DNA from: an uncultured virus (IMG/VR IMGVR_UViG_3300014819_001231)
Taxonomy: Duplodnaviria > Heunggongvirae > Uroviricota > Caudoviricetes
Direction: 5' to 3' (one strand)
Virus record (IMG/VR): IMGVR_UViG_3300014819_001231
DNA: 64,000 bases
Shown here piece by piece: positions 1 through 64,000 of the stretch. Every line of letters begins with the position of its first letter. The first letter of the stretch is position 1. Under the pieces are notes generated by a model. That model searched no databases, was not told the origin of the DNA, and worked only from the letters and a program-made list of their open reading frames with translations. The position numbers were made by a program, and so were the translations under genes.

Positions 1-1659
1 AAATCCAGATACAAAAAGTTGCGATAAAGCACCAACCGATGTAATACCTGAATAGGTACCTGATATTCTTGAGCTAGGAACCGTGCCAGTAACAAGATTG
101 GATGCATTTAAATTGGTAATATTAGTTCCAGGTCCAAAAAAACCCAGAGAAGTAACAAATCCAGATACATAAGTGTCTCCCTGAACAGTTAGAGTATAAG
201 GTGCATTGCTTGTTCCGATTCCGAGATTAGTTCCTGTAAACCATAAATTATTTGATCCCGTGATATATTTTGTACTTGCGCCAAAGGCCACTTGATTTGC
301 TAAGATTGTCCCTAAAAATGTAGATGTCCAAGCAATTCCATTTCCAGTAGAAGAAATTACAGAGCCAGCTAATCCAATGTTGTTGCTAGAATCATACAAA
401 CCTCCTGTGATTCTTGTATTTCCTTGAATGTGTAAGATTTGAGTGGGAAAGGCTGTGCCCACTCCCACAGATCCCACTCCTGTAACAACAACATAATTAA
501 CTCCTGAAGTGGTTGCATCTATTTGAAGCAAATTGGCGGTTTGAGAGGCTACACCAGCTATATACAATCCTTTATTTCCAGGAGCTAGTGTTTCTATATG
601 TAATCTAGAAAGTGGTGTATAAGTGCCAATTCCAAGATCTGTCTTGGTGCTATTTGTGTTACCACCCCATGATCCAAGGTTTGATGCTGTAGGAGCTACT
701 CCATACCCAATAGCAATTTGGTATGATCCATCTGGTGCTATCTGAGCGCCACTTCCGATTATGACACTATTACTTGCCGAACCTATATTCTGTCCTGCTT
801 GATGGCCAATAGCTACTGTATTTGAGCCAGTAAAATAAGTGCTACTTGAGCCTCGCAAAGAAAAATTTCCCACTGCAATAGAATTTGAAGAATTTGAAAA
901 CTGACCAGCATTTACGCCTAAAGCTATACTGTTGGAAGAATTTGTTGAATTTAATAGTGCTTGATAGCCTATAGCAATTGCATTTAAAGAAGAAGTATTA
1001 TTAAACAGTGCTTTATAGCCTAATGCTAAATTAGTGGGATAAAAAGCACTACCAAGGCCAACAGTGATAGTGTTTATAGTAGCATCAGTTAACGCTACTA
1101 TATTATTTATAGGCAAATTAATATTTATAGTAGAACCGTCGTCAGTAATATATGATGTTCCAATAGATGTGGGCGATATAAATCTAGCTACGTAATTTGT
1201 TGTGCCAGATCCGGTTAAAATCCCCACTGAAGAGGGATTGGTCCAAGCAATTCCAGAAGATGAGGATGAAAGAATTTGTTGAGCCAATCCATAGGAGTTA
1301 TTATAGTCATATAATTTTCCATTTACTTTGAGGGTATTTGTAATTAATTGGCCAGAAATTGGGTAAATTTTTACAGAAGGCAAAGAAGATATTCCATTAA
1401 AACCCCCAACATAATCTGAATATGGTCCTACAAAATATTGCTGATTTCCTACGGTGCCCATACCGCCAAATTGCAAAACAGGCTCATTTAAATCTACCCA
1501 ATTATAAATTGTGCTTCTAAGATCATTTGCACTTCTTGTAAACACAAATGTTCCTACTCCTGACTCGTACCACTTTAAGTCTATTTGAGAAACAGCAGTG
1601 CTCAAAGCGCTAAATGCACCTGGAGTAATTAATATGTTTTTGTTTGTATTAATTGCCAT
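1..1659 (-). CDS. Tail fibre / adhesin protein, partial (3' end runs off the window)
   Basis: Not in the ORF track. ATG at 1659 (TAATG overlap with the upstream stop) opens a frame I read as MAINTNKNILITPG... to position 1. It has YadA-head-like repeats (NLALGYKAL, NAIAIGYQAL, NSIALGVNAG, NTVAIGHQAG), GIGTxxP fibre repeats and NLNASNLVTGTVPSSRI. Confidence 0.8.
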   Translation of the reverse strand, partial: MAINTNKNILITPGAFSALSTAVSQIDLKWYESGVGTFVFTRSANDLRSTIYNWVDLNEPVLQFGGMGTVGNQQYFVGPYSDYVGGFNGISSLPSVKIYPISGQLITNTLKVNGKLYDYNNSYGLAQQILSSSSSGIAWTNPSSVGILTGSGTTNYVARFISPTSIGTSYITDDGSTININLPINNIVALTDATINTITVGLGSAFYPTNLALGYKALFNNTSSLNAIAIGYQALLNSTNSSNSIALGVNAGQFSNSSNSIAVGNFSLRGSSSTYFTGSNTVAIGHQAGQNIGSASNSVIIGSGAQIAPDGSYQIAIGYGVAPTASNLGSWGGNTNSTKTDLGIGTYTPLSRLHIETLAPGNKGLYIAGVASQTANLLQIDATTSGVNYVVVTGVGSVGVGTAFPTQILHIQGNTRITGGLYDSSNNIGLAGSVISSTGNGIAWTSTFLGTILANQVAFGASTKYITGSNNLWFTGTNLGIGTSNAPYTLTVQGDTYVSGFVTSLGFFGPGTNITNLNASNLVTGTVPSSRISGTYSGITSVGALSQLFVSGF

Positions 1660-2012
1660 TAAAATATTCCATCATCTACTACTTTGATATCGCCAGATAC
1701 TGATAAATTAATTCCGTTTGTTTGATCGTTCACTTGAAATTTATATTTATAGTCACCCACTTTACTCAAAATATAATTAACATAATATACCCCTACAGAT
1801 CCTTGTAATACTGGGTTATTTATTACGCTTCCTATCCCACCGGCATATGTATTAAAACCTACGTTTGGATCATTTGATAAAATTAAATTGTCAGGAGTTT
1901 TTATATAATACCTGATAGAATTTGTAGTGGATAAACCTACTGGATTATTATTGAAATCCAGTACTTCAAAAGAAATTTTTGAGTTCGTGTTTCTATAAAA
2001 TAAGTTTGCCAC
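1659..2012 (-). CDS. Small beta-rich (Ig/BppU-like) virion-associated protein
   Basis: 117 aa ORF with GTG start. GVYYVNY...GDYKYKF pattern is typical of small Ig-like phage proteins; located among fibre genes. Confidence 0.5.
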   Translation of the reverse strand: MANLFYRNTNSKISFEVLDFNNNPVGLSTTNSIRYYIKTPDNLILSNDPNVGFNTYAGGIGSVINNPVLQGSVGVYYVNYILSKVGDYKYKFQVNDQTNGINLSVSGDIKVVDDGIF

Positions 2013-2049
2013 ATAAAAAAATTAAGTTTTAAATGCTCTTTAACCTTTT

Positions 2050-2277
2050 TTAGGAATAAGGTTTAGAATCTGTTTTGATTGTTATATTTTTTTCCACTTT
2101 GGTTCTTATTGTGTAATTTTGGATTGGGTTGTTTGGATTAATTATTAACGCATGGCCAGTGGAAAGCTCCACCACGGCTTGCACTTTAGTTCTTCCATGT
2201 GTTCTTAGGTATACTATTAAAAAATTGGGATAAATATCCGAAAAAGTGGAATCCGAAAAAGTCATTTCGCCAAACAT
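2050..2277 (-). CDS. Small phage protein with MFG-x-x-x-FS-x-x-x-FS N-terminus
   Basis: MFGEMTFSDSTFSD start resembles a recurrent N-terminus of phage tail-associated proteins. Coupled to the upstream gene by TAATG. Confidence 0.5.
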   Translation of the reverse strand: MFGEMTFSDSTFSDIYPNFLIVYLRTHGRTKVQAVVELSTGHALIINPNNPIQNYTIRTKVEKNITIKTDSKPYS

Positions 2278-3137
2278 TATTCCTCCAGTTTGAACTCCAC
2301 ATCTTTTCTTTGAGCAACAATATAATAATCAATCGTAATTTTTTTAAATAGATTTGGTAGCAAAGCAGTTAATATAATTGTATCTGAAAATTTTGTAATT
2401 TTTATAGGAATGAATGTGTTTGAAGAAACATGAGTGGTGAATTCTGAAGTTAATGCAATAAAATATTCTGGCAAATTAACCTTGCAAGATCTTTTGTACT
2501 TTTCTATTTCAACAGTTCCTCTTAAATATATGGCATGTTCTGGGCCTTCTAAGCAACCATGTATCAACCAACAATTTTTTGTAGGATGTGGAATTTTAAA
2601 TGATTTAGCTGTGGCTTGAATCACTCCATTGATATAAAGTTCTGGCAATCCATTCGGGTAGTATTGAAAATTTGGATCTGCTTGAAAGCCGCCTGTAGAT
2701 GAATTATAAGTGACAACAGAAGAATTTATAGAAGTGCCTAATGCGGGGGCATTAAATACTGGATCAATGAGATTGTATTGATTTCCGCTCAATTGAATTA
2801 GTTTAATTGTGTTTGCGGTAGGCTGAGCGGAGGTAAGCACAGAAAGTTCTGAAGCATTGGTAATCACAACATCTGCTGGGGAACCATCAAAATTAACAAG
2901 GCTAGTATTAGAATTAGAATTTGATAATATTGAATTTCTATATAGCACATCCGAGGAGTAAGTGCCAATTCCCACTTCAAATTGCGAAGCATTTACGATC
3001 AAATAAGGGAATGAATTCGCGCCTAAATTGGCTTGTGAAAAAGTTATATAACTTATAACAGCGGCGCCTAACGACACGCTACCTGTGCCTGATGGAGCTG
3101 CTTTCTGTCTTACCCTGTCTCTGTAAATGAGTGCCAT
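2277..3137 (-). CDS. Tail-fibre-associated protein with KSFxIxHP...LxHxCLEGPE C-terminal domain
   Basis: N-terminus MALIYRDRVRQ...GTGSVSL...FEVGIGTY is a common phage tail-protein start. C-terminal KSFKIPHPTK...LIHGCLEGPEHAIYLRG is a common fibre-terminal domain. ATG at 3137 preferred over TTG at 3140. Confidence 0.7.
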   Translation of the reverse strand: MALIYRDRVRQKAAPSGTGSVSLGAAVISYITFSQANLGANSFPYLIVNASQFEVGIGTYSSDVLYRNSILSNSNSNTSLVNFDGSPADVVITNASELSVLTSAQPTANTIKLIQLSGNQYNLIDPVFNAPALGTSINSSVVTYNSSTGGFQADPNFQYYPNGLPELYINGVIQATAKSFKIPHPTKNCWLIHGCLEGPEHAIYLRGTVEIEKYKRSCKVNLPEYFIALTSEFTTHVSSNTFIPIKITKFSDTIILTALLPNLFKKITIDYYIVAQRKDVEFKLEE

Positions 3138-3184
3138 CAACTATATCTTCTTGATATATTGTCGTATTAACTACTGATGTCGCA

Positions 3185-4027
3185 TTAATTTATTTGAAAA
3201 TAATCAGATAAAAATTTCAAAATATAATAGTTTAAGGAAGATTTATTATTTTGAAACCATGTGTTAAAATCTGGGGTCCAAGTAATATTATTGATCCAAT
3301 TATACACATTTCCGTAGGTGCTTTCATAAATGTTTCTTTCTATATTTGTGTTTACAAATAGTTGATTATTAAGAAAAGAATTATTTGCAAGCAAAGAATA
3401 ATATTGCCCATATCCATTGTTAATTCTGTAGCTTACAATTCTGTAACTATAATTAGATGAAGGCAAAACGTTCCAATTTGTTGATATTCCTGTAATTATC
3501 ACATTATCAAAGTCAATAAATATCAACATAGATGATGTAGAGTCGGCTAAATATAAATCGTCAAATTTTCTTGTAATTTGATCATCGATTTCATAAGAAT
3601 TGTTGTAAGGAATGCCATTAGTGATAATGCTAGAGGCAATACCGGTCAATATGCTACCATTTTGTTTAAGGTATATTGTTAGGGGTAATGTAGAGGCATT
3701 ATAAATTACGGTTCCTATTCCATTAAGTGGAAGATCTTGTAAAGTCCATTGATTATTATTGGAGATAGAAAAATAAGATTGTGTATTATAGTTTTGTGGA
3801 TAAACATTATAGGTAGATTGATATGTGAATATACCGGGCTGAATTTTGATATTATTCATATCAAATGGCTGATAGATTTCAAAACCAAAATTTATACTGA
3901 ATCCAGTGTTGAATCCATAGTTAAGATATGTATTTTTATTTTCTTGCTGTATTGTTAATGTAGCAATGTATTTATAATACATTTCACAAATTGGTCCAAG
4001 TAATGAAGTAAAAATAGTAGTGGTCAT
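3185..4027 (-). CDS. Hypothetical virion protein
   Basis: 280 aa N/Y/I-rich ORF with ATGA coupling to the upstream gene. Confidence 0.55.
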   Translation of the reverse strand: MTTTIFTSLLGPICEMYYKYIATLTIQQENKNTYLNYGFNTGFSINFGFEIYQPFDMNNIKIQPGIFTYQSTYNVYPQNYNTQSYFSISNNNQWTLQDLPLNGIGTVIYNASTLPLTIYLKQNGSILTGIASSIITNGIPYNNSYEIDDQITRKFDDLYLADSTSSMLIFIDFDNVIITGISTNWNVLPSSNYSYRIVSYRINNGYGQYYSLLANNSFLNNQLFVNTNIERNIYESTYGNVYNWINNITWTPDFNTWFQNNKSSLNYYILKFLSDYFQIN

Positions 4028-7000
4028 GATGATCTAATCACAAAAGAGTCTCCTGGAGGAAATCCATAATTAATTGAATCAGATTCCGATAATGTCTTAG
4101 AAATATTCATAAAACTTATATTATCTATCGGATTCCCTGAGTTTAATTGATACGGGGTGTTTTGGGTAGAGTTTGTTGAAGAATATGAATTTATTAAAGT
4201 ATTAATCCCGACAACATTCCAATAAACCTGGAGATAAGCTGTTGAAAAAGTAAAATACAAAATCTTAAAGTTTACACTATTTTGTCTCACTGCAGTGGAC
4301 AAACTTGTGGTAACATACGTGGAATAACCCAAAACTGTTGAAAAAGTATCTATAATTGGCTGAGGAGAATTATTTATATAAACCTGAACACCAGAGTTTG
4401 TTCCGTACCCCACTGTGATTGGCACTGACATGCTCAAGTTTCCTTGTGGTTCAAAAATTCCTTGGAATATTGCCACTTTGTATCCAGTGTTATTTGCTAT
4501 ATTTGTATTAGCTGAACCAAGATAATAATTTATAGAATCATTGTAAGATTGTTGGATTACATTATATATATTAAAATTCTTATAAGTGCCTGAATCTCTT
4601 GACATCCATGTTGTTTTCCACTGCGGGCTTGCTGGCAAATATACACGTTCAAGATTAAAAGTGCCACCTGAATTATAGCCAATGTTTAAATAAATATCGT
4701 GGGTGTAGCCTACATATTTATAAACAGGACTAGAAGTACCAATAATAGATGAATTAGAATAAAAAGCTCTCGGATAAACGGCCAACGAAGAAGAGATATT
4801 TGTGGGGCTAAAAGCCCAATATCCGTCCACCACATTTTGCGGATTTGATTGTCTGAGTGTATTTGGTTTAGCCAAACCAAATTGCGAAGCATTCGTAAAA
4901 TTGAACGCGGCATAAATGTTTTTTGGCACATAAGTGAATATTTTATTAAAAACAAAATTAAAATTATAATAATTGTTACTTACAGAAATTAAACTCGATG
5001 TAGCAAAGCCCACTTGAGAGACATCATATGAGTTTAAGGTTCTAGATAGATACATTTTGTTTGAACCCAAAGGTAAGCTGAATATTAAATTAGCATTTCC
5101 TAAAATAGTAGATGCTTGAATGTTGGTTCCAATATTCCCAAACACAAAATTTATCGGAGCAAACATTGTGCCAATTGAAATAACACTTACGGGATTGCTG
5201 TATATAGTATCATTCGTATATTGATAAGAAGTGGAAATTGCGAGTGTAACTTGTTGTACTGTTCCTATTCCAGAATAATTAGAATCTCTTCTTAAATACA
5301 CATTTAAATTGTTGGTGGTGTTTTGTACTATATTTGTGCCTATTATCCCACTTATTGTTAAAGGAAATTTACCCAAATCTAAATCAGTGCCATTTGTAGA
5401 AAACCCACCGGCAATGTTGTAAGTGTTAATGTCGTTGTATATGTTTGAAGATGAAATAGAATAATTAGATGTATTGATTCCCTGATATGATCCCACCAAT
5501 GAAAGAAAACAATTTTGTAAATTATTTTGAATCGAAACATAATATATGGAATTTAATGTGGAGTTGTCAAAAACAAATTGCTGATTACCAGTAAATGTAT
5601 ATGATATTGGCACATTCACTGTTGTGTAGTTTGAATTACTAAATTCCGTGACATTTACAGGATTTGATGAAGCGAGTAAATTAAGAGTATAGCCTGAATT
5701 TCCATTTGTAAAAGGGCTAATTGCGTAAATATTTACTTTTATATTGCCGGCTGGGTTATAATTGTTAATTAATATTAATTTTGAATTCAAACTTATATAA
5801 CTAATGCTTATAGAATTATTTGCACTTTGAGGAATTACAAGAGTATTAAATATTTCAGTTTCTGTTAAAGCATATGTGGCAGAGCCAGAAGTGTAATTAA
5901 TATTGTTTAGATTATTTCCCGAAGTGTTTTGAAAATTTGTAAATGATTCAAGAGTGCCTACAGTTTGACCAGTATTAGAAATTAAAAATGAATCTACTGT
6001 AGGATAATTATTTATTAAAATATAAACATTTGCGTTTGAAGTATAGCCCAGCCCAACAAAAGTTTTTGTATTTAATACAAAGCCTTGTTCATATCCAATA
6101 TTTGGTGGTGTTGTTTGAGTAAAAGATATCAGGTTAAATCCAGAATCTAAATTTGCATTAAATCTAGCTAAATTATCCATATTGATGCGCACTGATGGAT
6201 AAGAAGTGCCAATATTCGTGGTAAAACCTGGCTGTGTAAGAACTAAATCAAAATCAAAATAAAAACTTCCACCGGGATTGTTAATAACAATTGAATTTGG
6301 ATCGATATAGCCTTGGTTTAAAATATTATATGTAATCTGTCCAGCTTGCTCATTTGAAATAGCGTTTGCTGGTGGTAAAACAAAACTTTGATATGTGCCA
6401 GGTTGCAAACCGCTTCCAAAATCATTCAAGGACACGGATGAAATTACGCAATTGTAACCCACTGCTATATTTGTAATAAAGAATCCTGGAGTAAGTGTAC
6501 CAGTAGTTATTGATCCTGAATTAATTTGAGATATCAATTGAGTAAATCCAGTATTTGTGTTTGAATCTGCAATTTGATATCCTCCAGATAGATTATTGTA
6601 AAATTCATCATTCCAATATTTTGGTATTCCTAAGGCATAATTAGTCATACAAAGCGAAATATTTTGTAAACTTGCCCATTGATTGCTAAAAGAATTAAGA
6701 TTTATGGTGTAGAAGGTATTGCCTTCGTCTAAATATTTCTGCACAGCATCATTAATGTCATTGGGGTTTGTAATCCCTTGGCTCATTAATAATTGAACAT
6801 ACTGCTCGTAGGTATACTTGGTAGAATCCACGGGCGAAAATACACGAGTTAAAATTGGTCTTATAGTGCCGTCTTTAAGATCTGGTATATATCCTGAATA
6901 ACCATAGAGCCTAAATTCATCGATGCTACCTACAGAATAGGAATTGTAATCTTTAGAATCTGGATCAGCTAAATAATAATAACCTACCACGCTTTGGTTA

Positions 7001-8820
7001 TTATTGATTCTATTGTTGTAATCAGACTCAGATAGAAGATACTTAGAAGCCATTAAATACAATGTTTTACTTAATGTATTTTGGTTATTATATCCGAAAG
7101 TAAGATTGAGAGTGTAGTCATATGCTAATCCTGTACCTTGATTATATGGGTCAATTCCATTGCATACATAACTAATTGGCTTAAATATTTCAAAACTATA
7201 ATCTAATGGAAGATTATAGTCATTATTAAAGGTAAGCAAGCCTTCTGTGAATTTTAAAAATTCTTTACTTGAGACGATATTAGTTCCGCTATACAAAGAG
7301 TATTCTTCATATTTTGTGAGATTAAGTGGATCTGTTCGATTGTAACCATATGGTTGAGTGAATGATTTTAATACTGATTGTGTTATAGCAAGTTGAGGGG
7401 GCACAAAATAACTTTCCACGGAAGAAAAATTAGCATCAAAAAAGAAATCAGCAATAAAGTTGTCTAAGGTTGATAAATAATTTTTTTGCAGTTCCAAGAC
7501 ACCTACAGCACGGCCCTTTGCATAAGTCATGCTTGAATAAAAATTATTGAATAAATTCACATCTTGAATGGGTTTTGTAAACGCCGAAGGAATTTGTTGA
7601 ACATAATTTAATAAAGAATATCCATTTGAATATCCTAAATTATTTTTCTTTGGATTTTTAATGAAAACTAAATTTGAAAATGGCGCTTGATTTTGATAAT
7701 AATCTTGCAAGCTTATAAGATTGTAATTCTGATATGAATTGGAGGAATAACTAAGATAAATATTTGTATTTGCGTTAGCTGTGCTTGGATCGCCGAACCC
7801 ACTGGTGGTGAAATTACTATACATAGAAGCATATTTGCCAATTGAAGTGTTTAACACCGAACTTAAATTAGTCTTATTTACCACCAAATACCTTAAAGGT
7901 TGTGTATAGGTAGTCTCTATACCATCTAATAAAGTGGCATTGATTCTCTGAGGAGCCCACAAATAAGGATTTGTATCAATAAAAGCTTTACTACTAAAAG
8001 CTATTCCGGTAGGCACTGTGTTGGACCAAAAATTCTGTCTGCCTGAAAAATTTGACAATGATATAGAATTTGTGTTTATAGTGTTTATCCCAATTTTATT
8101 TATAAATCCTGCAGTGCCCACATAAGTTATTCCAGTGGATATTGAATAATTTGTCGAAATAAAATTACTTGAATTATTTCCCCAATAAAATACAATGTAA
8201 TAATTAGAATATTGTGATGTGCTAAAATTAAGAGAAACAAGAAGATTGTTATTGGCGGTAGCTGAAGACCAGGCATAATCAAAATTTATTAAATTTGATC
8301 CTGTATATGCGCCATTAAATTTATTTAATCCAAAAACAGCAAAATCTGTGGGCATATCATTCAAATATGATCTGAAGAAAGATCCATCTAAATTAAAATT
8401 ATAAGGAATTGATATTACAGAAGAAGTGGCTATTCCTACTGAGGGAAAACTATAAATTTGGCCAGAGAGGAAAGATGAAGATAATGATGCATTATACGCA
8501 AACAGCGATGTGGATATGTGAGTGCTAACTCTGAATGCTGGATTAGCATAAGTATTTGCAAATCCAAGAACGGTATTTTGTAAACTTTGCTGAAGGACTT
8601 CGGTATTATCTGAAACCACTTGATTTGATTTATAGCCCCAGATGCTTCCCAGGTCATAGTTTTCGGTTATAGTATTTCCAATAATTTGTTCAGATAATTG
8701 TTGAACATTGGCTACCAATCCAACATTTTTATTTAAATCACCCACAATCTGTTCAATAGCTGAATACCCTATAGCATTAAAATGAACAATATCGTGGAAA
8801 AAATTTTGTTGAGTGGTCAT
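4024..8820 (-). CDS. Large virion structural protein with possible C-terminal PA14-like domain
   Basis: 1598 aa N/S/T-rich ORF. C-terminal IFQGIF...GVQVYIN...IIDTF...FKILYF...LQVYW resembles PA14; it also has a GSG/PGG-type beta repeat. Confidence 0.6.
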   Translation of the reverse strand: MTTQQNFFHDIVHFNAIGYSAIEQIVGDLNKNVGLVANVQQLSEQIIGNTITENYDLGSIWGYKSNQVVSDNTEVLQQSLQNTVLGFANTYANPAFRVSTHISTSLFAYNASLSSSFLSGQIYSFPSVGIATSSVISIPYNFNLDGSFFRSYLNDMPTDFAVFGLNKFNGAYTGSNLINFDYAWSSATANNNLLVSLNFSTSQYSNYYIVFYWGNNSSNFISTNYSISTGITYVGTAGFINKIGINTINTNSISLSNFSGRQNFWSNTVPTGIAFSSKAFIDTNPYLWAPQRINATLLDGIETTYTQPLRYLVVNKTNLSSVLNTSIGKYASMYSNFTTSGFGDPSTANANTNIYLSYSSNSYQNYNLISLQDYYQNQAPFSNLVFIKNPKKNNLGYSNGYSLLNYVQQIPSAFTKPIQDVNLFNNFYSSMTYAKGRAVGVLELQKNYLSTLDNFIADFFFDANFSSVESYFVPPQLAITQSVLKSFTQPYGYNRTDPLNLTKYEEYSLYSGTNIVSSKEFLKFTEGLLTFNNDYNLPLDYSFEIFKPISYVCNGIDPYNQGTGLAYDYTLNLTFGYNNQNTLSKTLYLMASKYLLSESDYNNRINNNQSVVGYYYLADPDSKDYNSYSVGSIDEFRLYGYSGYIPDLKDGTIRPILTRVFSPVDSTKYTYEQYVQLLMSQGITNPNDINDAVQKYLDEGNTFYTINLNSFSNQWASLQNISLCMTNYALGIPKYWNDEFYNNLSGGYQIADSNTNTGFTQLISQINSGSITTGTLTPGFFITNIAVGYNCVISSVSLNDFGSGLQPGTYQSFVLPPANAISNEQAGQITYNILNQGYIDPNSIVINNPGGSFYFDFDLVLTQPGFTTNIGTSYPSVRINMDNLARFNANLDSGFNLISFTQTTPPNIGYEQGFVLNTKTFVGLGYTSNANVYILINNYPTVDSFLISNTGQTVGTLESFTNFQNTSGNNLNNINYTSGSATYALTETEIFNTLVIPQSANNSISISYISLNSKLILINNYNPAGNIKVNIYAISPFTNGNSGYTLNLLASSNPVNVTEFSNSNYTTVNVPISYTFTGNQQFVFDNSTLNSIYYVSIQNNLQNCFLSLVGSYQGINTSNYSISSSNIYNDINTYNIAGGFSTNGTDLDLGKFPLTISGIIGTNIVQNTTNNLNVYLRRDSNYSGIGTVQQVTLAISTSYQYTNDTIYSNPVSVISIGTMFAPINFVFGNIGTNIQASTILGNANLIFSLPLGSNKMYLSRTLNSYDVSQVGFATSSLISVSNNYYNFNFVFNKIFTYVPKNIYAAFNFTNASQFGLAKPNTLRQSNPQNVVDGYWAFSPTNISSSLAVYPRAFYSNSSIIGTSSPVYKYVGYTHDIYLNIGYNSGGTFNLERVYLPASPQWKTTWMSRDSGTYKNFNIYNVIQQSYNDSINYYLGSANTNIANNTGYKVAIFQGIFEPQGNLSMSVPITVGYGTNSGVQVYINNSPQPIIDTFSTVLGYSTYVTTSLSTAVRQNSVNFKILYFTFSTAYLQVYWNVVGINTLINSYSSTNSTQNTPYQLNSGNPIDNISFMNISKTLSESDSINYGFPPGDSFVIRSS

Positions 8821-9851
8821 ATAGCATTTACATTAACATTATTCGGGCCAAATTGGTCTACACTTATTATCTCTTTTGCTTTTAATTTAAATTCGGCGGT
8901 ATGAAGAAATGCCTTTTCCATGCCATCATCTGAAGGTGTGATATTATCCACTTGGATGTCTTGTAATAATCTAACCAGGCTAACATTATTTGACACAATT
9001 GAGTTTAGATTATTTGTCCAAGTAGAAACACTGGTGATACCAGTAGGTTTTATATTTGCGCTCCAATCAGATATAAATTCCGATACGGCATTATAAGCCA
9101 CACCGGACCAATCCAGATATGGTGGCGCAGGAGTAGTATGGGTTTCTGTCCAAAATGCATTTATTTGATTAGAAACATTCGTGGCATAACTGTTCATTAA
9201 AGTGGTAGAATATCCAGCGTGGGTAGAGCCACCAGATAGTGTCAACGAAAGATTCACATATGCATCTGAATATGATGTAGTGTTGATCCCCACACCAGAG
9301 GATAATATTTCAGCCACTGTTGTTTTTCCAGATATTCCATTGCTCAATCTTATGACCGATGTACCTGCTAAGCCTAAATTAGAATCACCATTGATATAAA
9401 CGGTATACGATGGTGAATTTGCAGGTAACACAGCGGTGTTGATTCCCACGTTAGTTATCACTCCATTATCTATATAATGAATTGGATTAAGAGGGAATTT
9501 ATCGCAGAATGGACAAAGATCACAGATATACATTGTTCGATGATTTTTTAAAATGGTGTGAAGAATACGGGCAGATTCTTGAACCACCCTTTCAGATGTT
9601 TCTTTGTCATCACCATCTGAATAAAATGTGATACCGATGGTGTATTCAATTTCCCTTAGGCCATATCCAGCATCTTTTATGCTAGATGTTGTCCCCCGCA
9701 TAATAATACCGAGCGGAGAAGGTATAATCTGACGATCACCAAAAAACCATTCTTGAATTTGTCTATCATAAACGACAGGCTGGCCTGATGAATTCAAAGG
9801 AAATTCATTGTAAATAATTGCTCTTATTGTATCATATATTTTTTCAACCAT
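8817..9851 (-). CDS. Putative tail terminator / tail-completion protein with large insertion
   Basis: WFFGD...IEYTIGITFY...SERVVQESARILHTIL at the N-terminus and LHTAEFKLKAKE at the C-terminus resemble terminator proteins. Lies directly downstream of the gp36-like gene. Confidence 0.5.
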   Translation of the reverse strand: MVEKIYDTIRAIIYNEFPLNSSGQPVVYDRQIQEWFFGDRQIIPSPLGIIMRGTTSSIKDAGYGLREIEYTIGITFYSDGDDKETSERVVQESARILHTILKNHRTMYICDLCPFCDKFPLNPIHYIDNGVITNVGINTAVLPANSPSYTVYINGDSNLGLAGTSVIRLSNGISGKTTVAEILSSGVGINTTSYSDAYVNLSLTLSGGSTHAGYSTTLMNSYATNVSNQINAFWTETHTTPAPPYLDWSGVAYNAVSEFISDWSANIKPTGITSVSTWTNNLNSIVSNNVSLVRLLQDIQVDNITPSDDGMEKAFLHTAEFKLKAKEIISVDQFGPNNVNVNAI

Positions 9852-10339
9852 TATCTACTGCCTGATTTGCCGCCTTCAGAGGGGTTTTTCGGAATGTTTC
9901 GAGCTGTGGAGCGAACATATCTATCTCCGCGAGTGTTCCTTATCCCATAAATTCTCAATTCACCATTTTGTAATCTTGCCATTTGATCATAAGCCCATTT
10001 TGTTCTTTCTTTAATCGCATCTGACATTTGGCGATCAGCCCCCTGTAATTTCTGTTCATAAATTCTTGAAGCAGAAAGAATGGCAACAATTTCAGGAATA
10101 GGCTTTGGATACATTTGTTCTCCATCAAAATTTATTTTCTTCAAAGGAACATCATATTGTGTAGCCATGGAGCCATCCACCTCATCTGAGGCCTGTTGAA
10201 TAAAATAATCAATGTCAATATTAAATACGCTTTCTGGAGTGGGGTTTCTATAAGTAGGTGATGGATTGTCCCCCTCGATTGTTATATTTGGTGGTAAATA
10301 TTTTTTTACATCTTCTTTAGAACAATATAATCTAGCCAT
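9851..10339 (-). CDS. Mu gp36-like (DUF1320) head-tail adaptor
   Basis: YCSKEDV...IQQASDEVDGSMATQYDVPL...IVAILSASRIY...AYDQMARLQNGEL matches the gp36/DUF1320 pattern. Confidence 0.75.
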   Translation of the reverse strand: MARLYCSKEDVKKYLPPNITIEGDNPSPTYRNPTPESVFNIDIDYFIQQASDEVDGSMATQYDVPLKKINFDGEQMYPKPIPEIVAILSASRIYEQKLQGADRQMSDAIKERTKWAYDQMARLQNGELRIYGIRNTRGDRYVRSTARNIPKNPSEGGKSGSR

Positions 10340-11012
10340 TTTTTACTCCTTTGTTATCGTGCTCGGAAAGATAACGAGGTGTGTAGTCAGAACCTTCCTC
10401 TTCTTTTATGAAACCCAAACTCTGTAATTTATTTCTTGTCATGTTAGTAAAAAGAAAATCTTGCTCTAATTGATTACTACTTTTGGCGGCGGATGATATA
10501 ACTTTCGGGTAATCAATATCTAAATCTATAAAAGCTTTAGTCTTAGCATTATAAATCTCCACAAAATCTGGTTCATATGGAGAAGATTTCCAACTAGCTA
10601 AAATTTTAGCATTTTTTCTCGATACATCGTATGGCATAAATTTGCCTTGTTGCTTTTTACATTGGGCAACAGCTTCTCGTATGGGCAAGCCTGGTTGTAT
10701 GTTTTGTTTTAGTCCATAAAAAACAACTTTAAATTTATCGCTACTTGTGTAATCTTGTCCTGGAATTACTTTAATATCAATTTTATTATTTTCAGCTATA
10801 TTTTTAGCCAAGTTTCCCACTTGTATGCCAAATTTTGAAACAATTCCAATTATGTCTAAGCCTTTAATGATAGCTGATGATAATATTGATTTCAATTTTG
10901 CTTGAAGATCGGCTTCATTTGGTACCTCTAACTCATCACCAACATACACTCTAAAATCTGCTCTTAGGTTATGTTTTCTTAAAGCTGTTTTAACAAATTG
11001 AGTATACCACAC
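10332..11012 (-). CDS. PHP-fold protein with degenerate metal ligands
   Basis: LRADFRVY, AIIKGLDIIGIVSK, IKVIPGQDY, DFVEIYNAK and SSAAKS follow the PHP motif order (DLHxH, GLDxIxITDH, IPGxE, DxVExxN, GSDAH), but the His/Asp/Glu ligands are replaced. Confidence 0.65.
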   Translation of the reverse strand: MWYTQFVKTALRKHNLRADFRVYVGDELEVPNEADLQAKLKSILSSAIIKGLDIIGIVSKFGIQVGNLAKNIAENNKIDIKVIPGQDYTSSDKFKVVFYGLKQNIQPGLPIREAVAQCKKQQGKFMPYDVSRKNAKILASWKSSPYEPDFVEIYNAKTKAFIDLDIDYPKVISSAAKSSNQLEQDFLFTNMTRNKLQSLGFIKEEEGSDYTPRYLSEHDNKGVKNG

Positions 11013-11040
11013 AATTAACTAATTAAGAAAAAACCAGCTT

Positions 11041-11463
11041 TTAGCCTCTATTTTTTTTTCTTCCGCAATTGCCACAAAAATTATCTTTCGCATTGTATTT
11101 TTGCCCGCAATTTCTACAAAAATTATCGTTTGAAACTAACTTTGACGAACAAACAGATATTTCATCTAAACTGGAAAGCAATTCTTTATGACTTAAATTG
11201 AAATCATCGTGGTCATCCCAAACCGCATGCGAAGCCACGGTTATAATTTCATCCACATCATCTTGGATAGGGATTCTATTAGCTATGGCTTCAATGTTCT
11301 TTATTAAACAATCCGATGCACTATAATTGCCTTCTGTCCACTTCACCGCTGAGGTGGGATTCATCTGCGTATCAGTGGTACCAGTAATACCCGTGGGGCC
11401 TTTTGAAAATTGTCCCACTTTTTCCTTGGAAAAACTAACCCTGGAATTTTCGCTATTGTTCAT
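11041..11463 (-). CDS. Protein with C-terminal double zinc ribbon
   Basis: FCRNCGQK...NFCGNCG at the C-terminus. Confidence 0.7.
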   Translation of the reverse strand: MNNSENSRVSFSKEKVGQFSKGPTGITGTTDTQMNPTSAVKWTEGNYSASDCLIKNIEAIANRIPIQDDVDEIITVASHAVWDDHDDFNLSHKELLSSLDEISVCSSKLVSNDNFCRNCGQKYNAKDNFCGNCGRKKNRG

Positions 11464-11798
11464 TTTTTGTCAAAACTAAAAGATTTTACTTTAATTTGAT
11501 TGTCTTTGATGCCTGGATAATTTTTAAGAGCCTCCCATGCATGATTTAATAATTCTGTTTCACCTATCTCAGGACCCACTTCAAACGAGAATGTGATTTC
11601 ATGTACTGTTGGCTTATCACTTTGCGGGGTTTGTGTGTTGCCATAATTCTTAACATTTGGATTGAGATTCATAGGATCTACAACAGATGGGTTCGGAACA
11701 TCTGATAACTGATCTGCGGTATTTTTTAATTCTTGTGATAATTCTGGATGAGTGTCTTCAATCATCTGGGCGGCTTTTATTAATTTTTCCACGTTCAT
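11460..11798 (-). CDS. Hypothetical protein
   Basis: 112 aa ORF preceded by the AGG promoter-like motif; helical N-terminus LIKAAQMIED...ADQL. Confidence 0.6.
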   Translation of the reverse strand: MNVEKLIKAAQMIEDTHPELSQELKNTADQLSDVPNPSVVDPMNLNPNVKNYGNTQTPQSDKPTVHEITFSFEVGPEIGETELLNHAWEALKNYPGIKDNQIKVKSFSFDKK

Positions 11799-12042
11799 GT
11801 CTATCTTTTACATAAAAAAACAAATTTTCCTCGAAAAAGTTGTCGCTTACAGAATACAGGAAATACTAATTAACTATTATATCTGTAATATTATCTGTAC
11901 ACTTACTGTAAGTCTACTTGTAAGCTTACAGAGATTTTTTGAAACTATTTTTAAAAAAATATGTATAAATATTTGTATCCAGGAGTTCCGTTTTTGAAAG
12001 GAAATAAGCGTACTTACTCTTGGATATAAACAATCACAATCA

Positions 12043-12759
12043 ATGGAAAAGATTATATCTGTTAATAGAATTTTTGAAAAAGAATATTGTCATATTAAAC
12101 AATCTTCTCCTAAAAGAACATGGATGGATAATACTAAAAGCAAATATGCTTATAGATGCTTGCCAATGACAATTGCAAATCAGGCGTCATGGGATGTGTT
12201 GTGCCCCTCTAATGTAGAATTTGATTGGTCAGGAGATGATTCAACCCAATCGTTAAATATTAAATACATAAACAAAGGTGATGATTTTTATGAATTTGCA
12301 AGCAGCTTGTTTGGATATGGAATTATTACTTTTCATGTTGATTTTGTAATTAAAACTACAGCAAATACATCTATTTATGTGAAAGGACCAGCTAATAGTA
12401 GCAAACATGGTATTCAACCATTAGAGGGTATAGTGGAAACTTTTTGGTTGCCATTTTCTTTCACAATGAATTGGAAATTCACTCAACCAGGTAAAACAAG
12501 TTTTCAAAAAGACGAACCTTTGTTTACTTTTTTTCCTATTGATTTGGAATATTTAGAAAGTTTTTCTCTAGAAACAAAAAATTTGTCAGATGATAATACT
12601 TTTTTTAATAAATATAAAACATATTCTGATTCGAGATCAGAACATATCTCTGAACAAGTAGCAGATTGGCAAAAATTTTATATGCAAGGAGTGGAGCCTT
12701 TCATGGAAAATAAAATTCCGACACATAAAACTAAAATAAATTTAAAAAAATTGAATTAA
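12043..12759 (+). CDS. DUF6065-family protein
   Basis: RTWMD...YAYRCLPMTIANQ.SW, FGYGIITFH, GPAN..K.GIQPLEGIVETFWLPFSFTMNWKFT. Confidence 0.8.
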   Translation: MEKIISVNRIFEKEYCHIKQSSPKRTWMDNTKSKYAYRCLPMTIANQASWDVLCPSNVEFDWSGDDSTQSLNIKYINKGDDFYEFASSLFGYGIITFHVDFVIKTTANTSIYVKGPANSSKHGIQPLEGIVETFWLPFSFTMNWKFTQPGKTSFQKDEPLFTFFPIDLEYLESFSLETKNLSDDNTFFNKYKTYSDSRSEHISEQVADWQKFYMQGVEPFMENKIPTHKTKINLKKLN

Positions 12760-12811
12760 AAATTATTAAGTAGACAAACTGTTTAAAATCATTCGCAAAC
12801 GCATTATTATT

Positions 12812-13234
12812 TCAAACACCAAAAGCCATAAATTGTGTGTGATTGAATTCGTTGGCTAATGCTCTACATTCATCACAACAGTTGTTTGAAAATTGCCAAA
12901 TTTTCCGACCACCTGGCATCCTTTCAATATAACATCTACAGTTTTCATGGATTGGAGGTAAAGACATCTCCCGTGTTGAGGGTTCCTCAGGTTGCGCGGG
13001 TTGTATTCGCTGAGGTTCATTCGCTGAAACGGGTTGAGGTCGATTTTGTTTTAAGTTACCTAGTATTTGAGCGCCGTATTGTTGTTTATATAAATTTAAG
13101 TTCTCAAGAACATCGCTAAACATATCATAAGAATTGGGCGAGTTTTGCCAATTAGGATATTTGATTGCTAAAATTCTTTTTGCCCACCAATCATCGCCTT
13201 TATCACTCAAAAATTGTGAAAATTTATACCACAC
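12812..13234 (-). CDS. Small protein with SPP1 gp7 / Mu F-like PPxHxNCRC motif
   Basis: LPPIHENCRCYI plus CCDEC. Start reassigned to GTG at 13234 (MWYKFSQ) using the repeated start context and promoter spacing. Confidence 0.6.
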   Translation of the reverse strand: MWYKFSQFLSDKGDDWWAKRILAIKYPNWQNSPNSYDMFSDVLENLNLYKQQYGAQILGNLKQNRPQPVSANEPQRIQPAQPEEPSTREMSLPPIHENCRCYIERMPGGRKIWQFSNNCCDECRALANEFNHTQFMAFGV

Positions 13235-13269
13235 AATTGTGTATTTAAAAGAAAAATTATATAGTCCTA

Positions 13270-13962
13270 TCAAATTGGTATTAATTCAAGCCACAATTTT
13301 TTATATAGTGGATCAGGAATGTAATGTAAAAAGTCAAACATCTCAGTTCTAATTAAGTGCCATATTTTCCAAAAGGATGTCAAATTCTCATCACACCAAT
13401 TGTTTTCGTGTTCGATTGTTTTGTCTAGAAATTGATTATAATTTGAATTATCAAAGTGTTTTTTAGACCAAATTGGAATATTATTGTCTTTTTTGTCATG
13501 CCAAGCATTAGTCATATCATCTGCTCGAACCATTTGATTGATTGCATTATCGTTAAGATGATCTAAAGAGATTATGTTTTCATTGATTTTTTTTTCAAAA
13601 TCAAATTTGAAATCAGGATAATATGTGCTTTGGATGTATTTGAAAGTAGGCAAAACTTTTTGAATTTCTTTTTTTAATGATTGACAGGCAAATGCAATTC
13701 CTTGAAAATGATCTAAAGAAATTCCATTATATTGATTAAACTGTCCTTCTTTTCGCGGATTATGAACATCAATTTGTTCTTCTTCGTCTTCCATTTCAGG
13801 AATATGTTGCACTACTTTTATGCCTTTGAATCCTCTGTCGGACAAATCTAAACTTTGTCCAGAGTGAAGTGCATTCATAATATCCTTAGCTGCATCATCT
13901 ATTTTGATTTCTTTGTTTAATTCTTTTAAATCATATTCATCTGTTGCAAATTTATACCACAC
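13270..13962 (-). CDS. Hypothetical protein (MWYKFA N-terminus)
   Basis: Start reassigned to GTG at 13962, which has the same 26-bp context as the start at 13234. Confidence 0.6.
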   Translation of the reverse strand: MWYKFATDEYDLKELNKEIKIDDAAKDIMNALHSGQSLDLSDRGFKGIKVVQHIPEMEDEEEQIDVHNPRKEGQFNQYNGISLDHFQGIAFACQSLKKEIQKVLPTFKYIQSTYYPDFKFDFEKKINENIISLDHLNDNAINQMVRADDMTNAWHDKKDNNIPIWSKKHFDNSNYNQFLDKTIEHENNWCDENLTSFWKIWHLIRTEMFDFLHYIPDPLYKKLWLELIPI

Positions 13963-14009
13963 AATTGTGTATTCAATTTTGATGAGTTTATAACCTAAAA
14001 AACCTGTAG

Positions 14010-14039
14010 TTGACAACTTGGTTATTTTTTGTATAAATA
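14010..14039 (+). promoter_or_regulatory. Sigma70-like promoter for the 14044 gene
   Basis: TTGACA (14010-14015), 16-nt spacer, TATAAA (14032-14037), ending 6 nt before the ATG. Confidence 0.55.
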
Positions 14040-14043
14040 AACA

Positions 14044-15027
14044 ATGATTGAGGAAGAAAATTATGAAATTGATTTATTTTTAAATGATTCTGGGGTTGTT
14101 AAAATTTCAGCAGGCCCTCCACCTCATTGTTTCGAGTCTGAAAAAGATTATTCTTATGCTCGTAACCATCTCCATCCAGAAGATGCTTTTTACAAAAAAA
14201 TTGTTGATACAGAATTTTTTTCGGAAGAAGAATTTATAATTAAAAAAAATTTTGATAGAGAGATATGTGAAAAACAAATCGAAGCTTTAAATCATTTTAG
14301 AACCAAACCAATAGAAGAGGATTATATTAAATATTTTTCCGAAGATTTTAGAAAAAAAGAACTTGAAGAGCGTATCAAAAATTTTTACGACCTCCCAAAA
14401 TCGCAAATTTTAGAAGACATGCACAAGGTTCCTCAAGAAATTTTAAATGACTTTTCTGGCCATCCAGTTTATATTAAACCAAAATACAAAATGCCTCTTT
14501 GGGCTAAATTAAAAATTCTCAAATTTAACTTAAAAGGCAATAAATTATATTCTTTTAAGAAATTTAAAAAAGAACGCTTTAAAAAAAATATCGCTACAAA
14601 AAAATTTGATTTAAATAAGTATCTCAAAGCGAAAGAAATAGCATGGATGCTTTTTGTTTGTAAATGGCATAATTTTAGAGTTAATCATAAAAACCCAGTT
14701 AAAACTCATTACTTAACAAAAACTCTCGATTTGAATCACAAACCGGCAAAAAACACCACCAAATGTTTAACATATCAAGACTTGCATCCTAAAAAGGAGA
14801 ATAAAACTCTTATCTGGTTTGTTAACCTCAAACCTGTAAAATTCATCGAAACAAAACTTTTCAAAAAATATTCTGACAAGGTTCAAGATTATGTTTTGAA
14901 TTATATTAAAAAAGATTTAGTTTTTAGCTCATATGAGTGGGAACTTGAATATTATGAACCCAAAAAGAAAAAATATAAAAAAATAAACAAAAAAGGAAAA
15001 CCTTATAGTGTTGCAAGAATTGGCTAA
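14044..15027 (+). CDS. Hypothetical protein, acidic N-terminus and Lys-rich C-terminus
   Basis: 327 aa ORF; no family recognised. Confidence 0.6.
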   Translation: MIEEENYEIDLFLNDSGVVKISAGPPPHCFESEKDYSYARNHLHPEDAFYKKIVDTEFFSEEEFIIKKNFDREICEKQIEALNHFRTKPIEEDYIKYFSEDFRKKELEERIKNFYDLPKSQILEDMHKVPQEILNDFSGHPVYIKPKYKMPLWAKLKILKFNLKGNKLYSFKKFKKERFKKNIATKKFDLNKYLKAKEIAWMLFVCKWHNFRVNHKNPVKTHYLTKTLDLNHKPAKNTTKCLTYQDLHPKKENKTLIWFVNLKPVKFIETKLFKKYSDKVQDYVLNYIKKDLVFSSYEWELEYYEPKKKKYKKINKKGKPYSVARIG

Positions 15028-15032
15028 TTATT

Positions 15033-15341
15033 ATGGAAAAAATAAAATTTGTCACTTCATCAATATTTAATATTTATGATTTGACTAAATATTATGATGC
15101 ATCCGAGCAAGGATATGGAGCTTCAGATGAGCCTATGCTTAATCCTATGCAAAGAGTAACAATTAGAAATATATTTTCTTCCACACAAGAAGAAAAAGAA
15201 GCAGATAGTGTAATCGAAATGGATAGGTGTAATGTTTCCTTTGATCAATCTGGAAAAATGAGCATTAGCCATGGAGATATTCAAACAACATTGATAAGAT
15301 CTGATGGAGGTCATATTGTGGCCTCCGAGCGTATTTTTTAA
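15033..15341 (+). CDS. Hypothetical protein
   Basis: 102 aa ORF, 5 nt after the previous stop. Confidence 0.55.
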   Translation: MEKIKFVTSSIFNIYDLTKYYDASEQGYGASDEPMLNPMQRVTIRNIFSSTQEEKEADSVIEMDRCNVSFDQSGKMSISHGDIQTTLIRSDGGHIVASERIF

Positions 15342-15678
15342 AATTTTTCCGCGAATAAATTGACAAAAATATTTTCAAAAAAAAATAAACTTTTAAAATA
15401 AATCTATAATTTTCTATATTGCTTAAATTAAGCAGTGCATTTAACCAGCAATATAGAATTTTTAACATGGTGGCACCAAGGTTGATCAAACTCTCCGTAA
15501 AAAGTGGTGGCCCGAAAGTGGACAACTAATGACGACCTTTGTTCAGCCAAAAACATTAAAATTCAGAACAGATATCAAGGCGATAGGTTGTTTTAAGCAT
15601 TATGTCTGGCAACGATTTTCTTTAAGAATGCTCATTAATTTTGTAGGAAAAAAAATATCATTTTTATAAAATTAAAAT

Positions 15679-16161
15679 ATGAGTTATCCATCAACTAGAA
15701 ATACAGCTACTTTTCCCACTTATGCAAATGGTTTTCCGGTTAAATTGGTAGACCCAAATAGTTTAGGTTTCATTGACGGATACGGCATTTCTACATCATC
15801 CATAGCGATAAGCGCCTCAGTAGTTAGCTTTGCAGAGCCTAAATTGCAAAATACATATCTTCTCGGGGTGAATAGTAGTGTTACTGCAAAAGGTTATTTT
15901 GCTGATATAGATGGTGATATTACAGGCACATCTTTTTCCACTACAATTCCTCAAGCAGGTGGCTCTCCTTGGTCGTTTTCTAAGGTTTCTGGTGGTATAC
16001 CAACCACCGCCCAGTTTGCGAGGGTGGTGCTCTCAGGCGATGTGTATGCGGTGTCTTCAAAAACTAGTAGCATTTCCGATTTTCAAACAAACACTTCTAA
16101 TTATCCAAAAATAATTGCTATTACATCATCTTATAACACATTTGGAAGAGGTGGAAACTAA
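15679..16161 (+). CDS. Hypothetical S/T/G-rich protein, possibly virion-associated
   Basis: 160 aa ORF preceded by the AGG-N20-AAW motif (AGG at 15645-15647). Confidence 0.6.
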   Translation: MSYPSTRNTATFPTYANGFPVKLVDPNSLGFIDGYGISTSSIAISASVVSFAEPKLQNTYLLGVNSSVTAKGYFADIDGDITGTSFSTTIPQAGGSPWSFSKVSGGIPTTAQFARVVLSGDVYAVSSKTSSISDFQTNTSNYPKIIAITSSYNTFGRGGN

Positions 16162-16367
16162 TTCGAAATAAACTCTCTAGTAGAAAGATTTCCAAAATCA
16201 TCACTGACAATTGTGTATTTTCCTGGATTTAATCGAAGGCTTTTACCTTCTTGAAATCTTATCAATCCTGTGTCCAATAATTGAATTCTGTACACCCCTC
16301 GGGCTATTTGAGCGGCCATGCTATTGTCGCTTACCAGATAGTATTGTTCCATGCTATTTTTGTACAC
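16158..16367 (-). CDS. Small hypothetical protein
   Basis: 69 aa ORF at the end of the amidase gene; the start may be the ATG at 16352. Confidence 0.45.
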   Translation of the reverse strand: MYKNSMEQYYLVSDNSMAAQIARGVYRIQLLDTGLIRFQEGKSLRLNPGKYTIVSDDFGNLSTREFISN

Positions 16368-17100
16368 AATAGAATTTTAAATTCACCGCATCCCAGGAAT
16401 AAGAATATTTAGTGGTTAAAACATCTATCACTTTTTGTTCGCCAGACAATCCGTTGTTAAAGCCTGAAATTTTTTGTAAATCGGATACTAAAGCATAAAC
16501 ATTATTATTTCTAAGCACTCCGTTGATTACTCCAGCAGGATCGTGTCCTTCGCCTTTTTTGTAAAGCACCACTTTGCACGGATGATTCATTTTTTCATTC
16601 ACGCTTTTTATAAAATCTGCTTTGATAACATTTTTTCCAGGACAATCGTGAGTAGTGGTTGGATCTTCTTTGTGTATTTTCATCGTTGATGGGTCAAAGT
16701 TAAAATATAAATGGAGTTCTGCAATTAGGTTTAATGAATTTTCTCTTACTTTTTTGCCCGCACCTGTCGTGAAGTCTTCTTTTGAGTAATCTCCTAGCAT
16801 TTCCACGCCGATGGCTATTGAATTCCAGGATGGGCTGTGTGTGCCTTTTTTGCTAATTGGATTAAATGCCCATGTTGAATTCTGGTCTACAAAAAAATGT
16901 GGGCCCCCGTTCCAACCCATCCCAGAATAATATCCTTGAAGATTTTTCATGTGTTCAGCGGTAAATCCATTTGGTCTCTGTGCTAAGGTTGGTGTGCCTG
17001 TATTATGAAGAACAATAAATTCCGGGTTCCATTGCATGTTCTTTGCATAATAGCTCAAATAGTCTTTTATGTTTACTTTTTTTCCAATAATCTCGAACAT
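16354..17100 (-). CDS. N-acetylmuramoyl-L-alanine amidase (Amidase_2), probable endolysin
   Basis: IVLHNT, GPHFFVD, HSPSWNSIAIGVEM and IHKED...HDCPGK supply the Zn-ligand His/His/Cys pattern. Confidence 0.85.
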   Translation of the reverse strand: MFEIIGKKVNIKDYLSYYAKNMQWNPEFIVLHNTGTPTLAQRPNGFTAEHMKNLQGYYSGMGWNGGPHFFVDQNSTWAFNPISKKGTHSPSWNSIAIGVEMLGDYSKEDFTTGAGKKVRENSLNLIAELHLYFNFDPSTMKIHKEDPTTTHDCPGKNVIKADFIKSVNEKMNHPCKVVLYKKGEGHDPAGVINGVLRNNNVYALVSDLQKISGFNNGLSGEQKVIDVLTTKYSYSWDAVNLKFYCVQK

Positions 17101-17103
17101 AAT

Positions 17104-17484
17104 CTATATTTCTGGCTGAATTATAGTAATTACTGTTGTAGATTCACCTATTTGATGCCAGAAATCCATAAATCTCACATCATATCGTCTTATAAAATTA
17201 TGGTTGTCATCAGGAATGATATTCGCCTTTACCAAGAGGTCTCCGATTGGTTTGATTATGTTATCAACATCAGCTTTTTTTCCAAACCCTCTTCCTCCAA
17301 AAACGCAAATCTCTATGTCTACGGGAAAATTTGCTATTTTATCATTGTGTTTTATGTTTTCAAGATTTATTTCTATCCATTTTTTATATTTTTTGGATTT
17401 AACCATTCCAAACTTTGCAGAAGGCACGTACATATTGTTAGCTGAAAATGGCGCTCCGATAGTAAAAGTAGTACGTAAATCCAC
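17104..17484 (-). CDS. rusA: RusA-family Holliday junction resolvase
   Basis: PFSANNMY...DVDNIIKPIGDLL...IIPDDN contains the RusA DxDNxxK...D...DD signature. Confidence 0.85.
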   Translation of the reverse strand: MDLRTTFTIGAPFSANNMYVPSAKFGMVKSKKYKKWIEINLENIKHNDKIANFPVDIEICVFGGRGFGKKADVDNIIKPIGDLLVKANIIPDDNHNFIRRYDVRFMDFWHQIGESTTVITIIQPEI

Positions 17485-17534
17485 ATAGTTTTTTTACAAA
17501 AATATTAAAAAATTATTTTTTGAAATAATTTTTT

Positions 17535-18317
17535 CTATAACTCTTTAATTTTTATATATTCTAGTGTAAACAAATAAAGATCTTCAATAGTTTTTATTTT
17601 AGAATCTTTCTCTAACATAGTCTGAATCGCCGCATCGTTTTTGCACCATCGTCGCCCATCCCAATATTCGAAACCAGCAAATTTTGTTTTATATAAGCCA
17701 AAATTCTCAGATATGCCACCAATGTACACATAGTCAATGTTTCTTTCTTTAGCTAATTCCACCTCTTTAATTTGCGACACTATTCCTAGCGATAATTTAG
17801 GATTTTCATAGTTCCAACAAAACTGGTGTGAGTACATTTGCCCTCCCAAAAATTCGACCATACAATAAGCTACAAGATTTCCATCGTCATAATAGCAAAG
17901 GTATTTTAAAATATCATTTTTATATCTTTCAATAAATTTTGTGTAGGATTTTACATCGCCAAAATCTTTGTATTTACAATATGCTAAATAAATATTATAT
18001 ATTTTTTTAAAATCTAAATCTTTTGAGTCTTTTAATTCAAATTTTAAATCATTTTTTAAAAGGCGTTTTTGATTTTTATTAATTGAAAAATCATTTACAC
18101 AAATCCTTGAGGATCTTACCTGGACCCATATAATTTGGTTCTTTTCAAATGATTGTTTAGAAAATAAAGAATTTGAATCGTACCAAGACATAAACGGAAC
18201 CCATCCATTTTCGAGAGCATATTGCTCTTCATCTTTTTCAAAGCAGGCAGAAACAAGAACAAAATTAAAATCTTTGTCTGATTGCTGGCTCAATATATGA
18301 TCAAAGAAAAGATTCAT
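17535..18317 (-). CDS. ATE/Bpt-like aminoacyl-tRNA--protein transferase (GNAT fold)
   Basis: ALENGW, SSRICVNDF..NKNQKRLLK, WNYENPKLSLG....IKEVELAK....YVYIG and YKTKFAGFE match ATE_N/ATE_C-like motifs. Confidence 0.7.
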   Translation of the reverse strand: MNLFFDHILSQQSDKDFNFVLVSACFEKDEEQYALENGWVPFMSWYDSNSLFSKQSFEKNQIIWVQVRSSRICVNDFSINKNQKRLLKNDLKFELKDSKDLDFKKIYNIYLAYCKYKDFGDVKSYTKFIERYKNDILKYLCYYDDGNLVAYCMVEFLGGQMYSHQFCWNYENPKLSLGIVSQIKEVELAKERNIDYVYIGGISENFGLYKTKFAGFEYWDGRRWCKNDAAIQTMLEKDSKIKTIEDLYLFTLEYIKIKEL

Positions 18318-18692
18318 TCAGATTGACAAAGCATTCCTTTTAAAGAATCGAGTAATCATTGAAGATGGAGAACAGAAATCCTGGAAATCTTTAATTACTT
18401 TTTTGGGTGAAAATTTTCTACAGGAAAATAAATCAAAATATGATTCTTTTGTTTTCGTGTCAAAATGCAGAGTAATGTCTGATGTTTCAATTATTTGAAC
18501 CGCCGATAATCCAAAAATACCTTCCTTGGCGTTTTGATGATAAACAACGATTGGTTCCCCAACAGGGACCATATTTGTATCCTTTACAAGTTTCTTCAAA
18601 AACTGAGACACAGCTTTCACATCGAGGCACACTTCTGTCTCGCAATTTTTAGCATCTATGGTAAGATGCCACCCAAAATTTCTATAATGCAC
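18318..18692 (-). CDS. speD: S-adenosylmethionine decarboxylase proenzyme-like (pyruvoyl family)
   Basis: GWHLTIDAKNC, GLSAVQIIETSDITLHF, YFDLFSCRKF. Confidence 0.75.
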   Translation of the reverse strand: MHYRNFGWHLTIDAKNCETEVCLDVKAVSQFLKKLVKDTNMVPVGEPIVVYHQNAKEGIFGLSAVQIIETSDITLHFDTKTKESYFDLFSCRKFSPKKVIKDFQDFCSPSSMITRFFKRNALSI

Positions 18693-18733
18693 AATTTATA
18701 ATTGTGCGTCTCTGGGTGGCGCACCTATTTTAA

Positions 18734-19033
18734 TTAATATTGGTCAACATATTTTGATATTTTTGTTTGATTCGAAATGCTCAAAGAAGCATGACTTGTG
18801 TAGTTTGAAGATGACATATAGAATTTTTTAGAGAACGACCATTCGTCTAAAATGTAGTTTTGAAACTCTGTAGAATTCAAATTGATTACATCATCAGACG
18901 AAAATTTAAGTTGGCTAATTACGTTTTCATAATTTTTTTCATAATTAATTCTCCAAGGAAACCCAAGGGTCTTTAGCCCTTGGGAGGAATTGGTGTTCAG
19001 ATTATTATACGATTTAATTTTAGATTTGAACAT
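18734..19033 (-). CDS. Hypothetical phage protein
   Basis: YENVISQL...INLNSTEFQNYILDEWSF. ATG at 19033 minimises overlap with the upstream gene. Confidence 0.5.
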   Translation of the reverse strand: MFKSKIKSYNNLNTNSSQGLKTLGFPWRINYEKNYENVISQLKFSSDDVINLNSTEFQNYILDEWSFSKKFYMSSSNYTSHASLSISNQTKISKYVDQY

Positions 19034-22000
19034 TAAAAATATCCGTACTAATAATATTTCCATAACCCACAGATCCATCTGAATTTAAAACTCCAGGAGT
19101 TAAATTGCAAAAAATTTGATCATTTAGTATAATTATTCCACTTGACAGTGTTGATGATTGGGATAATAAGTCTGCGCCTTTGGATGTTAGTTTGTACCAA
19201 TCATATTTTGTGTAGTTGAAAGTATTATTATTTTGAGAATTTTGAAAAACAAAACTAGACTGATATCCGCCTTGATTGAAATAATAGTTAAGTGTTAAAT
19301 CAGTGGACGCGCTAACGGAATATACTGTGGAAACACCCGTGTACACTGAGGTAAAAGGAGTGATTGAAGCAGATGATATAGACGGGGCAAAATTTGGACT
19401 AATTGTTAATATGTTTGAATTTGTGGTGTCCCCTGACGAATAATTACTATTAGGTTGAACCGATACAAACCATTGATCTCTTGCGTCGAATAGTATTCGA
19501 CTGCCTACATCGGAGATTGATTCTGATATTTTGCCATCATAGTTAGGAAAAATTGTTAAACTAGCAGATGTTGGATATCCATATACAGAATTGGAATACT
19601 GCACACCATTATTAGGATTTATTCTCACAAAATAATCTGCGGTAACATAATCTGCCAGCAACGGTGGGAGAATGGTGTAAGCAGACACTATGCCACTAAT
19701 TCCAGATATTGTCACTCCACCACTTATAATAACAGAATTTGTTACCGTAGTGTTCACGCCTATATAGTTGGCTCCTCTATCCGCGATGTATACTTGTGTC
19801 ACATTTGTGTTTAAGCCAACAGAATTAATTGTTAATGATAAAATGAATGGATGCGCAGTGGCATTTGTAGCGGTCACATCCACGGTGGTTAATCCATTTG
19901 GTAATGCACCATTTGTAATTGTTAAGTTTACAGAAGGATCATAAACCACATATTCTATACCTGTTCGTTTTCTCCACCACCATATATTTGAGCCACTTTC
20001 TGAAGCATTTCCGTCATCTTTATAATTATAAGATATTTGATACAAATCATTCACTCTTGCAGTGGCGGGTGAAATGACTGGCAAGCCAGATAGATATGGT
20101 CTTGTATAATTGTAAGAATTTATATAGGTTGGTTGATCGGGCAAATTTGTGTAAGTAAAATTGAATGCCTGCAAATTGATCGCATCATTTGAATAACTAT
20201 TAACTTGCAGACCAGCTCTAAAAGAATTTGCAAATTTTATAAAAACCGAAACAAAATCTGAAGGCTCTCTAGATGAAGAGAATGTGATTGCCCCATCGTA
20301 ATAGTCTATGGAATATTGTCCTTTGAAAATAATTTGATTAATTAAAACAACAATAAAGGCATCTGGTGGTATTCTTCCGTATCTGAGATAATATGTTTTG
20401 TAATCATATGTGGTAGTGGGCTCCCCGATTATGTTTTTGCTTTTTTCTGAATATTGAATTATTGCTGAATAAGATTTGTATTGTGGCAATCCCGTGCTTG
20501 GAATGATATCGTTCAAAGCGAATGTAAAAGAAATTATGCCACTAGCAGGGTCAACATTGTAAGGTGGCAAAACCTTATTTCCAAACAGATACAAAGTAAA
20601 AATATCAGTGTTGTCCCAAGTGTATATGGTGTTATTATTGTCTGCAATATAAAATTGTTTATAATTTATTGAGCCGTCTGAAGATGTTACTGGAACCAAA
20701 AGTAAACCAGAAACTGTATACGCTGGTGTGATTCTGAAAGATTGCTGTCTGTTTGTTAAAGCAGAGTTTCTGTTCAACTGTATTTGCTCGTAATATGCAG
20801 TATTAGAAGTATTAGTTCTTCCGGCTATTGGAATTATATCTACTAAATTATTATTTGTAAAAGATGCTGTAGCTAAAGTTTGAAACATTTGGCCATCTAT
20901 ATTTTGAGGATACGAAAGAAATGTTTGTGTAAAAGGAACAACCACAACATGATAGAGACTATTTACAGAAGGCAATAATCTTTGCCCGTTATTATCTTCT
21001 GTAAAATCCACCCTGTAATATATTGCTGAAACTTTTTGGTTTAAATAATATCTTTGTGAATTATTTAAAAATATTCTATTACTAAAATTTATTCTATCTT
21101 TGGACCATACAAAACTTACTTTTGCGGTAGAGTTACCGGGGGTTGAAAATGAAGTATAGATGTAGCTAATAAATTTTGGGGAATCAAAATCGTAATTTCT
21201 AACCCAATACGAAGTGAATAAACTCATTGTGTCTTGCACAACAAGAGAATTTCTTAAATCTGATTCTGGATAGCTTATATATTTGTAAAGTTTTGAATTA
21301 ATTCCATCAATCATGGTTCTTAAATCATTTTCGTTGCCCGAACTACTTGGGCTTACCACTAGTACCTGGCCACCATCTGGACCCCAAGCCACTCTCAAGC
21401 TACTACTCACACCTTGCGCTGTAGCGTGAGAGTTGTCAGTACCATCGCTTGTGACAATAATAAGCGGCTTAAAACTTTGTGAATATTGTTTTAGTGCAAG
21501 AGATAAACCTAAAGCTGAATTTTGACAATCACTAAAATATGTGGATAAACCATTTATAGTCGCATCAAAAACCCAATCTTTACTTAAAATATAATTTACT
21601 GGAGTTTTACCTGATGTATCAGTGTAAAATCCAGAAGTATAATTATTGGGAGAAATTTTAATGGAAGAATTGTCAGAGTAAATAACTAACCCATATGCAT
21701 AATTGCTTGCTGAATAAATAAATGGATTTGTATTTTGTTGATAAATAATTTTATATTGATTCGGATTAGAACTCGCAATTAAATTTAAACTCAAATATTG
21801 TTCGTAGTCTTCTTGATATTGATTTTTTACTGAAGGAACATTAATGAACTGTGAGTCAATCAAATTAATATTTTCCGAATAAAAATTTTGAACAACTGAG
21901 GGAAATTGAAGCCTTGAAACAAGAAGCATGGCATCATATAATCGAGATTGTCTTCCTGTATTATTGATTGTTGCTGTGGCATTTATAAGTTGTGTGGTAT

Positions 22001-22190
22001 CATTTGTGAAAACTAAATTACCATTGGAGTTGCTAAAACTATAGCAATTAGAACTTGTAAAATTGCCTTGGGTAGAATTCGAAAGCAAGTTTGTTATAAA
22101 TTGATCAAAGCTATATAATGAAATTAAAAGTTTTGAATTGCCAGCAGAATTGGCTAATCTTCCATATAAATTATTTGTTGAAATAGACAT
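19020..22190 (-). CDS. Virion protein with C-terminal part of a vWA domain and Ig-like (A9-type) repeats
   Basis: ISLYSFD, SRLYDAM and LIIVTSDGTDN are vWA-like. YNYKDDGNASESGSNIWWWR and APSISSASITP...YDWYK are Ig-like. Confidence 0.6.
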   Translation of the reverse strand: MSISTNNLYGRLANSAGNSKLLISLYSFDQFITNLLSNSTQGNFTSSNCYSFSNSNGNLVFTNDTTQLINATATINNTGRQSRLYDAMLLVSRLQFPSVVQNFYSENINLIDSQFINVPSVKNQYQEDYEQYLSLNLIASSNPNQYKIIYQQNTNPFIYSASNYAYGLVIYSDNSSIKISPNNYTSGFYTDTSGKTPVNYILSKDWVFDATINGLSTYFSDCQNSALGLSLALKQYSQSFKPLIIVTSDGTDNSHATAQGVSSSLRVAWGPDGGQVLVVSPSSSGNENDLRTMIDGINSKLYKYISYPESDLRNSLVVQDTMSLFTSYWVRNYDFDSPKFISYIYTSFSTPGNSTAKVSFVWSKDRINFSNRIFLNNSQRYYLNQKVSAIYYRVDFTEDNNGQRLLPSVNSLYHVVVVPFTQTFLSYPQNIDGQMFQTLATASFTNNNLVDIIPIAGRTNTSNTAYYEQIQLNRNSALTNRQQSFRITPAYTVSGLLLVPVTSSDGSINYKQFYIADNNNTIYTWDNTDIFTLYLFGNKVLPPYNVDPASGIISFTFALNDIIPSTGLPQYKSYSAIIQYSEKSKNIIGEPTTTYDYKTYYLRYGRIPPDAFIVVLINQIIFKGQYSIDYYDGAITFSSSREPSDFVSVFIKFANSFRAGLQVNSYSNDAINLQAFNFTYTNLPDQPTYINSYNYTRPYLSGLPVISPATARVNDLYQISYNYKDDGNASESGSNIWWWRKRTGIEYVVYDPSVNLTITNGALPNGLTTVDVTATNATAHPFILSLTINSVGLNTNVTQVYIADRGANYIGVNTTVTNSVIISGGVTISGISGIVSAYTILPPLLADYVTADYFVRINPNNGVQYSNSVYGYPTSASLTIFPNYDGKISESISDVGSRILFDARDQWFVSVQPNSNYSSGDTTNSNILTISPNFAPSISSASITPFTSVYTGVSTVYSVSASTDLTLNYYFNQGGYQSSFVFQNSQNNNTFNYTKYDWYKLTSKGADLLSQSSTLSSGIIILNDQIFCNLTPGVLNSDGSVGYGNIISTDIFNVQI

Positions 22191-22240
22191 TATAAAGCGC
22201 TCTTCAATTCAATTTTAGTAATTTTTGGAACAAAATCCTG

Positions 22241-25200
22241 TTAATTAACCAAAACATTGATGATGGCTTGAGTAACATAATCACTGGATATTCCAGATTG
22301 TGTAATTATTCCTGTGTCATTAATTTCCATAGATTTAGAATCATCAAATAATACACTGCATATAACTCCAACATTTGAGAACAAGCTACCTGTAGAAGAT
22401 ATCGACGCTCCATATAATGCACCCGAGGCGAAGCCTATTGGACTATTTGAATTGTAATATCCCACTGGTTCAATTATTTCTGTAATTTGAGCCGGGGTGG
22501 AAACATTTATTCTAAAGAAAAAATCTTTACCTGTCAGTGAGCCATTTTCTGTTTGCGCATTGCCATATATGTAAGGATTAGTTTGATTGGATAACCCCCA
22601 AGTCACAAAGGCAGACTGTGCGCTTCCATCAGTGGCTATGCCAAGATAATATGTTTGATTTGCCGATATAGGACAATTAATAAATTGGAATCCATACATT
22701 CCAGGAAAGCTTTTAGAAGATAAAGATAGCGCGGTGTATGATTGTGTTGCAGCTAATCCGTTAGATATAAAAGCCGACACAATAGTAGGATTTGGTAAAT
22801 TCTGTGGATTCAAATATACAAAAGCTTTATCTATTGTTCCTGCAGACATAGATTGAAATGATTGCTCTGGAGCAAGATCAAGGGGTATTCCATAAGTGGG
22901 GCTGGATAATATTTCAATATTAATATCATTAATGTTGGCTGAGTCTTTAATATCATACCAATTATCTCCATCGTCTTTAGTGACCCAAAGCCCGATATTG
23001 GTTGCTACAACTAAATAATTGGTATTTGCATTAGTGAAATATTTCATATCAGAAACTGATAAATCTTGTCCTGCAAATCTTGATGTTTTAGTAAAAGAGC
23101 TACACCTATCTATAGATCGATACACCCCGGAATCAGTTCCCACAAACCAAGTGGCGGCGGTTGAGTCATTCGTTTTTTTTGTTATGCAATAGCATTGTCG
23201 CCCCACTAAATGAATATTATTTGATCTATTCTGTGGATAAAAAACTAAACCCGTGGGATCAGCCACATCACATTGTTTCCAATTGATCACTTGATATACT
23301 CCGTTTGATGTGAGCATTACAAGCCATGTATTTTTACCACCACTAGGAACTGGCTGTATTTTAAATACTTTGGCTGGCAGTCCGGGAAGCAAAGCATTTA
23401 TTTTATTTATGTTAAGTACAATATTGTTGCCAAACATCTCCCTTCCATAGAGTAGTGTATGAGGTGAAACAAGGGTAGATGAATTTGGGCTTTTATCAGT
23501 GGTAAAGGCCCAAACACTATAATCAGTAGCTAGATAAATTGCCGGATGCTCTGTCCTGTTATTATTTTCGTCATATCTGTAAAAAGTATCATAATAAATA
23601 TCATATATTTCATGGCCTTCAAAAAAATCGCTAGCTAAACTAGTTGCACCCGTTGTTGTATTTGTAGTCCTAAGAACGAAAGACAAACCATTTTGTTTGC
23701 CATAAGCTTCGTATCTTTTAGATACAGTAGAGTTTCCATTGCCATTATTGACATACCAGCTACCCATATTTATTGAGATAACAGGCTCAGCAAAAAGTGA
23801 GTTTTGGACATACGCACCAGCTACTTGATAAAATAAACCTAAGTCTGTGCCTGCGTAAGTATATGAATTTCCTGTTGAATCCGTGAGTGTTTTATTTGCG
23901 AAATAAACAATCTTTGAATTATTTATTGTGTCAATTCTATTCCATGTTGATGAAGATCTAATATAATTCCAAATGCCTTTGTCTGTGGCAAAAAGTGGAT
24001 TATTTCCATATTCAAAATCTAGGATCAAAGTTATTGTAGAAGGCGCGGCGGCAATATCAGTGGAAGATGGATCTACCCCAAAAGTATATCCTGTAAATGT
24101 CGCAGTGGGGTCAAAATTAGATAAATTAGATATTGCGATTGTGTTTTTGAGCCCTCTTTGCACTCCAGATAAATTTTCACCAGGAATGGATGGGTAAGAA
24201 ATTAAACTAGAACTTATGTTATTTAGGGCGTTATAGAGATTATAGACATTAGCATGGCTCACCGAATCCATGTGGTAGGTGAGTGTTTGGGTCATGCCAA
24301 GAGTTATTTTGTCTTCAATCCCTAAAACATCGTTGTATAATTGTCCAATATAAACTTTTGACCCAGAAGTAAGTGGCAATGTAGAAGGCAGTGGAGGTAT
24401 TATGTATACTTTTCCCGATTTATAAGCTACGCTTACTTGTATCAGTTCTGTATACTGTTGTTGAATATTTGAGTTAGATGAAGCGGGCCGTAATCCAACA
24501 ATTTTAACGATAGTCGTTTCGGCACTCCAAAGTGTGTTATCAAAATGGTCTATTGGTAATACGGTATCTTTCGCTGTAGTGGGATCGTAAGTAGAGGCTA
24601 AAACAGCAGCAGGGTTTGGTTGAGCAGTAATGATGTTGAAAACTTCTCCGTGTGGAGTGTTGCCAGCATTTGTGATATATTGTCCAATATTGGTTAAACT
24701 CACAGTCACCTTATCTGTGGAATTGAGAGATTTTGTAAACTTTATTAAACCAGAGATTGAATCATAACTGAATGGATATTGAGATCCGTAGATTCCATTC
24801 ACTTGAACAATAATTAATGGATATTCCACCCAGGGGTTTACATAATAATCAATGAAATTCACTTCATACAAAAGCCTAGAAGGATTTAGAGATTTTGAAT
24901 AGGTGACAGCCTGTGAATTCAAATCCAAAGAAAACGTTCCTTCAGTTGTTGCTTTTTGAAAATTAACAAAGCAAGAACCTAAATTACAATAGCCGTTTAA
25001 AACATCGGTGGAATATTTGTTTCCTGGATTATTTATATTATAAGATGACACCACTCCGCTATTTACTGTAATATCCACTGTCAGACCAGAACCAGAAGTT
25101 CCAGCAAAAAACGCATTGTTTGGATAGAAACCATCTACAGGAGTGCCGTTTGTAATATAGGGCCCAGATATTGATACAATTTTTCCTGTGTATTGATTAT

Positions 25201-28200
25201 CTGTATATTCATCATATACAGATAAATTTGCTTGTTCTTGTGCTGTTGTAATCGTATTAATAAATCTTTGGTAGCTCTTTAAACCCTGACTGAAAACTTC
25301 AGCTGAAGTTTTAAAAATCCCATTAGAACTAAATACTACGAGGGTTCCATTATTTACATCTGCAAAACTTGTATAGTGCCTAATACTAGATATTACTCCA
25401 TATTTTGCAGTATCCCAAACTATTGGGATTACAACAGGCATAATACTTGGATCTGAATAGCAAAGCACCCTAAAAATTCTAGATGTTGTGGCTACAAAAA
25501 ATGAATTATAATAATTTTGAGATGTGATGTCTGAAAGTGGTCCGCTTGACACGTCTTTTGTAACGCTAACAACATAATCTGTACTACTTAAATTACTTTC
25601 TGAAGCATATGATAATATATTTGCATAGAATAAAGCAAATAATCTTTGACCAGGATTGCCAGGATTAGCAATAAGCTCAATCCATTCGGTATTCGATTGA
25701 TTTCCGTTTAAAATTAAAATTCTTTTGTTTGAAATTGTTTTTGCATAGTAAAGAAGATTACTAGAAATATTATATACATAAACACCATTTTGGGTGGGAT
25801 CTGTTTGATTTTTTAAAAGAACGCAATCATTATTAGCTAGTGTATATCCGTCAATATTAAAAATTGGCTGAGTAATATCAACATTACCATTTATTTGGGA
25901 ATATGGATTGGTGTTTGAAGCACAAGCCACTGTGATTTGTGAAAGATTTTGAGTTAGAGCCTCATAATATGTTGTTGTGGTGGTGCTTGAGGTTGCTGAT
26001 GTCGTTACAACTGTCAAAAGCTGTGAGGAGTTAGATAAATAAATTCCATAACTGTCTCCCCAAATAACAAGCTCTGGTTGATTATAATTGTCATTAGGAT
26101 CATCTCCCAGCCATCTAACATATGTGAATTTGCTTAAATTTTGATTATAACTGGTATTTATCGTGTTTACAGTAAATAATGTTCCTGTGCCAGAAACATA
26201 AACAAATAATCCATTATCAGTCGCGGCATATAGTGCGCGATAATTTTGAAAATCATGTTCTGTAAGCCCTGTATCATGGCTGGTAGTAATGATACCAACA
26301 TTAACTGCCTCTGAAATTTTATTTATTGAACCTGTAGGAGAATTTGTGGTATTTGTTGTAGGTGTATTCCAGATTGGCTGAAGTGGATTAGCACCTTGTA
26401 ATAAATTTGTTGAGTATAGCCCATCACTTGCTGCGATATAAAAAATATTATTTATTGCAAGGTGGGGTGTAAGAATAACTTCACCTGTTGTGTATTGATA
26501 TACATTTACTGTTGCAATAAAATCATTTACAGTGATTGGCAGATATGAACTATTTAGCGGTAAAGTAATTTTTGCAAAATTAATTCCGAAGTCTTGAGAC
26601 AAATAAAGTATATTTCTGAATTGATTGATAGATTTAGATAATACCCAAAAATACTTTGGATTTAATGTGCTAACAGCAGGAGTGACACCAGAAGCAGAAT
26701 ATGCAATAAAATTACCAAAATAATTTTCAGAAAATCTGTCTGCCACACCAAAATCTGTGCTCCAATTAATTTTATAGATATTAGAAAAGTCTTTTGAATT
26801 CCCCGCTGTTGCAAATAATCCATTTGGAGTGGATATAATTGTTCTTTGTGGAACTGTCGATTCAGAGGCAAAAGCCTTAACATAATTGGTAATTTTTGCA
26901 TATAATATTGTGTCGGAATGTTGAATCGGGCAATTTATCACTGGATAAAAATTGATATGATCCCCAGAATCTAAAAGTTTTTTATAAGGAATTATATTTG
27001 CAGGGGCGTTGATTCTAAAAAATCCTAAATGATCAAGGCCAGACAACCTATATGGAGGGATTGTGCCAGATTTAATACTAGCTGCATTGATTGAAGCAAT
27101 TTTAGAAGAAGGTAAAATTCCAGTAATTTGTATTTCTGGAATTAAAAATTTAATTGTTACATTTGTCGTGGAATAATCCGATATTGAAGGTAAAATCGGC
27201 CCCAAGAAATATAACATCCCATTTGTGCTATCCAAAGTGTAAGTATTAGACTCCAAAATTAAATTATTTAAATATATTTCAATGTTTGAATAATCTCCAT
27301 TATTCCATTTGAAAATGTTTAATAATTCTGTTTCACCATCTGGCCCCAAATGTGTAGTACCATCGGTTATTATATATTTGTATGGCGAATTATCTGGATT
27401 CGTATATTGTAATATAGTAGAAGTAAGCGGCGCGTTTTCACTCGCATTAATATAACAAGTGGGACCAGGAGCCAACGGATATATTATTTTAATCGAAGAA
27501 TTTACAGGAACAGAATTTTGCAAGAATAATATAGATCCATTGATCTGATATTGACTTAAAAGCAAAAGATTAGAATTCAAAAAAACTTGAGGTATGCCAT
27601 ATTTTCCTGTGGGAGGGGTAAATAGGAATGCATTTTGGTTGGCATCAGAAACTACAATATCAATTACCAATTCATCACTTAAATTAATTTTACTAGGCAT
27701 TCCATCTTCGCCAGAGTGGACATGGTTAAGTAAAGCTTGTTTTAAAAGTTTTTGAAGTTGGCTATTTTCGCCCGCTAAATCATTCCTTCTATCAGAATAT
27801 GATATTTGAGTGATTTGAATTGTGGTAACACTGTTTATTGTAACATTATTAACATACACTTCGCCGATATAGATCGCAGGATTGTATAAGTCATAATCTG
27901 GATCTGGATATAATGGCGCAATTATATTGCAAAGATATTCTGTGTTTGTGCAAACATTTTTTTGTGCCCAAACATAATAATGATTCACTGCATAAAATCG
28001 GAAAAAAGATGGGTATTCAGTGGCTGCATGAAAAACAGAAATCACACCCAGCCCCGGCGTAACCACAATGCACTGTGCCCATGCGTCATCATCAAGTGGG
28101 CCCGGTTTTCCAATGCTTTCATACTCTAGAGCTAAATAAGAAAATGGATTTTCATGATAGGAATCCAAAAGAGCTTGCCTTTGTTGCATTACATAAGGAT

Positions 28201-28378
28201 TCGATTTACATCCCATCCAAATTATTTGCCAACCATTAACAATTCCTTGACCTATATAATCATACATCCCAAAAAATTGATTTTCGGAGGTATACATATT
28301 ATCTTGATCGTATTGAGGATAGATTAAATCACCCTGCTCAAGATACAAATATTTATAGATTGACGTTCGGTTGGACAT
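22241..28378 (-). CDS. Giant tail-fibre / adhesin protein with Asp-box beta-propellers
   Basis: 2045 aa. Asp boxes SQDFGINF, SIDRCSSF and TKDDGDNW; repeated AxTDxGL blades; IDGYTLANNDCVLLKNQTDPTQNGVY motif; NHVH; C-terminal DDSKSM. Confidence 0.7.
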   Translation of the reverse strand: MSNRTSIYKYLYLEQGDLIYPQYDQDNMYTSENQFFGMYDYIGQGIVNGWQIIWMGCKSNPYVMQQRQALLDSYHENPFSYLALEYESIGKPGPLDDDAWAQCIVVTPGLGVISVFHAATEYPSFFRFYAVNHYYVWAQKNVCTNTEYLCNIIAPLYPDPDYDLYNPAIYIGEVYVNNVTINSVTTIQITQISYSDRRNDLAGENSQLQKLLKQALLNHVHSGEDGMPSKINLSDELVIDIVVSDANQNAFLFTPPTGKYGIPQVFLNSNLLLLSQYQINGSILFLQNSVPVNSSIKIIYPLAPGPTCYINASENAPLTSTILQYTNPDNSPYKYIITDGTTHLGPDGETELLNIFKWNNGDYSNIEIYLNNLILESNTYTLDSTNGMLYFLGPILPSISDYSTTNVTIKFLIPEIQITGILPSSKIASINAASIKSGTIPPYRLSGLDHLGFFRINAPANIIPYKKLLDSGDHINFYPVINCPIQHSDTILYAKITNYVKAFASESTVPQRTIISTPNGLFATAGNSKDFSNIYKINWSTDFGVADRFSENYFGNFIAYSASGVTPAVSTLNPKYFWVLSKSINQFRNILYLSQDFGINFAKITLPLNSSYLPITVNDFIATVNVYQYTTGEVILTPHLAINNIFYIAASDGLYSTNLLQGANPLQPIWNTPTTNTTNSPTGSINKISEAVNVGIITTSHDTGLTEHDFQNYRALYAATDNGLFVYVSGTGTLFTVNTINTSYNQNLSKFTYVRWLGDDPNDNYNQPELVIWGDSYGIYLSNSSQLLTVVTTSATSSTTTTTYYEALTQNLSQITVACASNTNPYSQINGNVDITQPIFNIDGYTLANNDCVLLKNQTDPTQNGVYVYNISSNLLYYAKTISNKRILILNGNQSNTEWIELIANPGNPGQRLFALFYANILSYASESNLSSTDYVVSVTKDVSSGPLSDITSQNYYNSFFVATTSRIFRVLCYSDPSIMPVVIPIVWDTAKYGVISSIRHYTSFADVNNGTLVVFSSNGIFKTSAEVFSQGLKSYQRFINTITTAQEQANLSVYDEYTDNQYTGKIVSISGPYITNGTPVDGFYPNNAFFAGTSGSGLTVDITVNSGVVSSYNINNPGNKYSTDVLNGYCNLGSCFVNFQKATTEGTFSLDLNSQAVTYSKSLNPSRLLYEVNFIDYYVNPWVEYPLIIVQVNGIYGSQYPFSYDSISGLIKFTKSLNSTDKVTVSLTNIGQYITNAGNTPHGEVFNIITAQPNPAAVLASTYDPTTAKDTVLPIDHFDNTLWSAETTIVKIVGLRPASSNSNIQQQYTELIQVSVAYKSGKVYIIPPLPSTLPLTSGSKVYIGQLYNDVLGIEDKITLGMTQTLTYHMDSVSHANVYNLYNALNNISSSLISYPSIPGENLSGVQRGLKNTIAISNLSNFDPTATFTGYTFGVDPSSTDIAAAPSTITLILDFEYGNNPLFATDKGIWNYIRSSSTWNRIDTINNSKIVYFANKTLTDSTGNSYTYAGTDLGLFYQVAGAYVQNSLFAEPVISINMGSWYVNNGNGNSTVSKRYEAYGKQNGLSFVLRTTNTTTGATSLASDFFEGHEIYDIYYDTFYRYDENNNRTEHPAIYLATDYSVWAFTTDKSPNSSTLVSPHTLLYGREMFGNNIVLNINKINALLPGLPAKVFKIQPVPSGGKNTWLVMLTSNGVYQVINWKQCDVADPTGLVFYPQNRSNNIHLVGRQCYCITKKTNDSTAATWFVGTDSGVYRSIDRCSSFTKTSRFAGQDLSVSDMKYFTNANTNYLVVATNIGLWVTKDDGDNWYDIKDSANINDINIEILSSPTYGIPLDLAPEQSFQSMSAGTIDKAFVYLNPQNLPNPTIVSAFISNGLAATQSYTALSLSSKSFPGMYGFQFINCPISANQTYYLGIATDGSAQSAFVTWGLSNQTNPYIYGNAQTENGSLTGKDFFFRINVSTPAQITEIIEPVGYYNSNSPIGFASGALYGASISSTGSLFSNVGVICSVLFDDSKSMEINDTGIITQSGISSDYVTQAIINVLVN

Positions 28379-31300
28379 TATGTTGATATAAATTGCTTAG
28401 TGATAAATTCGGAATTGTAGACAATATTATTTTCTACATACCCTGTTATAAACAATCCTATAGTTTGAACAGCAGATGTAGAAAAAATTATAATGGGGTT
28501 TTGTCGATTAATCGCAGGTCCTGCGAGTGAATCTTCATTTGGAGGCACAAATGTTGCAATCCCAAGGGGGTATGAAGTACCAAATGACCAATTATAAGAC
28601 GAGATTATGCCAATGCTATTATTGACAAATTGATATCCATTCGTTACAGCGATTCCAGATGAATTTACATATTTTTTAATTGTAAAGGCTGCCTGAGGAG
28701 GCATAAAATACAAATTATTTGGCCCCATATCCATTTGAACAGCAAACTCATCAAAGAATGCAGCATTTGATGTAGATGATTTCAATATTACACCAAATTT
28801 AATTGTACTTGAGGGGCTTGATAACGTAAATATTTGATTAGGGGTGATTGGTGTGTATGTAGAAGGGTTGACATTTGTAGGATCAGTGGTATAACCAAAA
28901 GACACTGAGCCACCATTAGTTACAAAATTCGCGGTGAGAATCCCCCTTCTAAACTGCGGTGTTGGAGTGATACTAGATTGGGTGCTTGCATTAAAGGTCT
29001 TTGTCAAGAATTGCGATGTTCCAGCACCAGAATATGTTATTAATACACTTTGAACCACTGGTGTTATATTTTTAGATGCAGTGGTGAGAACAAGCTTAAA
29101 TTGAATCCATTGACCTGATAAACTCGCAATATTACCAAGAATAGACACAATCTGATTTTGATAATTGGTATAATTGTCTATTGTTGACAAACTATATGAA
29201 TTAATATAATCTTTATCATTTAAATCCATCAAAGATCCAGCCGTTTTTACATAAAGTGTTACAGAAGTGCCCCACTCATAATTATCTGGCGGGAAACTAT
29301 TTGGATTTTGTATGTAACTTTCATCTTGTTGATAACCCGGAATTAATGCAAGCACCTGAATCTGACTCCATGTGGTCACATCAGCTGCATAGAAAGGATC
29401 ACTCTCAAAAACGCCCGTTTCTCTTACCATTTTTGTACCGGAGTAAATATAATTTGAAGAACCATCGGGCTGTGGCGTAAACAAATTAACGTTATTTACA
29501 TTTTGATTTGGGTTTATCTCAACTATTCTGCCAGATGGAGTGGCTTGATTGTTACTTTGTTGCTGAATTTGTGAATAAATATTGTCAGAAATAAGATTAT
29601 TAATACTTGATCTGTTGCCATAAGTATCTGTAAACCTAGCATAAACCGTATATTGCCCTGTAGCAAAATATGATGTATCAGCAGTTTTTAAAGTTCCATC
29701 AGAATAACCAAATATATCTTCTGTGCTTCCAGTTTGAACATACCAATTCAAATTTTTAGGAGATATAAAACTGTTAATTCCTACTAAATTACCACTGGAA
29801 GAAAGACCGTTGTATAAAGCAATAGTCCCTACACCAGTAAGAGCTTGCCCCGAAATAGAAAGAGAAAATGAAATTGGAGTACTTGCAATAAGATTTTGAG
29901 TAAAAGTATTATTGTTTAAACTAATAGGCGAGCCATTTATTGTGATATATGGCGTAAAACTATTGGGGTATTGTAGAAAATAATTTGCTGATGTTGATAT
30001 ATTTGAAAATAAATAACCAAACGCATTGTAACTAAAATTACTAGAATATCCCAATAAATTAGGATCTGTATTTATGTTTGTGTAGTTTTCAATAACGTAT
30101 GAAGACGGCAAATTAGTTAGACCCAAATCATTGTTCTGCATTAACGTTAATAAACCATAAGAATCTGTAGGAGAATAAGAAGGGGTGGCTAAAGTAATTG
30201 TAGTGAAATTCGTCTCATCAAAGATAAAGCCAGCAAGATTTGTTATAACAATTATTTTTCCTGTAATTCTTGTATTGTTAATTTGCTTAAATACAGTGCC
30301 CACAAAAACTAAAGAGCTAGAAATAAATCCGGTTATAACCGATTTAACTACTGGGCTATAAAATATTTTTGACCCGCCAAATCCCACATAAAGATTGCCA
30401 GAATTTGAAGAATAATATGCTACATCAGGTCTGTAAAAAGTACTATATTGCAAGGTCAATTTTTGCGTAGAAGAATCATATAACCAGATTTTTCCAATCA
30501 ACTTAATTTGGTCCCAAGAACCAATAATCAATCCAAACGATGTTGCATAAAGAAATGTAACTTCCGGCTCAGGGATTTGTGTTGACCAATTTTGAGCCGT
30601 AAGTGATGAATTTGAAAAGGTGAATATTCTTTGTCTATCAGAAATCTGAGCGGTGGGATCGCTCACCTGAGAAACACCAAAATATGTATTTATAGACAAT
30701 ACAGCGCAAGATGTGATCGGCAAATTACAAGAAGTTATCAATTGAACATTTTTATTCACATAATTATAAATATTCCCAACAGAATCTCCAAGCAAAATCC
30801 CAATATTTGCTATTACCGAGGTAGTAAAAATGGAACTGCTTAAGTTGTAAATGTTCGAGGTTGTATTATTTGTGTTTATGTAAACACTTGTGTCAGTGAT
30901 TATTAAATAAGACTCAACATTGTTGATATTCACTAAATAAACATATTTAATGTTCCCACCAATAGAATTTACTAAATTAGCAAACTGACTGCTATTATTT
31001 CCAAAGTCAAAATTGATATTCTGTAAGTATTGCTGTGGAGCGGAAGAGCTTAAATCAATAATAGTAGTTCCGTTAGAAGGAAAGTTTTTATTTGTGGATA
31101 TTTCTATTGTGGATATTCCAATAAAATCAGAGGCTGAAATTAAAACTGTGCCTTTTGTGCTAGTCGCATAATAATCGCCCAGGCTAATCAATTTTAACTC
31201 ATTTGTTGTAATTGGTGAATTAAAATTATACCTTATAATATTTTGAGTTAGAGCATTTGAAATCATATTGTAGTAATATGTATTATTTTTTTCATCGAAT

Positions 31301-32478
31301 ATTTGATATTCATTTTGCCCTGAAGAAGTAATCAATGTTTCAATAGCATATATCGGTGTATAATTGAACATTGATTTTTTAATATAATGCGATGTGATAG
31401 GTACAGCTAATGATGTATATAGCGCAAAATTACTTTCATCGCCGTAATTTACAGGAATGGGCTGTGGCTGGTTTAATTGATCATAAATGGAATCATCTGA
31501 TGCTAAAACCATACCTCGATCTGTGTATATTGTGTAAGAAACTCCTGTGTATTGCGTTAAATTATAAACCACACCATCAGTAGATTCTAATAACTGTGTA
31601 GTGTAAGGCTCATTAGCTGGACCGGATGTAATTATATATTGATCTCCAAGGCCTATTGAAGAGTCAGTGGTGGGTGTAACTATGAACCAATATTTCCCTT
31701 GGCTAAGCAACAATGGGTTTGCAAGGGTAAATTGCGCAAATGTACTAGCTTTGGCTGTTAGATTTGAAAAATCTACCGTGGTAGATACGCCAAGGATTAC
31801 AGGAGAAGGTGAATCAAAATAATCTTGGTTAATAGTTAAATACGCTTTTGCATTAACACCGAAACCATTCAATGACCCAATCTGTATTCCCACTCCTAAT
31901 AAATTTTGATCACCAAATACATTAAAGTCGCCAGCAAAATATTTGAGAGTATTAAATTGTATACCTTGTCCAAGATTAATGACCGTAGAAGAAAGCGCGG
32001 CAAATCTATGCACCTGCATCGGACCCAGAAAACCCTCGTTAATTGTTATTTGACCAACAGGAGGCTGTCTCTTAAGAATAAAATTTGCAGAAGGAGAACT
32101 AGAACCAGTGGTGATGCCTGTGGTGTAATTAGAATATATTACGCTTGTAAAACTATAGTTGTTTTGCTGAATCATCTCCATCAAAGATGGAGCCAAATCA
32201 TCTACGAAAATTGTTGAATTTGCCACCATGATAGAAGTGGCTATGTTCGCTCCGCCGCTAGTGGTTATTCCTCCAGAATATAAATTTAGTTTAGCGTTAT
32301 GATCAGGATTGATTGAATTCGCCAAAGTGACATTCACTTGATTTGGAGCTACAGTATAGGTATTAATAGCTCTAAATACATTGTTATCAAACACGAAAGC
32401 ATAATTTGTATTAAAGCCAGTGACAGTATCAGTGGAATATATTATTAAATTTGAATTTTTTACTGAAGCTGTTATCAT
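28378..32478 (-). CDS. Large virion structural protein (propeller, PA14-like, C-terminal PKD-like)
   Basis: 1366 aa. YTVYARFTDTYGN, GQWIQFKLVL...TPVVQSV, and C-terminal FVNNSIG.ISSYNWSFG...QNP. Confidence 0.6.
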   Translation of the reverse strand: MITASVKNSNLIIYSTDTVTGFNTNYAFVFDNNVFRAINTYTVAPNQVNVTLANSINPDHNAKLNLYSGGITTSGGANIATSIMVANSTIFVDDLAPSLMEMIQQNNYSFTSVIYSNYTTGITTGSSSPSANFILKRQPPVGQITINEGFLGPMQVHRFAALSSTVINLGQGIQFNTLKYFAGDFNVFGDQNLLGVGIQIGSLNGFGVNAKAYLTINQDYFDSPSPVILGVSTTVDFSNLTAKASTFAQFTLANPLLLSQGKYWFIVTPTTDSSIGLGDQYIITSGPANEPYTTQLLESTDGVVYNLTQYTGVSYTIYTDRGMVLASDDSIYDQLNQPQPIPVNYGDESNFALYTSLAVPITSHYIKKSMFNYTPIYAIETLITSSGQNEYQIFDEKNNTYYYNMISNALTQNIIRYNFNSPITTNELKLISLGDYYATSTKGTVLISASDFIGISTIEISTNKNFPSNGTTIIDLSSSAPQQYLQNINFDFGNNSSQFANLVNSIGGNIKYVYLVNINNVESYLIITDTSVYINTNNTTSNIYNLSSSIFTTSVIANIGILLGDSVGNIYNYVNKNVQLITSCNLPITSCAVLSINTYFGVSQVSDPTAQISDRQRIFTFSNSSLTAQNWSTQIPEPEVTFLYATSFGLIIGSWDQIKLIGKIWLYDSSTQKLTLQYSTFYRPDVAYYSSNSGNLYVGFGGSKIFYSPVVKSVITGFISSSLVFVGTVFKQINNTRITGKIIVITNLAGFIFDETNFTTITLATPSYSPTDSYGLLTLMQNNDLGLTNLPSSYVIENYTNINTDPNLLGYSSNFSYNAFGYLFSNISTSANYFLQYPNSFTPYITINGSPISLNNNTFTQNLIASTPISFSLSISGQALTGVGTIALYNGLSSSGNLVGINSFISPKNLNWYVQTGSTEDIFGYSDGTLKTADTSYFATGQYTVYARFTDTYGNRSSINNLISDNIYSQIQQQSNNQATPSGRIVEINPNQNVNNVNLFTPQPDGSSNYIYSGTKMVRETGVFESDPFYAADVTTWSQIQVLALIPGYQQDESYIQNPNSFPPDNYEWGTSVTLYVKTAGSLMDLNDKDYINSYSLSTIDNYTNYQNQIVSILGNIASLSGQWIQFKLVLTTASKNITPVVQSVLITYSGAGTSQFLTKTFNASTQSSITPTPQFRRGILTANFVTNGGSVSFGYTTDPTNVNPSTYTPITPNQIFTLSSPSSTIKFGVILKSSTSNAAFFDEFAVQMDMGPNNLYFMPPQAAFTIKKYVNSSGIAVTNGYQFVNNSIGIISSYNWSFGTSYPLGIATFVPPNEDSLAGPAINRQNPIIIFSTSAVQTIGLFITGYVENNIVYNSEFITKQFIST

Positions 32479-32518
32479 TCAACTTATTTTTTCTTAATTT
32501 CTGTGCTTTTTGCCTATA

Positions 32519-35500
32519 TTATCCGCGAGGCCTTGAAGAATCAAGAACCAATGTCATTGTATCGTTTGTTGAAGAATGGAATATATTGGTCATCCCCGTA
32601 CTAGTTTTGGAGCCATTATAGGTGAGCAGTTGTGCCACGCCTTGACTATTTGCATAATTAAGACCAATCTCATAATTATTTACAACGGGGAAATAATAAG
32701 CAAAAGTAGTACCTGCAAGAAGCCCGCTCAAGGTAGTAACATAAATATAATCAGGACTTGAACCTATTGGGGGATTGTTTGCGTTGTAAGAATTACCCCA
32801 CATTATTGAATTTATTGTAGCAGGAACTTTCACGTATGCTTTTATTTTTAGGTCAGCAATATTAATCACCAAAATATAATTTGTTGATGTAGCTGCTATA
32901 ATCGCTCCTTCTGCATAATTTTCAATAAAGTTAATGTATCCGAATTGATTTCCGCTTTGTGTAATTATATTTGTATAAGCTAAATTTGTCAAAGTCTGCC
33001 CTGCAGATAAATTAGTAAACCAAAACGGCGCATTACCAGTGTAACCGTAAGCGTCATAAGCATATAAATCGCCATTTTGTCCAGCCACAAATAATACCCG
33101 ATTTTGATCATCAATATATAAACTCTTCAAACATGACACTGAAGATCCAATATTCCAGGAAGTAATTATTTCATTTGATCCTGTATTGCTTCTAAAACCA
33201 TACAGATTAACAGCACCATCGTTAAACCCAACCGCAAAATTAAGCAAATAAGGGACATTATTTTGATCGCTAATCCCCCAACCTGAAGACACAAAGCCGT
33301 AAATTTGAGACCCGTCTATAAAAGTGGGTTTATTAGTGGTGTTAAATTGTGATGCAACATAAAGTAAAGGTTCACCAGGAGTGTATGCTGAGTCTTTGCT
33401 ATTATATGCTGATTGAATTTCAACTAAAGTTACTGTCCAATTGTTATTTGAATTACTATAATCCAAAATATAAATCCAGCCTGTAGCAGGGGTTCCAGGG
33501 AATGTGGTGCTGTTGTAAGTTGCATCATATCCTCCTACAGAAATATCTTGAGCCCCTTGTATAAATCCTATCCATGATTTGGCGGTGGCTGAGTAATTTT
33601 GCTGAGCATAATATATATCCACACCTTGCGACCCTAAAACAACCATATACCCACCATAATCTGGATAATATGTACTATACTGATTAAATGACTGTACCGC
33701 TTTCTGTGGCACAGAACCATACAATGAGCTTGACTCGAAGGAAGCGCTAAATAGAATAGCAGCTATACCAGAGAGAGATCCAAAATCTTTGTAAGTCAAA
33801 TAAGCCGACCCACTATAACTGCCTGAAGCATAAAGCGAGTTATTGTTTTTTACTCCCGATGATACAGACGGCAAATAAGGAACTACTCCACCAGTAACAT
33901 ATACTGATCCAACCCCTAGAGTCCACACATAATGCTGGCTGTCTTTGGCAATTTTATAAATAGGAGCACCATAAATACTCAAACCTTGAGGGAAATAATT
34001 CGCCATAGCAACTGTTGTTATACTTGCAGTTAATCCAGCACTATTATATGCGTTTGTGCTTCCTGTGATATAGATAGAATTTATATTTGTTGCATTTGAA
34101 GAGATTACAGCAAATCCAGTGGCCAAGCTTCCAAAATTAGAATTTCCAGATATTGTAACGCTTGGAGCTTGAGTATAACCAAATCCAGGTGCGGTAATTA
34201 CGATTGATGTAACCTGGGCATAACTTATGCTTGCATATCCTGTAGCCAATGTTCCAAAACCATTATTTCCATAAAATGTCATTGTTGGAGTTTGAGTGTA
34301 ACCCAAACCAGGATTAGTTAATACAACAGACACAATCTGACCATTATTTGTCACAGCAATTCCAGTGGCAGTGGTAGTGCCTATGCCTGTTGCCGGTGCA
34401 GAGAATAAAACGGTGGCACCAGAAGTGTATCCAAATCCTGAACTTGATATTGAGACAGAGGTAATATATCCACCGCTCGTCACAGCGATACCTGTAGCAA
34501 GAGCAGTGTTTACACCTGCAGGAGGCGTGGAAAAAGCCACTACAGCCCCCGCCGTATATCCAATTCCACTTGAAGATATACTTGCTCCACTTACATAGCC
34601 TTGATTATTTGGAATATTCCCTGCAACAACAAGACTAAATTGAGAATCAGCAAAAATTAAGTTTGAAAATTCAATCGGCACGACATTGTTTGATGAATTA
34701 TATTTCGTTAAAATATTAGGCGTAGGGATATACACAGTAGTAGTAGCCAATCCAATTTGTCCGCTAGTATTGAAACCCCAAGCAAAAACCCCAGAACTTG
34801 AAGCTCCAAGTGCTACGTCAGTCCAAGAACCAGAGGCAACAGTGTGTTGTGGGCCCACATCAATAGAAGAAATAACTAAATTAGAAATATTTCTTGTTGA
34901 TCCATTGTATGTAAGTTGTGTTATGGTTTTACTTGTTAATCCAATATTTGTCTGATATTGCCCAAATTCAAATAAGGATTGGATTCCTGTCTGGTTATTG
35001 AAAGTTACCACTGCCCCTCTGTAATTAAATACCGAGAACAACTGTACACTTGTTGACATTAAATATGGGACAGAAGTGGAAGCTCCTGATACTGGTATTG
35101 AAGTGCCAAGGCAATAATATGAATTATCTCCAAAACTCCACAAAGAATTATCAGAGGTAATTACATAAGATGAATTATTTTGCGCGTAAATATCTCGTGC
35201 GCTATATGAGAAATTAACTCTTACAAAAGTGGATGTATTTTGTGTGCCTAAATTGTTTTTCCCTAATTGGCCGTATGTATTATCACCAATTGCATATACA
35301 TAACCCAGATTGTTAATCGCAAGATTATGAAGATATCCAGATGCAGTTTTTACAACATTCGGCAAGCCCATATAATATTTTAGTGCATTTTTGGGAACTC
35401 CAGTATTAGGGTTATATTTTGATAACGACCCAGCATAATTGTAACCCATTCCAAATGGTCCGCCTGAATTTGCAAATCCACTAATAAAATATTTTTGAGT

Positions 35501-38500
35501 GGACCCTAAATATGTGACAAACCCAGTAAAAACAATGTCAGTTTTGAATGATCCTATGTTAAATTGATAACCAGCTCCTAGCTGATTAGATGGCAAAGTA
35601 TAGGTATTATTGTAATTTGATATAGCCACACCCAGTGAAGTGGATATTGGTAATATTTTATTTAATGTAATATTAAATGTAGTTTGTGATGTTGAGAAAA
35701 ATGGATTAAACACCAAGGAATAAGTAGGTATACTATCAATATTAATTGTCGTGGTACCTATACCTGAAGGCGAAGATTGTAAAATTGCTGTTACGCTTGT
35801 TGAAATATAAGCACTTGTTTGTCCTGCGCCAAAACTTACAGAAGCCGTGTTTGAATTAGCAGACACAGTGCCAATACCCAAAACAGGGTAAGATGCACTT
35901 TGGTTATATATAAACAGACCTGGATAAACGCTGGAAAACAATACTGTTTGTATTCCTGTGGCAACATATGCGCTCAACACAACCGTACCCACGGCTGTAG
36001 CCCCAATCCCTCCAATTAAATTGAGTGTGGAAATACCACTAGTGAGGTAAGGCCATACTGGATTAATTTTGAATGAATTAATCAAGAAAGGTGTGACCGT
36101 CAAACCGCCAAAAGTGCTTGTATATCCATTCGGGCCATAAGCGGTAATAGCAAGTCCTGTAATTATAGAAGTGGTAAATCCAGTAGCATACCCCGTAGAA
36201 GTGGCTGATCCATTAAAACTCAAAATTGTTGTATTGAAGCCTACTACACCAGAGGAAGCAGATAGCGTTATAGATGTGGATAATCCACTCGTGCTAAAAT
36301 TGAGATTTGCGGTAATTATAAAAGATTGTGCAATTCCATTTGAATTGTTCGCGCCACCAGTGATTGTAATAGGAGAAATATTAAAATTAGAGATTCGCCA
36401 TATTTCGGTAGAAAGAATCAACCCTGGTACAGGAGAAGTATTAAATCCAAATGGAGCGCCTTGCACTGTAATTGCAAGCCCGATTGCAGAAGCCTGAACG
36501 GTTGTTGACAGTCCAAATGTTGTCGATATATTTCCGCTAAGCACGGTGGTGAGCCCTGAATAAACCATATTTATGCTTACAGGACTACTTATTATATTTA
36601 CTATTGTAACATTGCTCGCTGGCGTGGTGTTAAGCGTATAAGTGATGTAAGATGTCTGTAAACCGATAACAGGATTATAAGTATTTGCTGTAGTTGATTT
36701 TATCAACAATGGCAACGCTGTTATTGAAGCTGTTGAAATGGTGCCAGTGGCAATACCAGTAATATTGATTGACGTGGAATTAGTGACAGCTACACCAATC
36801 GTCAATGGAATAGATGTGGAAAAAGTATTTGGCAATACCGTAACCACTCCCACAGGGAATCCTAGTATTGTAGGAGCAGAAGAAATGATATTAATTGGGA
36901 AATTTCCTGAAGGAGCGGCTGAAAGTTGCCCGGTGTAAATCACTTTCCCATAATATTGATTGCCAGTAAAAATTCCAGAATTCAAGCCTGAACTTAATGT
37001 GGAAGTTAATACAAAAGGATTGTCAGTAATTGTTGCAGTGGAAATTCCTCGGTAAATTGCATTCACAGTTATTTGAGTAGAGGCGAATGTAGCAATACCA
37101 TTGATTAAAGTGGCTGTGCTTGAAATAGAGCCAGCAAGCACAGTTTGAATTCCAGCATTCGGGGCTCCAAGAAGATTATTTTTAGATGATATTAATTGAT
37201 ATGTTCTTGAAGTTTTAGGTGTAGCAACAAGAGTTACTGTGGAAACAATTACATTATTAGAATAGCTCACATAACTGCTTGTGCTTAAAGATATTCCACT
37301 TATTGTAATTGGGTTTATTGTGAAACTAGCAGTGGAAATACTAGCGCTGTCGGTTGCAATCAGGTTAGCTGTTGTAGCAATAGATGTAGAACCCAATCCA
37401 ATTTGTATTACTTTGACAACATCTTGTGGACCAAAATATATTGAACTTGGAGGATTAACGACAGAAGAGTTACTGCTTAAGTAAATAAATGTACCAGCAG
37501 GATTTGGATTATAAGGATAAATAATGACCGCATTAATGTTTTGTTCTTCATATGTGCTACCCGTGGAAAGCCCCACGATGATCGATGCCTGTGGTTGTTT
37601 CTTACTGGTAATTTTGTTTAATATACCAGAAAGGAAATATGATCCGCTTAAACTGTTTATGTCATTTGGCGAAACAATTGTGTAAATTGAAGAAATTCCA
37701 ATTAAATTATTTTCAAAATTGCCAGTAACATCGCTCCAAACATTTCCATTAAATCTAAAAATTTTACTACTTAAATCTGAAAGAATTGTCGTAGATCTTT
37801 GATCATGAATAGATTTAGAGACGGCATACAAGTAGCCATCTAGATTTCTGAGCACTCTAATTGAATCTGAATTTGGAAGTACATAACTTGTATTAACATT
37901 ATAGTTAAGCGAGTTGGAAACAATATTTGTGCTAAAGCCTATTTGCAGTGAATGCCAAATAAATTGAGAAGAAGATGTTTGCGCATATCCTAAAATTAAG
38001 TTTGAGGTGCCGTTTGTTAAAACATTTTCTGGCTCATATAAATATCCAAATCTGATGATTGGGTTTGCCTGAACCCCTGTAGTAAAGAAATTAGATGTAG
38101 ACGCAAGAACAATATTTAGCTTATTATCATTTATATAAATACTGTTGTTGTCTTTAATAATGGTCAAACTATATAAAGATTGGATGTTTGTTGTTACTTG
38201 CGTGAATGTATTATTGCCAAATGTAATTAATAGATTTTCTTCTCGGACAGTAAATGTAACTTTTAATATTGAAGAAAAATTAGAAATTTCAAAAGCTTGA
38301 GTGCCAGACAAAGCTTCAAAGATAAATGTTATTCCATAATTTGAGTTATTATAACACCTATTAAACCAAATATTATTTTTTGTAGATTGATAAAAGGTTT
38401 GCCCATTAGTTGTGTATATTGACAATAGGCTTGAATTTATTCCGGTTAGAGATACGGTAGAAATTCCTCCAAAATTGTAGTTTTTAACCAACTGCCAATC

Positions 38501-41500
38501 AGAAAGAATGTCAAAATTTTTAGGACTATACAATAGTGTATTATTTTGGAACCGGCCAAAAATCACCGATGCATCTGATCTGTTTACTACCCCCACCAAT
38601 GGTTTAGACAATGATGAAAAATACAGTGAAGTGGTTAGACCCCTGCCATATGTCTCAAGATTATATGTGGTTACGTGATTAAGATCATTATTATTTTGCG
38701 CAATTGGGAGATTCGTCAAAGTAAATTGCGTGAGAGTTTTATCCAAGAAATCTATGCCGTTGATAGAATTAGATAAAAATAACCTATTATCAAATGATTT
38801 GATGTCATAAATTGAACCTTTTGGCCCAGATAATAATAAATCATCCGAAAACACATAAGAAATCTGAGGATTAAAAATAGAACTAGAAAATGTAATATAT
38901 GGAATAGTTCCAATTCCGTAACTATTTCCTGTAACGTTTATAGAATTTATTACCGTACCACTTAAGGTTATACCATTGCTGCTAAATGAAACAGAAGAAG
39001 TAGATATAGAAACGATTACACTTGTTGCAAATCCACCAGAAAGTGAATAATTAAATCCAGAGTTTAAACTGAATACTTGGTCTGTTCCATAAACATTAAC
39101 ACTTTGAATTGAACCATTACCCATTGTCACATTTGCAATTGTTGACAAACCATTAATTAATAATTGAGGAACACCAGTGTATCCAAATCCAGGGTTTGCA
39201 ATGCTCATGCCTGCTAGTCTGTAGATTAGAGAAGGAGTTAAAGTGGCCCCAGAACCTGATCCTGTTGATGTAACAGTTAATGAAATATTTGATGTAGTGC
39301 CAATACCCGCACTGCTAACAGAAACAGAATAAATTGAATCATAGTTTATAGAATTTGTTGAATTAGCGGGTATAATTACCGCGCCACTTCCAAAACCACT
39401 ATTGCCCACCACTGTAATTGTTGGGAAGGAAGTGTATCCATATCCTGGGTTCGTCAGGCTTATACTGAATATTGATGAGTTCAAACTTGTTGTTACTGTA
39501 GCGGTAGCTTGCGCTGTCCCTACACCGGCAGGAGGCGCTGATATCTGCACAGTGGCACCAGAAGTGTAACCAATACCAGGATTAAACACTTGTAATTGAG
39601 CAAGAGAGCCTCTGAGTACAACATTGAATTGAGCGCCAGATAAATTTGTTGCAGAAATTTTAGGGATTGTTTTATATTGACTGCCTGCACTAGTTACTAT
39701 TACTGAACCAATTCCATAACTATAGATTGGCGACAACTGTGATGGCACATAAGTAGAGCTTACGCTGTAGCTTATTGCATTTCCAGACCATAAACCAGAA
39801 TTTATAACATTAATTGATTGTAATTTTATCAGCTGTGTTGAGATTTGTTGCCAAATACCCGCAGTAAGATTAGAGCTTAATGTTCTGAATAGCCTAGGAT
39901 AATTTAAAGTGCTTGCATATACATATTCTGTATTCTCTACAGGAAATGTATGAATTTCAAATTTTGATATTGGAAGAGGTGCGCCACCGATTTTGAATTG
40001 AGCGAATGGACCAGTGATCAAGCCATTCACATATAAATAAGTTTTACCTAAATTGTCTCCAATAATTACATTACCATTCACGTTTTTCATTGCAGTGATG
40101 GCATTGGAATAAATGAATCCAGAATAAATTACTTGAACAAGTTTCACTCCGTTCCACACAAAAAGTGTGGCAGAATTATTTTGAGAAGCGCCAATCAGCA
40201 ACACAGGATTATTACTATAGGTAGCTCTTTCGATCACTGTGAATGTGCAATTAATCAAAAGTTTAGAAACAATATTCCAGGTATAAGTATAAATATTTTG
40301 ATTATTTGTGTTGCTGTTGTAAAGTACGTTGTTTGCAAAATCTTTAAATTGAAATTCTGCAGAAACAATACCATCTGCAACGCCATCTGGTAAATAAATA
40401 TTTGTATAGTTGTCGTAATCTATCCAATTTGAGAATGTTTTCTCGGGCAAAATTCTATACCTAAAAGATTTTACGCCACTCACAATGTCTGATGCGTTCA
40501 ACTGAGCCACAACCGATGTGGATGATGTAATTGAGATCGGCGTGGCGTAGTCTTTATTTACAAAACTAACATTGGCAATTGGCCCTTGAGTATCCACTAA
40601 TGCAGTTTCAATATAAAAACTCTCCACCTCATTTGTTTGAGATATATTCCCAATATTGTCAGCTACTTGAAGAGAATATCTATAAAATCCTGAAAGTGGC
40701 TCACCTACAACTAGGCCTGTATTATCTGAGACATAAGATGGATATGCAACAAAAGTGGCAATACCGTAATAACTATTGTTGTTCATACTAAACCAGCTTC
40801 CATAAATAATCTGGTTAATAGGATTTTTCTGAACAATTCTTGCTAAATTTAATCCGCTACCACTATCTAAAACTGTAGACAAGCCAAGTAAAACAATTTT
40901 GCCTGTGTCACTTATTGAACTTAAAATCCCTAATGTTGGTGCAACATTATCAACAATATAACACGAAGAAAATCCGCTTTGCGGAGATTTTATACCAGCT
41001 TCGTTAATCGCATAAACTCCACTTGTTAAATATTTATTATTAGAAACAGAAATATAGTTTATGTCATATGTAGAAAAAGCTTGATAAATTATTCCTGGAT
41101 TTTTGAACATTCTATAATCTGTGCCATAGTTGGAAAGATTAAATGAAGATCCTTGCGTGATCAATGGGTTATTATTTCCAGAAAAAGAAATTAATAAATT
41201 ATAACTTGCCGGGAATAAATTTGTAGTTATTCCAGCAATTTGGCTTGAAGAAATTGCAAAATTTGAAAATACTGTATTATTCGAGCTACTTTTATCTAAT
41301 AGATTTGAAAAATAATTATTTTGGAGCAAAGAATTCCATTGAGTGGTTGCATCCGTTTCAGTGATGTAACCCTTTGGTGAATTTACAAGTTTAATTTTTA
41401 CTTGATCAGCCGAATTAGTATTTTGTGTTAAAAGCGAACTGATCGCCACACGGATATATTGTGGGTAGTTTAGATATGTAGATATACCAGTGGTGAGTAA

Positions 41501-44500
41501 TGCATTGCTTGATAAATACAATGGAACTTGAATTATATTGGGAATCCACTCTCCAGTGATCAAATCTTCTAACCAAAGAGTATCACCAAAAATATTTCCC
41601 TGTTGTACATAAATTGTATTTTCATTTGATGATAGATTGTACTTTAACCATTGTTGGTATTGAACTTGATAAACACCATTTTGTGTTTTGTCTTGTTGAC
41701 CGGCCACTAAAACAAAATCACAATGGTTAAGATAAACTCCATCTACATATGTTAATCCGTAAAGAGATAGCGCACTTGTAATCGCAGCTGTTACATTAAA
41801 TAACGGGGCGGTAATTGGCGGATTATAGCTAAAATTTGTTACTTGATTTTGAGCAAAATAAGCACCGATTAATGGAAAGTCAAACTCAGATTGGTTTAAT
41901 ACATTCTGTGAAAGCAAATTCTTTCCATAACTACTTGAATAATCAGAATTTTGGGCTGAATATAAATTAAAATATGTAGAATTTATTGAGCTTTCCAAAT
42001 AGTTATAATTTGATGTCACATTTGTAGAATTTAAAATTGTAACATTACCATTTCCAGAAAGAGAAATGAATGGATAATAACCATAAGCTAATGAAGCATT
42101 TTCGCCAGGGTCTGATTGATATTGCGATACTTTAAATGATAAATCTATAGAGCCATATTTAATACTCAAAATAGGAATTAATTTAAACCCGTCATCAATA
42201 TTAGATCTCACAATCGTTAATTTAGCTACAGCTGTAGCATCGATACTTGGAGAAAATCCATCAAAAATTGTGTGAATTGTATAATCACCAGAACTAGTAA
42301 TTAAATTAATATTCACTGGCCCACTATTGGCACTAGAGTAATTTGTAAAATCTAAAGCAAAAGCTATTATATTTGAAACTCCGGTTAATGTTCGTAAAAG
42401 TGTAGGCTGATTATAATATTGACCCAAACTGGCATTTTTTGCACTCGTATCAGTAAGGCCAAAAACTAATTTTCCATTCATATTTATGGATTTGTTTGGC
42501 GTAAAACTAATTAAATTTGAAGTGGAACCAGCAGAATCTGGAACCGGAACATAATAATTATAGGAATTAATTGTTGGGTCTAGTGTTGGGTTTGCGTTCG
42601 CCGCACCGCCATATATTCTTAGTTTTGCGTACCTTGTGTTTGTTGCCGCATTTAAATTGAATGTGATAAGCATTCTTCCGGTTTTCACATCAAAAGATTC
42701 ACTTAATGTGACATAAGGTGTAGCAACTGAACCTGATGAAGCATAATTAGTCCAAGTAATAAAATCTGGCGAAGTTTCTATTGAATATTTAAAATCTGGC
42801 AATGAGGTGGGGCAATCGGGAGGATTTACCACTTGAATATTTATAGAAAATTTTTGAATGGTTCCTATTGTTGAAAAATCGTACAAGAAGTTAATACTAT
42901 TAGTTATTGTAGTAGCTGTTGTAGTGACAGCAACAGACGTGGGACTAATTATATTTTGAGAAATTGCATTTATTGTGTAAGAATCACCAGGATTTACACT
43001 TTTTGCATTAACAGTAATTGTATTTCTTCCAACATTATTGACTGTAACTTCTTGAGAAATAATATTTGCAGACGGGTTGCCATTGGTGTTAATGTAGTAC
43101 GAGAATGTATCGCTGTTTGTTAAGTTGCCGCGAGTTTTAATAACAGCAGGAGGGGCAAGAGTGGCATTTGGGTTTTTTGATGTGTAATAGAAAAGATTTG
43201 TTGAAAGAGGATTTGATATTGAGCAGATATCACTCGCTGTCGAGTCAGAACAATATAAATCATACTGTGCGTTGTTATTCCAAGATAATTGGGCAAATAT
43301 ATTGTATTGAGACAAACTTTGAGGCAAAGTTTGTCCCACCACTTGGATTAATGAATCAGAAAAAGTAAAATCGTTAAAATTTGTATTAGAATCAACAGAC
43401 CAGCCAATCTTAACTGGGCTGAATCCCTTCGCGTTGGTATAAAATTCAACAGAAAATGTATTCTCTAATGAAAATGTTGGAATGCTTGATTGGGCTTCTA
43501 TTAATGTAAGATTGTTATTATTTGGGTTTGATGAATTAGAATACAACAAAAGATTGCCCGAATAGTCATTTTGAGAATTATAACTAATTGTTCCAGAGCT
43601 TGATGAATTATATAATTTAAACCATGTATTTAGTGAATCTTGGTTAGCAAAATTATAATAATATGGCAGTGCGCTTTGAGGTGAAATTTTTTCAGAGGGA
43701 GTTACTGAAGCTGAAATAACCCCGTATGCTAAACCATATTGGCTAGCCTCCACCGTTATTGATGTAGAGGCATTACGAACATAACATCTTAGTTCACAAT
43801 ATATGTTTGTGCTGATTGCTAAACTTGATGAAAAAATCTGTTCATTTAAAACAACATAACTGGATTCACTATCCGTTTTATAAAGGCTTTTTAATTGGAA
43901 AATATTATTGGTTGTGTCAATTATCTCAATAAGAGTGATAATTGTTCCACCTTGGAAAATTTTAGAAACTAATTCTGGATTAAAAATAGTTTGAGATACA
44001 TAATTAATATCAGGCACATAATTAGCATTTGTACTCCAGGTGGAATCATCAATAGAGGTATAGATGGTTAAACTTTGTGTGGAAATATCTGCAACGAATT
44101 GTTGTCTTACGAATTTTTTATTTGCGCCTGTAGTTGTGCTATTGACTAAATTGCTTTCTAAGAAATATATTGCCCCAGCACTGTAACTGGGTATTGTGTC
44201 AAGCTTATAGTGTATTTCGCTCCAATATATGTTGTTTGAAGCCGTAAGTTGAAAAGCATTTGACGATATATAATCTGCGTAAGATGCGGAATTTCCAATA
44301 TTAGCAGATGGACTAATTGTATAAGAAGCCGGAACATTATTATCTTTGTTGGATATTGGCGCAGTATTAAACAAATAGCTATTTGTACTTGTGTTATTTC
44401 TATAGCTGTTGCTTGTTGATATCAGAAGCAAATTGTCCCAAAAATAAGAAGTGATCGAGAGATCAGTTGACCCTATTAATCCGCTTGAGCTTGAAGTATT

Positions 44501-45124
44501 AGCAGTTAAAACAACGGGGCTGCTAACATAATTGCTATAATTATTAAGCACTATTGGAGCTGTAGGAGAATATATCGTATCGGATAGAACGTAAATTTCG
44601 TCATAACCAGAAAGATTGTTAGGAAATTGAGCGGTAGTCCCATCAGAGAGTAATACATTGAAATTAAAGAATATTCTTTTGGCCCCCGAAGAATTACTAA
44701 GGGGCCACCCAGAAATAACTATATTCCCGCTTCCAGCTTTTTGGGTAAAAGTTAAATTATAAGTGCTGGGCAACGAAATGGCGCTTATATTCTGGCTTGT
44801 CAAATCAAANNNNNNNNNNGTTCCGCTGAAAGAACTTGGCAATAAAGTAAAAATTTCAACAAAATTCGGATCATTTGAAATTGATATTTTGTTAAAACCC
44901 ACTATGTTAGGCTGGGGCTGATCTGATCTTGGATCGTCATTGAAAAGTTGTAAAGAAAAAACTAATGCTACGGTGTTGTTATTGGCATTAAATGTTTGAT
45001 AGCTGTTGTTCAGCACTTGATTTTGACCCACTAAATTAATATTTTGTGGATTCAAAATTATTGAGTTTTTAACATATTTACTTAATAGTAACCCTTTTGG
45101 TGCTAAATATAAATTCCAAGCCAT
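32519..45124 (-). CDS. Giant (about 4200 aa) virion structural/adhesin protein with RCC1-like and GxGY beta repeats
   Basis: GYLHNLAI...VYAIGDNTYGQLG, LWSFGDNSYYCLG and VFAWGFNTSGQIG are RCC1-like. Many xxPGxGYTxxPxV repeats; VDGVYL...VLVAGQQDKTQNGVY. Spans a 10-N gap at 44810-44819, so the exact length is uncertain. Confidence 0.7.
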   Translation of the reverse strand: MAWNLYLAPKGLLLSKYVKNSIILNPQNINLVGQNQVLNNSYQTFNANNNTVALVFSLQLFNDDPRSDQPQPNIVGFNKISISNDPNFVEIFTLLPSSFSGXXXXFDLTSQNISAISLPSTYNLTFTQKAGSGNIVISGWPLSNSSGAKRIFFNFNVLLSDGTTAQFPNNLSGYDEIYVLSDTIYSPTAPIVLNNYSNYVSSPVVLTANTSSSSGLIGSTDLSITSYFWDNLLLISTSNSYRNNTSTNSYLFNTAPISNKDNNVPASYTISPSANIGNSASYADYISSNAFQLTASNNIYWSEIHYKLDTIPSYSAGAIYFLESNLVNSTTTGANKKFVRQQFVADISTQSLTIYTSIDDSTWSTNANYVPDINYVSQTIFNPELVSKIFQGGTIITLIEIIDTTNNIFQLKSLYKTDSESSYVVLNEQIFSSSLAISTNIYCELRCYVRNASTSITVEASQYGLAYGVISASVTPSEKISPQSALPYYYNFANQDSLNTWFKLYNSSSSGTISYNSQNDYSGNLLLYSNSSNPNNNNLTLIEAQSSIPTFSLENTFSVEFYTNAKGFSPVKIGWSVDSNTNFNDFTFSDSLIQVVGQTLPQSLSQYNIFAQLSWNNNAQYDLYCSDSTASDICSISNPLSTNLFYYTSKNPNATLAPPAVIKTRGNLTNSDTFSYYINTNGNPSANIISQEVTVNNVGRNTITVNAKSVNPGDSYTINAISQNIISPTSVAVTTTATTITNSINFLYDFSTIGTIQKFSINIQVVNPPDCPTSLPDFKYSIETSPDFITWTNYASSGSVATPYVTLSESFDVKTGRMLITFNLNAATNTRYAKLRIYGGAANANPTLDPTINSYNYYVPVPDSAGSTSNLISFTPNKSINMNGKLVFGLTDTSAKNASLGQYYNQPTLLRTLTGVSNIIAFALDFTNYSSANSGPVNINLITSSGDYTIHTIFDGFSPSIDATAVAKLTIVRSNIDDGFKLIPILSIKYGSIDLSFKVSQYQSDPGENASLAYGYYPFISLSGNGNVTILNSTNVTSNYNYLESSINSTYFNLYSAQNSDYSSSYGKNLLSQNVLNQSEFDFPLIGAYFAQNQVTNFSYNPPITAPLFNVTAAITSALSLYGLTYVDGVYLNHCDFVLVAGQQDKTQNGVYQVQYQQWLKYNLSSNENTIYVQQGNIFGDTLWLEDLITGEWIPNIIQVPLYLSSNALLTTGISTYLNYPQYIRVAISSLLTQNTNSADQVKIKLVNSPKGYITETDATTQWNSLLQNNYFSNLLDKSSSNNTVFSNFAISSSQIAGITTNLFPASYNLLISFSGNNNPLITQGSSFNLSNYGTDYRMFKNPGIIYQAFSTYDINYISVSNNKYLTSGVYAINEAGIKSPQSGFSSCYIVDNVAPTLGILSSISDTGKIVLLGLSTVLDSGSGLNLARIVQKNPINQIIYGSWFSMNNNSYYGIATFVAYPSYVSDNTGLVVGEPLSGFYRYSLQVADNIGNISQTNEVESFYIETALVDTQGPIANVSFVNKDYATPISITSSTSVVAQLNASDIVSGVKSFRYRILPEKTFSNWIDYDNYTNIYLPDGVADGIVSAEFQFKDFANNVLYNSNTNNQNIYTYTWNIVSKLLINCTFTVIERATYSNNPVLLIGASQNNSATLFVWNGVKLVQVIYSGFIYSNAITAMKNVNGNVIIGDNLGKTYLYVNGLITGPFAQFKIGGAPLPISKFEIHTFPVENTEYVYASTLNYPRLFRTLSSNLTAGIWQQISTQLIKLQSINVINSGLWSGNAISYSVSSTYVPSQLSPIYSYGIGSVIVTSAGSQYKTIPKISATNLSGAQFNVVLRGSLAQLQVFNPGIGYTSGATVQISAPPAGVGTAQATATVTTSLNSSIFSISLTNPGYGYTSFPTITVVGNSGFGSGAVIIPANSTNSINYDSIYSVSVSSAGIGTTSNISLTVTSTGSGSGATLTPSLIYRLAGMSIANPGFGYTGVPQLLINGLSTIANVTMGNGSIQSVNVYGTDQVFSLNSGFNYSLSGGFATSVIVSISTSSVSFSSNGITLSGTVINSINVTGNSYGIGTIPYITFSSSIFNPQISYVFSDDLLLSGPKGSIYDIKSFDNRLFLSNSINGIDFLDKTLTQFTLTNLPIAQNNNDLNHVTTYNLETYGRGLTTSLYFSSLSKPLVGVVNRSDASVIFGRFQNNTLLYSPKNFDILSDWQLVKNYNFGGISTVSLTGINSSLLSIYTTNGQTFYQSTKNNIWFNRCYNNSNYGITFIFEALSGTQAFEISNFSSILKVTFTVREENLLITFGNNTFTQVTTNIQSLYSLTIIKDNNSIYINDNKLNIVLASTSNFFTTGVQANPIIRFGYLYEPENVLTNGTSNLILGYAQTSSSQFIWHSLQIGFSTNIVSNSLNYNVNTSYVLPNSDSIRVLRNLDGYLYAVSKSIHDQRSTTILSDLSSKIFRFNGNVWSDVTGNFENNLIGISSIYTIVSPNDINSLSGSYFLSGILNKITSKKQPQASIIVGLSTGSTYEEQNINAVIIYPYNPNPAGTFIYLSSNSSVVNPPSSIYFGPQDVVKVIQIGLGSTSIATTANLIATDSASISTASFTINPITISGISLSTSSYVSYSNNVIVSTVTLVATPKTSRTYQLISSKNNLLGAPNAGIQTVLAGSISSTATLINGIATFASTQITVNAIYRGISTATITDNPFVLTSTLSSGLNSGIFTGNQYYGKVIYTGQLSAAPSGNFPINIISSAPTILGFPVGVVTVLPNTFSTSIPLTIGVAVTNSTSINITGIATGTISTASITALPLLIKSTTANTYNPVIGLQTSYITYTLNTTPASNVTIVNIISSPVSINMVYSGLTTVLSGNISTTFGLSTTVQASAIGLAITVQGAPFGFNTSPVPGLILSTEIWRISNFNISPITITGGANNSNGIAQSFIITANLNFSTSGLSTSITLSASSGVVGFNTTILSFNGSATSTGYATGFTTSIITGLAITAYGPNGYTSTFGGLTVTPFLINSFKINPVWPYLTSGISTLNLIGGIGATAVGTVVLSAYVATGIQTVLFSSVYPGLFIYNQSASYPVLGIGTVSANSNTASVSFGAGQTSAYISTSVTAILQSSPSGIGTTTINIDSIPTYSLVFNPFFSTSQTTFNITLNKILPISTSLGVAISNYNNTYTLPSNQLGAGYQFNIGSFKTDIVFTGFVTYLGSTQKYFISGFANSGGPFGMGYNYAGSLSKYNPNTGVPKNALKYYMGLPNVVKTASGYLHNLAINNLGYVYAIGDNTYGQLGKNNLGTQNTSTFVRVNFSYSARDIYAQNNSSYVITSDNSLWSFGDNSYYCLGTSIPVSGASTSVPYLMSTSVQLFSVFNYRGAVVTFNNQTGIQSLFEFGQYQTNIGLTSKTITQLTYNGSTRNISNLVISSIDVGPQHTVASGSWTDVALGASSSGVFAWGFNTSGQIGLATTTVYIPTPNILTKYNSSNNVVPIEFSNLIFADSQFSLVVAGNIPNNQGYVSGASISSSGIGYTAGAVVAFSTPPAGVNTALATGIAVTSGGYITSVSISSSGFGYTSGATVLFSAPATGIGTTTATGIAVTNNGQIVSVVLTNPGLGYTQTPTMTFYGNNGFGTLATGYASISYAQVTSIVITAPGFGYTQAPSVTISGNSNFGSLATGFAVISSNATNINSIYITGSTNAYNSAGLTASITTVAMANYFPQGLSIYGAPIYKIAKDSQHYVWTLGVGSVYVTGGVVPYLPSVSSGVKNNNSLYASGSYSGSAYLTYKDFGSLSGIAAILFSASFESSSLYGSVPQKAVQSFNQYSTYYPDYGGYMVVLGSQGVDIYYAQQNYSATAKSWIGFIQGAQDISVGGYDATYNSTTFPGTPATGWIYILDYSNSNNNWTVTLVEIQSAYNSKDSAYTPGEPLLYVASQFNTTNKPTFIDGSQIYGFVSSGWGISDQNNVPYLLNFAVGFNDGAVNLYGFRSNTGSNEIITSWNIGSSVSCLKSLYIDDQNRVLFVAGQNGDLYAYDAYGYTGNAPFWFTNLSAGQTLTNLAYTNIITQSGNQFGYINFIENYAEGAIIAATSTNYILVINIADLKIKAYVKVPATINSIMWGNSYNANNPPIGSSPDYIYVTTLSGLLAGTTFAYYFPVVNNYEIGLNYANSQGVAQLLTYNGSKTSTGMTNIFHSSTNDTMTLVLDSSRPRG
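44810..44819. other. Assembly gap (10 N)
   Basis: Run of N in the sequence. Confidence 0.99.
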
Positions 45125-45133
45125 TCAATTAAA

Positions 45134-45160
45134 TTTTACTGTTTTTTTTGAATTTATCCT
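45134..45160 (-). promoter_or_regulatory. Putative phage late promoter AGG-N19-TAAAA (representative of 11 copies)
   Basis: AGG at 45160-45158, 34 nt before the ATG of the 4201-aa gene. The same motif occurs at ten other gene starts. Confidence 0.6.
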
Positions 45161-46035
45161 TTAAATATTTCGCTAACTTGAATAAGTTCATGATTAGAAA
45201 TAAAAAGACAATTTGTCAAAATAGACGGCGAGGAAGATCTGAAATTAAACACTAAAGAATCGGCAACAAAATTTTCTATGAGAATTAAAAATTTTCCAGA
45301 AGATTCATATTTTTTTATATTAGATGTAGTAACGCTTTGGCAAAAAACATCTGCGCCAAATCCGAAAAAAATCAATTTATCTGACAAAATTGAAGATTTT
45401 GTGATTTGTATTTCTAATAAATTTTGATTATCGAAAGAATACCCTGAAGAATTAACATTAAAATCACCATCTAATAGATAAAAAGCCTTCCGCCATTTGT
45501 TAAATTTTTCAGATTTCCACAAAATATTTAGATTTTTGTTTTGTTCATTATTGGGGTTAAAAACTTGATGTACATCATCAATTAAAAATGTTTTTTGATT
45601 CAAAGTTTCTTTTTTATGAAGCGCATAAGTGGAGGGCTCTTCATGGCTGTGACATAAAACGGAATTTATGTAAAAAGAAGGTAGCTTTTCAAATTTAACA
45701 TTTATCATTTTTTGATCATAAAGATAATTTAATTTTTTAACAATTAATATATCATTTAATGCTTGTATTTTATCGCCTTTGATTAAAGAGTGTGCTTTCA
45801 CAAAATTTTGTTTTTCTACACTAAACAAATTAACAAAAAAAGTACAGATAAAAAATAATCCATTTTCAAACTCTATCTCAACACAATCTGATTGAAAACA
45901 AGTGGTGCCAACAACCTGACAATTTTCGATAAGATCCGAATCATTTAAAACAATAATTTTTTGTCCACTGACAGTATCTAGAACCGAATCACCATTTTCG
46001 GTGTGTATATAATGATTGAAATAAAATCCTTGCAT
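45154..46035 (-). CDS. Protein with N-terminal degenerate Hint domain
   Basis: GFYFNHYIHTENG...IEFENG..FICT...VKAHSLIKGDKI...SFYINSVLCHS. No Cys1 and no block-B His. Confidence 0.7.
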   Translation of the reverse strand: MQGFYFNHYIHTENGDSVLDTVSGQKIIVLNDSDLIENCQVVGTTCFQSDCVEIEFENGLFFICTFFVNLFSVEKQNFVKAHSLIKGDKIQALNDILIVKKLNYLYDQKMINVKFEKLPSFYINSVLCHSHEEPSTYALHKKETLNQKTFLIDDVHQVFNPNNEQNKNLNILWKSEKFNKWRKAFYLLDGDFNVNSSGYSFDNQNLLEIQITKSSILSDKLIFFGFGADVFCQSVTTSNIKKYESSGKFLILIENFVADSLVFNFRSSSPSILTNCLFISNHELIQVSEIFKG

Positions 46036-48311
46036 TATTTTAATCCTTCAATTAATGTAAACGAAACGGCGGATTTTACTGACGTCGATGCCATGGCTTT
46101 AAACACAGAATTGTTTAAAGAATTATTTTTGAACAATTCTGAAACATAATTTTCGGAATGACTAAAAATACCATTTGCAAAATAATTACCTAAATCCTCA
46201 AACTTCAATGCGTAAACTACTTTACTATTTATTTTTTTTACATTCTTTAATTCTTTAATGCCATTTTCGCACAATATATAATCTCCCTCGGTGAGCGCCC
46301 AAGCATGTAAAAATTTATATTGGGTAAATGAAAACACACAATGACTATCTGAGCATTGTAATGTGGTGTCATCAAATATTAACTCATAAACAATATCATT
46401 CAAAATACTAAATTTTTCATTGACTTTATAATTTTTTTTATTTAGGTCAGCATCTAAACCACATACTAAATCTCCCATGCATATCTGTTCCACTTGAACT
46501 TTTCCAGTAGGTGTAGAAATTAAACTTCCTTCTACTACGCAACTAGGTGTACTTTTCGAGCCAACCCACTCAGCATCCAATACTTTAAACGTACTTTCTT
46601 TTATTTGATTTCCAGAAGATTGAATATTTTTTGTAATAAAATTTGGCAACACATCTTGGCTATGACTCAATACCCCATTAGCAAAATAGCACCCACCATT
46701 GCTTAAGAATATACCCACAACCGGAGATGGTTTTAATATTTGAATTGATTTTATTGTCACCTCTTTGTCAATCAATTTTAATTTGTCTTCTGTGGTTAAT
46801 TGATAAACTTTTTTAAAATTTTTAATATTTTCCACATAAACACAATGTGATTCAGAGCAAATGAGTTCACTTTCTTCAAAAATTATTCTATATGTTGCTT
46901 CTCCTATGGAATAGGTAATTTTTTCTATTTCAAATGTGGAAAAAACATTATTTCCTATTATGCCAAAAACTTTATCTTTAATTTTCAAAGATTCCACTGG
47001 CACTTTTTGCATTTTATCTATATTAACAAGGGTGCCAAGGGCAACACAGCTACCTGATGAACTAGGTGATGGACTAGGTGAAGGACTAGGTGAAGGACTA
47101 GGTGATGGACTAGGTGATGGACTAGGTGATGGACTAGGTGATGGGCTAGGTGATGGGCTAGGTGATGGACTAGGTGATGGACTAGGCGATGGGCTAGGTG
47201 ATGGGCTAGGTGATGGGCTAGGTGATGGACTAGGTGAAGGACTAGGTGATGGGCTAGGTGATGGGCTAGGCGATGGACTAGGTGATGGACTAGGTGATGG
47301 GCTAGGCGCGATTTCTTTTACGCGAACAGCATAAAGACTAGCGCTTGAATCAGTGTAATAAATTGCATCGGTGGATATAATTACTTCTGATGTAGCTGAA
47401 GAATTGTATTTCCAATTAACTGTATAATTTTGCCCTGCATCGATGATGCAAATAATATTTCCAGAATCATTTATGAAAATTTGATTATTTGGATTATTTT
47501 TTGATATTGATGGTTTTACGTTATAAACATTGGTGAAAGGTTCCGAAGAAACCCAAATTGTTGCCCCTGTAAGTGGGTTTATTTTTGCCAGCCCACCTAT
47601 ACTTGCATATAGATAAAGGCCATTTGTAGAACCATCGAGTGCAATTGTGGGATTTAAACCAGAATTTAAATAAGTTTTAGACCATAAAACATCAAATCCA
47701 TTTACATTAACTGCAACAATTGTAGATGGACTGCTAATAATTGCATTTTGTATATTTGAGCATGAGATATACAAAGTATTAATATTATCGCAGATCATAT
47801 CATATGGAACAAGATTATTTCCTAGCGTAACACGATTAATAATAGTTCCATCAGATTGATAACTTGTTAAAACTAAATATTTATTTGTATTATCATAAAA
47901 TGCATTATAAATAATATCAGAGGAATCTATGCAAATTGGTGCAGGCATCTGATAATTTCCGGAAGCCCCGTTCCAAATTGTGCTCCCCGCATAACTTATT
48001 GAATTTAAGCCATATTGTGAATTATCTATAATTAAACTACCATCATAATATAGTGATGGTTTGTCCGAGCAATTTCCATTATTTTTTATCCATGATATTT
48101 GCATATTGTTAGTTAATAACAATATTTCATTTTTTGTGCCAAAATATAAATCATTATTCGTATTAAAGAAAAACAAACTATGTGGCGTAACAGAACCAGA
48201 ACCGACATTGTAATTAAAATTTTTAACAAGTGTTCCTTTTGTTACACTATCTTGGATGAAATATATTGTTGCATTTTGATTAGAGGAGCCTAAGTAAACA
48301 ATATTCCACAT
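46035..48311 (-). CDS. PQQ-like beta-propeller, (Pro-Ser)41 linker and two tandem Hint domains
   Basis: Propeller blades (LWSKT, INPLTGATIWV, WKYN...LYAV). Hint1 CVALGTLV...CSESHCV...YFANGVLSHS (47048-46659). Hint2 CVVEGSLI...CSDSHCV...YFANGIFSHS (46541-46155). Confidence 0.85.
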   Translation of the reverse strand: MWNIVYLGSSNQNATIYFIQDSVTKGTLVKNFNYNVGSGSVTPHSLFFFNTNNDLYFGTKNEILLLTNNMQISWIKNNGNCSDKPSLYYDGSLIIDNSQYGLNSISYAGSTIWNGASGNYQMPAPICIDSSDIIYNAFYDNTNKYLVLTSYQSDGTIINRVTLGNNLVPYDMICDNINTLYISCSNIQNAIISSPSTIVAVNVNGFDVLWSKTYLNSGLNPTIALDGSTNGLYLYASIGGLAKINPLTGATIWVSSEPFTNVYNVKPSISKNNPNNQIFINDSGNIICIIDAGQNYTVNWKYNSSATSEVIISTDAIYYTDSSASLYAVRVKEIAPSPSPSPSPSPSPSPSPSPSPSPSPSPSPSPSPSPSPSPSPSPSPSPSPSPSPSPSPSPSPSPSPSPSPSPSPSPSPSPSPSSSGSCVALGTLVNIDKMQKVPVESLKIKDKVFGIIGNNVFSTFEIEKITYSIGEATYRIIFEESELICSESHCVYVENIKNFKKVYQLTTEDKLKLIDKEVTIKSIQILKPSPVVGIFLSNGGCYFANGVLSHSQDVLPNFITKNIQSSGNQIKESTFKVLDAEWVGSKSTPSCVVEGSLISTPTGKVQVEQICMGDLVCGLDADLNKKNYKVNEKFSILNDIVYELIFDDTTLQCSDSHCVFSFTQYKFLHAWALTEGDYILCENGIKELKNVKKINSKVVYALKFEDLGNYFANGIFSHSENYVSELFKNNSLNNSVFKAMASTSVKSAVSFTLIEGLK
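47061..47306. repeat. 12-bp tandem repeat, about 20.5 copies, encoding (Pro-Ser)41
   Basis: Unit RCTAGGYGAWGG on the plus strand. Confidence 0.95.
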
Positions 48312-50022
48312 TCATATCAATAATGGGTGCGGTAGATTTGTTTTGGGTTGCGCTTGGTGTATATTTCCAAGACAAATATGGTTGTAAAATCCCCCCAGCC
48401 GTAGCAGGTTTATTTAAAGTGCCAGCACAATTTGTTTTGCCAGTATTCTGTAGATCATATCCATATTTAGGCCAACAGCTTTCTAAAAGCGGATATCCAG
48501 ACTGAGGCGAACAAGAAATGTTATAAATTTTGAAATCGTAAATTCTTATTTCGTCATATACAAAATAATTTACAGCTTTAGATAAATGCACTTCAAATGA
48601 ATTCAGAACAACATCCGTGGCTAATCCAGGTATTATTCTAGAAAATTGAAAATAACATTGGATAAAATAATTCGCGCCAACATTTATTATTTTTGAATTT
48701 GTGTTATCTAAGCACAAAGTGAAAATATAAGGTTCATCAATATTTACAAAATAATAATAAAATTGCACGGTGTAGGTATTCAGATTGATGTTTGAATTAG
48801 ATAAGTCGCTATAAGAAATAAAACACAGAGAACAATATTGCCAGTTTAACCAAGCAAAATTATTCAATGAACCTATGGGATAACCTGCCATAATGCTGAT
48901 CAACCATTGATTATTGACTAGCGGTAGTCCATTAACCCCTGAATATGTCGCGGCCACATAAGTGGTTGTTTCAGGTATTTCAAAATCATATAAATTATTA
49001 ACTGTACCTACGTAAGAAGCAGGCGGGCTTCCTAATAAACTTGACCAATATGGGATAAGCGTGGAATATTTTTGCGTGATATAAATGTAACAACAAACCC
49101 CACTTGATTGTGAATTAATGCTATTGATTGTTGCACTTGAAGATGAAGGATATGGAGAAATAGGCCCGCCCGAGATATTGAAACTAAAATTGTATTTTTT
49201 GTTTAAAGTAAAACTTGACAATTTTACCATAAAAAATTTAGTCCCATTTTTTATTCCATTCAGCGTATCATCCGTTATTTTAATTGGGCAATAATAAATT
49301 GAACCTAAATCATTATCACCAATCTTATAAATGTTAAATTTTGTGCTTGATCCAAGAAGGCCATTAAAATATTGGTAAATATATAAATTGTAAATATTAC
49401 TTTCTATTAAAAGGTTTTTTTCATATAAATCTTTCGGATCTATTATGATTTCAGCGAAAAATGATGTTACATTATCTAAATCGTTTGTATTGATTATTTG
49501 CAAGTCATTAACTGATTCAAATCTATTAGAAAAAATAGATGTTTGGGGATCAAAATTTTCATAAAAAGTGATTGAAAAACTGGGCGAAACATTATTATAA
49601 ATTGGCACTCCCTGTGGCACAGTGGGCGCATTTAAAGAAATAAAATTTGTATTTTTCGAGTTATCGTTTAGTTTTATTGAAAAAACTTTTTCATTTAGCA
49701 CTGAAATAATCAAATTTTGATTATTGATCAGAGTGGCACCGGGGCAATAAATTGTGTAAATTGTGTTATTATTTTCATAATAGAATTCATTTTGGTTTAT
49801 TTTTTTAATAGAATCAAACTTTAATCCCAAAATGTCAAAACTATCTGACATAAATTTTATTTCTAGATAGTTATTATTAATGATAGCAGATCCAGTAATG
49901 TTATTAATTTTGATGACATTATCTTGATATAAAGCATTAGCAACAGAACACAATTTTTGATTATTGTGATATATTAAAATGCCATTTTCTGAATTCTCTA
50001 TTTTAATCATAATGTCATTCAA
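48280..50022 (-). CDS. Virion-associated protein; C-terminus is the start of a PQQ-like propeller
   Basis: 580 aa. Ends WPKYGYDLQNTG...WKY...TAPIIDMN and overlaps the next ORF by 32 nt. Confidence 0.65.
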   Translation of the reverse strand: MNDIMIKIENSENGILIYHNNQKLCSVANALYQDNVIKINNITGSAIINNNYLEIKFMSDSFDILGLKFDSIKKINQNEFYYENNNTIYTIYCPGATLINNQNLIISVLNEKVFSIKLNDNSKNTNFISLNAPTVPQGVPIYNNVSPSFSITFYENFDPQTSIFSNRFESVNDLQIINTNDLDNVTSFFAEIIIDPKDLYEKNLLIESNIYNLYIYQYFNGLLGSSTKFNIYKIGDNDLGSIYYCPIKITDDTLNGIKNGTKFFMVKLSSFTLNKKYNFSFNISGGPISPYPSSSSATINSINSQSSGVCCYIYITQKYSTLIPYWSSLLGSPPASYVGTVNNLYDFEIPETTTYVAATYSGVNGLPLVNNQWLISIMAGYPIGSLNNFAWLNWQYCSLCFISYSDLSNSNINLNTYTVQFYYYFVNIDEPYIFTLCLDNTNSKIINVGANYFIQCYFQFSRIIPGLATDVVLNSFEVHLSKAVNYFVYDEIRIYDFKIYNISCSPQSGYPLLESCWPKYGYDLQNTGKTNCAGTLNKPATAGGILQPYLSWKYTPSATQNKSTAPIIDMNVEYCLLRLL

Positions 50023-51937
50023 AAGATATTAAATTATCTTTCGTTGTGGGCTGAATAGGCTGAACATATATATATTTTATAACAAAATCTTTCAAAGACC
50101 TTAAAATTATTGTTTCACTATTTTTTTCTAAAACAATCATGCTCGAATGAGTTTCATAATTAATTGCATCTATTTTGTAATTAATTTTTTCTACATCATC
50201 AAATATAATTGCCATTTTTTCAAAAACAAAATTAATTTTTATATTAGATAGCTCATTTGATTGAATATTCTTATTTATTTCAAATATTAATAATGCGTTT
50301 TGATCAATTGCAAAAAAATTTTCGCCATTTATCGTAACTGAATAATTGCTGTTCAGCGATTTGTAGTTTTTATTTGGAATAAAACTTCTTGTAAAATTTT
50401 TAATATAAAATGGGTTTTTAACCAGAATGCCATTCAAATAATATGAACTTTCTTGCACTGTATCTAAAATCATTATTTTTTTTCCAGTAAAAGCAACGAT
50501 TTGTTCAATATTTTCAAAACCTTCTATAGTTTTAATAAAGTGTTTTTTAGTGAGATTCAAAACTGGGACTAGCCCATCATTGGTAAAAACTGTCATAAAC
50601 TCATCCAATATTACTTCAAAATTTTGTGTTTTTATTTTGTAAGCAACTTCGGATTCTACTTCTAGGTAACTTTCAGCTAAGCAATATTCATTTTCGCTTG
50701 CAAGTGGATAATTTTTGAAAATCTCAAAATAATTTTGTTTCCTTTTAAAAATATCATAAACATGTAACTCATCATTTTGTGACAAAGTGGAAAATGCGCT
50801 CACAGCAGTGGTATTAAGAAAATTAAAATATGTAATTGTGGTGAATAAATTTGTTGACGAAGGATATGTATTCAAATTAATTTTTAAGATAGCGCTTACT
50901 ATATTATCATCTGGCAACAATATATTTCCCCCAGCTATATTTGGTGAATTAATTGTATTTTGATTTGAAAATTTAAAAACAAAATTATAAGCTGATGTAT
51001 TTGTTTGATTTTGTAAAATTACAATTGGTTCAATATTATAGATTTTGCCATAAGATGTTTTTAAATACAAATTCAAAGAAGCATTTTTTAAATTCATCAA
51101 AACATCATTTGTTAAAAGTGTACATCCGAAATAATAAATTTTATTAGCAACAAAGTTAACACCATAGGGTGATCCGTTATTCAGAAAGTTGATTTGTAAT
51201 TCAAACAAAGATCCATAAAAATTATAAAACGCTTGCGAAGGATCAAACACAAAACTGGGATTATTTTGAGTAGTTTGCAAATATCCTACTCCACTTGAGT
51301 TAGTGTCATAATTAAAAACAGAATAGCTCAATTGACTTAATAAAAATGAATTATTGAAATATTGGCTGTATACATTAGTTTTGTTTACCGACAAAATATT
51401 AGCCGAAGAGCCAGATGAAACAAAATCTGTGACCATACCGCCATTTGAGCAATTAATTGTAATCGGCGTGGAAATTTCTATATTAAATGATCGTGTCACG
51501 CTAAAGAAAATTTTTCCATCAAGCTGAGAAATGTAATCAGAAATTGGAAGAGAAAAGATGGACCAATAAACCGAATAGTCTTCTTGTTTTGAAATCAATG
51601 TCATCGGTGATATGGTAATGACATCATTAAATGTTCTTTTGAAAATATACGATGAGGGGTTCGTGTCTGGTTGCGAAGAAAAAACAATTATCTTTGCATA
51701 AAAAACGCCACTATTATTTTGAATACCTTCAATGTATTTTTTTTTGTCATCGCCCGATGGGTCTACCGGAAAATAATCATCAGAAATAATAGTAGATAGT
51801 ATTTGGGCTCCGTTAATTTGTTGCCTTTTGTAATAAAAATTATTTCCATCAAACTGGTCGTAAATTGATATTGAAAATTGAGGAAAATTTAGTTGCTTCG
51901 GCACTTCACTTTGTGCTAATGTTTTAAATTCTGTCAT
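50015..51937 (-). CDS. Protein with internal degenerate Hint domain
   Basis: AYKIKT...VFTNDGLVPVLNL....IKT..G...I...SYYLNGILVKN (about 50788-50414). Confidence 0.6.
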   Translation of the reverse strand: MTEFKTLAQSEVPKQLNFPQFSISIYDQFDGNNFYYKRQQINGAQILSTIISDDYFPVDPSGDDKKKYIEGIQNNSGVFYAKIIVFSSQPDTNPSSYIFKRTFNDVITISPMTLISKQEDYSVYWSIFSLPISDYISQLDGKIFFSVTRSFNIEISTPITINCSNGGMVTDFVSSGSSANILSVNKTNVYSQYFNNSFLLSQLSYSVFNYDTNSSGVGYLQTTQNNPSFVFDPSQAFYNFYGSLFELQINFLNNGSPYGVNFVANKIYYFGCTLLTNDVLMNLKNASLNLYLKTSYGKIYNIEPIVILQNQTNTSAYNFVFKFSNQNTINSPNIAGGNILLPDDNIVSAILKINLNTYPSSTNLFTTITYFNFLNTTAVSAFSTLSQNDELHVYDIFKRKQNYFEIFKNYPLASENEYCLAESYLEVESEVAYKIKTQNFEVILDEFMTVFTNDGLVPVLNLTKKHFIKTIEGFENIEQIVAFTGKKIMILDTVQESSYYLNGILVKNPFYIKNFTRSFIPNKNYKSLNSNYSVTINGENFFAIDQNALLIFEINKNIQSNELSNIKINFVFEKMAIIFDDVEKINYKIDAINYETHSSMIVLEKNSETIILRSLKDFVIKYIYVQPIQPTTKDNLISFE

Positions 51938-54900
51938 CAGCCACCACCTGTCACGCCACCGCCTGCACCGCCTGTTTTTCCTTTAGTGCTTGTACCATTA
52001 AAATTATTTGTCCCGGTTGGATTGTTGCCAGTATTTGCACTAGGCGAGCTACCTGCCCCGCTACCTGTATTTGCTGCTCCCACCGTGTTTCCAGATCCAT
52101 CCGAGACAAATTTCCTAAAGAAAATAGTTCCTAATTGTCCTGTGGTATCTGTCACATAATATTTTCCATTAAGTTGAGAATTTAAGCTCACAGGTTTATT
52201 GAGAACATTATTCACCACAAAATCTGTTGTGCTATCAGGTTTTATTCTTACAAGTTTACTTCTAAGACCAAGCCCAGCCCAATCATAAAGTATAGCCACA
52301 TATTCATCAGAATCTGGAATTACTTTAGTTACTGTTGAATTAAATTCAAATTTGTTTATGAAGAAATTTTTATTTCTGTCATAAACATAGATATAGCTTG
52401 GTGATGTACTAAGACCGATGGATGGTTTTGATGTGGTATAATCTATAGATGGTTGAGCAATTAATAAACTATTTCCAGGTTGATTAAATCCCCTATCAAG
52501 CACCACGGTAGACCCACCAAGTTTTTCATTGAATACAAAATTTGATTGACCAATTGTGTAAAGGCTTTCGAAGGAAGAGTTGTATGCTCTAATTGAATTG
52601 TTGCCAACAGTGCTTATAATTAGATCATTTGCATCTGTATAGTCAACATGAATCGGTTTAAAGATATTATCAATATAGATATTTCCAATTGTAATGAGAA
52701 TAGAATAACTAGATGAATAATTTGGTGATGGATAATAGCTCCAAAGCACTGTAGAAGGCGAGCTTGTGTTGTTTGCAAAAACTGTAGGATCAGATGATAC
52801 AATTGTTACATTTGGCTGATAGTCCAATATTGTTCCTATTCCAAAAAGGGAATTATATTGGAATTCATTGAAAGATGTAGTGGTATACGTAAATGTTTCA
52901 GCGTCAGAGGCAAAGCCATCGCTTCTTGGATTTGCTAATGCGAATGGAGCCGTGATTGATTGGTCTATTTGGAAATAGCTCGGCCCACCTTCTCTGATGA
53001 TTAAATCCATTGCCGGTGTCACTGTGGCATAAAATGTAGCGGATTGAGAATTAGCATTAATCTTGTAGAGGCCAGCTAAAATAGATCCATCAGAAAGGTA
53101 GCTAAAATATGTTGGATCAGACAATGGATAATTCACACCATCCACTTTTATTGATAAATATTGTATATAATTCGCGGCAAAAACAAGATATTGACTAAAC
53201 AATGCATAGATTTGCATTGTTTTCGGGTTATAATACACGCCAAGAATTACGAAATCCCTATCTAATCTGGAAAGTTTTATATTACCTTGAATAGCGGACA
53301 AAAATTGCCCGTTTGAATCCACCTCTAATACTCGATCATTATCAGTGTCGGCAATGAAATATCCACCGCCCCCATTTGAAATATAGTGCTGGGGGTTCAA
53401 TAATGAAGGAGCAGAACCAATAAAATTCTGATAGGGAGAAATATAATAATTATTATTAATGTCTAAAAATGAATTAAATTCCGAAGACCCAAATTTTAAA
53501 GTATTAGTGCTTAAATAGAAATAATTATTTATTTTTGTTGTATCAGCAATTTGAATTTGATATGCTTGAGTATTATCATTATCAACAGGCAGAATTTCAA
53601 GATTGCTACTATTACCCTGTGACCATTTAAACCTTGGATAAGTTATTACAGGTGAGTTATTAACATTGGTATTATATATAATTCCATTAGCAATTCCATT
53701 AACATTAAAAAACAATGATATGCTACTGATTGTTGGTGGCTCAAATCTGTCAGCGGATGATTGCAAATAGAAAATTAAATCAATATATCGAGCTTGCTTA
53801 TTGATACTTAATGCTTCGCCAGAAACTATGCCAATTGAAACATCATATCCATAATTTTGCCAATTACCATTTGCATTTAAATCACCAATATTATTCGCGG
53901 TTCGATAATTAAATGTTATCTTTGCTTGACCGTTCGCAGAAGTAGGCAAAGAATATTCGAAAATTGCATAGTCAAAAATCGCATTGCCACCAGGCCCAGC
54001 GTCGTACCTAAAAACAAAATATCCAGAAGTGGCATATTGGCCAGCATTAAACGCAAAAACAGAATCGTTTGTCAATGCATTTTTTTGTTGGTAAGCTAAA
54101 ACTTGAGGATAACTGGAATAAAGTGTATTGCTAGGAAATGGAGGCAATATAAATTCCAAATTTAAAGTGTCATTATTTAACCAACCATAGTTAGTGGACC
54201 ATAAAAACCCAAAACCAAAAATTTGTGGCTGTACGCCACCATTTTGTCCAGTAAAAGCACTTAAATTAAAAATTTTAGCCACTGAGGTAGGCCCACTCTT
54301 ATAAGTTCCATTAGAAACAAGTTGTCGCAGAGGCTGAATTGTAGAAACTCTAATTGAATTTAAGCTAGATCCAGATGGTGTTAAATTGAAATTTATCAAA
54401 TTACCGTTTGCAGATACTGGGTCAAAAATCAAATAGCAGTAAATATCACCAAGAGTAGCACCTGTAATAAAATTTTCATTCAAACTGGATATAGCTACCG
54501 CTATTTTGTCTTCATATTGAAACGCAGGATAAGAATTGTAGATAAAATTATACTTGTCTGTTTTTCCACCCTCGATTCCAGGAGTCACAGATTGAGCCAC
54601 ACCCCATGTCCAAGTGGTCGGTCTATTTGACAAATTCCAAGAACTTGCAACCGAAAGATAAGAATTAGGTTTAGATAAAGTTACACCACCACTAGTCAAA
54701 GATGTATCGGCAACACCAAATGTAAATGCAGTGAAACCTAAGCCATTGCTATTTGCAAATGAAACAGAAGTGGTGATAGAATGAATTCGATTATTTAAAC
54801 TATCAGACACAAATGCAGTGTTGAATCCAGATTGAGCAAAAATATTAGCTGGCCTTTCAAAATAGATTGCGCTTGAAGTATCAGAAGTTATACCAGCTAC

Positions 54901-57108
54901 CCCAAAGCTATACTGAGCGAAAAATTGATTGTTTGTAACCCCATAGCCCAATCCGCTAGGAGCGTTATAGTTTATCACTCGATTGTTATCAGTATCTACA
55001 ATTAATAAGTCTAATAAATTTCCTTTATTTGTAAAGGCTATGCCCTGCGGGTGAGTAAATCCACGCAAATCATTAGTGGAAATTCCATTGGAAACATAAG
55101 CTTGGGTTATATGACCCACACCATCAGTATTTATTAAAAAGTATCCAGCAGATTGACCATTATATGTAAGATTAAATTGATCATTTGTGCTATAACCGGT
55201 TCCGGGGTTTGTAACCAAAATTGTTGAAATTGTCCCATTTACTGAAGTGGAAAAACCAAATTGAGCCCCCACACCTATACTATTTGAGCTGTATGACAAT
55301 AATCCAGTATTATAGATGTTAAATCCAGCAGAATTAGCACCCAAAATTTGTGTAACATTGAGCACAGGAGTATTATTTGTGTATGTTTCAATCCCAACCA
55401 ATACTCTGTGATTCCCGTAGTCTGAAATAAACAAATAATTGTTATTGCTTATTGTTGTTGCAATGATCCCTCTGGGATCATTAAGGGATTGGTAAATATT
55501 TTGTATTGTTGAACCAGAGGCGGCATATTTATAGGTAGTGACCCAATATGGTGCTTGGCCCGCAGGCCAATAAAATTTTTGTATTTGATTATTTCCAGAA
55601 TCGGCCACGTAAAATGTATTACCCAATCCATATACACCTTTTGGAAAAGCAAAACCACCCTGATCGTTACCTTGTTGACCCATACCTCCATTATAACCAA
55701 TTTGAGCTTTGTTGTTGATTAAATTTCCATCAGTTACAATAATTCTATTATTCAAAGTGTCTGCAATGTATAAATTATCTGCATTTGAATCATAATATAA
55801 ACCCAATGGTGTGTTAAGATTCAAATTAGGGTCAAAATTAATTTTTCTTTGTACGAAATTTCCTTGAGGAGTAAATTGTGAAATAAATGAGTCTTGGAAA
55901 CTTGAAATATAGATTGTTGTTGCAGAGCCTGTTACTCCATATGGGTTATTTACACTCCCTGCCACTGGGGTGGAATTTATTCCAGTGACAGTTACATTTG
56001 TTGTTACTAATGGATTAGGAATTGAATCTTGTGCCGTAAATAATGCTGTGAAGAAATCTTGTGTGCTATTTACTTTTATGACATATGATTGCCTTGCTAT
56101 TCCTGTTACTCCATAAACTCTATGAACATTTGTGTCAATGGTTGCAGTAGTAACGGGATTATTGTTGATTAAAGAAGTATCTACGAACCCCGCCAATTGA
56201 GTATATGGCATATACAAAATCACATTCCATTGCTCACCGTCTATATTAAAAAATCCAGATTGTTTTTTAAGCGCCAAAATTAATTGCAATCTGTTTACTA
56301 TTCCATAATTTGAGAGTTGGTATCTTGTGTTTGGCAACTGCAAAGCAGCTAACAATGAATCAATTTGTTGGTGCGTGAGGGTGCCAATATTTAATAAAGA
56401 ATTGTGGTCAATAGACGGCAAACGGTTTGGGTCTAAAGTGCCAGTAGAAATTTTGCTTGCATCTATATAATCAATATTTTTAGAAGATAAGAATCCAGTT
56501 ACATGCGCACCTAAATCAATAGGCGAAGGTTCATTTGAGCCACCTACATGCAAATGATTTTTTACCAAATCTGAAAGTGAAGCAAGTACAGAAATTACTT
56601 GTCTCCCATGAGCGGAATCATTATATACGGTTAGAGTAAAAGTGCCAGCAGCAGCGTCAATCGTTAAATCTGCAGCGCCCAAACCAATATAATTCACTGG
56701 ATCAACAATTTGTGTCAATGATGAAATAAAATTAACAGTTTTGTCAACAGGAGTGGTATCAGTTTCTGTTGCATAAAAATAAAATCTATAGGTGCCCGTA
56801 GTTGCGTTTATAGGAAGAGAAAGGGCCAACTGAACTGGAGCATCAGTTTCAGCGTAAGTATAATTAATGTGCCCTTTACCCGAAGAGATTTGAATAGTTT
56901 GTTCATTTGGGACTACCGAAAGAGTCCATGAACTTAATTGAGCGCCCATATTATCGTAAACAGGGGCTATGCCATTACCAAATATATTATAGACATTATA
57001 TAATTGATTTTCAATTGTAAGAAATCTATTTTTGTCTAAATCAAGATTACTTGCCGTGGATAAATTGGGAACAAAATATCCTAATTGGTAAATTGGAGTA
57101 ACATTCAT
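51937..57108 (-). CDS. Tail-fibre-like protein with NHL-repeat propeller
   Basis: 1723 aa. PLGLY..LYIADTLNNRI, FPKGV..FYVADSGNNQI, DPRGI..ISDYGNHRV, HPQGI..IVDTDNNRV; NHLH motif; Gly-rich tail. Confidence 0.75.
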   Translation of the reverse strand: MNVTPIYQLGYFVPNLSTASNLDLDKNRFLTIENQLYNVYNIFGNGIAPVYDNMGAQLSSWTLSVVPNEQTIQISSGKGHINYTYAETDAPVQLALSLPINATTGTYRFYFYATETDTTPVDKTVNFISSLTQIVDPVNYIGLGAADLTIDAAAGTFTLTVYNDSAHGRQVISVLASLSDLVKNHLHVGGSNEPSPIDLGAHVTGFLSSKNIDYIDASKISTGTLDPNRLPSIDHNSLLNIGTLTHQQIDSLLAALQLPNTRYQLSNYGIVNRLQLILALKKQSGFFNIDGEQWNVILYMPYTQLAGFVDTSLINNNPVTTATIDTNVHRVYGVTGIARQSYVIKVNSTQDFFTALFTAQDSIPNPLVTTNVTVTGINSTPVAGSVNNPYGVTGSATTIYISSFQDSFISQFTPQGNFVQRKINFDPNLNLNTPLGLYYDSNADNLYIADTLNNRIIVTDGNLINNKAQIGYNGGMGQQGNDQGGFAFPKGVYGLGNTFYVADSGNNQIQKFYWPAGQAPYWVTTYKYAASGSTIQNIYQSLNDPRGIIATTISNNNYLFISDYGNHRVLVGIETYTNNTPVLNVTQILGANSAGFNIYNTGLLSYSSNSIGVGAQFGFSTSVNGTISTILVTNPGTGYSTNDQFNLTYNGQSAGYFLINTDGVGHITQAYVSNGISTNDLRGFTHPQGIAFTNKGNLLDLLIVDTDNNRVINYNAPSGLGYGVTNNQFFAQYSFGVAGITSDTSSAIYFERPANIFAQSGFNTAFVSDSLNNRIHSITTSVSFANSNGLGFTAFTFGVADTSLTSGGVTLSKPNSYLSVASSWNLSNRPTTWTWGVAQSVTPGIEGGKTDKYNFIYNSYPAFQYEDKIAVAISSLNENFITGATLGDIYCYLIFDPVSANGNLINFNLTPSGSSLNSIRVSTIQPLRQLVSNGTYKSGPTSVAKIFNLSAFTGQNGGVQPQIFGFGFLWSTNYGWLNNDTLNLEFILPPFPSNTLYSSYPQVLAYQQKNALTNDSVFAFNAGQYATSGYFVFRYDAGPGGNAIFDYAIFEYSLPTSANGQAKITFNYRTANNIGDLNANGNWQNYGYDVSIGIVSGEALSINKQARYIDLIFYLQSSADRFEPPTISSISLFFNVNGIANGIIYNTNVNNSPVITYPRFKWSQGNSSNLEILPVDNDNTQAYQIQIADTTKINNYFYLSTNTLKFGSSEFNSFLDINNNYYISPYQNFIGSAPSLLNPQHYISNGGGGYFIADTDNDRVLEVDSNGQFLSAIQGNIKLSRLDRDFVILGVYYNPKTMQIYALFSQYLVFAANYIQYLSIKVDGVNYPLSDPTYFSYLSDGSILAGLYKINANSQSATFYATVTPAMDLIIREGGPSYFQIDQSITAPFALANPRSDGFASDAETFTYTTTSFNEFQYNSLFGIGTILDYQPNVTIVSSDPTVFANNTSSPSTVLWSYYPSPNYSSSYSILITIGNIYIDNIFKPIHVDYTDANDLIISTVGNNSIRAYNSSFESLYTIGQSNFVFNEKLGGSTVVLDRGFNQPGNSLLIAQPSIDYTTSKPSIGLSTSPSYIYVYDRNKNFFINKFEFNSTVTKVIPDSDEYVAILYDWAGLGLRSKLVRIKPDSTTDFVVNNVLNKPVSLNSQLNGKYYVTDTTGQLGTIFFRKFVSDGSGNTVGAANTGSGAGSSPSANTGNNPTGTNNFNGTSTKGKTGGAGGGVTGGG

Positions 57109-57353
57109 AATTGTGGTTTGCTTACATTAACAATAAAACCTTGCCCCCAAATTGATTCTCCATACACAAAACCTGCTAATCCGGGAGGCTTAATATTGTT
57201 TGTGTTTTGAGGTGCTTGTACAGTTTCAATTGCCACTTGTCCATATGGCGCGGCATTTATAAGTGGATTTTTTTGAGATGAATAATAAAGAATTGCATCT
57301 GATAAACTATCGAACCTCATAACAGAAATATTCTTATTTTGAGCTAGTGACAC
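57105..57353 (-). CDS. Small hypothetical protein
   Basis: 82 aa, GTG start, fills the gap between two large genes, with ATGA overlap. Confidence 0.55.
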   Translation of the reverse strand: MSLAQNKNISVMRFDSLSDAILYYSSQKNPLINAAPYGQVAIETVQAPQNTNNIKPPGLAGFVYGESIWGQGFIVNVSKPQL

Positions 57354-57356
57354 CTA

Positions 57357-60300
57357 TCATGATTGGTCAACAATTGGGTTTCTAGAACCTTTAATATCAG
57401 CAGTAATTAGATTTTCGAAAATTTTAAATTCATAGCGAATTTCTGAATAAAGATATCTTTCAGAAATAGGATTGTCATCCTCGACAGCAATTGTGAAATG
57501 GCCCCAATGCTTCAATGGTTTAGAGACATAAGCCTTCAAATTAATTGTTTCATATGGAGTGGCGCAAAAATATCGAAAAAGTGTACCAATTCTATCTTTA
57601 GCAGTGGCGTTTTTTGGAAGTAGTAACGAATTGACCTGCCCCGCATCACCTGGTTTAGATTCATCACTAAATAACGTGATTTTATCATATCCAATATATG
57701 GGCTACCTTGAATAGCATCCACTTTTGGTTTGTAAAATTCTAATGAAGTGATGTCTACTTTATCTATTGGAGTAGTAACTATCTCTTGCCTCTGTTGATA
57801 ATCTTGATAGAAATAAATTCCTTCATAAAATAAATTTTGTGTGTTGCTACTGCTTTGAAAAGAATATCCTTCGCCTTCTGAACCAATCAAATATCCATGA
57901 AGTTTTGTAATTTCTAAAGTCAAGTCAGTATCAATATTCTTTTTTCTAAAATAGAAAAAGTCTCTATCTTTATTATTAATTCCATCAAATCTAGAACTAA
58001 ATACTATACCGTCAACTGGATCGCCTTGTCCTTGCTCGCCAGCATACCAATACATAATTGCAACATCACTTTTGCCTCCTGCATCGTTTTCTACTAAGGG
58101 TGAAACTAATGTTAATTGGCAAACTGTTTGCAGAATTTTAAAATATGACTCTTGTGTACTATATGGTATTACTCTTAGTTGCGCCAAATTAGGTATTAAC
58201 ATTGTATCCAAAATAGCCGGTAAAGAGGCTTTGTCTGAAAATTTAAAAAATGGTTCGAGTGTAGTGCCAAGGTCGTATTTAAAATGATTTTGTAACTCTG
58301 TGCGATCTACTAGACTATTAATTATATCTTGAAATCTCATTCCTGGAAAAGAAAAACCTGTTCTGCTAATTATCATTGATTTAGCTGTTTTAAATAAATA
58401 TGACAGAAGATCTTCCGTAGAAACAAGAATAGTGGTTTGATCTAAACTCTCCTCCACTACCACTTCTGTAATTACACCTTCTCCCCAGATATAAGTATCG
58501 TCACCAAATCCAGCTTTAAGCCTTAAAACGGCAATGTTATTGCGAATCCATTGCAATAAAGAATAGCCTTCTGGAGTTCTATTTAAATTTATAAATTCAA
58601 ATTTTAAATCTCCAGTTATAGATGCGCTATCTTTTTCAATATTTTTTGTGAGGCTTGCTTTAACTAATGATTGGGTTAGTACATCGCTTACTTTTTTTGA
58701 ATCGTCGGTAAAAGATACGTCATATTGAACATAACTTTTGGTAATATCTGGATCTTTGTTGATTGGGCCATTATTAAATTTATTAAAAACATGACCACCA
58801 AGATCAAAAGGCATAGTGATTTTAAATATCACCGAAACATTAGTTGAGTTTTGTGGTAATTTATCAATAGCTGTAGGGAAAGAAGGATTTACTGATCTTG
58901 CATCTAAATAAGCTGATGCATTGATATATTTTGATTTATCTGTATCTTCAAAAGTATAAAGCGCATTATTCAATATAAATTCAGGTATTGACATTGCGGA
59001 GTTGGAAATCTCATCCAGGCTAACACTCGGCACCACTTGATTATTCAAAAAATAATTTCTTTGATTAATTGGTTCTTGTGCTGTAAGCTCTGGAACATTG
59101 TTTTTGTCTACTGGCATGAATAATGGCGGGCCATATTTGAAGACAAAATTGCACATTTTTGCAATAATCTGTATTTTTGATCCGCCATCTAGGTGATGTT
59201 TAAACTCATCCCCGTTTTTTATATTTGCATATTGTAGTTTAGGTTTTCCAATTTGTTGCCATTCATGTGGATTTGAGTTATTCCCCACATACATATATTG
59301 GCTTGAATAAAAAACATAAATCTCAAACTGTGCGGATGTTTTTTCATTAGATTGTGTACCCACATTGATTCTAGGCATTTTGTCCAAAATAATACTATTG
59401 GATAGAGGATTTACTGTATTAGACACCACTTGGGTATCAGATTTATTAAAAAAAACTCTAGCTGGATCAGTGGAATTAAAATACAAAGTATATAAGCCTA
59501 CCGTTTTTGATTGCGCATATTTATTTCTAGCGCTTTCACTGGACATGAAATTAAAATCGCCCCATTGAATCCATATTTCAGGTTGTTTACCAAAAACTTC
59601 CCCTTCTACGTTATAAAAAGTATTCTGCGAGGCAATTGTAACAATATTTTCAATTTTAATAGTAAAGCCCACTGGAGTAGTGCCATTATATAAATTTATG
59701 TATTGAGTAGAAAGCTCATGTGCGCCTTGGCTATTATTTAAATAATAATATTTTGAACCAGATTGATGTGCAATATCTTTCCAAATTGGATATTTTCTAT
59801 TTAAAACTACTATTGAATTTGAAGCTACTACGACAATTGATGATGTTTCAGAATCATTGTTGACATAAGCATATGGTTGCGCATTGGAAGCGGTGGTAGA
59901 ATTTTTAATATCATATCCCCAATATTTTTTAATATTGAAGTTTGACCCCGCTATATTAGAAACTGTCCAAAAATTATAACTAGTAAGAGTATTTAATTGA
60001 CCACTATTTTTAAGATTTTTTACCTCAGGTTCTGTAAAAGATGTTGCTGGAATATTTACGGGGCCTAAATATTGTGGATTCTGCGGAATGTCAGTGCCTG
60101 ATCCCTGACTAAATGGATAAGGCACGGGTTGATTTAGATTAAAAGACAAAGCCGTATTGTAACTTAAATTGTTTAAATCGCTAGGAGATTTAATAAAATC
60201 ATAGTAAGGATGCGTTTCGTCCGGTCCCATACAAACATCCAGAAAAGTACAATATGGTGCCCCTTTGATTTCAATATGTCTTGGCATAACTCCATGCCCG

Positions 60301-60554
60301 CAACTAACTAGTGATTCAGAAATAATCTGTCTCACGTCAGGATTAACAAAAGATTTCCCTTGTTCGCCACCTGGGTTTTGATGGTAAACGTTATCAATTA
60401 CCGATTGTGATACCCTTCCTTCTAAAGCGGCATTTCTCGGAGGAATGTAAAGTCTTCCAACATCAATTTGTATGTGCAGATCTTGTGTATAAGTGGTTCC
60501 TAAAACAGGAAGAGTTTTTGTTATACTATATGTAGGCTCTGTTCCGATGGACAT
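57357..60554 (-). CDS. Putative baseplate hub / tail-tip protein
   Basis: C-terminal third (LKFEFIN...VLRLKAGFG...GEGVITEV....TILVSTEDLLSYL...FQDIINSLV) resembles gp27/gpD-type hub domains. Confidence 0.5.
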   Translation of the reverse strand: MSIGTEPTYSITKTLPVLGTTYTQDLHIQIDVGRLYIPPRNAALEGRVSQSVIDNVYHQNPGGEQGKSFVNPDVRQIISESLVSCGHGVMPRHIEIKGAPYCTFLDVCMGPDETHPYYDFIKSPSDLNNLSYNTALSFNLNQPVPYPFSQGSGTDIPQNPQYLGPVNIPATSFTEPEVKNLKNSGQLNTLTSYNFWTVSNIAGSNFNIKKYWGYDIKNSTTASNAQPYAYVNNDSETSSIVVVASNSIVVLNRKYPIWKDIAHQSGSKYYYLNNSQGAHELSTQYINLYNGTTPVGFTIKIENIVTIASQNTFYNVEGEVFGKQPEIWIQWGDFNFMSSESARNKYAQSKTVGLYTLYFNSTDPARVFFNKSDTQVVSNTVNPLSNSIILDKMPRINVGTQSNEKTSAQFEIYVFYSSQYMYVGNNSNPHEWQQIGKPKLQYANIKNGDEFKHHLDGGSKIQIIAKMCNFVFKYGPPLFMPVDKNNVPELTAQEPINQRNYFLNNQVVPSVSLDEISNSAMSIPEFILNNALYTFEDTDKSKYINASAYLDARSVNPSFPTAIDKLPQNSTNVSVIFKITMPFDLGGHVFNKFNNGPINKDPDITKSYVQYDVSFTDDSKKVSDVLTQSLVKASLTKNIEKDSASITGDLKFEFINLNRTPEGYSLLQWIRNNIAVLRLKAGFGDDTYIWGEGVITEVVVEESLDQTTILVSTEDLLSYLFKTAKSMIISRTGFSFPGMRFQDIINSLVDRTELQNHFKYDLGTTLEPFFKFSDKASLPAILDTMLIPNLAQLRVIPYSTQESYFKILQTVCQLTLVSPLVENDAGGKSDVAIMYWYAGEQGQGDPVDGIVFSSRFDGINNKDRDFFYFRKKNIDTDLTLEITKLHGYLIGSEGEGYSFQSSSNTQNLFYEGIYFYQDYQQRQEIVTTPIDKVDITSLEFYKPKVDAIQGSPYIGYDKITLFSDESKPGDAGQVNSLLLPKNATAKDRIGTLFRYFCATPYETINLKAYVSKPLKHWGHFTIAVEDDNPISERYLYSEIRYEFKIFENLITADIKGSRNPIVDQS

Positions 60555-60592
60555 TTATTATATTTAAATTTACAAAAAACACCAGCATAATC

Positions 60593-63500
60593 CTAAACCA
60601 AACCTATAGATCTAAATGTTGCTTTCAAAGAAAAATATTTATCACATAAAATTTCATAAATATAATTTGAATCTATGAATTGTATACCAACATAAACCCC
60701 ATCATAATCCACAAATCCCACCTTTTGCTGACCAGATAGATCTTTTTGATAGAATGACGAAGTAGATGAATCATTAAATTTAAGGACTTTAACTTTTGAC
60801 GCGAGAATTATTTCATTTAATTGGTTAACAAATACACTGTTCCCCGATGGCGCAAGAGAGCCATATACAAGAACCGGAGCGCCACAAGTTATTAAATAAC
60901 TTGTGTAAAGTACATTAATAACAAAAATTTTACCCAAGCAACCGAATGCTATGGAAAAATCTGCTCGATCTGGATGCGCATCATCTTTACACACTGATAT
61001 ATTATCTATATTTTGAGAATCAATTCCAAGATCGCTGAAATCAAATAATTTATATGGCGGATAATTAATATTACTTAAATCGCGAACATAAATTGTTGTA
61101 TTTGTTTTGTACTGTGTGCTTGTTGAAAAAGTATAAAACAATAACACATCTGAATTATATACTTTTATTCCAGGAAAATAGGCATTCACGGTCCCATACA
61201 GAGTGTATGTTGAACTTAAATTCAAGTTTGATAATTCAGGATCATCACTTTGACCCTCCACCAGCCTTAAAGATGAACCGCTGTTAGTATACAATGAATT
61301 AGTCCCATAAATTAAATTTCCATGAGGGGTGGCACCAGCCAAATATAAAACATTATCCTTGTAATCTACGCTAACATAATTTGCAACAGAAAGATAAGGA
61401 AAAATATCATTAGAATTGTCATCTGGGTAATAAGACCCCTGCGGAGATATTTGCACCACAAAATAATTGGGTAAATCCGCCTCATAGTGAAGTGTATTGG
61501 TTGTTGCATATTTACTAGATTGCCCAACTATATGCATAGTGGTGGATTTTGCTAAAGCTGGATATTCTAATGCCAGGTTGCTAAATGTTCCAGAAGAATT
61601 AGGCGTAAATATTAGCTGATTATTATTAGTGTATCTTCTATATGATTCAGTGGAATATTGTCTAATATTTAATGTAGACAATGTGGTAGCGCTGTTAACC
61701 ACTGTTTGCACTGTATTTGTCATGCCATTTTTTTTTGAATCTAATGAGCTTATTTGTGGTTTTGTTCCAGTTCTGAAATAAATATCATAAGGCTTAACAC
61801 CAGACACAATTTTGAATGAACTGCCATTAACTATGTCAGTTTTATAATTCACTTCCATATCTTTGGGCAAAGACACAGACCAGGTGGGGCTATAAATTGC
61901 GCCATTTATTGAAATTCCAACTTTTGGATCAAAGACGACAAAACTACTACTCGGAATATCAAGATATAAAGCATAATCATAACAACTACCCACATACCCA
62001 GACGGTGCAAGGGGCAAATCTTCATAAAAACCAAGTGGAGGTCCTGCGGGCAGTACAGAATTTTGATAACTAAAAAAATTAATTGTTGTTGACTCGACAG
62101 TAATATTTGAAAAATTTAATTCAAATTCTGGTGAATAATTTTCAACAAATACCCTTAACAACAAATTTGTCATTAACGGCGGAAGCGTAAATGGGATTTG
62201 TATTTTATAAGAAAGATTAAAAATTGATTTATTGAATGATTCATATGGTGTGCTAAATATTTTTAATAGAAATTTTCCAGAAATCGTATCGATTAAATCC
62301 ACTTCTAATTTAATTTTTGCTTTTCTCAAAACATCTGTTTTTGCATTTAAGTTTATATTCCAAGTGCCTTCAGCTATTTCTGCGTTTGATAAGTTATTGT
62401 TTATAAAAATAAAATCTATCTCAGTTATTACAGGATTTAAATTTGTACCACCGGTAATTTTTGAAAATATGCTTATAGATTCTGGTGGCTGTTGGAAATT
62501 TAAAGTCAATAATGAACTCAAACTACTGATATCAGTGAAAATTGCATTGTAGGCACGACCGTCATCATGTAATTCACTTGTAAATGTTGTATTAGTAAGA
62601 TAATATTTGTTCGTATCAGCAGTATATTTTCCCGTCCATCCAAAATCTTTTTGAGCTTGTAAAAATCCACCTTTAGAAAAAGACTTTGGGTAATATATTG
62701 GCATATAAATAATAAAATCAGAATTCAAAACAAAAGTTATCTGAGGCAAATCAAAAGAAGATAAGTTATCAAAATTTATATTTTTTGAAATTTCATTTAA
62801 AGTAGTGATTGCATAAATTCCTACATAGAGATCAAATGGCTGAGGAGCAATTTTAAAATTATAATTAGATTCATTAATCATTAAATCGGCATAAATTGTT
62901 TGCAAAGTAGATTCTATGTTTCCAGAAACCAAAACATTATCAAAAGTCCATGATTGGTCATAATTTGTCACTCTTATTGCCGATGGCACATTCCCTGATT
63001 GTGGAATAAATTTCAAATGGTGAGATTTTGCAAAACCACTTATGATAGAATCATTTGGGTCATAGGTAGAATAATTTTGACCTTTATTTAGAGCAAAAAT
63101 TCTATACACAAGTTTTATATCAAAAGCACCAGAAGTATCTAATTTAAGCGCATTAATTGCCGCGGTTAGAAATCCTGGCTGTAAAATATTATTACCAGTA
63201 TAGTCATAAGATGATATTAGTTTAAAAGTTAGTAATGGAGTTTGAGAAAATACTTCTTCAAGTTTAGGACTATTATAGAAAATTTTTGGAATGTAGGTGA
63301 TTGTTTCAGATGGATACTTGTCGGAATTGTTATCATAAGCCCCTAAGCAACTCACCCCTCTCGCTGGGGCACCATAATAAGTCTCTGACTGAATAGATCC
63401 GCCATTTTTGTCAAAATATTGAGCACCATTTGTATCAAAATATGTATTTACAAAAGTTTGTTTTGTGTAGTCTAATAAATCGCTTTGAAATTCATACAAA

Positions 63501-64000
63501 GGATTATCAGATTTGCTGATAATTGTTGAAAGAGGTAAAACAGGAAAGGGGCCAGCGGTATTTTCTTCATTTGCAGTGGCTTTTACGACATATGCTCCAG
63601 ATTGTTGTTTTGTTTTGGGTTGCAAAGTGTTTACAGTAATGTTTTTGTTTTGGATAACATTTGTGGTGCCACGAAAAACAAATTGTTGATAAAAGGGTCT
63701 TGGGCCAATAATTACACCCAGGTCTGTAGATGGAGTGAAGGGAAAAGAAATTATTAAAAGATGAAGATTCAAAGAATGCGCAAACCCAGGTGAATTCGTT
63801 ACATAATCTGGATTGAATACTTTAACATGAGTATTACAACCCACCACTCTATCAAATGCAGGCCAGGTATATCTTCCGCTACTATCTGTACCGCCAGAAA
63901 AATTAACCTGACCTGTGCTAACATCAATTACGCTAACATATGAAGAAGTGGGCACAAATTGACCTGATATAAGCAAAGAATATCCAAGCGCACTGCATGG
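60593..64000 (-). CDS. Large virion structural protein, partial (5' end outside the window)
   Basis: The frame stays open upstream of the called TTG at 63976 to the window edge (PCSALGYSL...). Confidence 0.65.
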   Translation of the reverse strand, partial: PCSALGYSLLISGQFVPTSSYVSVIDVSTGQVNFSGGTDSSGRYTWPAFDRVVGCNTHVKVFNPDYVTNSPGFAHSLNLHLLIISFPFTPSTDLGVIIGPRPFYQQFVFRGTTNVIQNKNITVNTLQPKTKQQSGAYVVKATANEENTAGPFPVLPLSTIISKSDNPLYEFQSDLLDYTKQTFVNTYFDTNGAQYFDKNGGSIQSETYYGAPARGVSCLGAYDNNSDKYPSETITYIPKIFYNSPKLEEVFSQTPLLTFKLISSYDYTGNNILQPGFLTAAINALKLDTSGAFDIKLVYRIFALNKGQNYSTYDPNDSIISGFAKSHHLKFIPQSGNVPSAIRVTNYDQSWTFDNVLVSGNIESTLQTIYADLMINESNYNFKIAPQPFDLYVGIYAITTLNEISKNINFDNLSSFDLPQITFVLNSDFIIYMPIYYPKSFSKGGFLQAQKDFGWTGKYTADTNKYYLTNTTFTSELHDDGRAYNAIFTDISSLSSLLTLNFQQPPESISIFSKITGGTNLNPVITEIDFIFINNNLSNAEIAEGTWNINLNAKTDVLRKAKIKLEVDLIDTISGKFLLKIFSTPYESFNKSIFNLSYKIQIPFTLPPLMTNLLLRVFVENYSPEFELNFSNITVESTTINFFSYQNSVLPAGPPLGFYEDLPLAPSGYVGSCYDYALYLDIPSSSFVVFDPKVGISINGAIYSPTWSVSLPKDMEVNYKTDIVNGSSFKIVSGVKPYDIYFRTGTKPQISSLDSKKNGMTNTVQTVVNSATTLSTLNIRQYSTESYRRYTNNNQLIFTPNSSGTFSNLALEYPALAKSTTMHIVGQSSKYATTNTLHYEADLPNYFVVQISPQGSYYPDDNSNDIFPYLSVANYVSVDYKDNVLYLAGATPHGNLIYGTNSLYTNSGSSLRLVEGQSDDPELSNLNLSSTYTLYGTVNAYFPGIKVYNSDVLLFYTFSTSTQYKTNTTIYVRDLSNINYPPYKLFDFSDLGIDSQNIDNISVCKDDAHPDRADFSIAFGCLGKIFVINVLYTSYLITCGAPVLVYGSLAPSGNSVFVNQLNEIILASKVKVLKFNDSSTSSFYQKDLSGQQKVGFVDYDGVYVGIQFIDSNYIYEILCDKYFSLKATFRSIGLV

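Follow-up and report, generated by a model that had tools for sequence, protein, structure and literature searches.

The window, a 64,000-nucleotide stretch of DNA from an uncultured virus of the Caudoviricetes (IMG/VR record IMGVR_UViG_3300014819_001231), contains a region that is best read as encoding a fibre-like, modular virion protein from an uncultured freshwater giant (jumbo) phage. The Hint domains of this protein seem to be limited to the opening step of protein splicing, in which the bond is activated; by this step the fibre arm is probably cut free or handed to another molecule. The chemistry of protein splicing is known; the phage-fibre setting and the His-Ser variant appear to be undescribed. 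The open reading frames (ORFs) P0004, P0003, P0002 and P0001 belong to a single family of modular fibre-like genes from uncultured jumbo phages, and their features are as follows.

50015..51937, minus strand: P0004, 640 aa, an upstream paralogue of the fibre gene with an N-domain-like part, the dead Hint4 and a C-terminal beta domain
50414..50788, minus strand: Hint4, P0004 residues ~385-508, lacking Cys1 and the block-B His; block B LDEFMT; end ILVKN, then P
48280..50022, minus strand: P0003 ORF, the fibre N-domain (~510 aa), likely start ATG 50010
48308..48308, no strand: one extra base splitting P0003 from P0002, absent from contigs of other runs
47310..48311, minus strand: PQQ-type beta-propeller (Pfam PQQ_2) forming the variable distal part of the fibre, P0002 residues 1-334
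47061..47306, minus strand: (Pro-Ser)41 linker, P0002 residues 336-417, running into SSSGS and then Cys422
46659..47048, minus strand: Hint1, P0002 residues 422-551, starting at Cys422; block B CSESHC; end YFANGVLSHS, then Q
46155..46541, minus strand: Hint2, P0002 residues 591-719, starting at Cys591; block B CSDSHC; end YFANGIFSHS, then E
45154..46035, minus strand: P0001, 293 aa, a gene of its own for Hint3 and the C-terminal domain (CTD)
45646..46035, minus strand: Hint3, P0001 residues 1-130, lacking Cys1; block B CTFFVN; end LCHS, then H
45157..45528, minus strand: CTD, a predicted beta-sandwich that ends the fibre protein in relatives (CTD HMM)

The observed order of modules in the family is an N-domain, a variable part (the PQQ propeller in the window), a linker ((PS)41), one to three Hints and a beta-sandwich CTD. 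The combination of N-domain, variable middle, low-complexity linker and Hint was found again in 11 of 12 related loci, two of the matching ones having been found without a Hint as query. In 11 of these loci the Hint-bearing protein begins with a P0003-type N-domain, which the twelfth, L013, lacks; P0003 itself scores 829 bits against the N-domain HMM, which includes the window sequence among its seeds. The last residues of P0003 form blade 1 of the propeller, which matches PQQ_2 with an E-value of 3.6e-6 and 27.3 bits, just under the cut-off of 27.6, and its homologue in the closest relative, L004, reaches 32.1 bits. At the linker position, relatives are PT-, S- or PS-rich. The CTD HMM matches 10 related fibre ORFs. 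From the gene neighbourhood, we infer that the fibre protein is located in the virion or tail.

The initial annotation had placed a four-Hint cassette in three neighbouring genes. The relatives do not bear out a dedicated cassette, as they carry one or three Hints within a single polypeptide, and Hint4 lies in a paralogous gene. The window has four ORFs in this region, and the boundary between P0003 and P0002 is due to the extra base at 48308. This base corresponds to a one-base gap relative to L004 and is absent in contigs of runs X1, X2, X4 and X5 (four independent runs from four studies, depth 8-29). With base 48308 removed, 50010-46038 forms a single stop-free frame of 1,324 codons; judging from these sequence comparisons, the base is probably an error or a rare variant of the window record. 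The split between P0002 and P0001 is genuine: the P0001 ATG overlaps the P0002 stop codon (TAATG), L004 has an equivalent split with a TGATG overlap, and the exact P0001 protein is recorded from five contigs. We regard P0001 as a separate gene that is translationally coupled to P0002.

All four proposed Hint domains are real, and their coordinates, the states of Cys1 and block B, and their ends are as originally described. Scanned alone, Hint2 matches Pfam PT-HINT at 29.9 bits, above the curated cut-off of 27.7, and BLASTP aligns Hint1 with Hint2 (E 6e-17 over 134 residues) and Hint3 with Hint2 (E 2e-6). Pfam Hint (PF01079) gave no match. Structure models cover Hint3 and Hint4, Hint1 and Hint2 being placed by sequence. 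The AlphaFold model of P0001 resembles the gp41-1 intein (Z 16.4, rmsd 2.0, 122 aligned), the Clostridium thermocellum BIL domain 2lwy (Z 15.6; Foldseek E 1.6e-7) and the Hedgehog Hint 1at0 (Z 14.8). For Hint4, pairwise BLAST gives a weak match (E 0.076); the AlphaFold model of this domain matches the mini-inteins 6riz (TM 0.79 over 123 columns) and 1mi8 (TM 0.75), and profile-profile comparison with hhalign links the P0004 family to the Hint family (probability 97.3%, E 2e-11) and to the fibre N-domain (probability 97.4%, E 1e-11). In 11 of the 12 related loci, the gene immediately upstream of the fibre gene is a P0004 homologue.

The N-terminal catalytic residues are missing from Hint3 and Hint4, as had been noted before, and the two domains are best read as catalytically dead. 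Both are conserved nonetheless: the K-N-P end of Hint4 is invariant in four of four aligned homologues, and Hint3 with the CTD is retained as its own gene in two lineages. This raises the possibility that the Hints have ceased to be enzymes and are compact beta-domain spacers, oligomerisation or docking units of the fibre, in which Cys1 and the block-B His would be kept for structural reasons such as a disulfide or a metal site involving four conserved Hint1 cysteines. Consistent with this, Hint1 has extra conserved cysteines beside block B (CSESHC) and in block F (GCY, in 18 of 30 active-like Hints), and the block-F Asp and His are missing. However, every full-length first Hint has Cys1, and in degenerate copies Cys1 is mostly lost jointly with the block-B His, a catalytic signature that fits a working pair. 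The penultimate His is invariant (47/47 family Hints), and P0022, which has a first-type Hint, stops only ~37 residues after it. We therefore consider the loss of all enzymatic function unlikely.

We then compared residues across 47 non-identical family Hints, 30 of which keep the block-B His and Cys1 (or come from sequences cut before position 1); the resulting counts are not phylogenetically independent, as the set comprises three paralogue classes and several near-duplicate sequences. The 30 active-like Hints end in His-Ser (24), His-Thr (4) or His-Cys (2) and never in His-Asn, and the next residue is Gln in 23 and Glu in seven. Their block-F His equivalent is Gly in 30/30, and the block-F position aligned with the Hedgehog and intein Asp is Asp in 0/30. 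By comparison, His-Asn is the end of 194 of the 206 other Hints found in the same search. The His-Ser end is conserved rather than randomly decayed: among 21 listed first Hints the last residue is Ser in 20 and Thr in one, and for the Hint1 Ser ten loci use TCA/TCT codons and the window and L004 use AGC, indicating that the residue was held across a two-step codon change. The three His-Ser ends of the window had been taken as a sign of selection against splicing; the ends are not independent, however, and the last residue of Hint3 toggles, being Ser in the window and Asn in L004.

With the terminal Asn replaced by Ser, Gln or Glu at +1 and no Asp or His in block F, splicing and Asn-driven C-terminal release are both ruled out for Hint1 and Hint2, whose following residue is never a splicing nucleophile; this agrees with the original proposal. 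Loss of the terminal Asn is described as abolishing C-terminal cleavage (PMC4031507), and BIL domains, which lack a +1 nucleophile, are described as giving mainly cleaved products (PMC7664689, PMC7765530). We propose that Hint1, and probably Hint2, carries out N-terminal-only autoprocessing, with the thioester most likely hydrolysed and with Hint3 and Hint4 in structural roles, a sequence-derived reading to which we give a little less than an even chance. Cys1, aided by the block-B Ser-x-x-His, would move the preceding peptide bond onto its own thiol, and water or a small thiol would most likely resolve the thioester formed where the PS tether ends. During virion assembly the Hint-CTD module may thus cut itself off from the N-domain-propeller arm, as a self-removing C-terminal unit. 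P0022, in which the CTD is absent, suggests that the Hint acts on its N-terminal side. C-terminal of the Hint, L001 and L008 have a glycine-rich domain of ~250 residues, long linkers and also the CTD, which suggests more than a disposable pro-piece and counts against autoprocessing of this kind. Also at odds with it, the block-F Asp, helpful in many inteins, is missing.

A further point against the model is that any residue would serve to stop Asn cyclisation, yet the end is restricted to Ser, Thr or Cys, and both the next residue (Gln, Glu, Asp or Asn in 44/47 family Hints; otherwise His twice and Ser once) and the tail xx(H/L)Px(F/Y) that follows SHS-Q in Hint1 are conserved. This pattern suggests a positive role outside the proposed model. 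One explanation would be unusual chemistry at the C-terminal junction, where the nucleophilic Ser, Thr or Cys carried by 30/30 active-like Hints accepts the N-terminal part from Cys1 in a stable branched ester or cuts the His-Ser bond by an N-to-O shift, or where the next Gln, Glu, Asp or Asn cyclises, much as cyclisation is described as the route by which inteins with a final Gln, Glu or Asp cleave (PMC4031507). However, Ser, Thr and Cys, like Gly and Asn, are also just the small residues within one step of a Ser codon (AGY/TCN). Hint3 copies with His-Asn-Gln exist, so that Gln is conserved whatever precedes it, and the cyclisation-assisting block-F His is absent. We consider such chemistry very improbable.

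Sequence does not separate hydrolysis from transfer. In a Hedgehog-like transfer or ligation, a chosen nucleophile (for example a lysine or N-terminus of another virion protein, or a CTD-bound sugar or lipid) would attack the Cys1 thioester, the CTD would act like the Hedgehog sterol/adduct-recognition region, and the propeller arm would become covalently tied through the PS tether. The residue logic of the Hedgehog Hint is shared, with Cys1 used and the terminal Asn and +1 nucleophile absent; a conserved domain lies C-terminal of the Hints, as in Hog proteins, and the long flexible tether before the thioester suits reaching a partner. According to the title of a 2013 paper by Aranko, listed in the references of PMC4031507, BIL domains can ligate without nucleophilic side chains, which would favour transfer. 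The CTD model (pLDDT ~65-80) is weakly like carbohydrate-binding beta-sandwiches (carmovirus P domain, Z 6.8; chitin-binding ChBD3, Z 6.4; xylan-binding domain, Z 5.7), but these fold matches are below the level that would mean more than a common arrangement. Hedgehog uses its block-F Asp to activate cholesterol, and the absence of Asp at the aligned position (0/30) argues against the same hydroxyl activation here. In addition, P0022 has an equal Hint type without the CTD, the CTD lies one to three domains and long linkers away, and a candidate acceptor was not identified. Transfer to a chosen partner is accordingly a rather doubtful outcome.

A-type BIL domains, reportedly treated by Amitai in 2003 and Dassa in 2004, are alike in Hint fold (P0001 model versus 2lwy), in the absence of a +1 nucleophile and in having variable, non-conserved host proteins rather than housekeeping enzymes. 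For them, as for the phage Hints, cleavage rather than splicing is expected (PMC7765530, PMC7664689). They are described as having a highly conserved C-terminal His-Asn (PMC7765530), whereas active-looking phage Hints end in His-Ser, His-Thr or His-Cys. The phage Hints also differ in lying in a fibre-like protein, in tandem and with graded decay, followed by a conserved beta-sandwich domain. Hedgehog is described as using only the first step, through a Cys1 thioester (PMC7664689), as we propose for the phage Hints. Hedgehog and Hog proteins likewise lack a terminal Asn and have the cargo N-terminal and the conserved region C-terminal, with 1at0 matching the P0001 model. In contrast to them, the phage Hints have no Asp at the aligned block-F position, further Hints and linkers lie between Hint1 and the CTD, which P0022 lacks, and a lipid-binding region was not seen in the phage protein.

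PT-HINT (PF07591, polymorphic toxin systems) is the best Pfam match, reaching 43.5 bits for the first Hint of L013. PT-HINT precedes a C-terminal toxin, which it releases. A toxin domain C-terminal of the window Hints was looked for and not detected, and the phage proteins differ from this arrangement in having the variable part on the N-terminal side and another residue in place of the terminal Asn. In engineered N-cleavage-only inteins, the terminal Asn is mutated to Ala and thiols induce tag removal. The phage Hints are similar in having Cys1 and block B intact and the terminal Asn replaced, with an outside nucleophile proposed to resolve the thioester, but they carry a natural conserved Ser rather than Ala and belong to a phage structural protein. 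S74 chaperone domains are described as C-terminal self-detaching modules of tail fibres and spikes with low-complexity content (PMC7824862), and the proposed biological role of the Hint-CTD module would be analogous. The fold and chemistry are unrelated (S74 uses a Ser-Lys dyad), and no Peptidase S74 match was found here. By analogy, the outcome for the Hint-CTD module would resemble that of both BIL domains and S74 fibre chaperones.

The four-ORF block P0004-P0001 lies on the minus strand between two giant proteins of 1,723 aa and 4,201 aa. Synteny of both giants was kept in related loci.

Open reading frames of the Hint-bearing block and its flanking giant proteins
51937-57108: giant flanking protein, 1,723 aa, NHL repeats and a Gly-rich tail
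50015-51937, minus strand: ORF P0004, 640 aa, with Hint4
48280-50022, minus strand: ORF P0003, with the conserved fibre N-domain
46035-48311, minus strand: ORF P0002, 758 aa, with Hint1 and Hint2
45154-46035, minus strand: ORF P0001, 293 aa, with Hint3 and a conserved C-terminal domain (CTD)
32519-45124: giant flanking protein, 4,201 aa, RCC1 repeats, short PHROG matches to baseplate hub/tail lysozyme

The window also carries a Mu Gp36-like adaptor, an Amidase_2 endolysin and PHROG matches to virion, tail-spike and baseplate-hub families, and relatives sit on viral contigs 167 kb and 347 kb long. The window thus looks like a virion module of a large phage; we infer the labels "fibre" and "tail" from architecture and neighbourhood. 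When the DNA of the region was compared with isolated phages, only the (PS)n repeat matched, in cyanophage baseplate genes; neither tblastn searches of isolated phages with the 1,723-aa neighbour and with Hint1-Hint2 nor a first scan of viral contigs with a single protein as query gave any match. No tRNA was found in the window. A set of metabolic-looking genes within it (17535-18692 and 12043-12759) gave matches to S-adenosylmethionine decarboxylase-like (E 1.6e-13), arginyl-tRNA-protein transferase C-terminal-like (E 1.1e-9) and DUF6065 (E 2.8e-72) families.

Family homologues were collected from protein collections and 12 related loci, the latter drawn from metagenome contigs and from two jumbo-phage contigs of IMG/VR (347 kb and 167 kb). 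The neighbourhood was constant across the related loci: a giant NHL protein, a P0004-like protein of about 620 aa, a long fibre-type protein and another giant. In relatives, the long protein opens with a P0003-type N-domain, continues through a variable middle and a linker of low complexity, and closes with either one or three Hints plus the CTD, which corresponds to the second half of P0001. A single ORF of 1,295-2,067 aa encodes three Hints together with the CTD in L005, L009, L010, L011 and L015, and a single Hint is present in L001/L006/L007, L008 and L012. A glycine-rich domain follows the Hint in single-Hint relatives (L001:10400-11400; residues ~760-1000 of the L008 fibre ORF) and precedes it in the database homologue P0022, so this module can occupy either side of a Hint; Pfam Gly_rich_2 matched another homologue, P0007, with E 6e-4.

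A separate Hint3-CTD gene was found only in the window (45154-46035) and its closest relative, L004 (6993-7886; 73% identity), and the two regions are fused in nine other loci. Because the same split occurs in both, with the ATG overlapping the upstream stop (TAATG in the window, TGATG in L004), the P0002/P0001 split is genuine, and the separation of Hint3-CTD is a lineage-specific gene fission at a linker. Five contigs on record hold the exact P0001 sequence. At the P0003/P0002 boundary, the first blade of the PQQ propeller forms the end of P0003 and the propeller goes on in P0002; L004 has a single ORF here, and the window has one extra base. This base, at 48308, is absent from contigs of four runs from four freshwater-metagenome studies (depth 8-29), one of which may be the window's own source, and without it the frame 50010-46038 is open over 1,324 codons. 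The extra base that splits this 1,324-codon gene into P0003 and P0002 is therefore probably an error or a rare variant of the record, and the natural protein runs from the N-domain through the propeller and a (PS)41 linker to Hint1 and Hint2. We also considered recoded stops or frameshifts for database homologues that appear to start in the middle of Hint1. This was dropped, since full-length ORFs of the same lineages are present in L009, L010 and L011, and those entries are fragments.

Residues 1-190 of P0004 matched the fibre N-domain in hhalign (probability 97.4%, E 1e-11) and its middle matched the Hint family; its C-terminal domain showed no likeness to the CTD in hhalign. Judged by these profile matches, P0004 is a paralogue of the fibre gene. 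A search for N-domain homologues of greater length gave none, a weak negative since candidates were crowded out, and an ESM Atlas look-up of the N-domain, whose own model has a pLDDT of 0.41, returned nothing usable. The CTD is a predicted beta-sandwich with weak carbohydrate-binding-like matches. In the ESM Atlas it gave only sub-threshold matches (score 0.79) to Bacteroidota proteins joining NADase_transloc and Hint-like families, a lead for which Pfam gave no support.

The four Hint stretches marked in the initial annotation agree exactly with our translations. Hint1 and Hint2 start with Cys (C422 and C591 of P0002), have a C-S-x-S-H-C block B and end in YFANG(V/I)(L/F)SHS; Hint3 ends in LCHS and lacks both Cys1 and the block-B His, and Hint4 ends in ILVKN-P without the block-B His. 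The block A nucleophile and block B set is accordingly present in Hint1 (C422, S-E-S-H) and Hint2 (C591, S-D-S-H); Hint3 and Hint4 lack both the block A nucleophile and the block B Thr-x-x-His. Taken alone, Hint2 passed PT-HINT (PF07591) at 29.9 bits against a cut-off of 27.7, and within the whole protein the same match scored 26.2, below cut-off. Intein_splicing and Hint_2 matched isolated Hint2 below their cut-offs, the Hint_2 match (PF13403, B-type BIL) covering only profile positions 2-34 of 147 at 25.5 bits against 28.4. Pfam found no Hint family on isolated Hint1, Hint3 or Hint4 and no match to Hint PF01079. phmmer against PDB gave marginal matches only (6y75, E 0.057; 2lwy, E 0.5). Hint1 and Hint2 share 28% identity over 134 residues (E 6e-17), and the C-terminal half of Hint3 matches Hint2 with E 2e-6.

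The AlphaFold model of P0001 has a mean pLDDT of 69.8, with most of the Hint part at 74-89. This Hint3 model matched the gp41-1 intein 6riz (Z 16.4, rmsd 2.0, 122 residues), the C. thermocellum BIL domain 2lwy (Z 15.6) and the Hedgehog Hint 1at0 (Z 14.8), and Foldseek concurred. By BLAST, Hint4 resembles another Hint weakly (E 0.076). A family HMM built without Hint4 scored 26.3 bits on this domain when a small set of 49 targets was searched, and profile-profile comparison of P0004 398-508 with the Hint family gave a probability of 97.3% (E 2e-11). The predicted model of P0004 347-640 has a mean pLDDT of 69.6 (Hint part 66-94), and its best PDB matches are mini-inteins and BIL2, with Hedgehog lower down (Foldseek E 1.2e-5 to 6fre; TM 0.79 to 6riz). 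Based on the Pfam, BLAST, profile-profile and model matches together, all four Hints are real members of the HINT superfamily, Hint1 and Hint2 by sequence and Hint3 and Hint4 also by predicted models. The Hint fold proposed from the initial reading is thus borne out by profile search for Hint2 and by predicted models for Hint3 and Hint4.

We aligned 47 non-identical family Hints of three paralogue classes, with close relatives included, so that the counts are not independent events.

Residues at the C-terminal end of family Hints
Active-like Hints (block-B His retained; Cys1 present or the sequence truncated ahead of position 1), n = 30: after the penultimate His, Ser 24, Thr 4, Cys 2, Asn 0; next residue, Gln 23, Glu 7
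Degenerate Hints (Cys1 and/or block-B His lost), n = 14: after the penultimate His, Asn 7, Ser 4, Cys 2, Gly 1
Fragments without block B, n = 2: after the penultimate His, Ser 2; next residue, Gln 2
First Hint of L013, n = 1: after the penultimate His, Asn; next residue, Ser

The penultimate His is present in all 47. For the last three rows pooled (n = 17), the next residue is Gln in 9, Asn in 3, His in 2, Asp in 2 and Ser in 1; in the window it is Gln for Hint1, Glu for Hint2 and His for Hint3. With block F aligned by eye to the canonical motif, so that the register is approximate, the equivalent of its His is Gly in 30/30 active-like Hints and the equivalent of its Asp is Gly, Ser, Thr, Ala, Lys, Arg or Gln, with Asp in 0/30.

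The terminal Ser of the first Hint has TCA/TCT codons in ten loci and an AGC codon in both the window and L004, which indicates that it was retained over a two-step codon-family switch. The Ser codons of Hint3 (AGC/AGT) are one step from the Asn codons of sister copies (AAT/AAC), and the residue is Ser in the window and Asn in L004. Among 206 other Hints from the same exhaustive search, 194 end in His-Asn, five in His-Ser and two in His-Thr, and two of the five His-Ser Hints look like members of the window's Hint family. Codon usage, family counts and this His-Asn majority in the outgroup together mark the His-Ser end as both unusual and selected in Hint1 and Hint2, and as recent drift of a dead domain in Hint3. 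The earlier proposal that all three His-Ser ends are under selection therefore holds for Hint1 and Hint2 (Ser/Thr/Cys in 30/30 active-like copies) but not for Hint3.

Several further features were noted. The first Hint type (window 46659-47048 and homologues) has extra conserved Cys residues, one on either side of block B (C-S-E-S-H-C) and a third in block F (G-C-Y; 18/30 active-like copies), which could form a redox or metal site. The first Hint of a 546-aa partial ORF in L013 (L013:5368-5838) looks more like an ordinary intein-like domain and lies upstream of a family-type Hint; it has Ser1, a T-P-E-H block B and a His-Asn end followed by Ser, and scores 43.5 bits with PT-HINT. It might be splicing-competent, and it shows the possible look of the ancestral state. 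Many of the more distant database matches, among them P0024, P0026, P0028, P0031 and P0034, are head-to-tail arrays of three or four Hints joined as ...VHN-K-G-G-C..., the next Cys1 lying within about four residues of each His-Asn end, and Lys follows the end in 134/206 outgroup Hints.

According to reviews of splicing, step 1 requires Cys/Ser1 with the block-B Thr and His, step 2 a +1 Cys/Ser/Thr, and step 3 a terminal Asn aided by the block-F and penultimate His (PMC7765530, PMC4031507, PMC7664689). The same reviews describe Hedgehog as performing step 1 only (PMC7664689) and BIL domains, without a +1 nucleophile, as yielding mainly cleavage products (PMC7765530, PMC7664689). Hint1 and Hint2 retain exactly the step-1 residue set, and everything specific to steps 2 and 3 is missing. 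Because of this pattern, the best-supported reading is that Hint1 and Hint2 are N-terminal-only autoprocessing domains. The last linker residue would become joined to Cys422 as a thioester, with a corresponding thioester at Cys591, and a nucleophile from outside would then resolve the bond. Hydrolysis or thiolysis is favoured, because the homologue P0022 has almost nothing after the same Hint type at its protein end, because the CTD does not adjoin Hint1 and because no Asp is placed to activate a hydroxyl. The Hint-CTD module would then remove itself from the N-domain-propeller arm, a functional analogue of fibre modules that detach themselves by means of S74; the Peptidase S74 profile had no match in Pfam or PHROGs, and S74 is considered here only as such an analogue. 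Hint3 and Hint4 cannot start the reaction and would be structural.

N-terminal-only autoprocessing leaves several features unexplained: the terminal position is restricted to Ser/Thr/Cys, Gln invariably follows Hint1, the xx(H/L)Px(F/Y) tail is conserved, and L001 and L008 have a sizeable glycine-rich domain behind the Hint. These features keep readings of transfer or ligation and of unusual chemistry alive. One such explanation, which we consider improbable, is that the first Hint is a natural "thioester launcher" in which the CTD or the Gln-x-x-His-Pro-x-Phe tail picks the nucleophile, which would be either the hydroxyl of a sugar or an amine on a molecule of the virion or the host surface. 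Covalent fixation of the propeller arm would run via (PS)41, with the Ser/Thr/Cys after the penultimate His as a relay keeping the acyl group in ester form, and the result would be a Hedgehog-type adduct system in the bacteriophage particle.

The Hint feature of the window is real, conserved and testable. For inteins, BIL domains and Hedgehog, the chemistry of Hints is well understood. Particular to the window's family are the internal tandem arrangement with graded decay, the selected Ser and the dead paralogue, and the terminal Asn is systematically swapped for Ser, Thr or Cys. Full-text literature searches turned up neither Hint modules described in phage fibres nor a conserved Hint family in fibre-like proteins of giant phages, which is limited evidence of absence from print, and excerpts of a jumbo-phage review name S74 domains alone as self-detaching fibre modules (PMC7824862). 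If Hint1 cleaves, it would represent a second, unrelated solution to self-removing fibre modules; it would also be a naturally occurring N-cleavage-only Hint, just about 130 residues long, that protein engineers might find useful. If it transfers, Hedgehog-type covalent modification would extend to phage particles. With active, half-dead and dead copies side by side, the family offers a clean natural experiment on which residues are truly needed for splicing step 1.

Compared with known systems, the family Hints differ from each established class. A class 1 intein has a C-terminal Asn (or Gln/Asp/Glu) after the penultimate His, whereas Hint1-Hint3 end in His-Ser; its C-extein opens with Cys/Ser/Thr, whereas the residue after Ser in these three Hints is Gln, Glu or His. 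In the alternative register, with Ser as the +1 residue, the Asn is still lacking. Class 1 inteins also interrupt a conserved site in a host protein whose intein-free form exists, which does not fit the window Hints; in this family, one to three Hints, flanked by low-complexity linkers, occupy the C-terminal end of a modular protein. Without the Asn, the +1 nucleophile and an insertion site of this kind, they are not class 1 inteins. Pretoxin HINT (PF07591) has as its defining context a C-terminal toxin domain after the Hint, and neither Pfam nor PHROGs gave a toxin family for P0002 or P0001; the family Hints only brush the profiles of B-type BIL and PT-HINT. Like A-type BILs, they have no +1 nucleophile and occur in variable proteins. 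The conserved C-terminal His-Asn that PMC7765530 gives for A-type BILs is, however, His-Ser in Hint1 and Hint2, and Asn is kept only in the dead Hint3 class (7/14 degenerate copies); with His-Asn missing, they are not A-type BILs. In Hedgehog/Hog proteins an adduct-recognition region directly follows the Hint and a catalytic Asp activates the incoming hydroxyl, whereas here the CTD is separated from Hint1 and the aligned block-F position, in an approximate register, is never Asp. By analogy, the family Hints would work most like BIL domains, the first step of Hedgehog or engineered Asn-mutant inteins.
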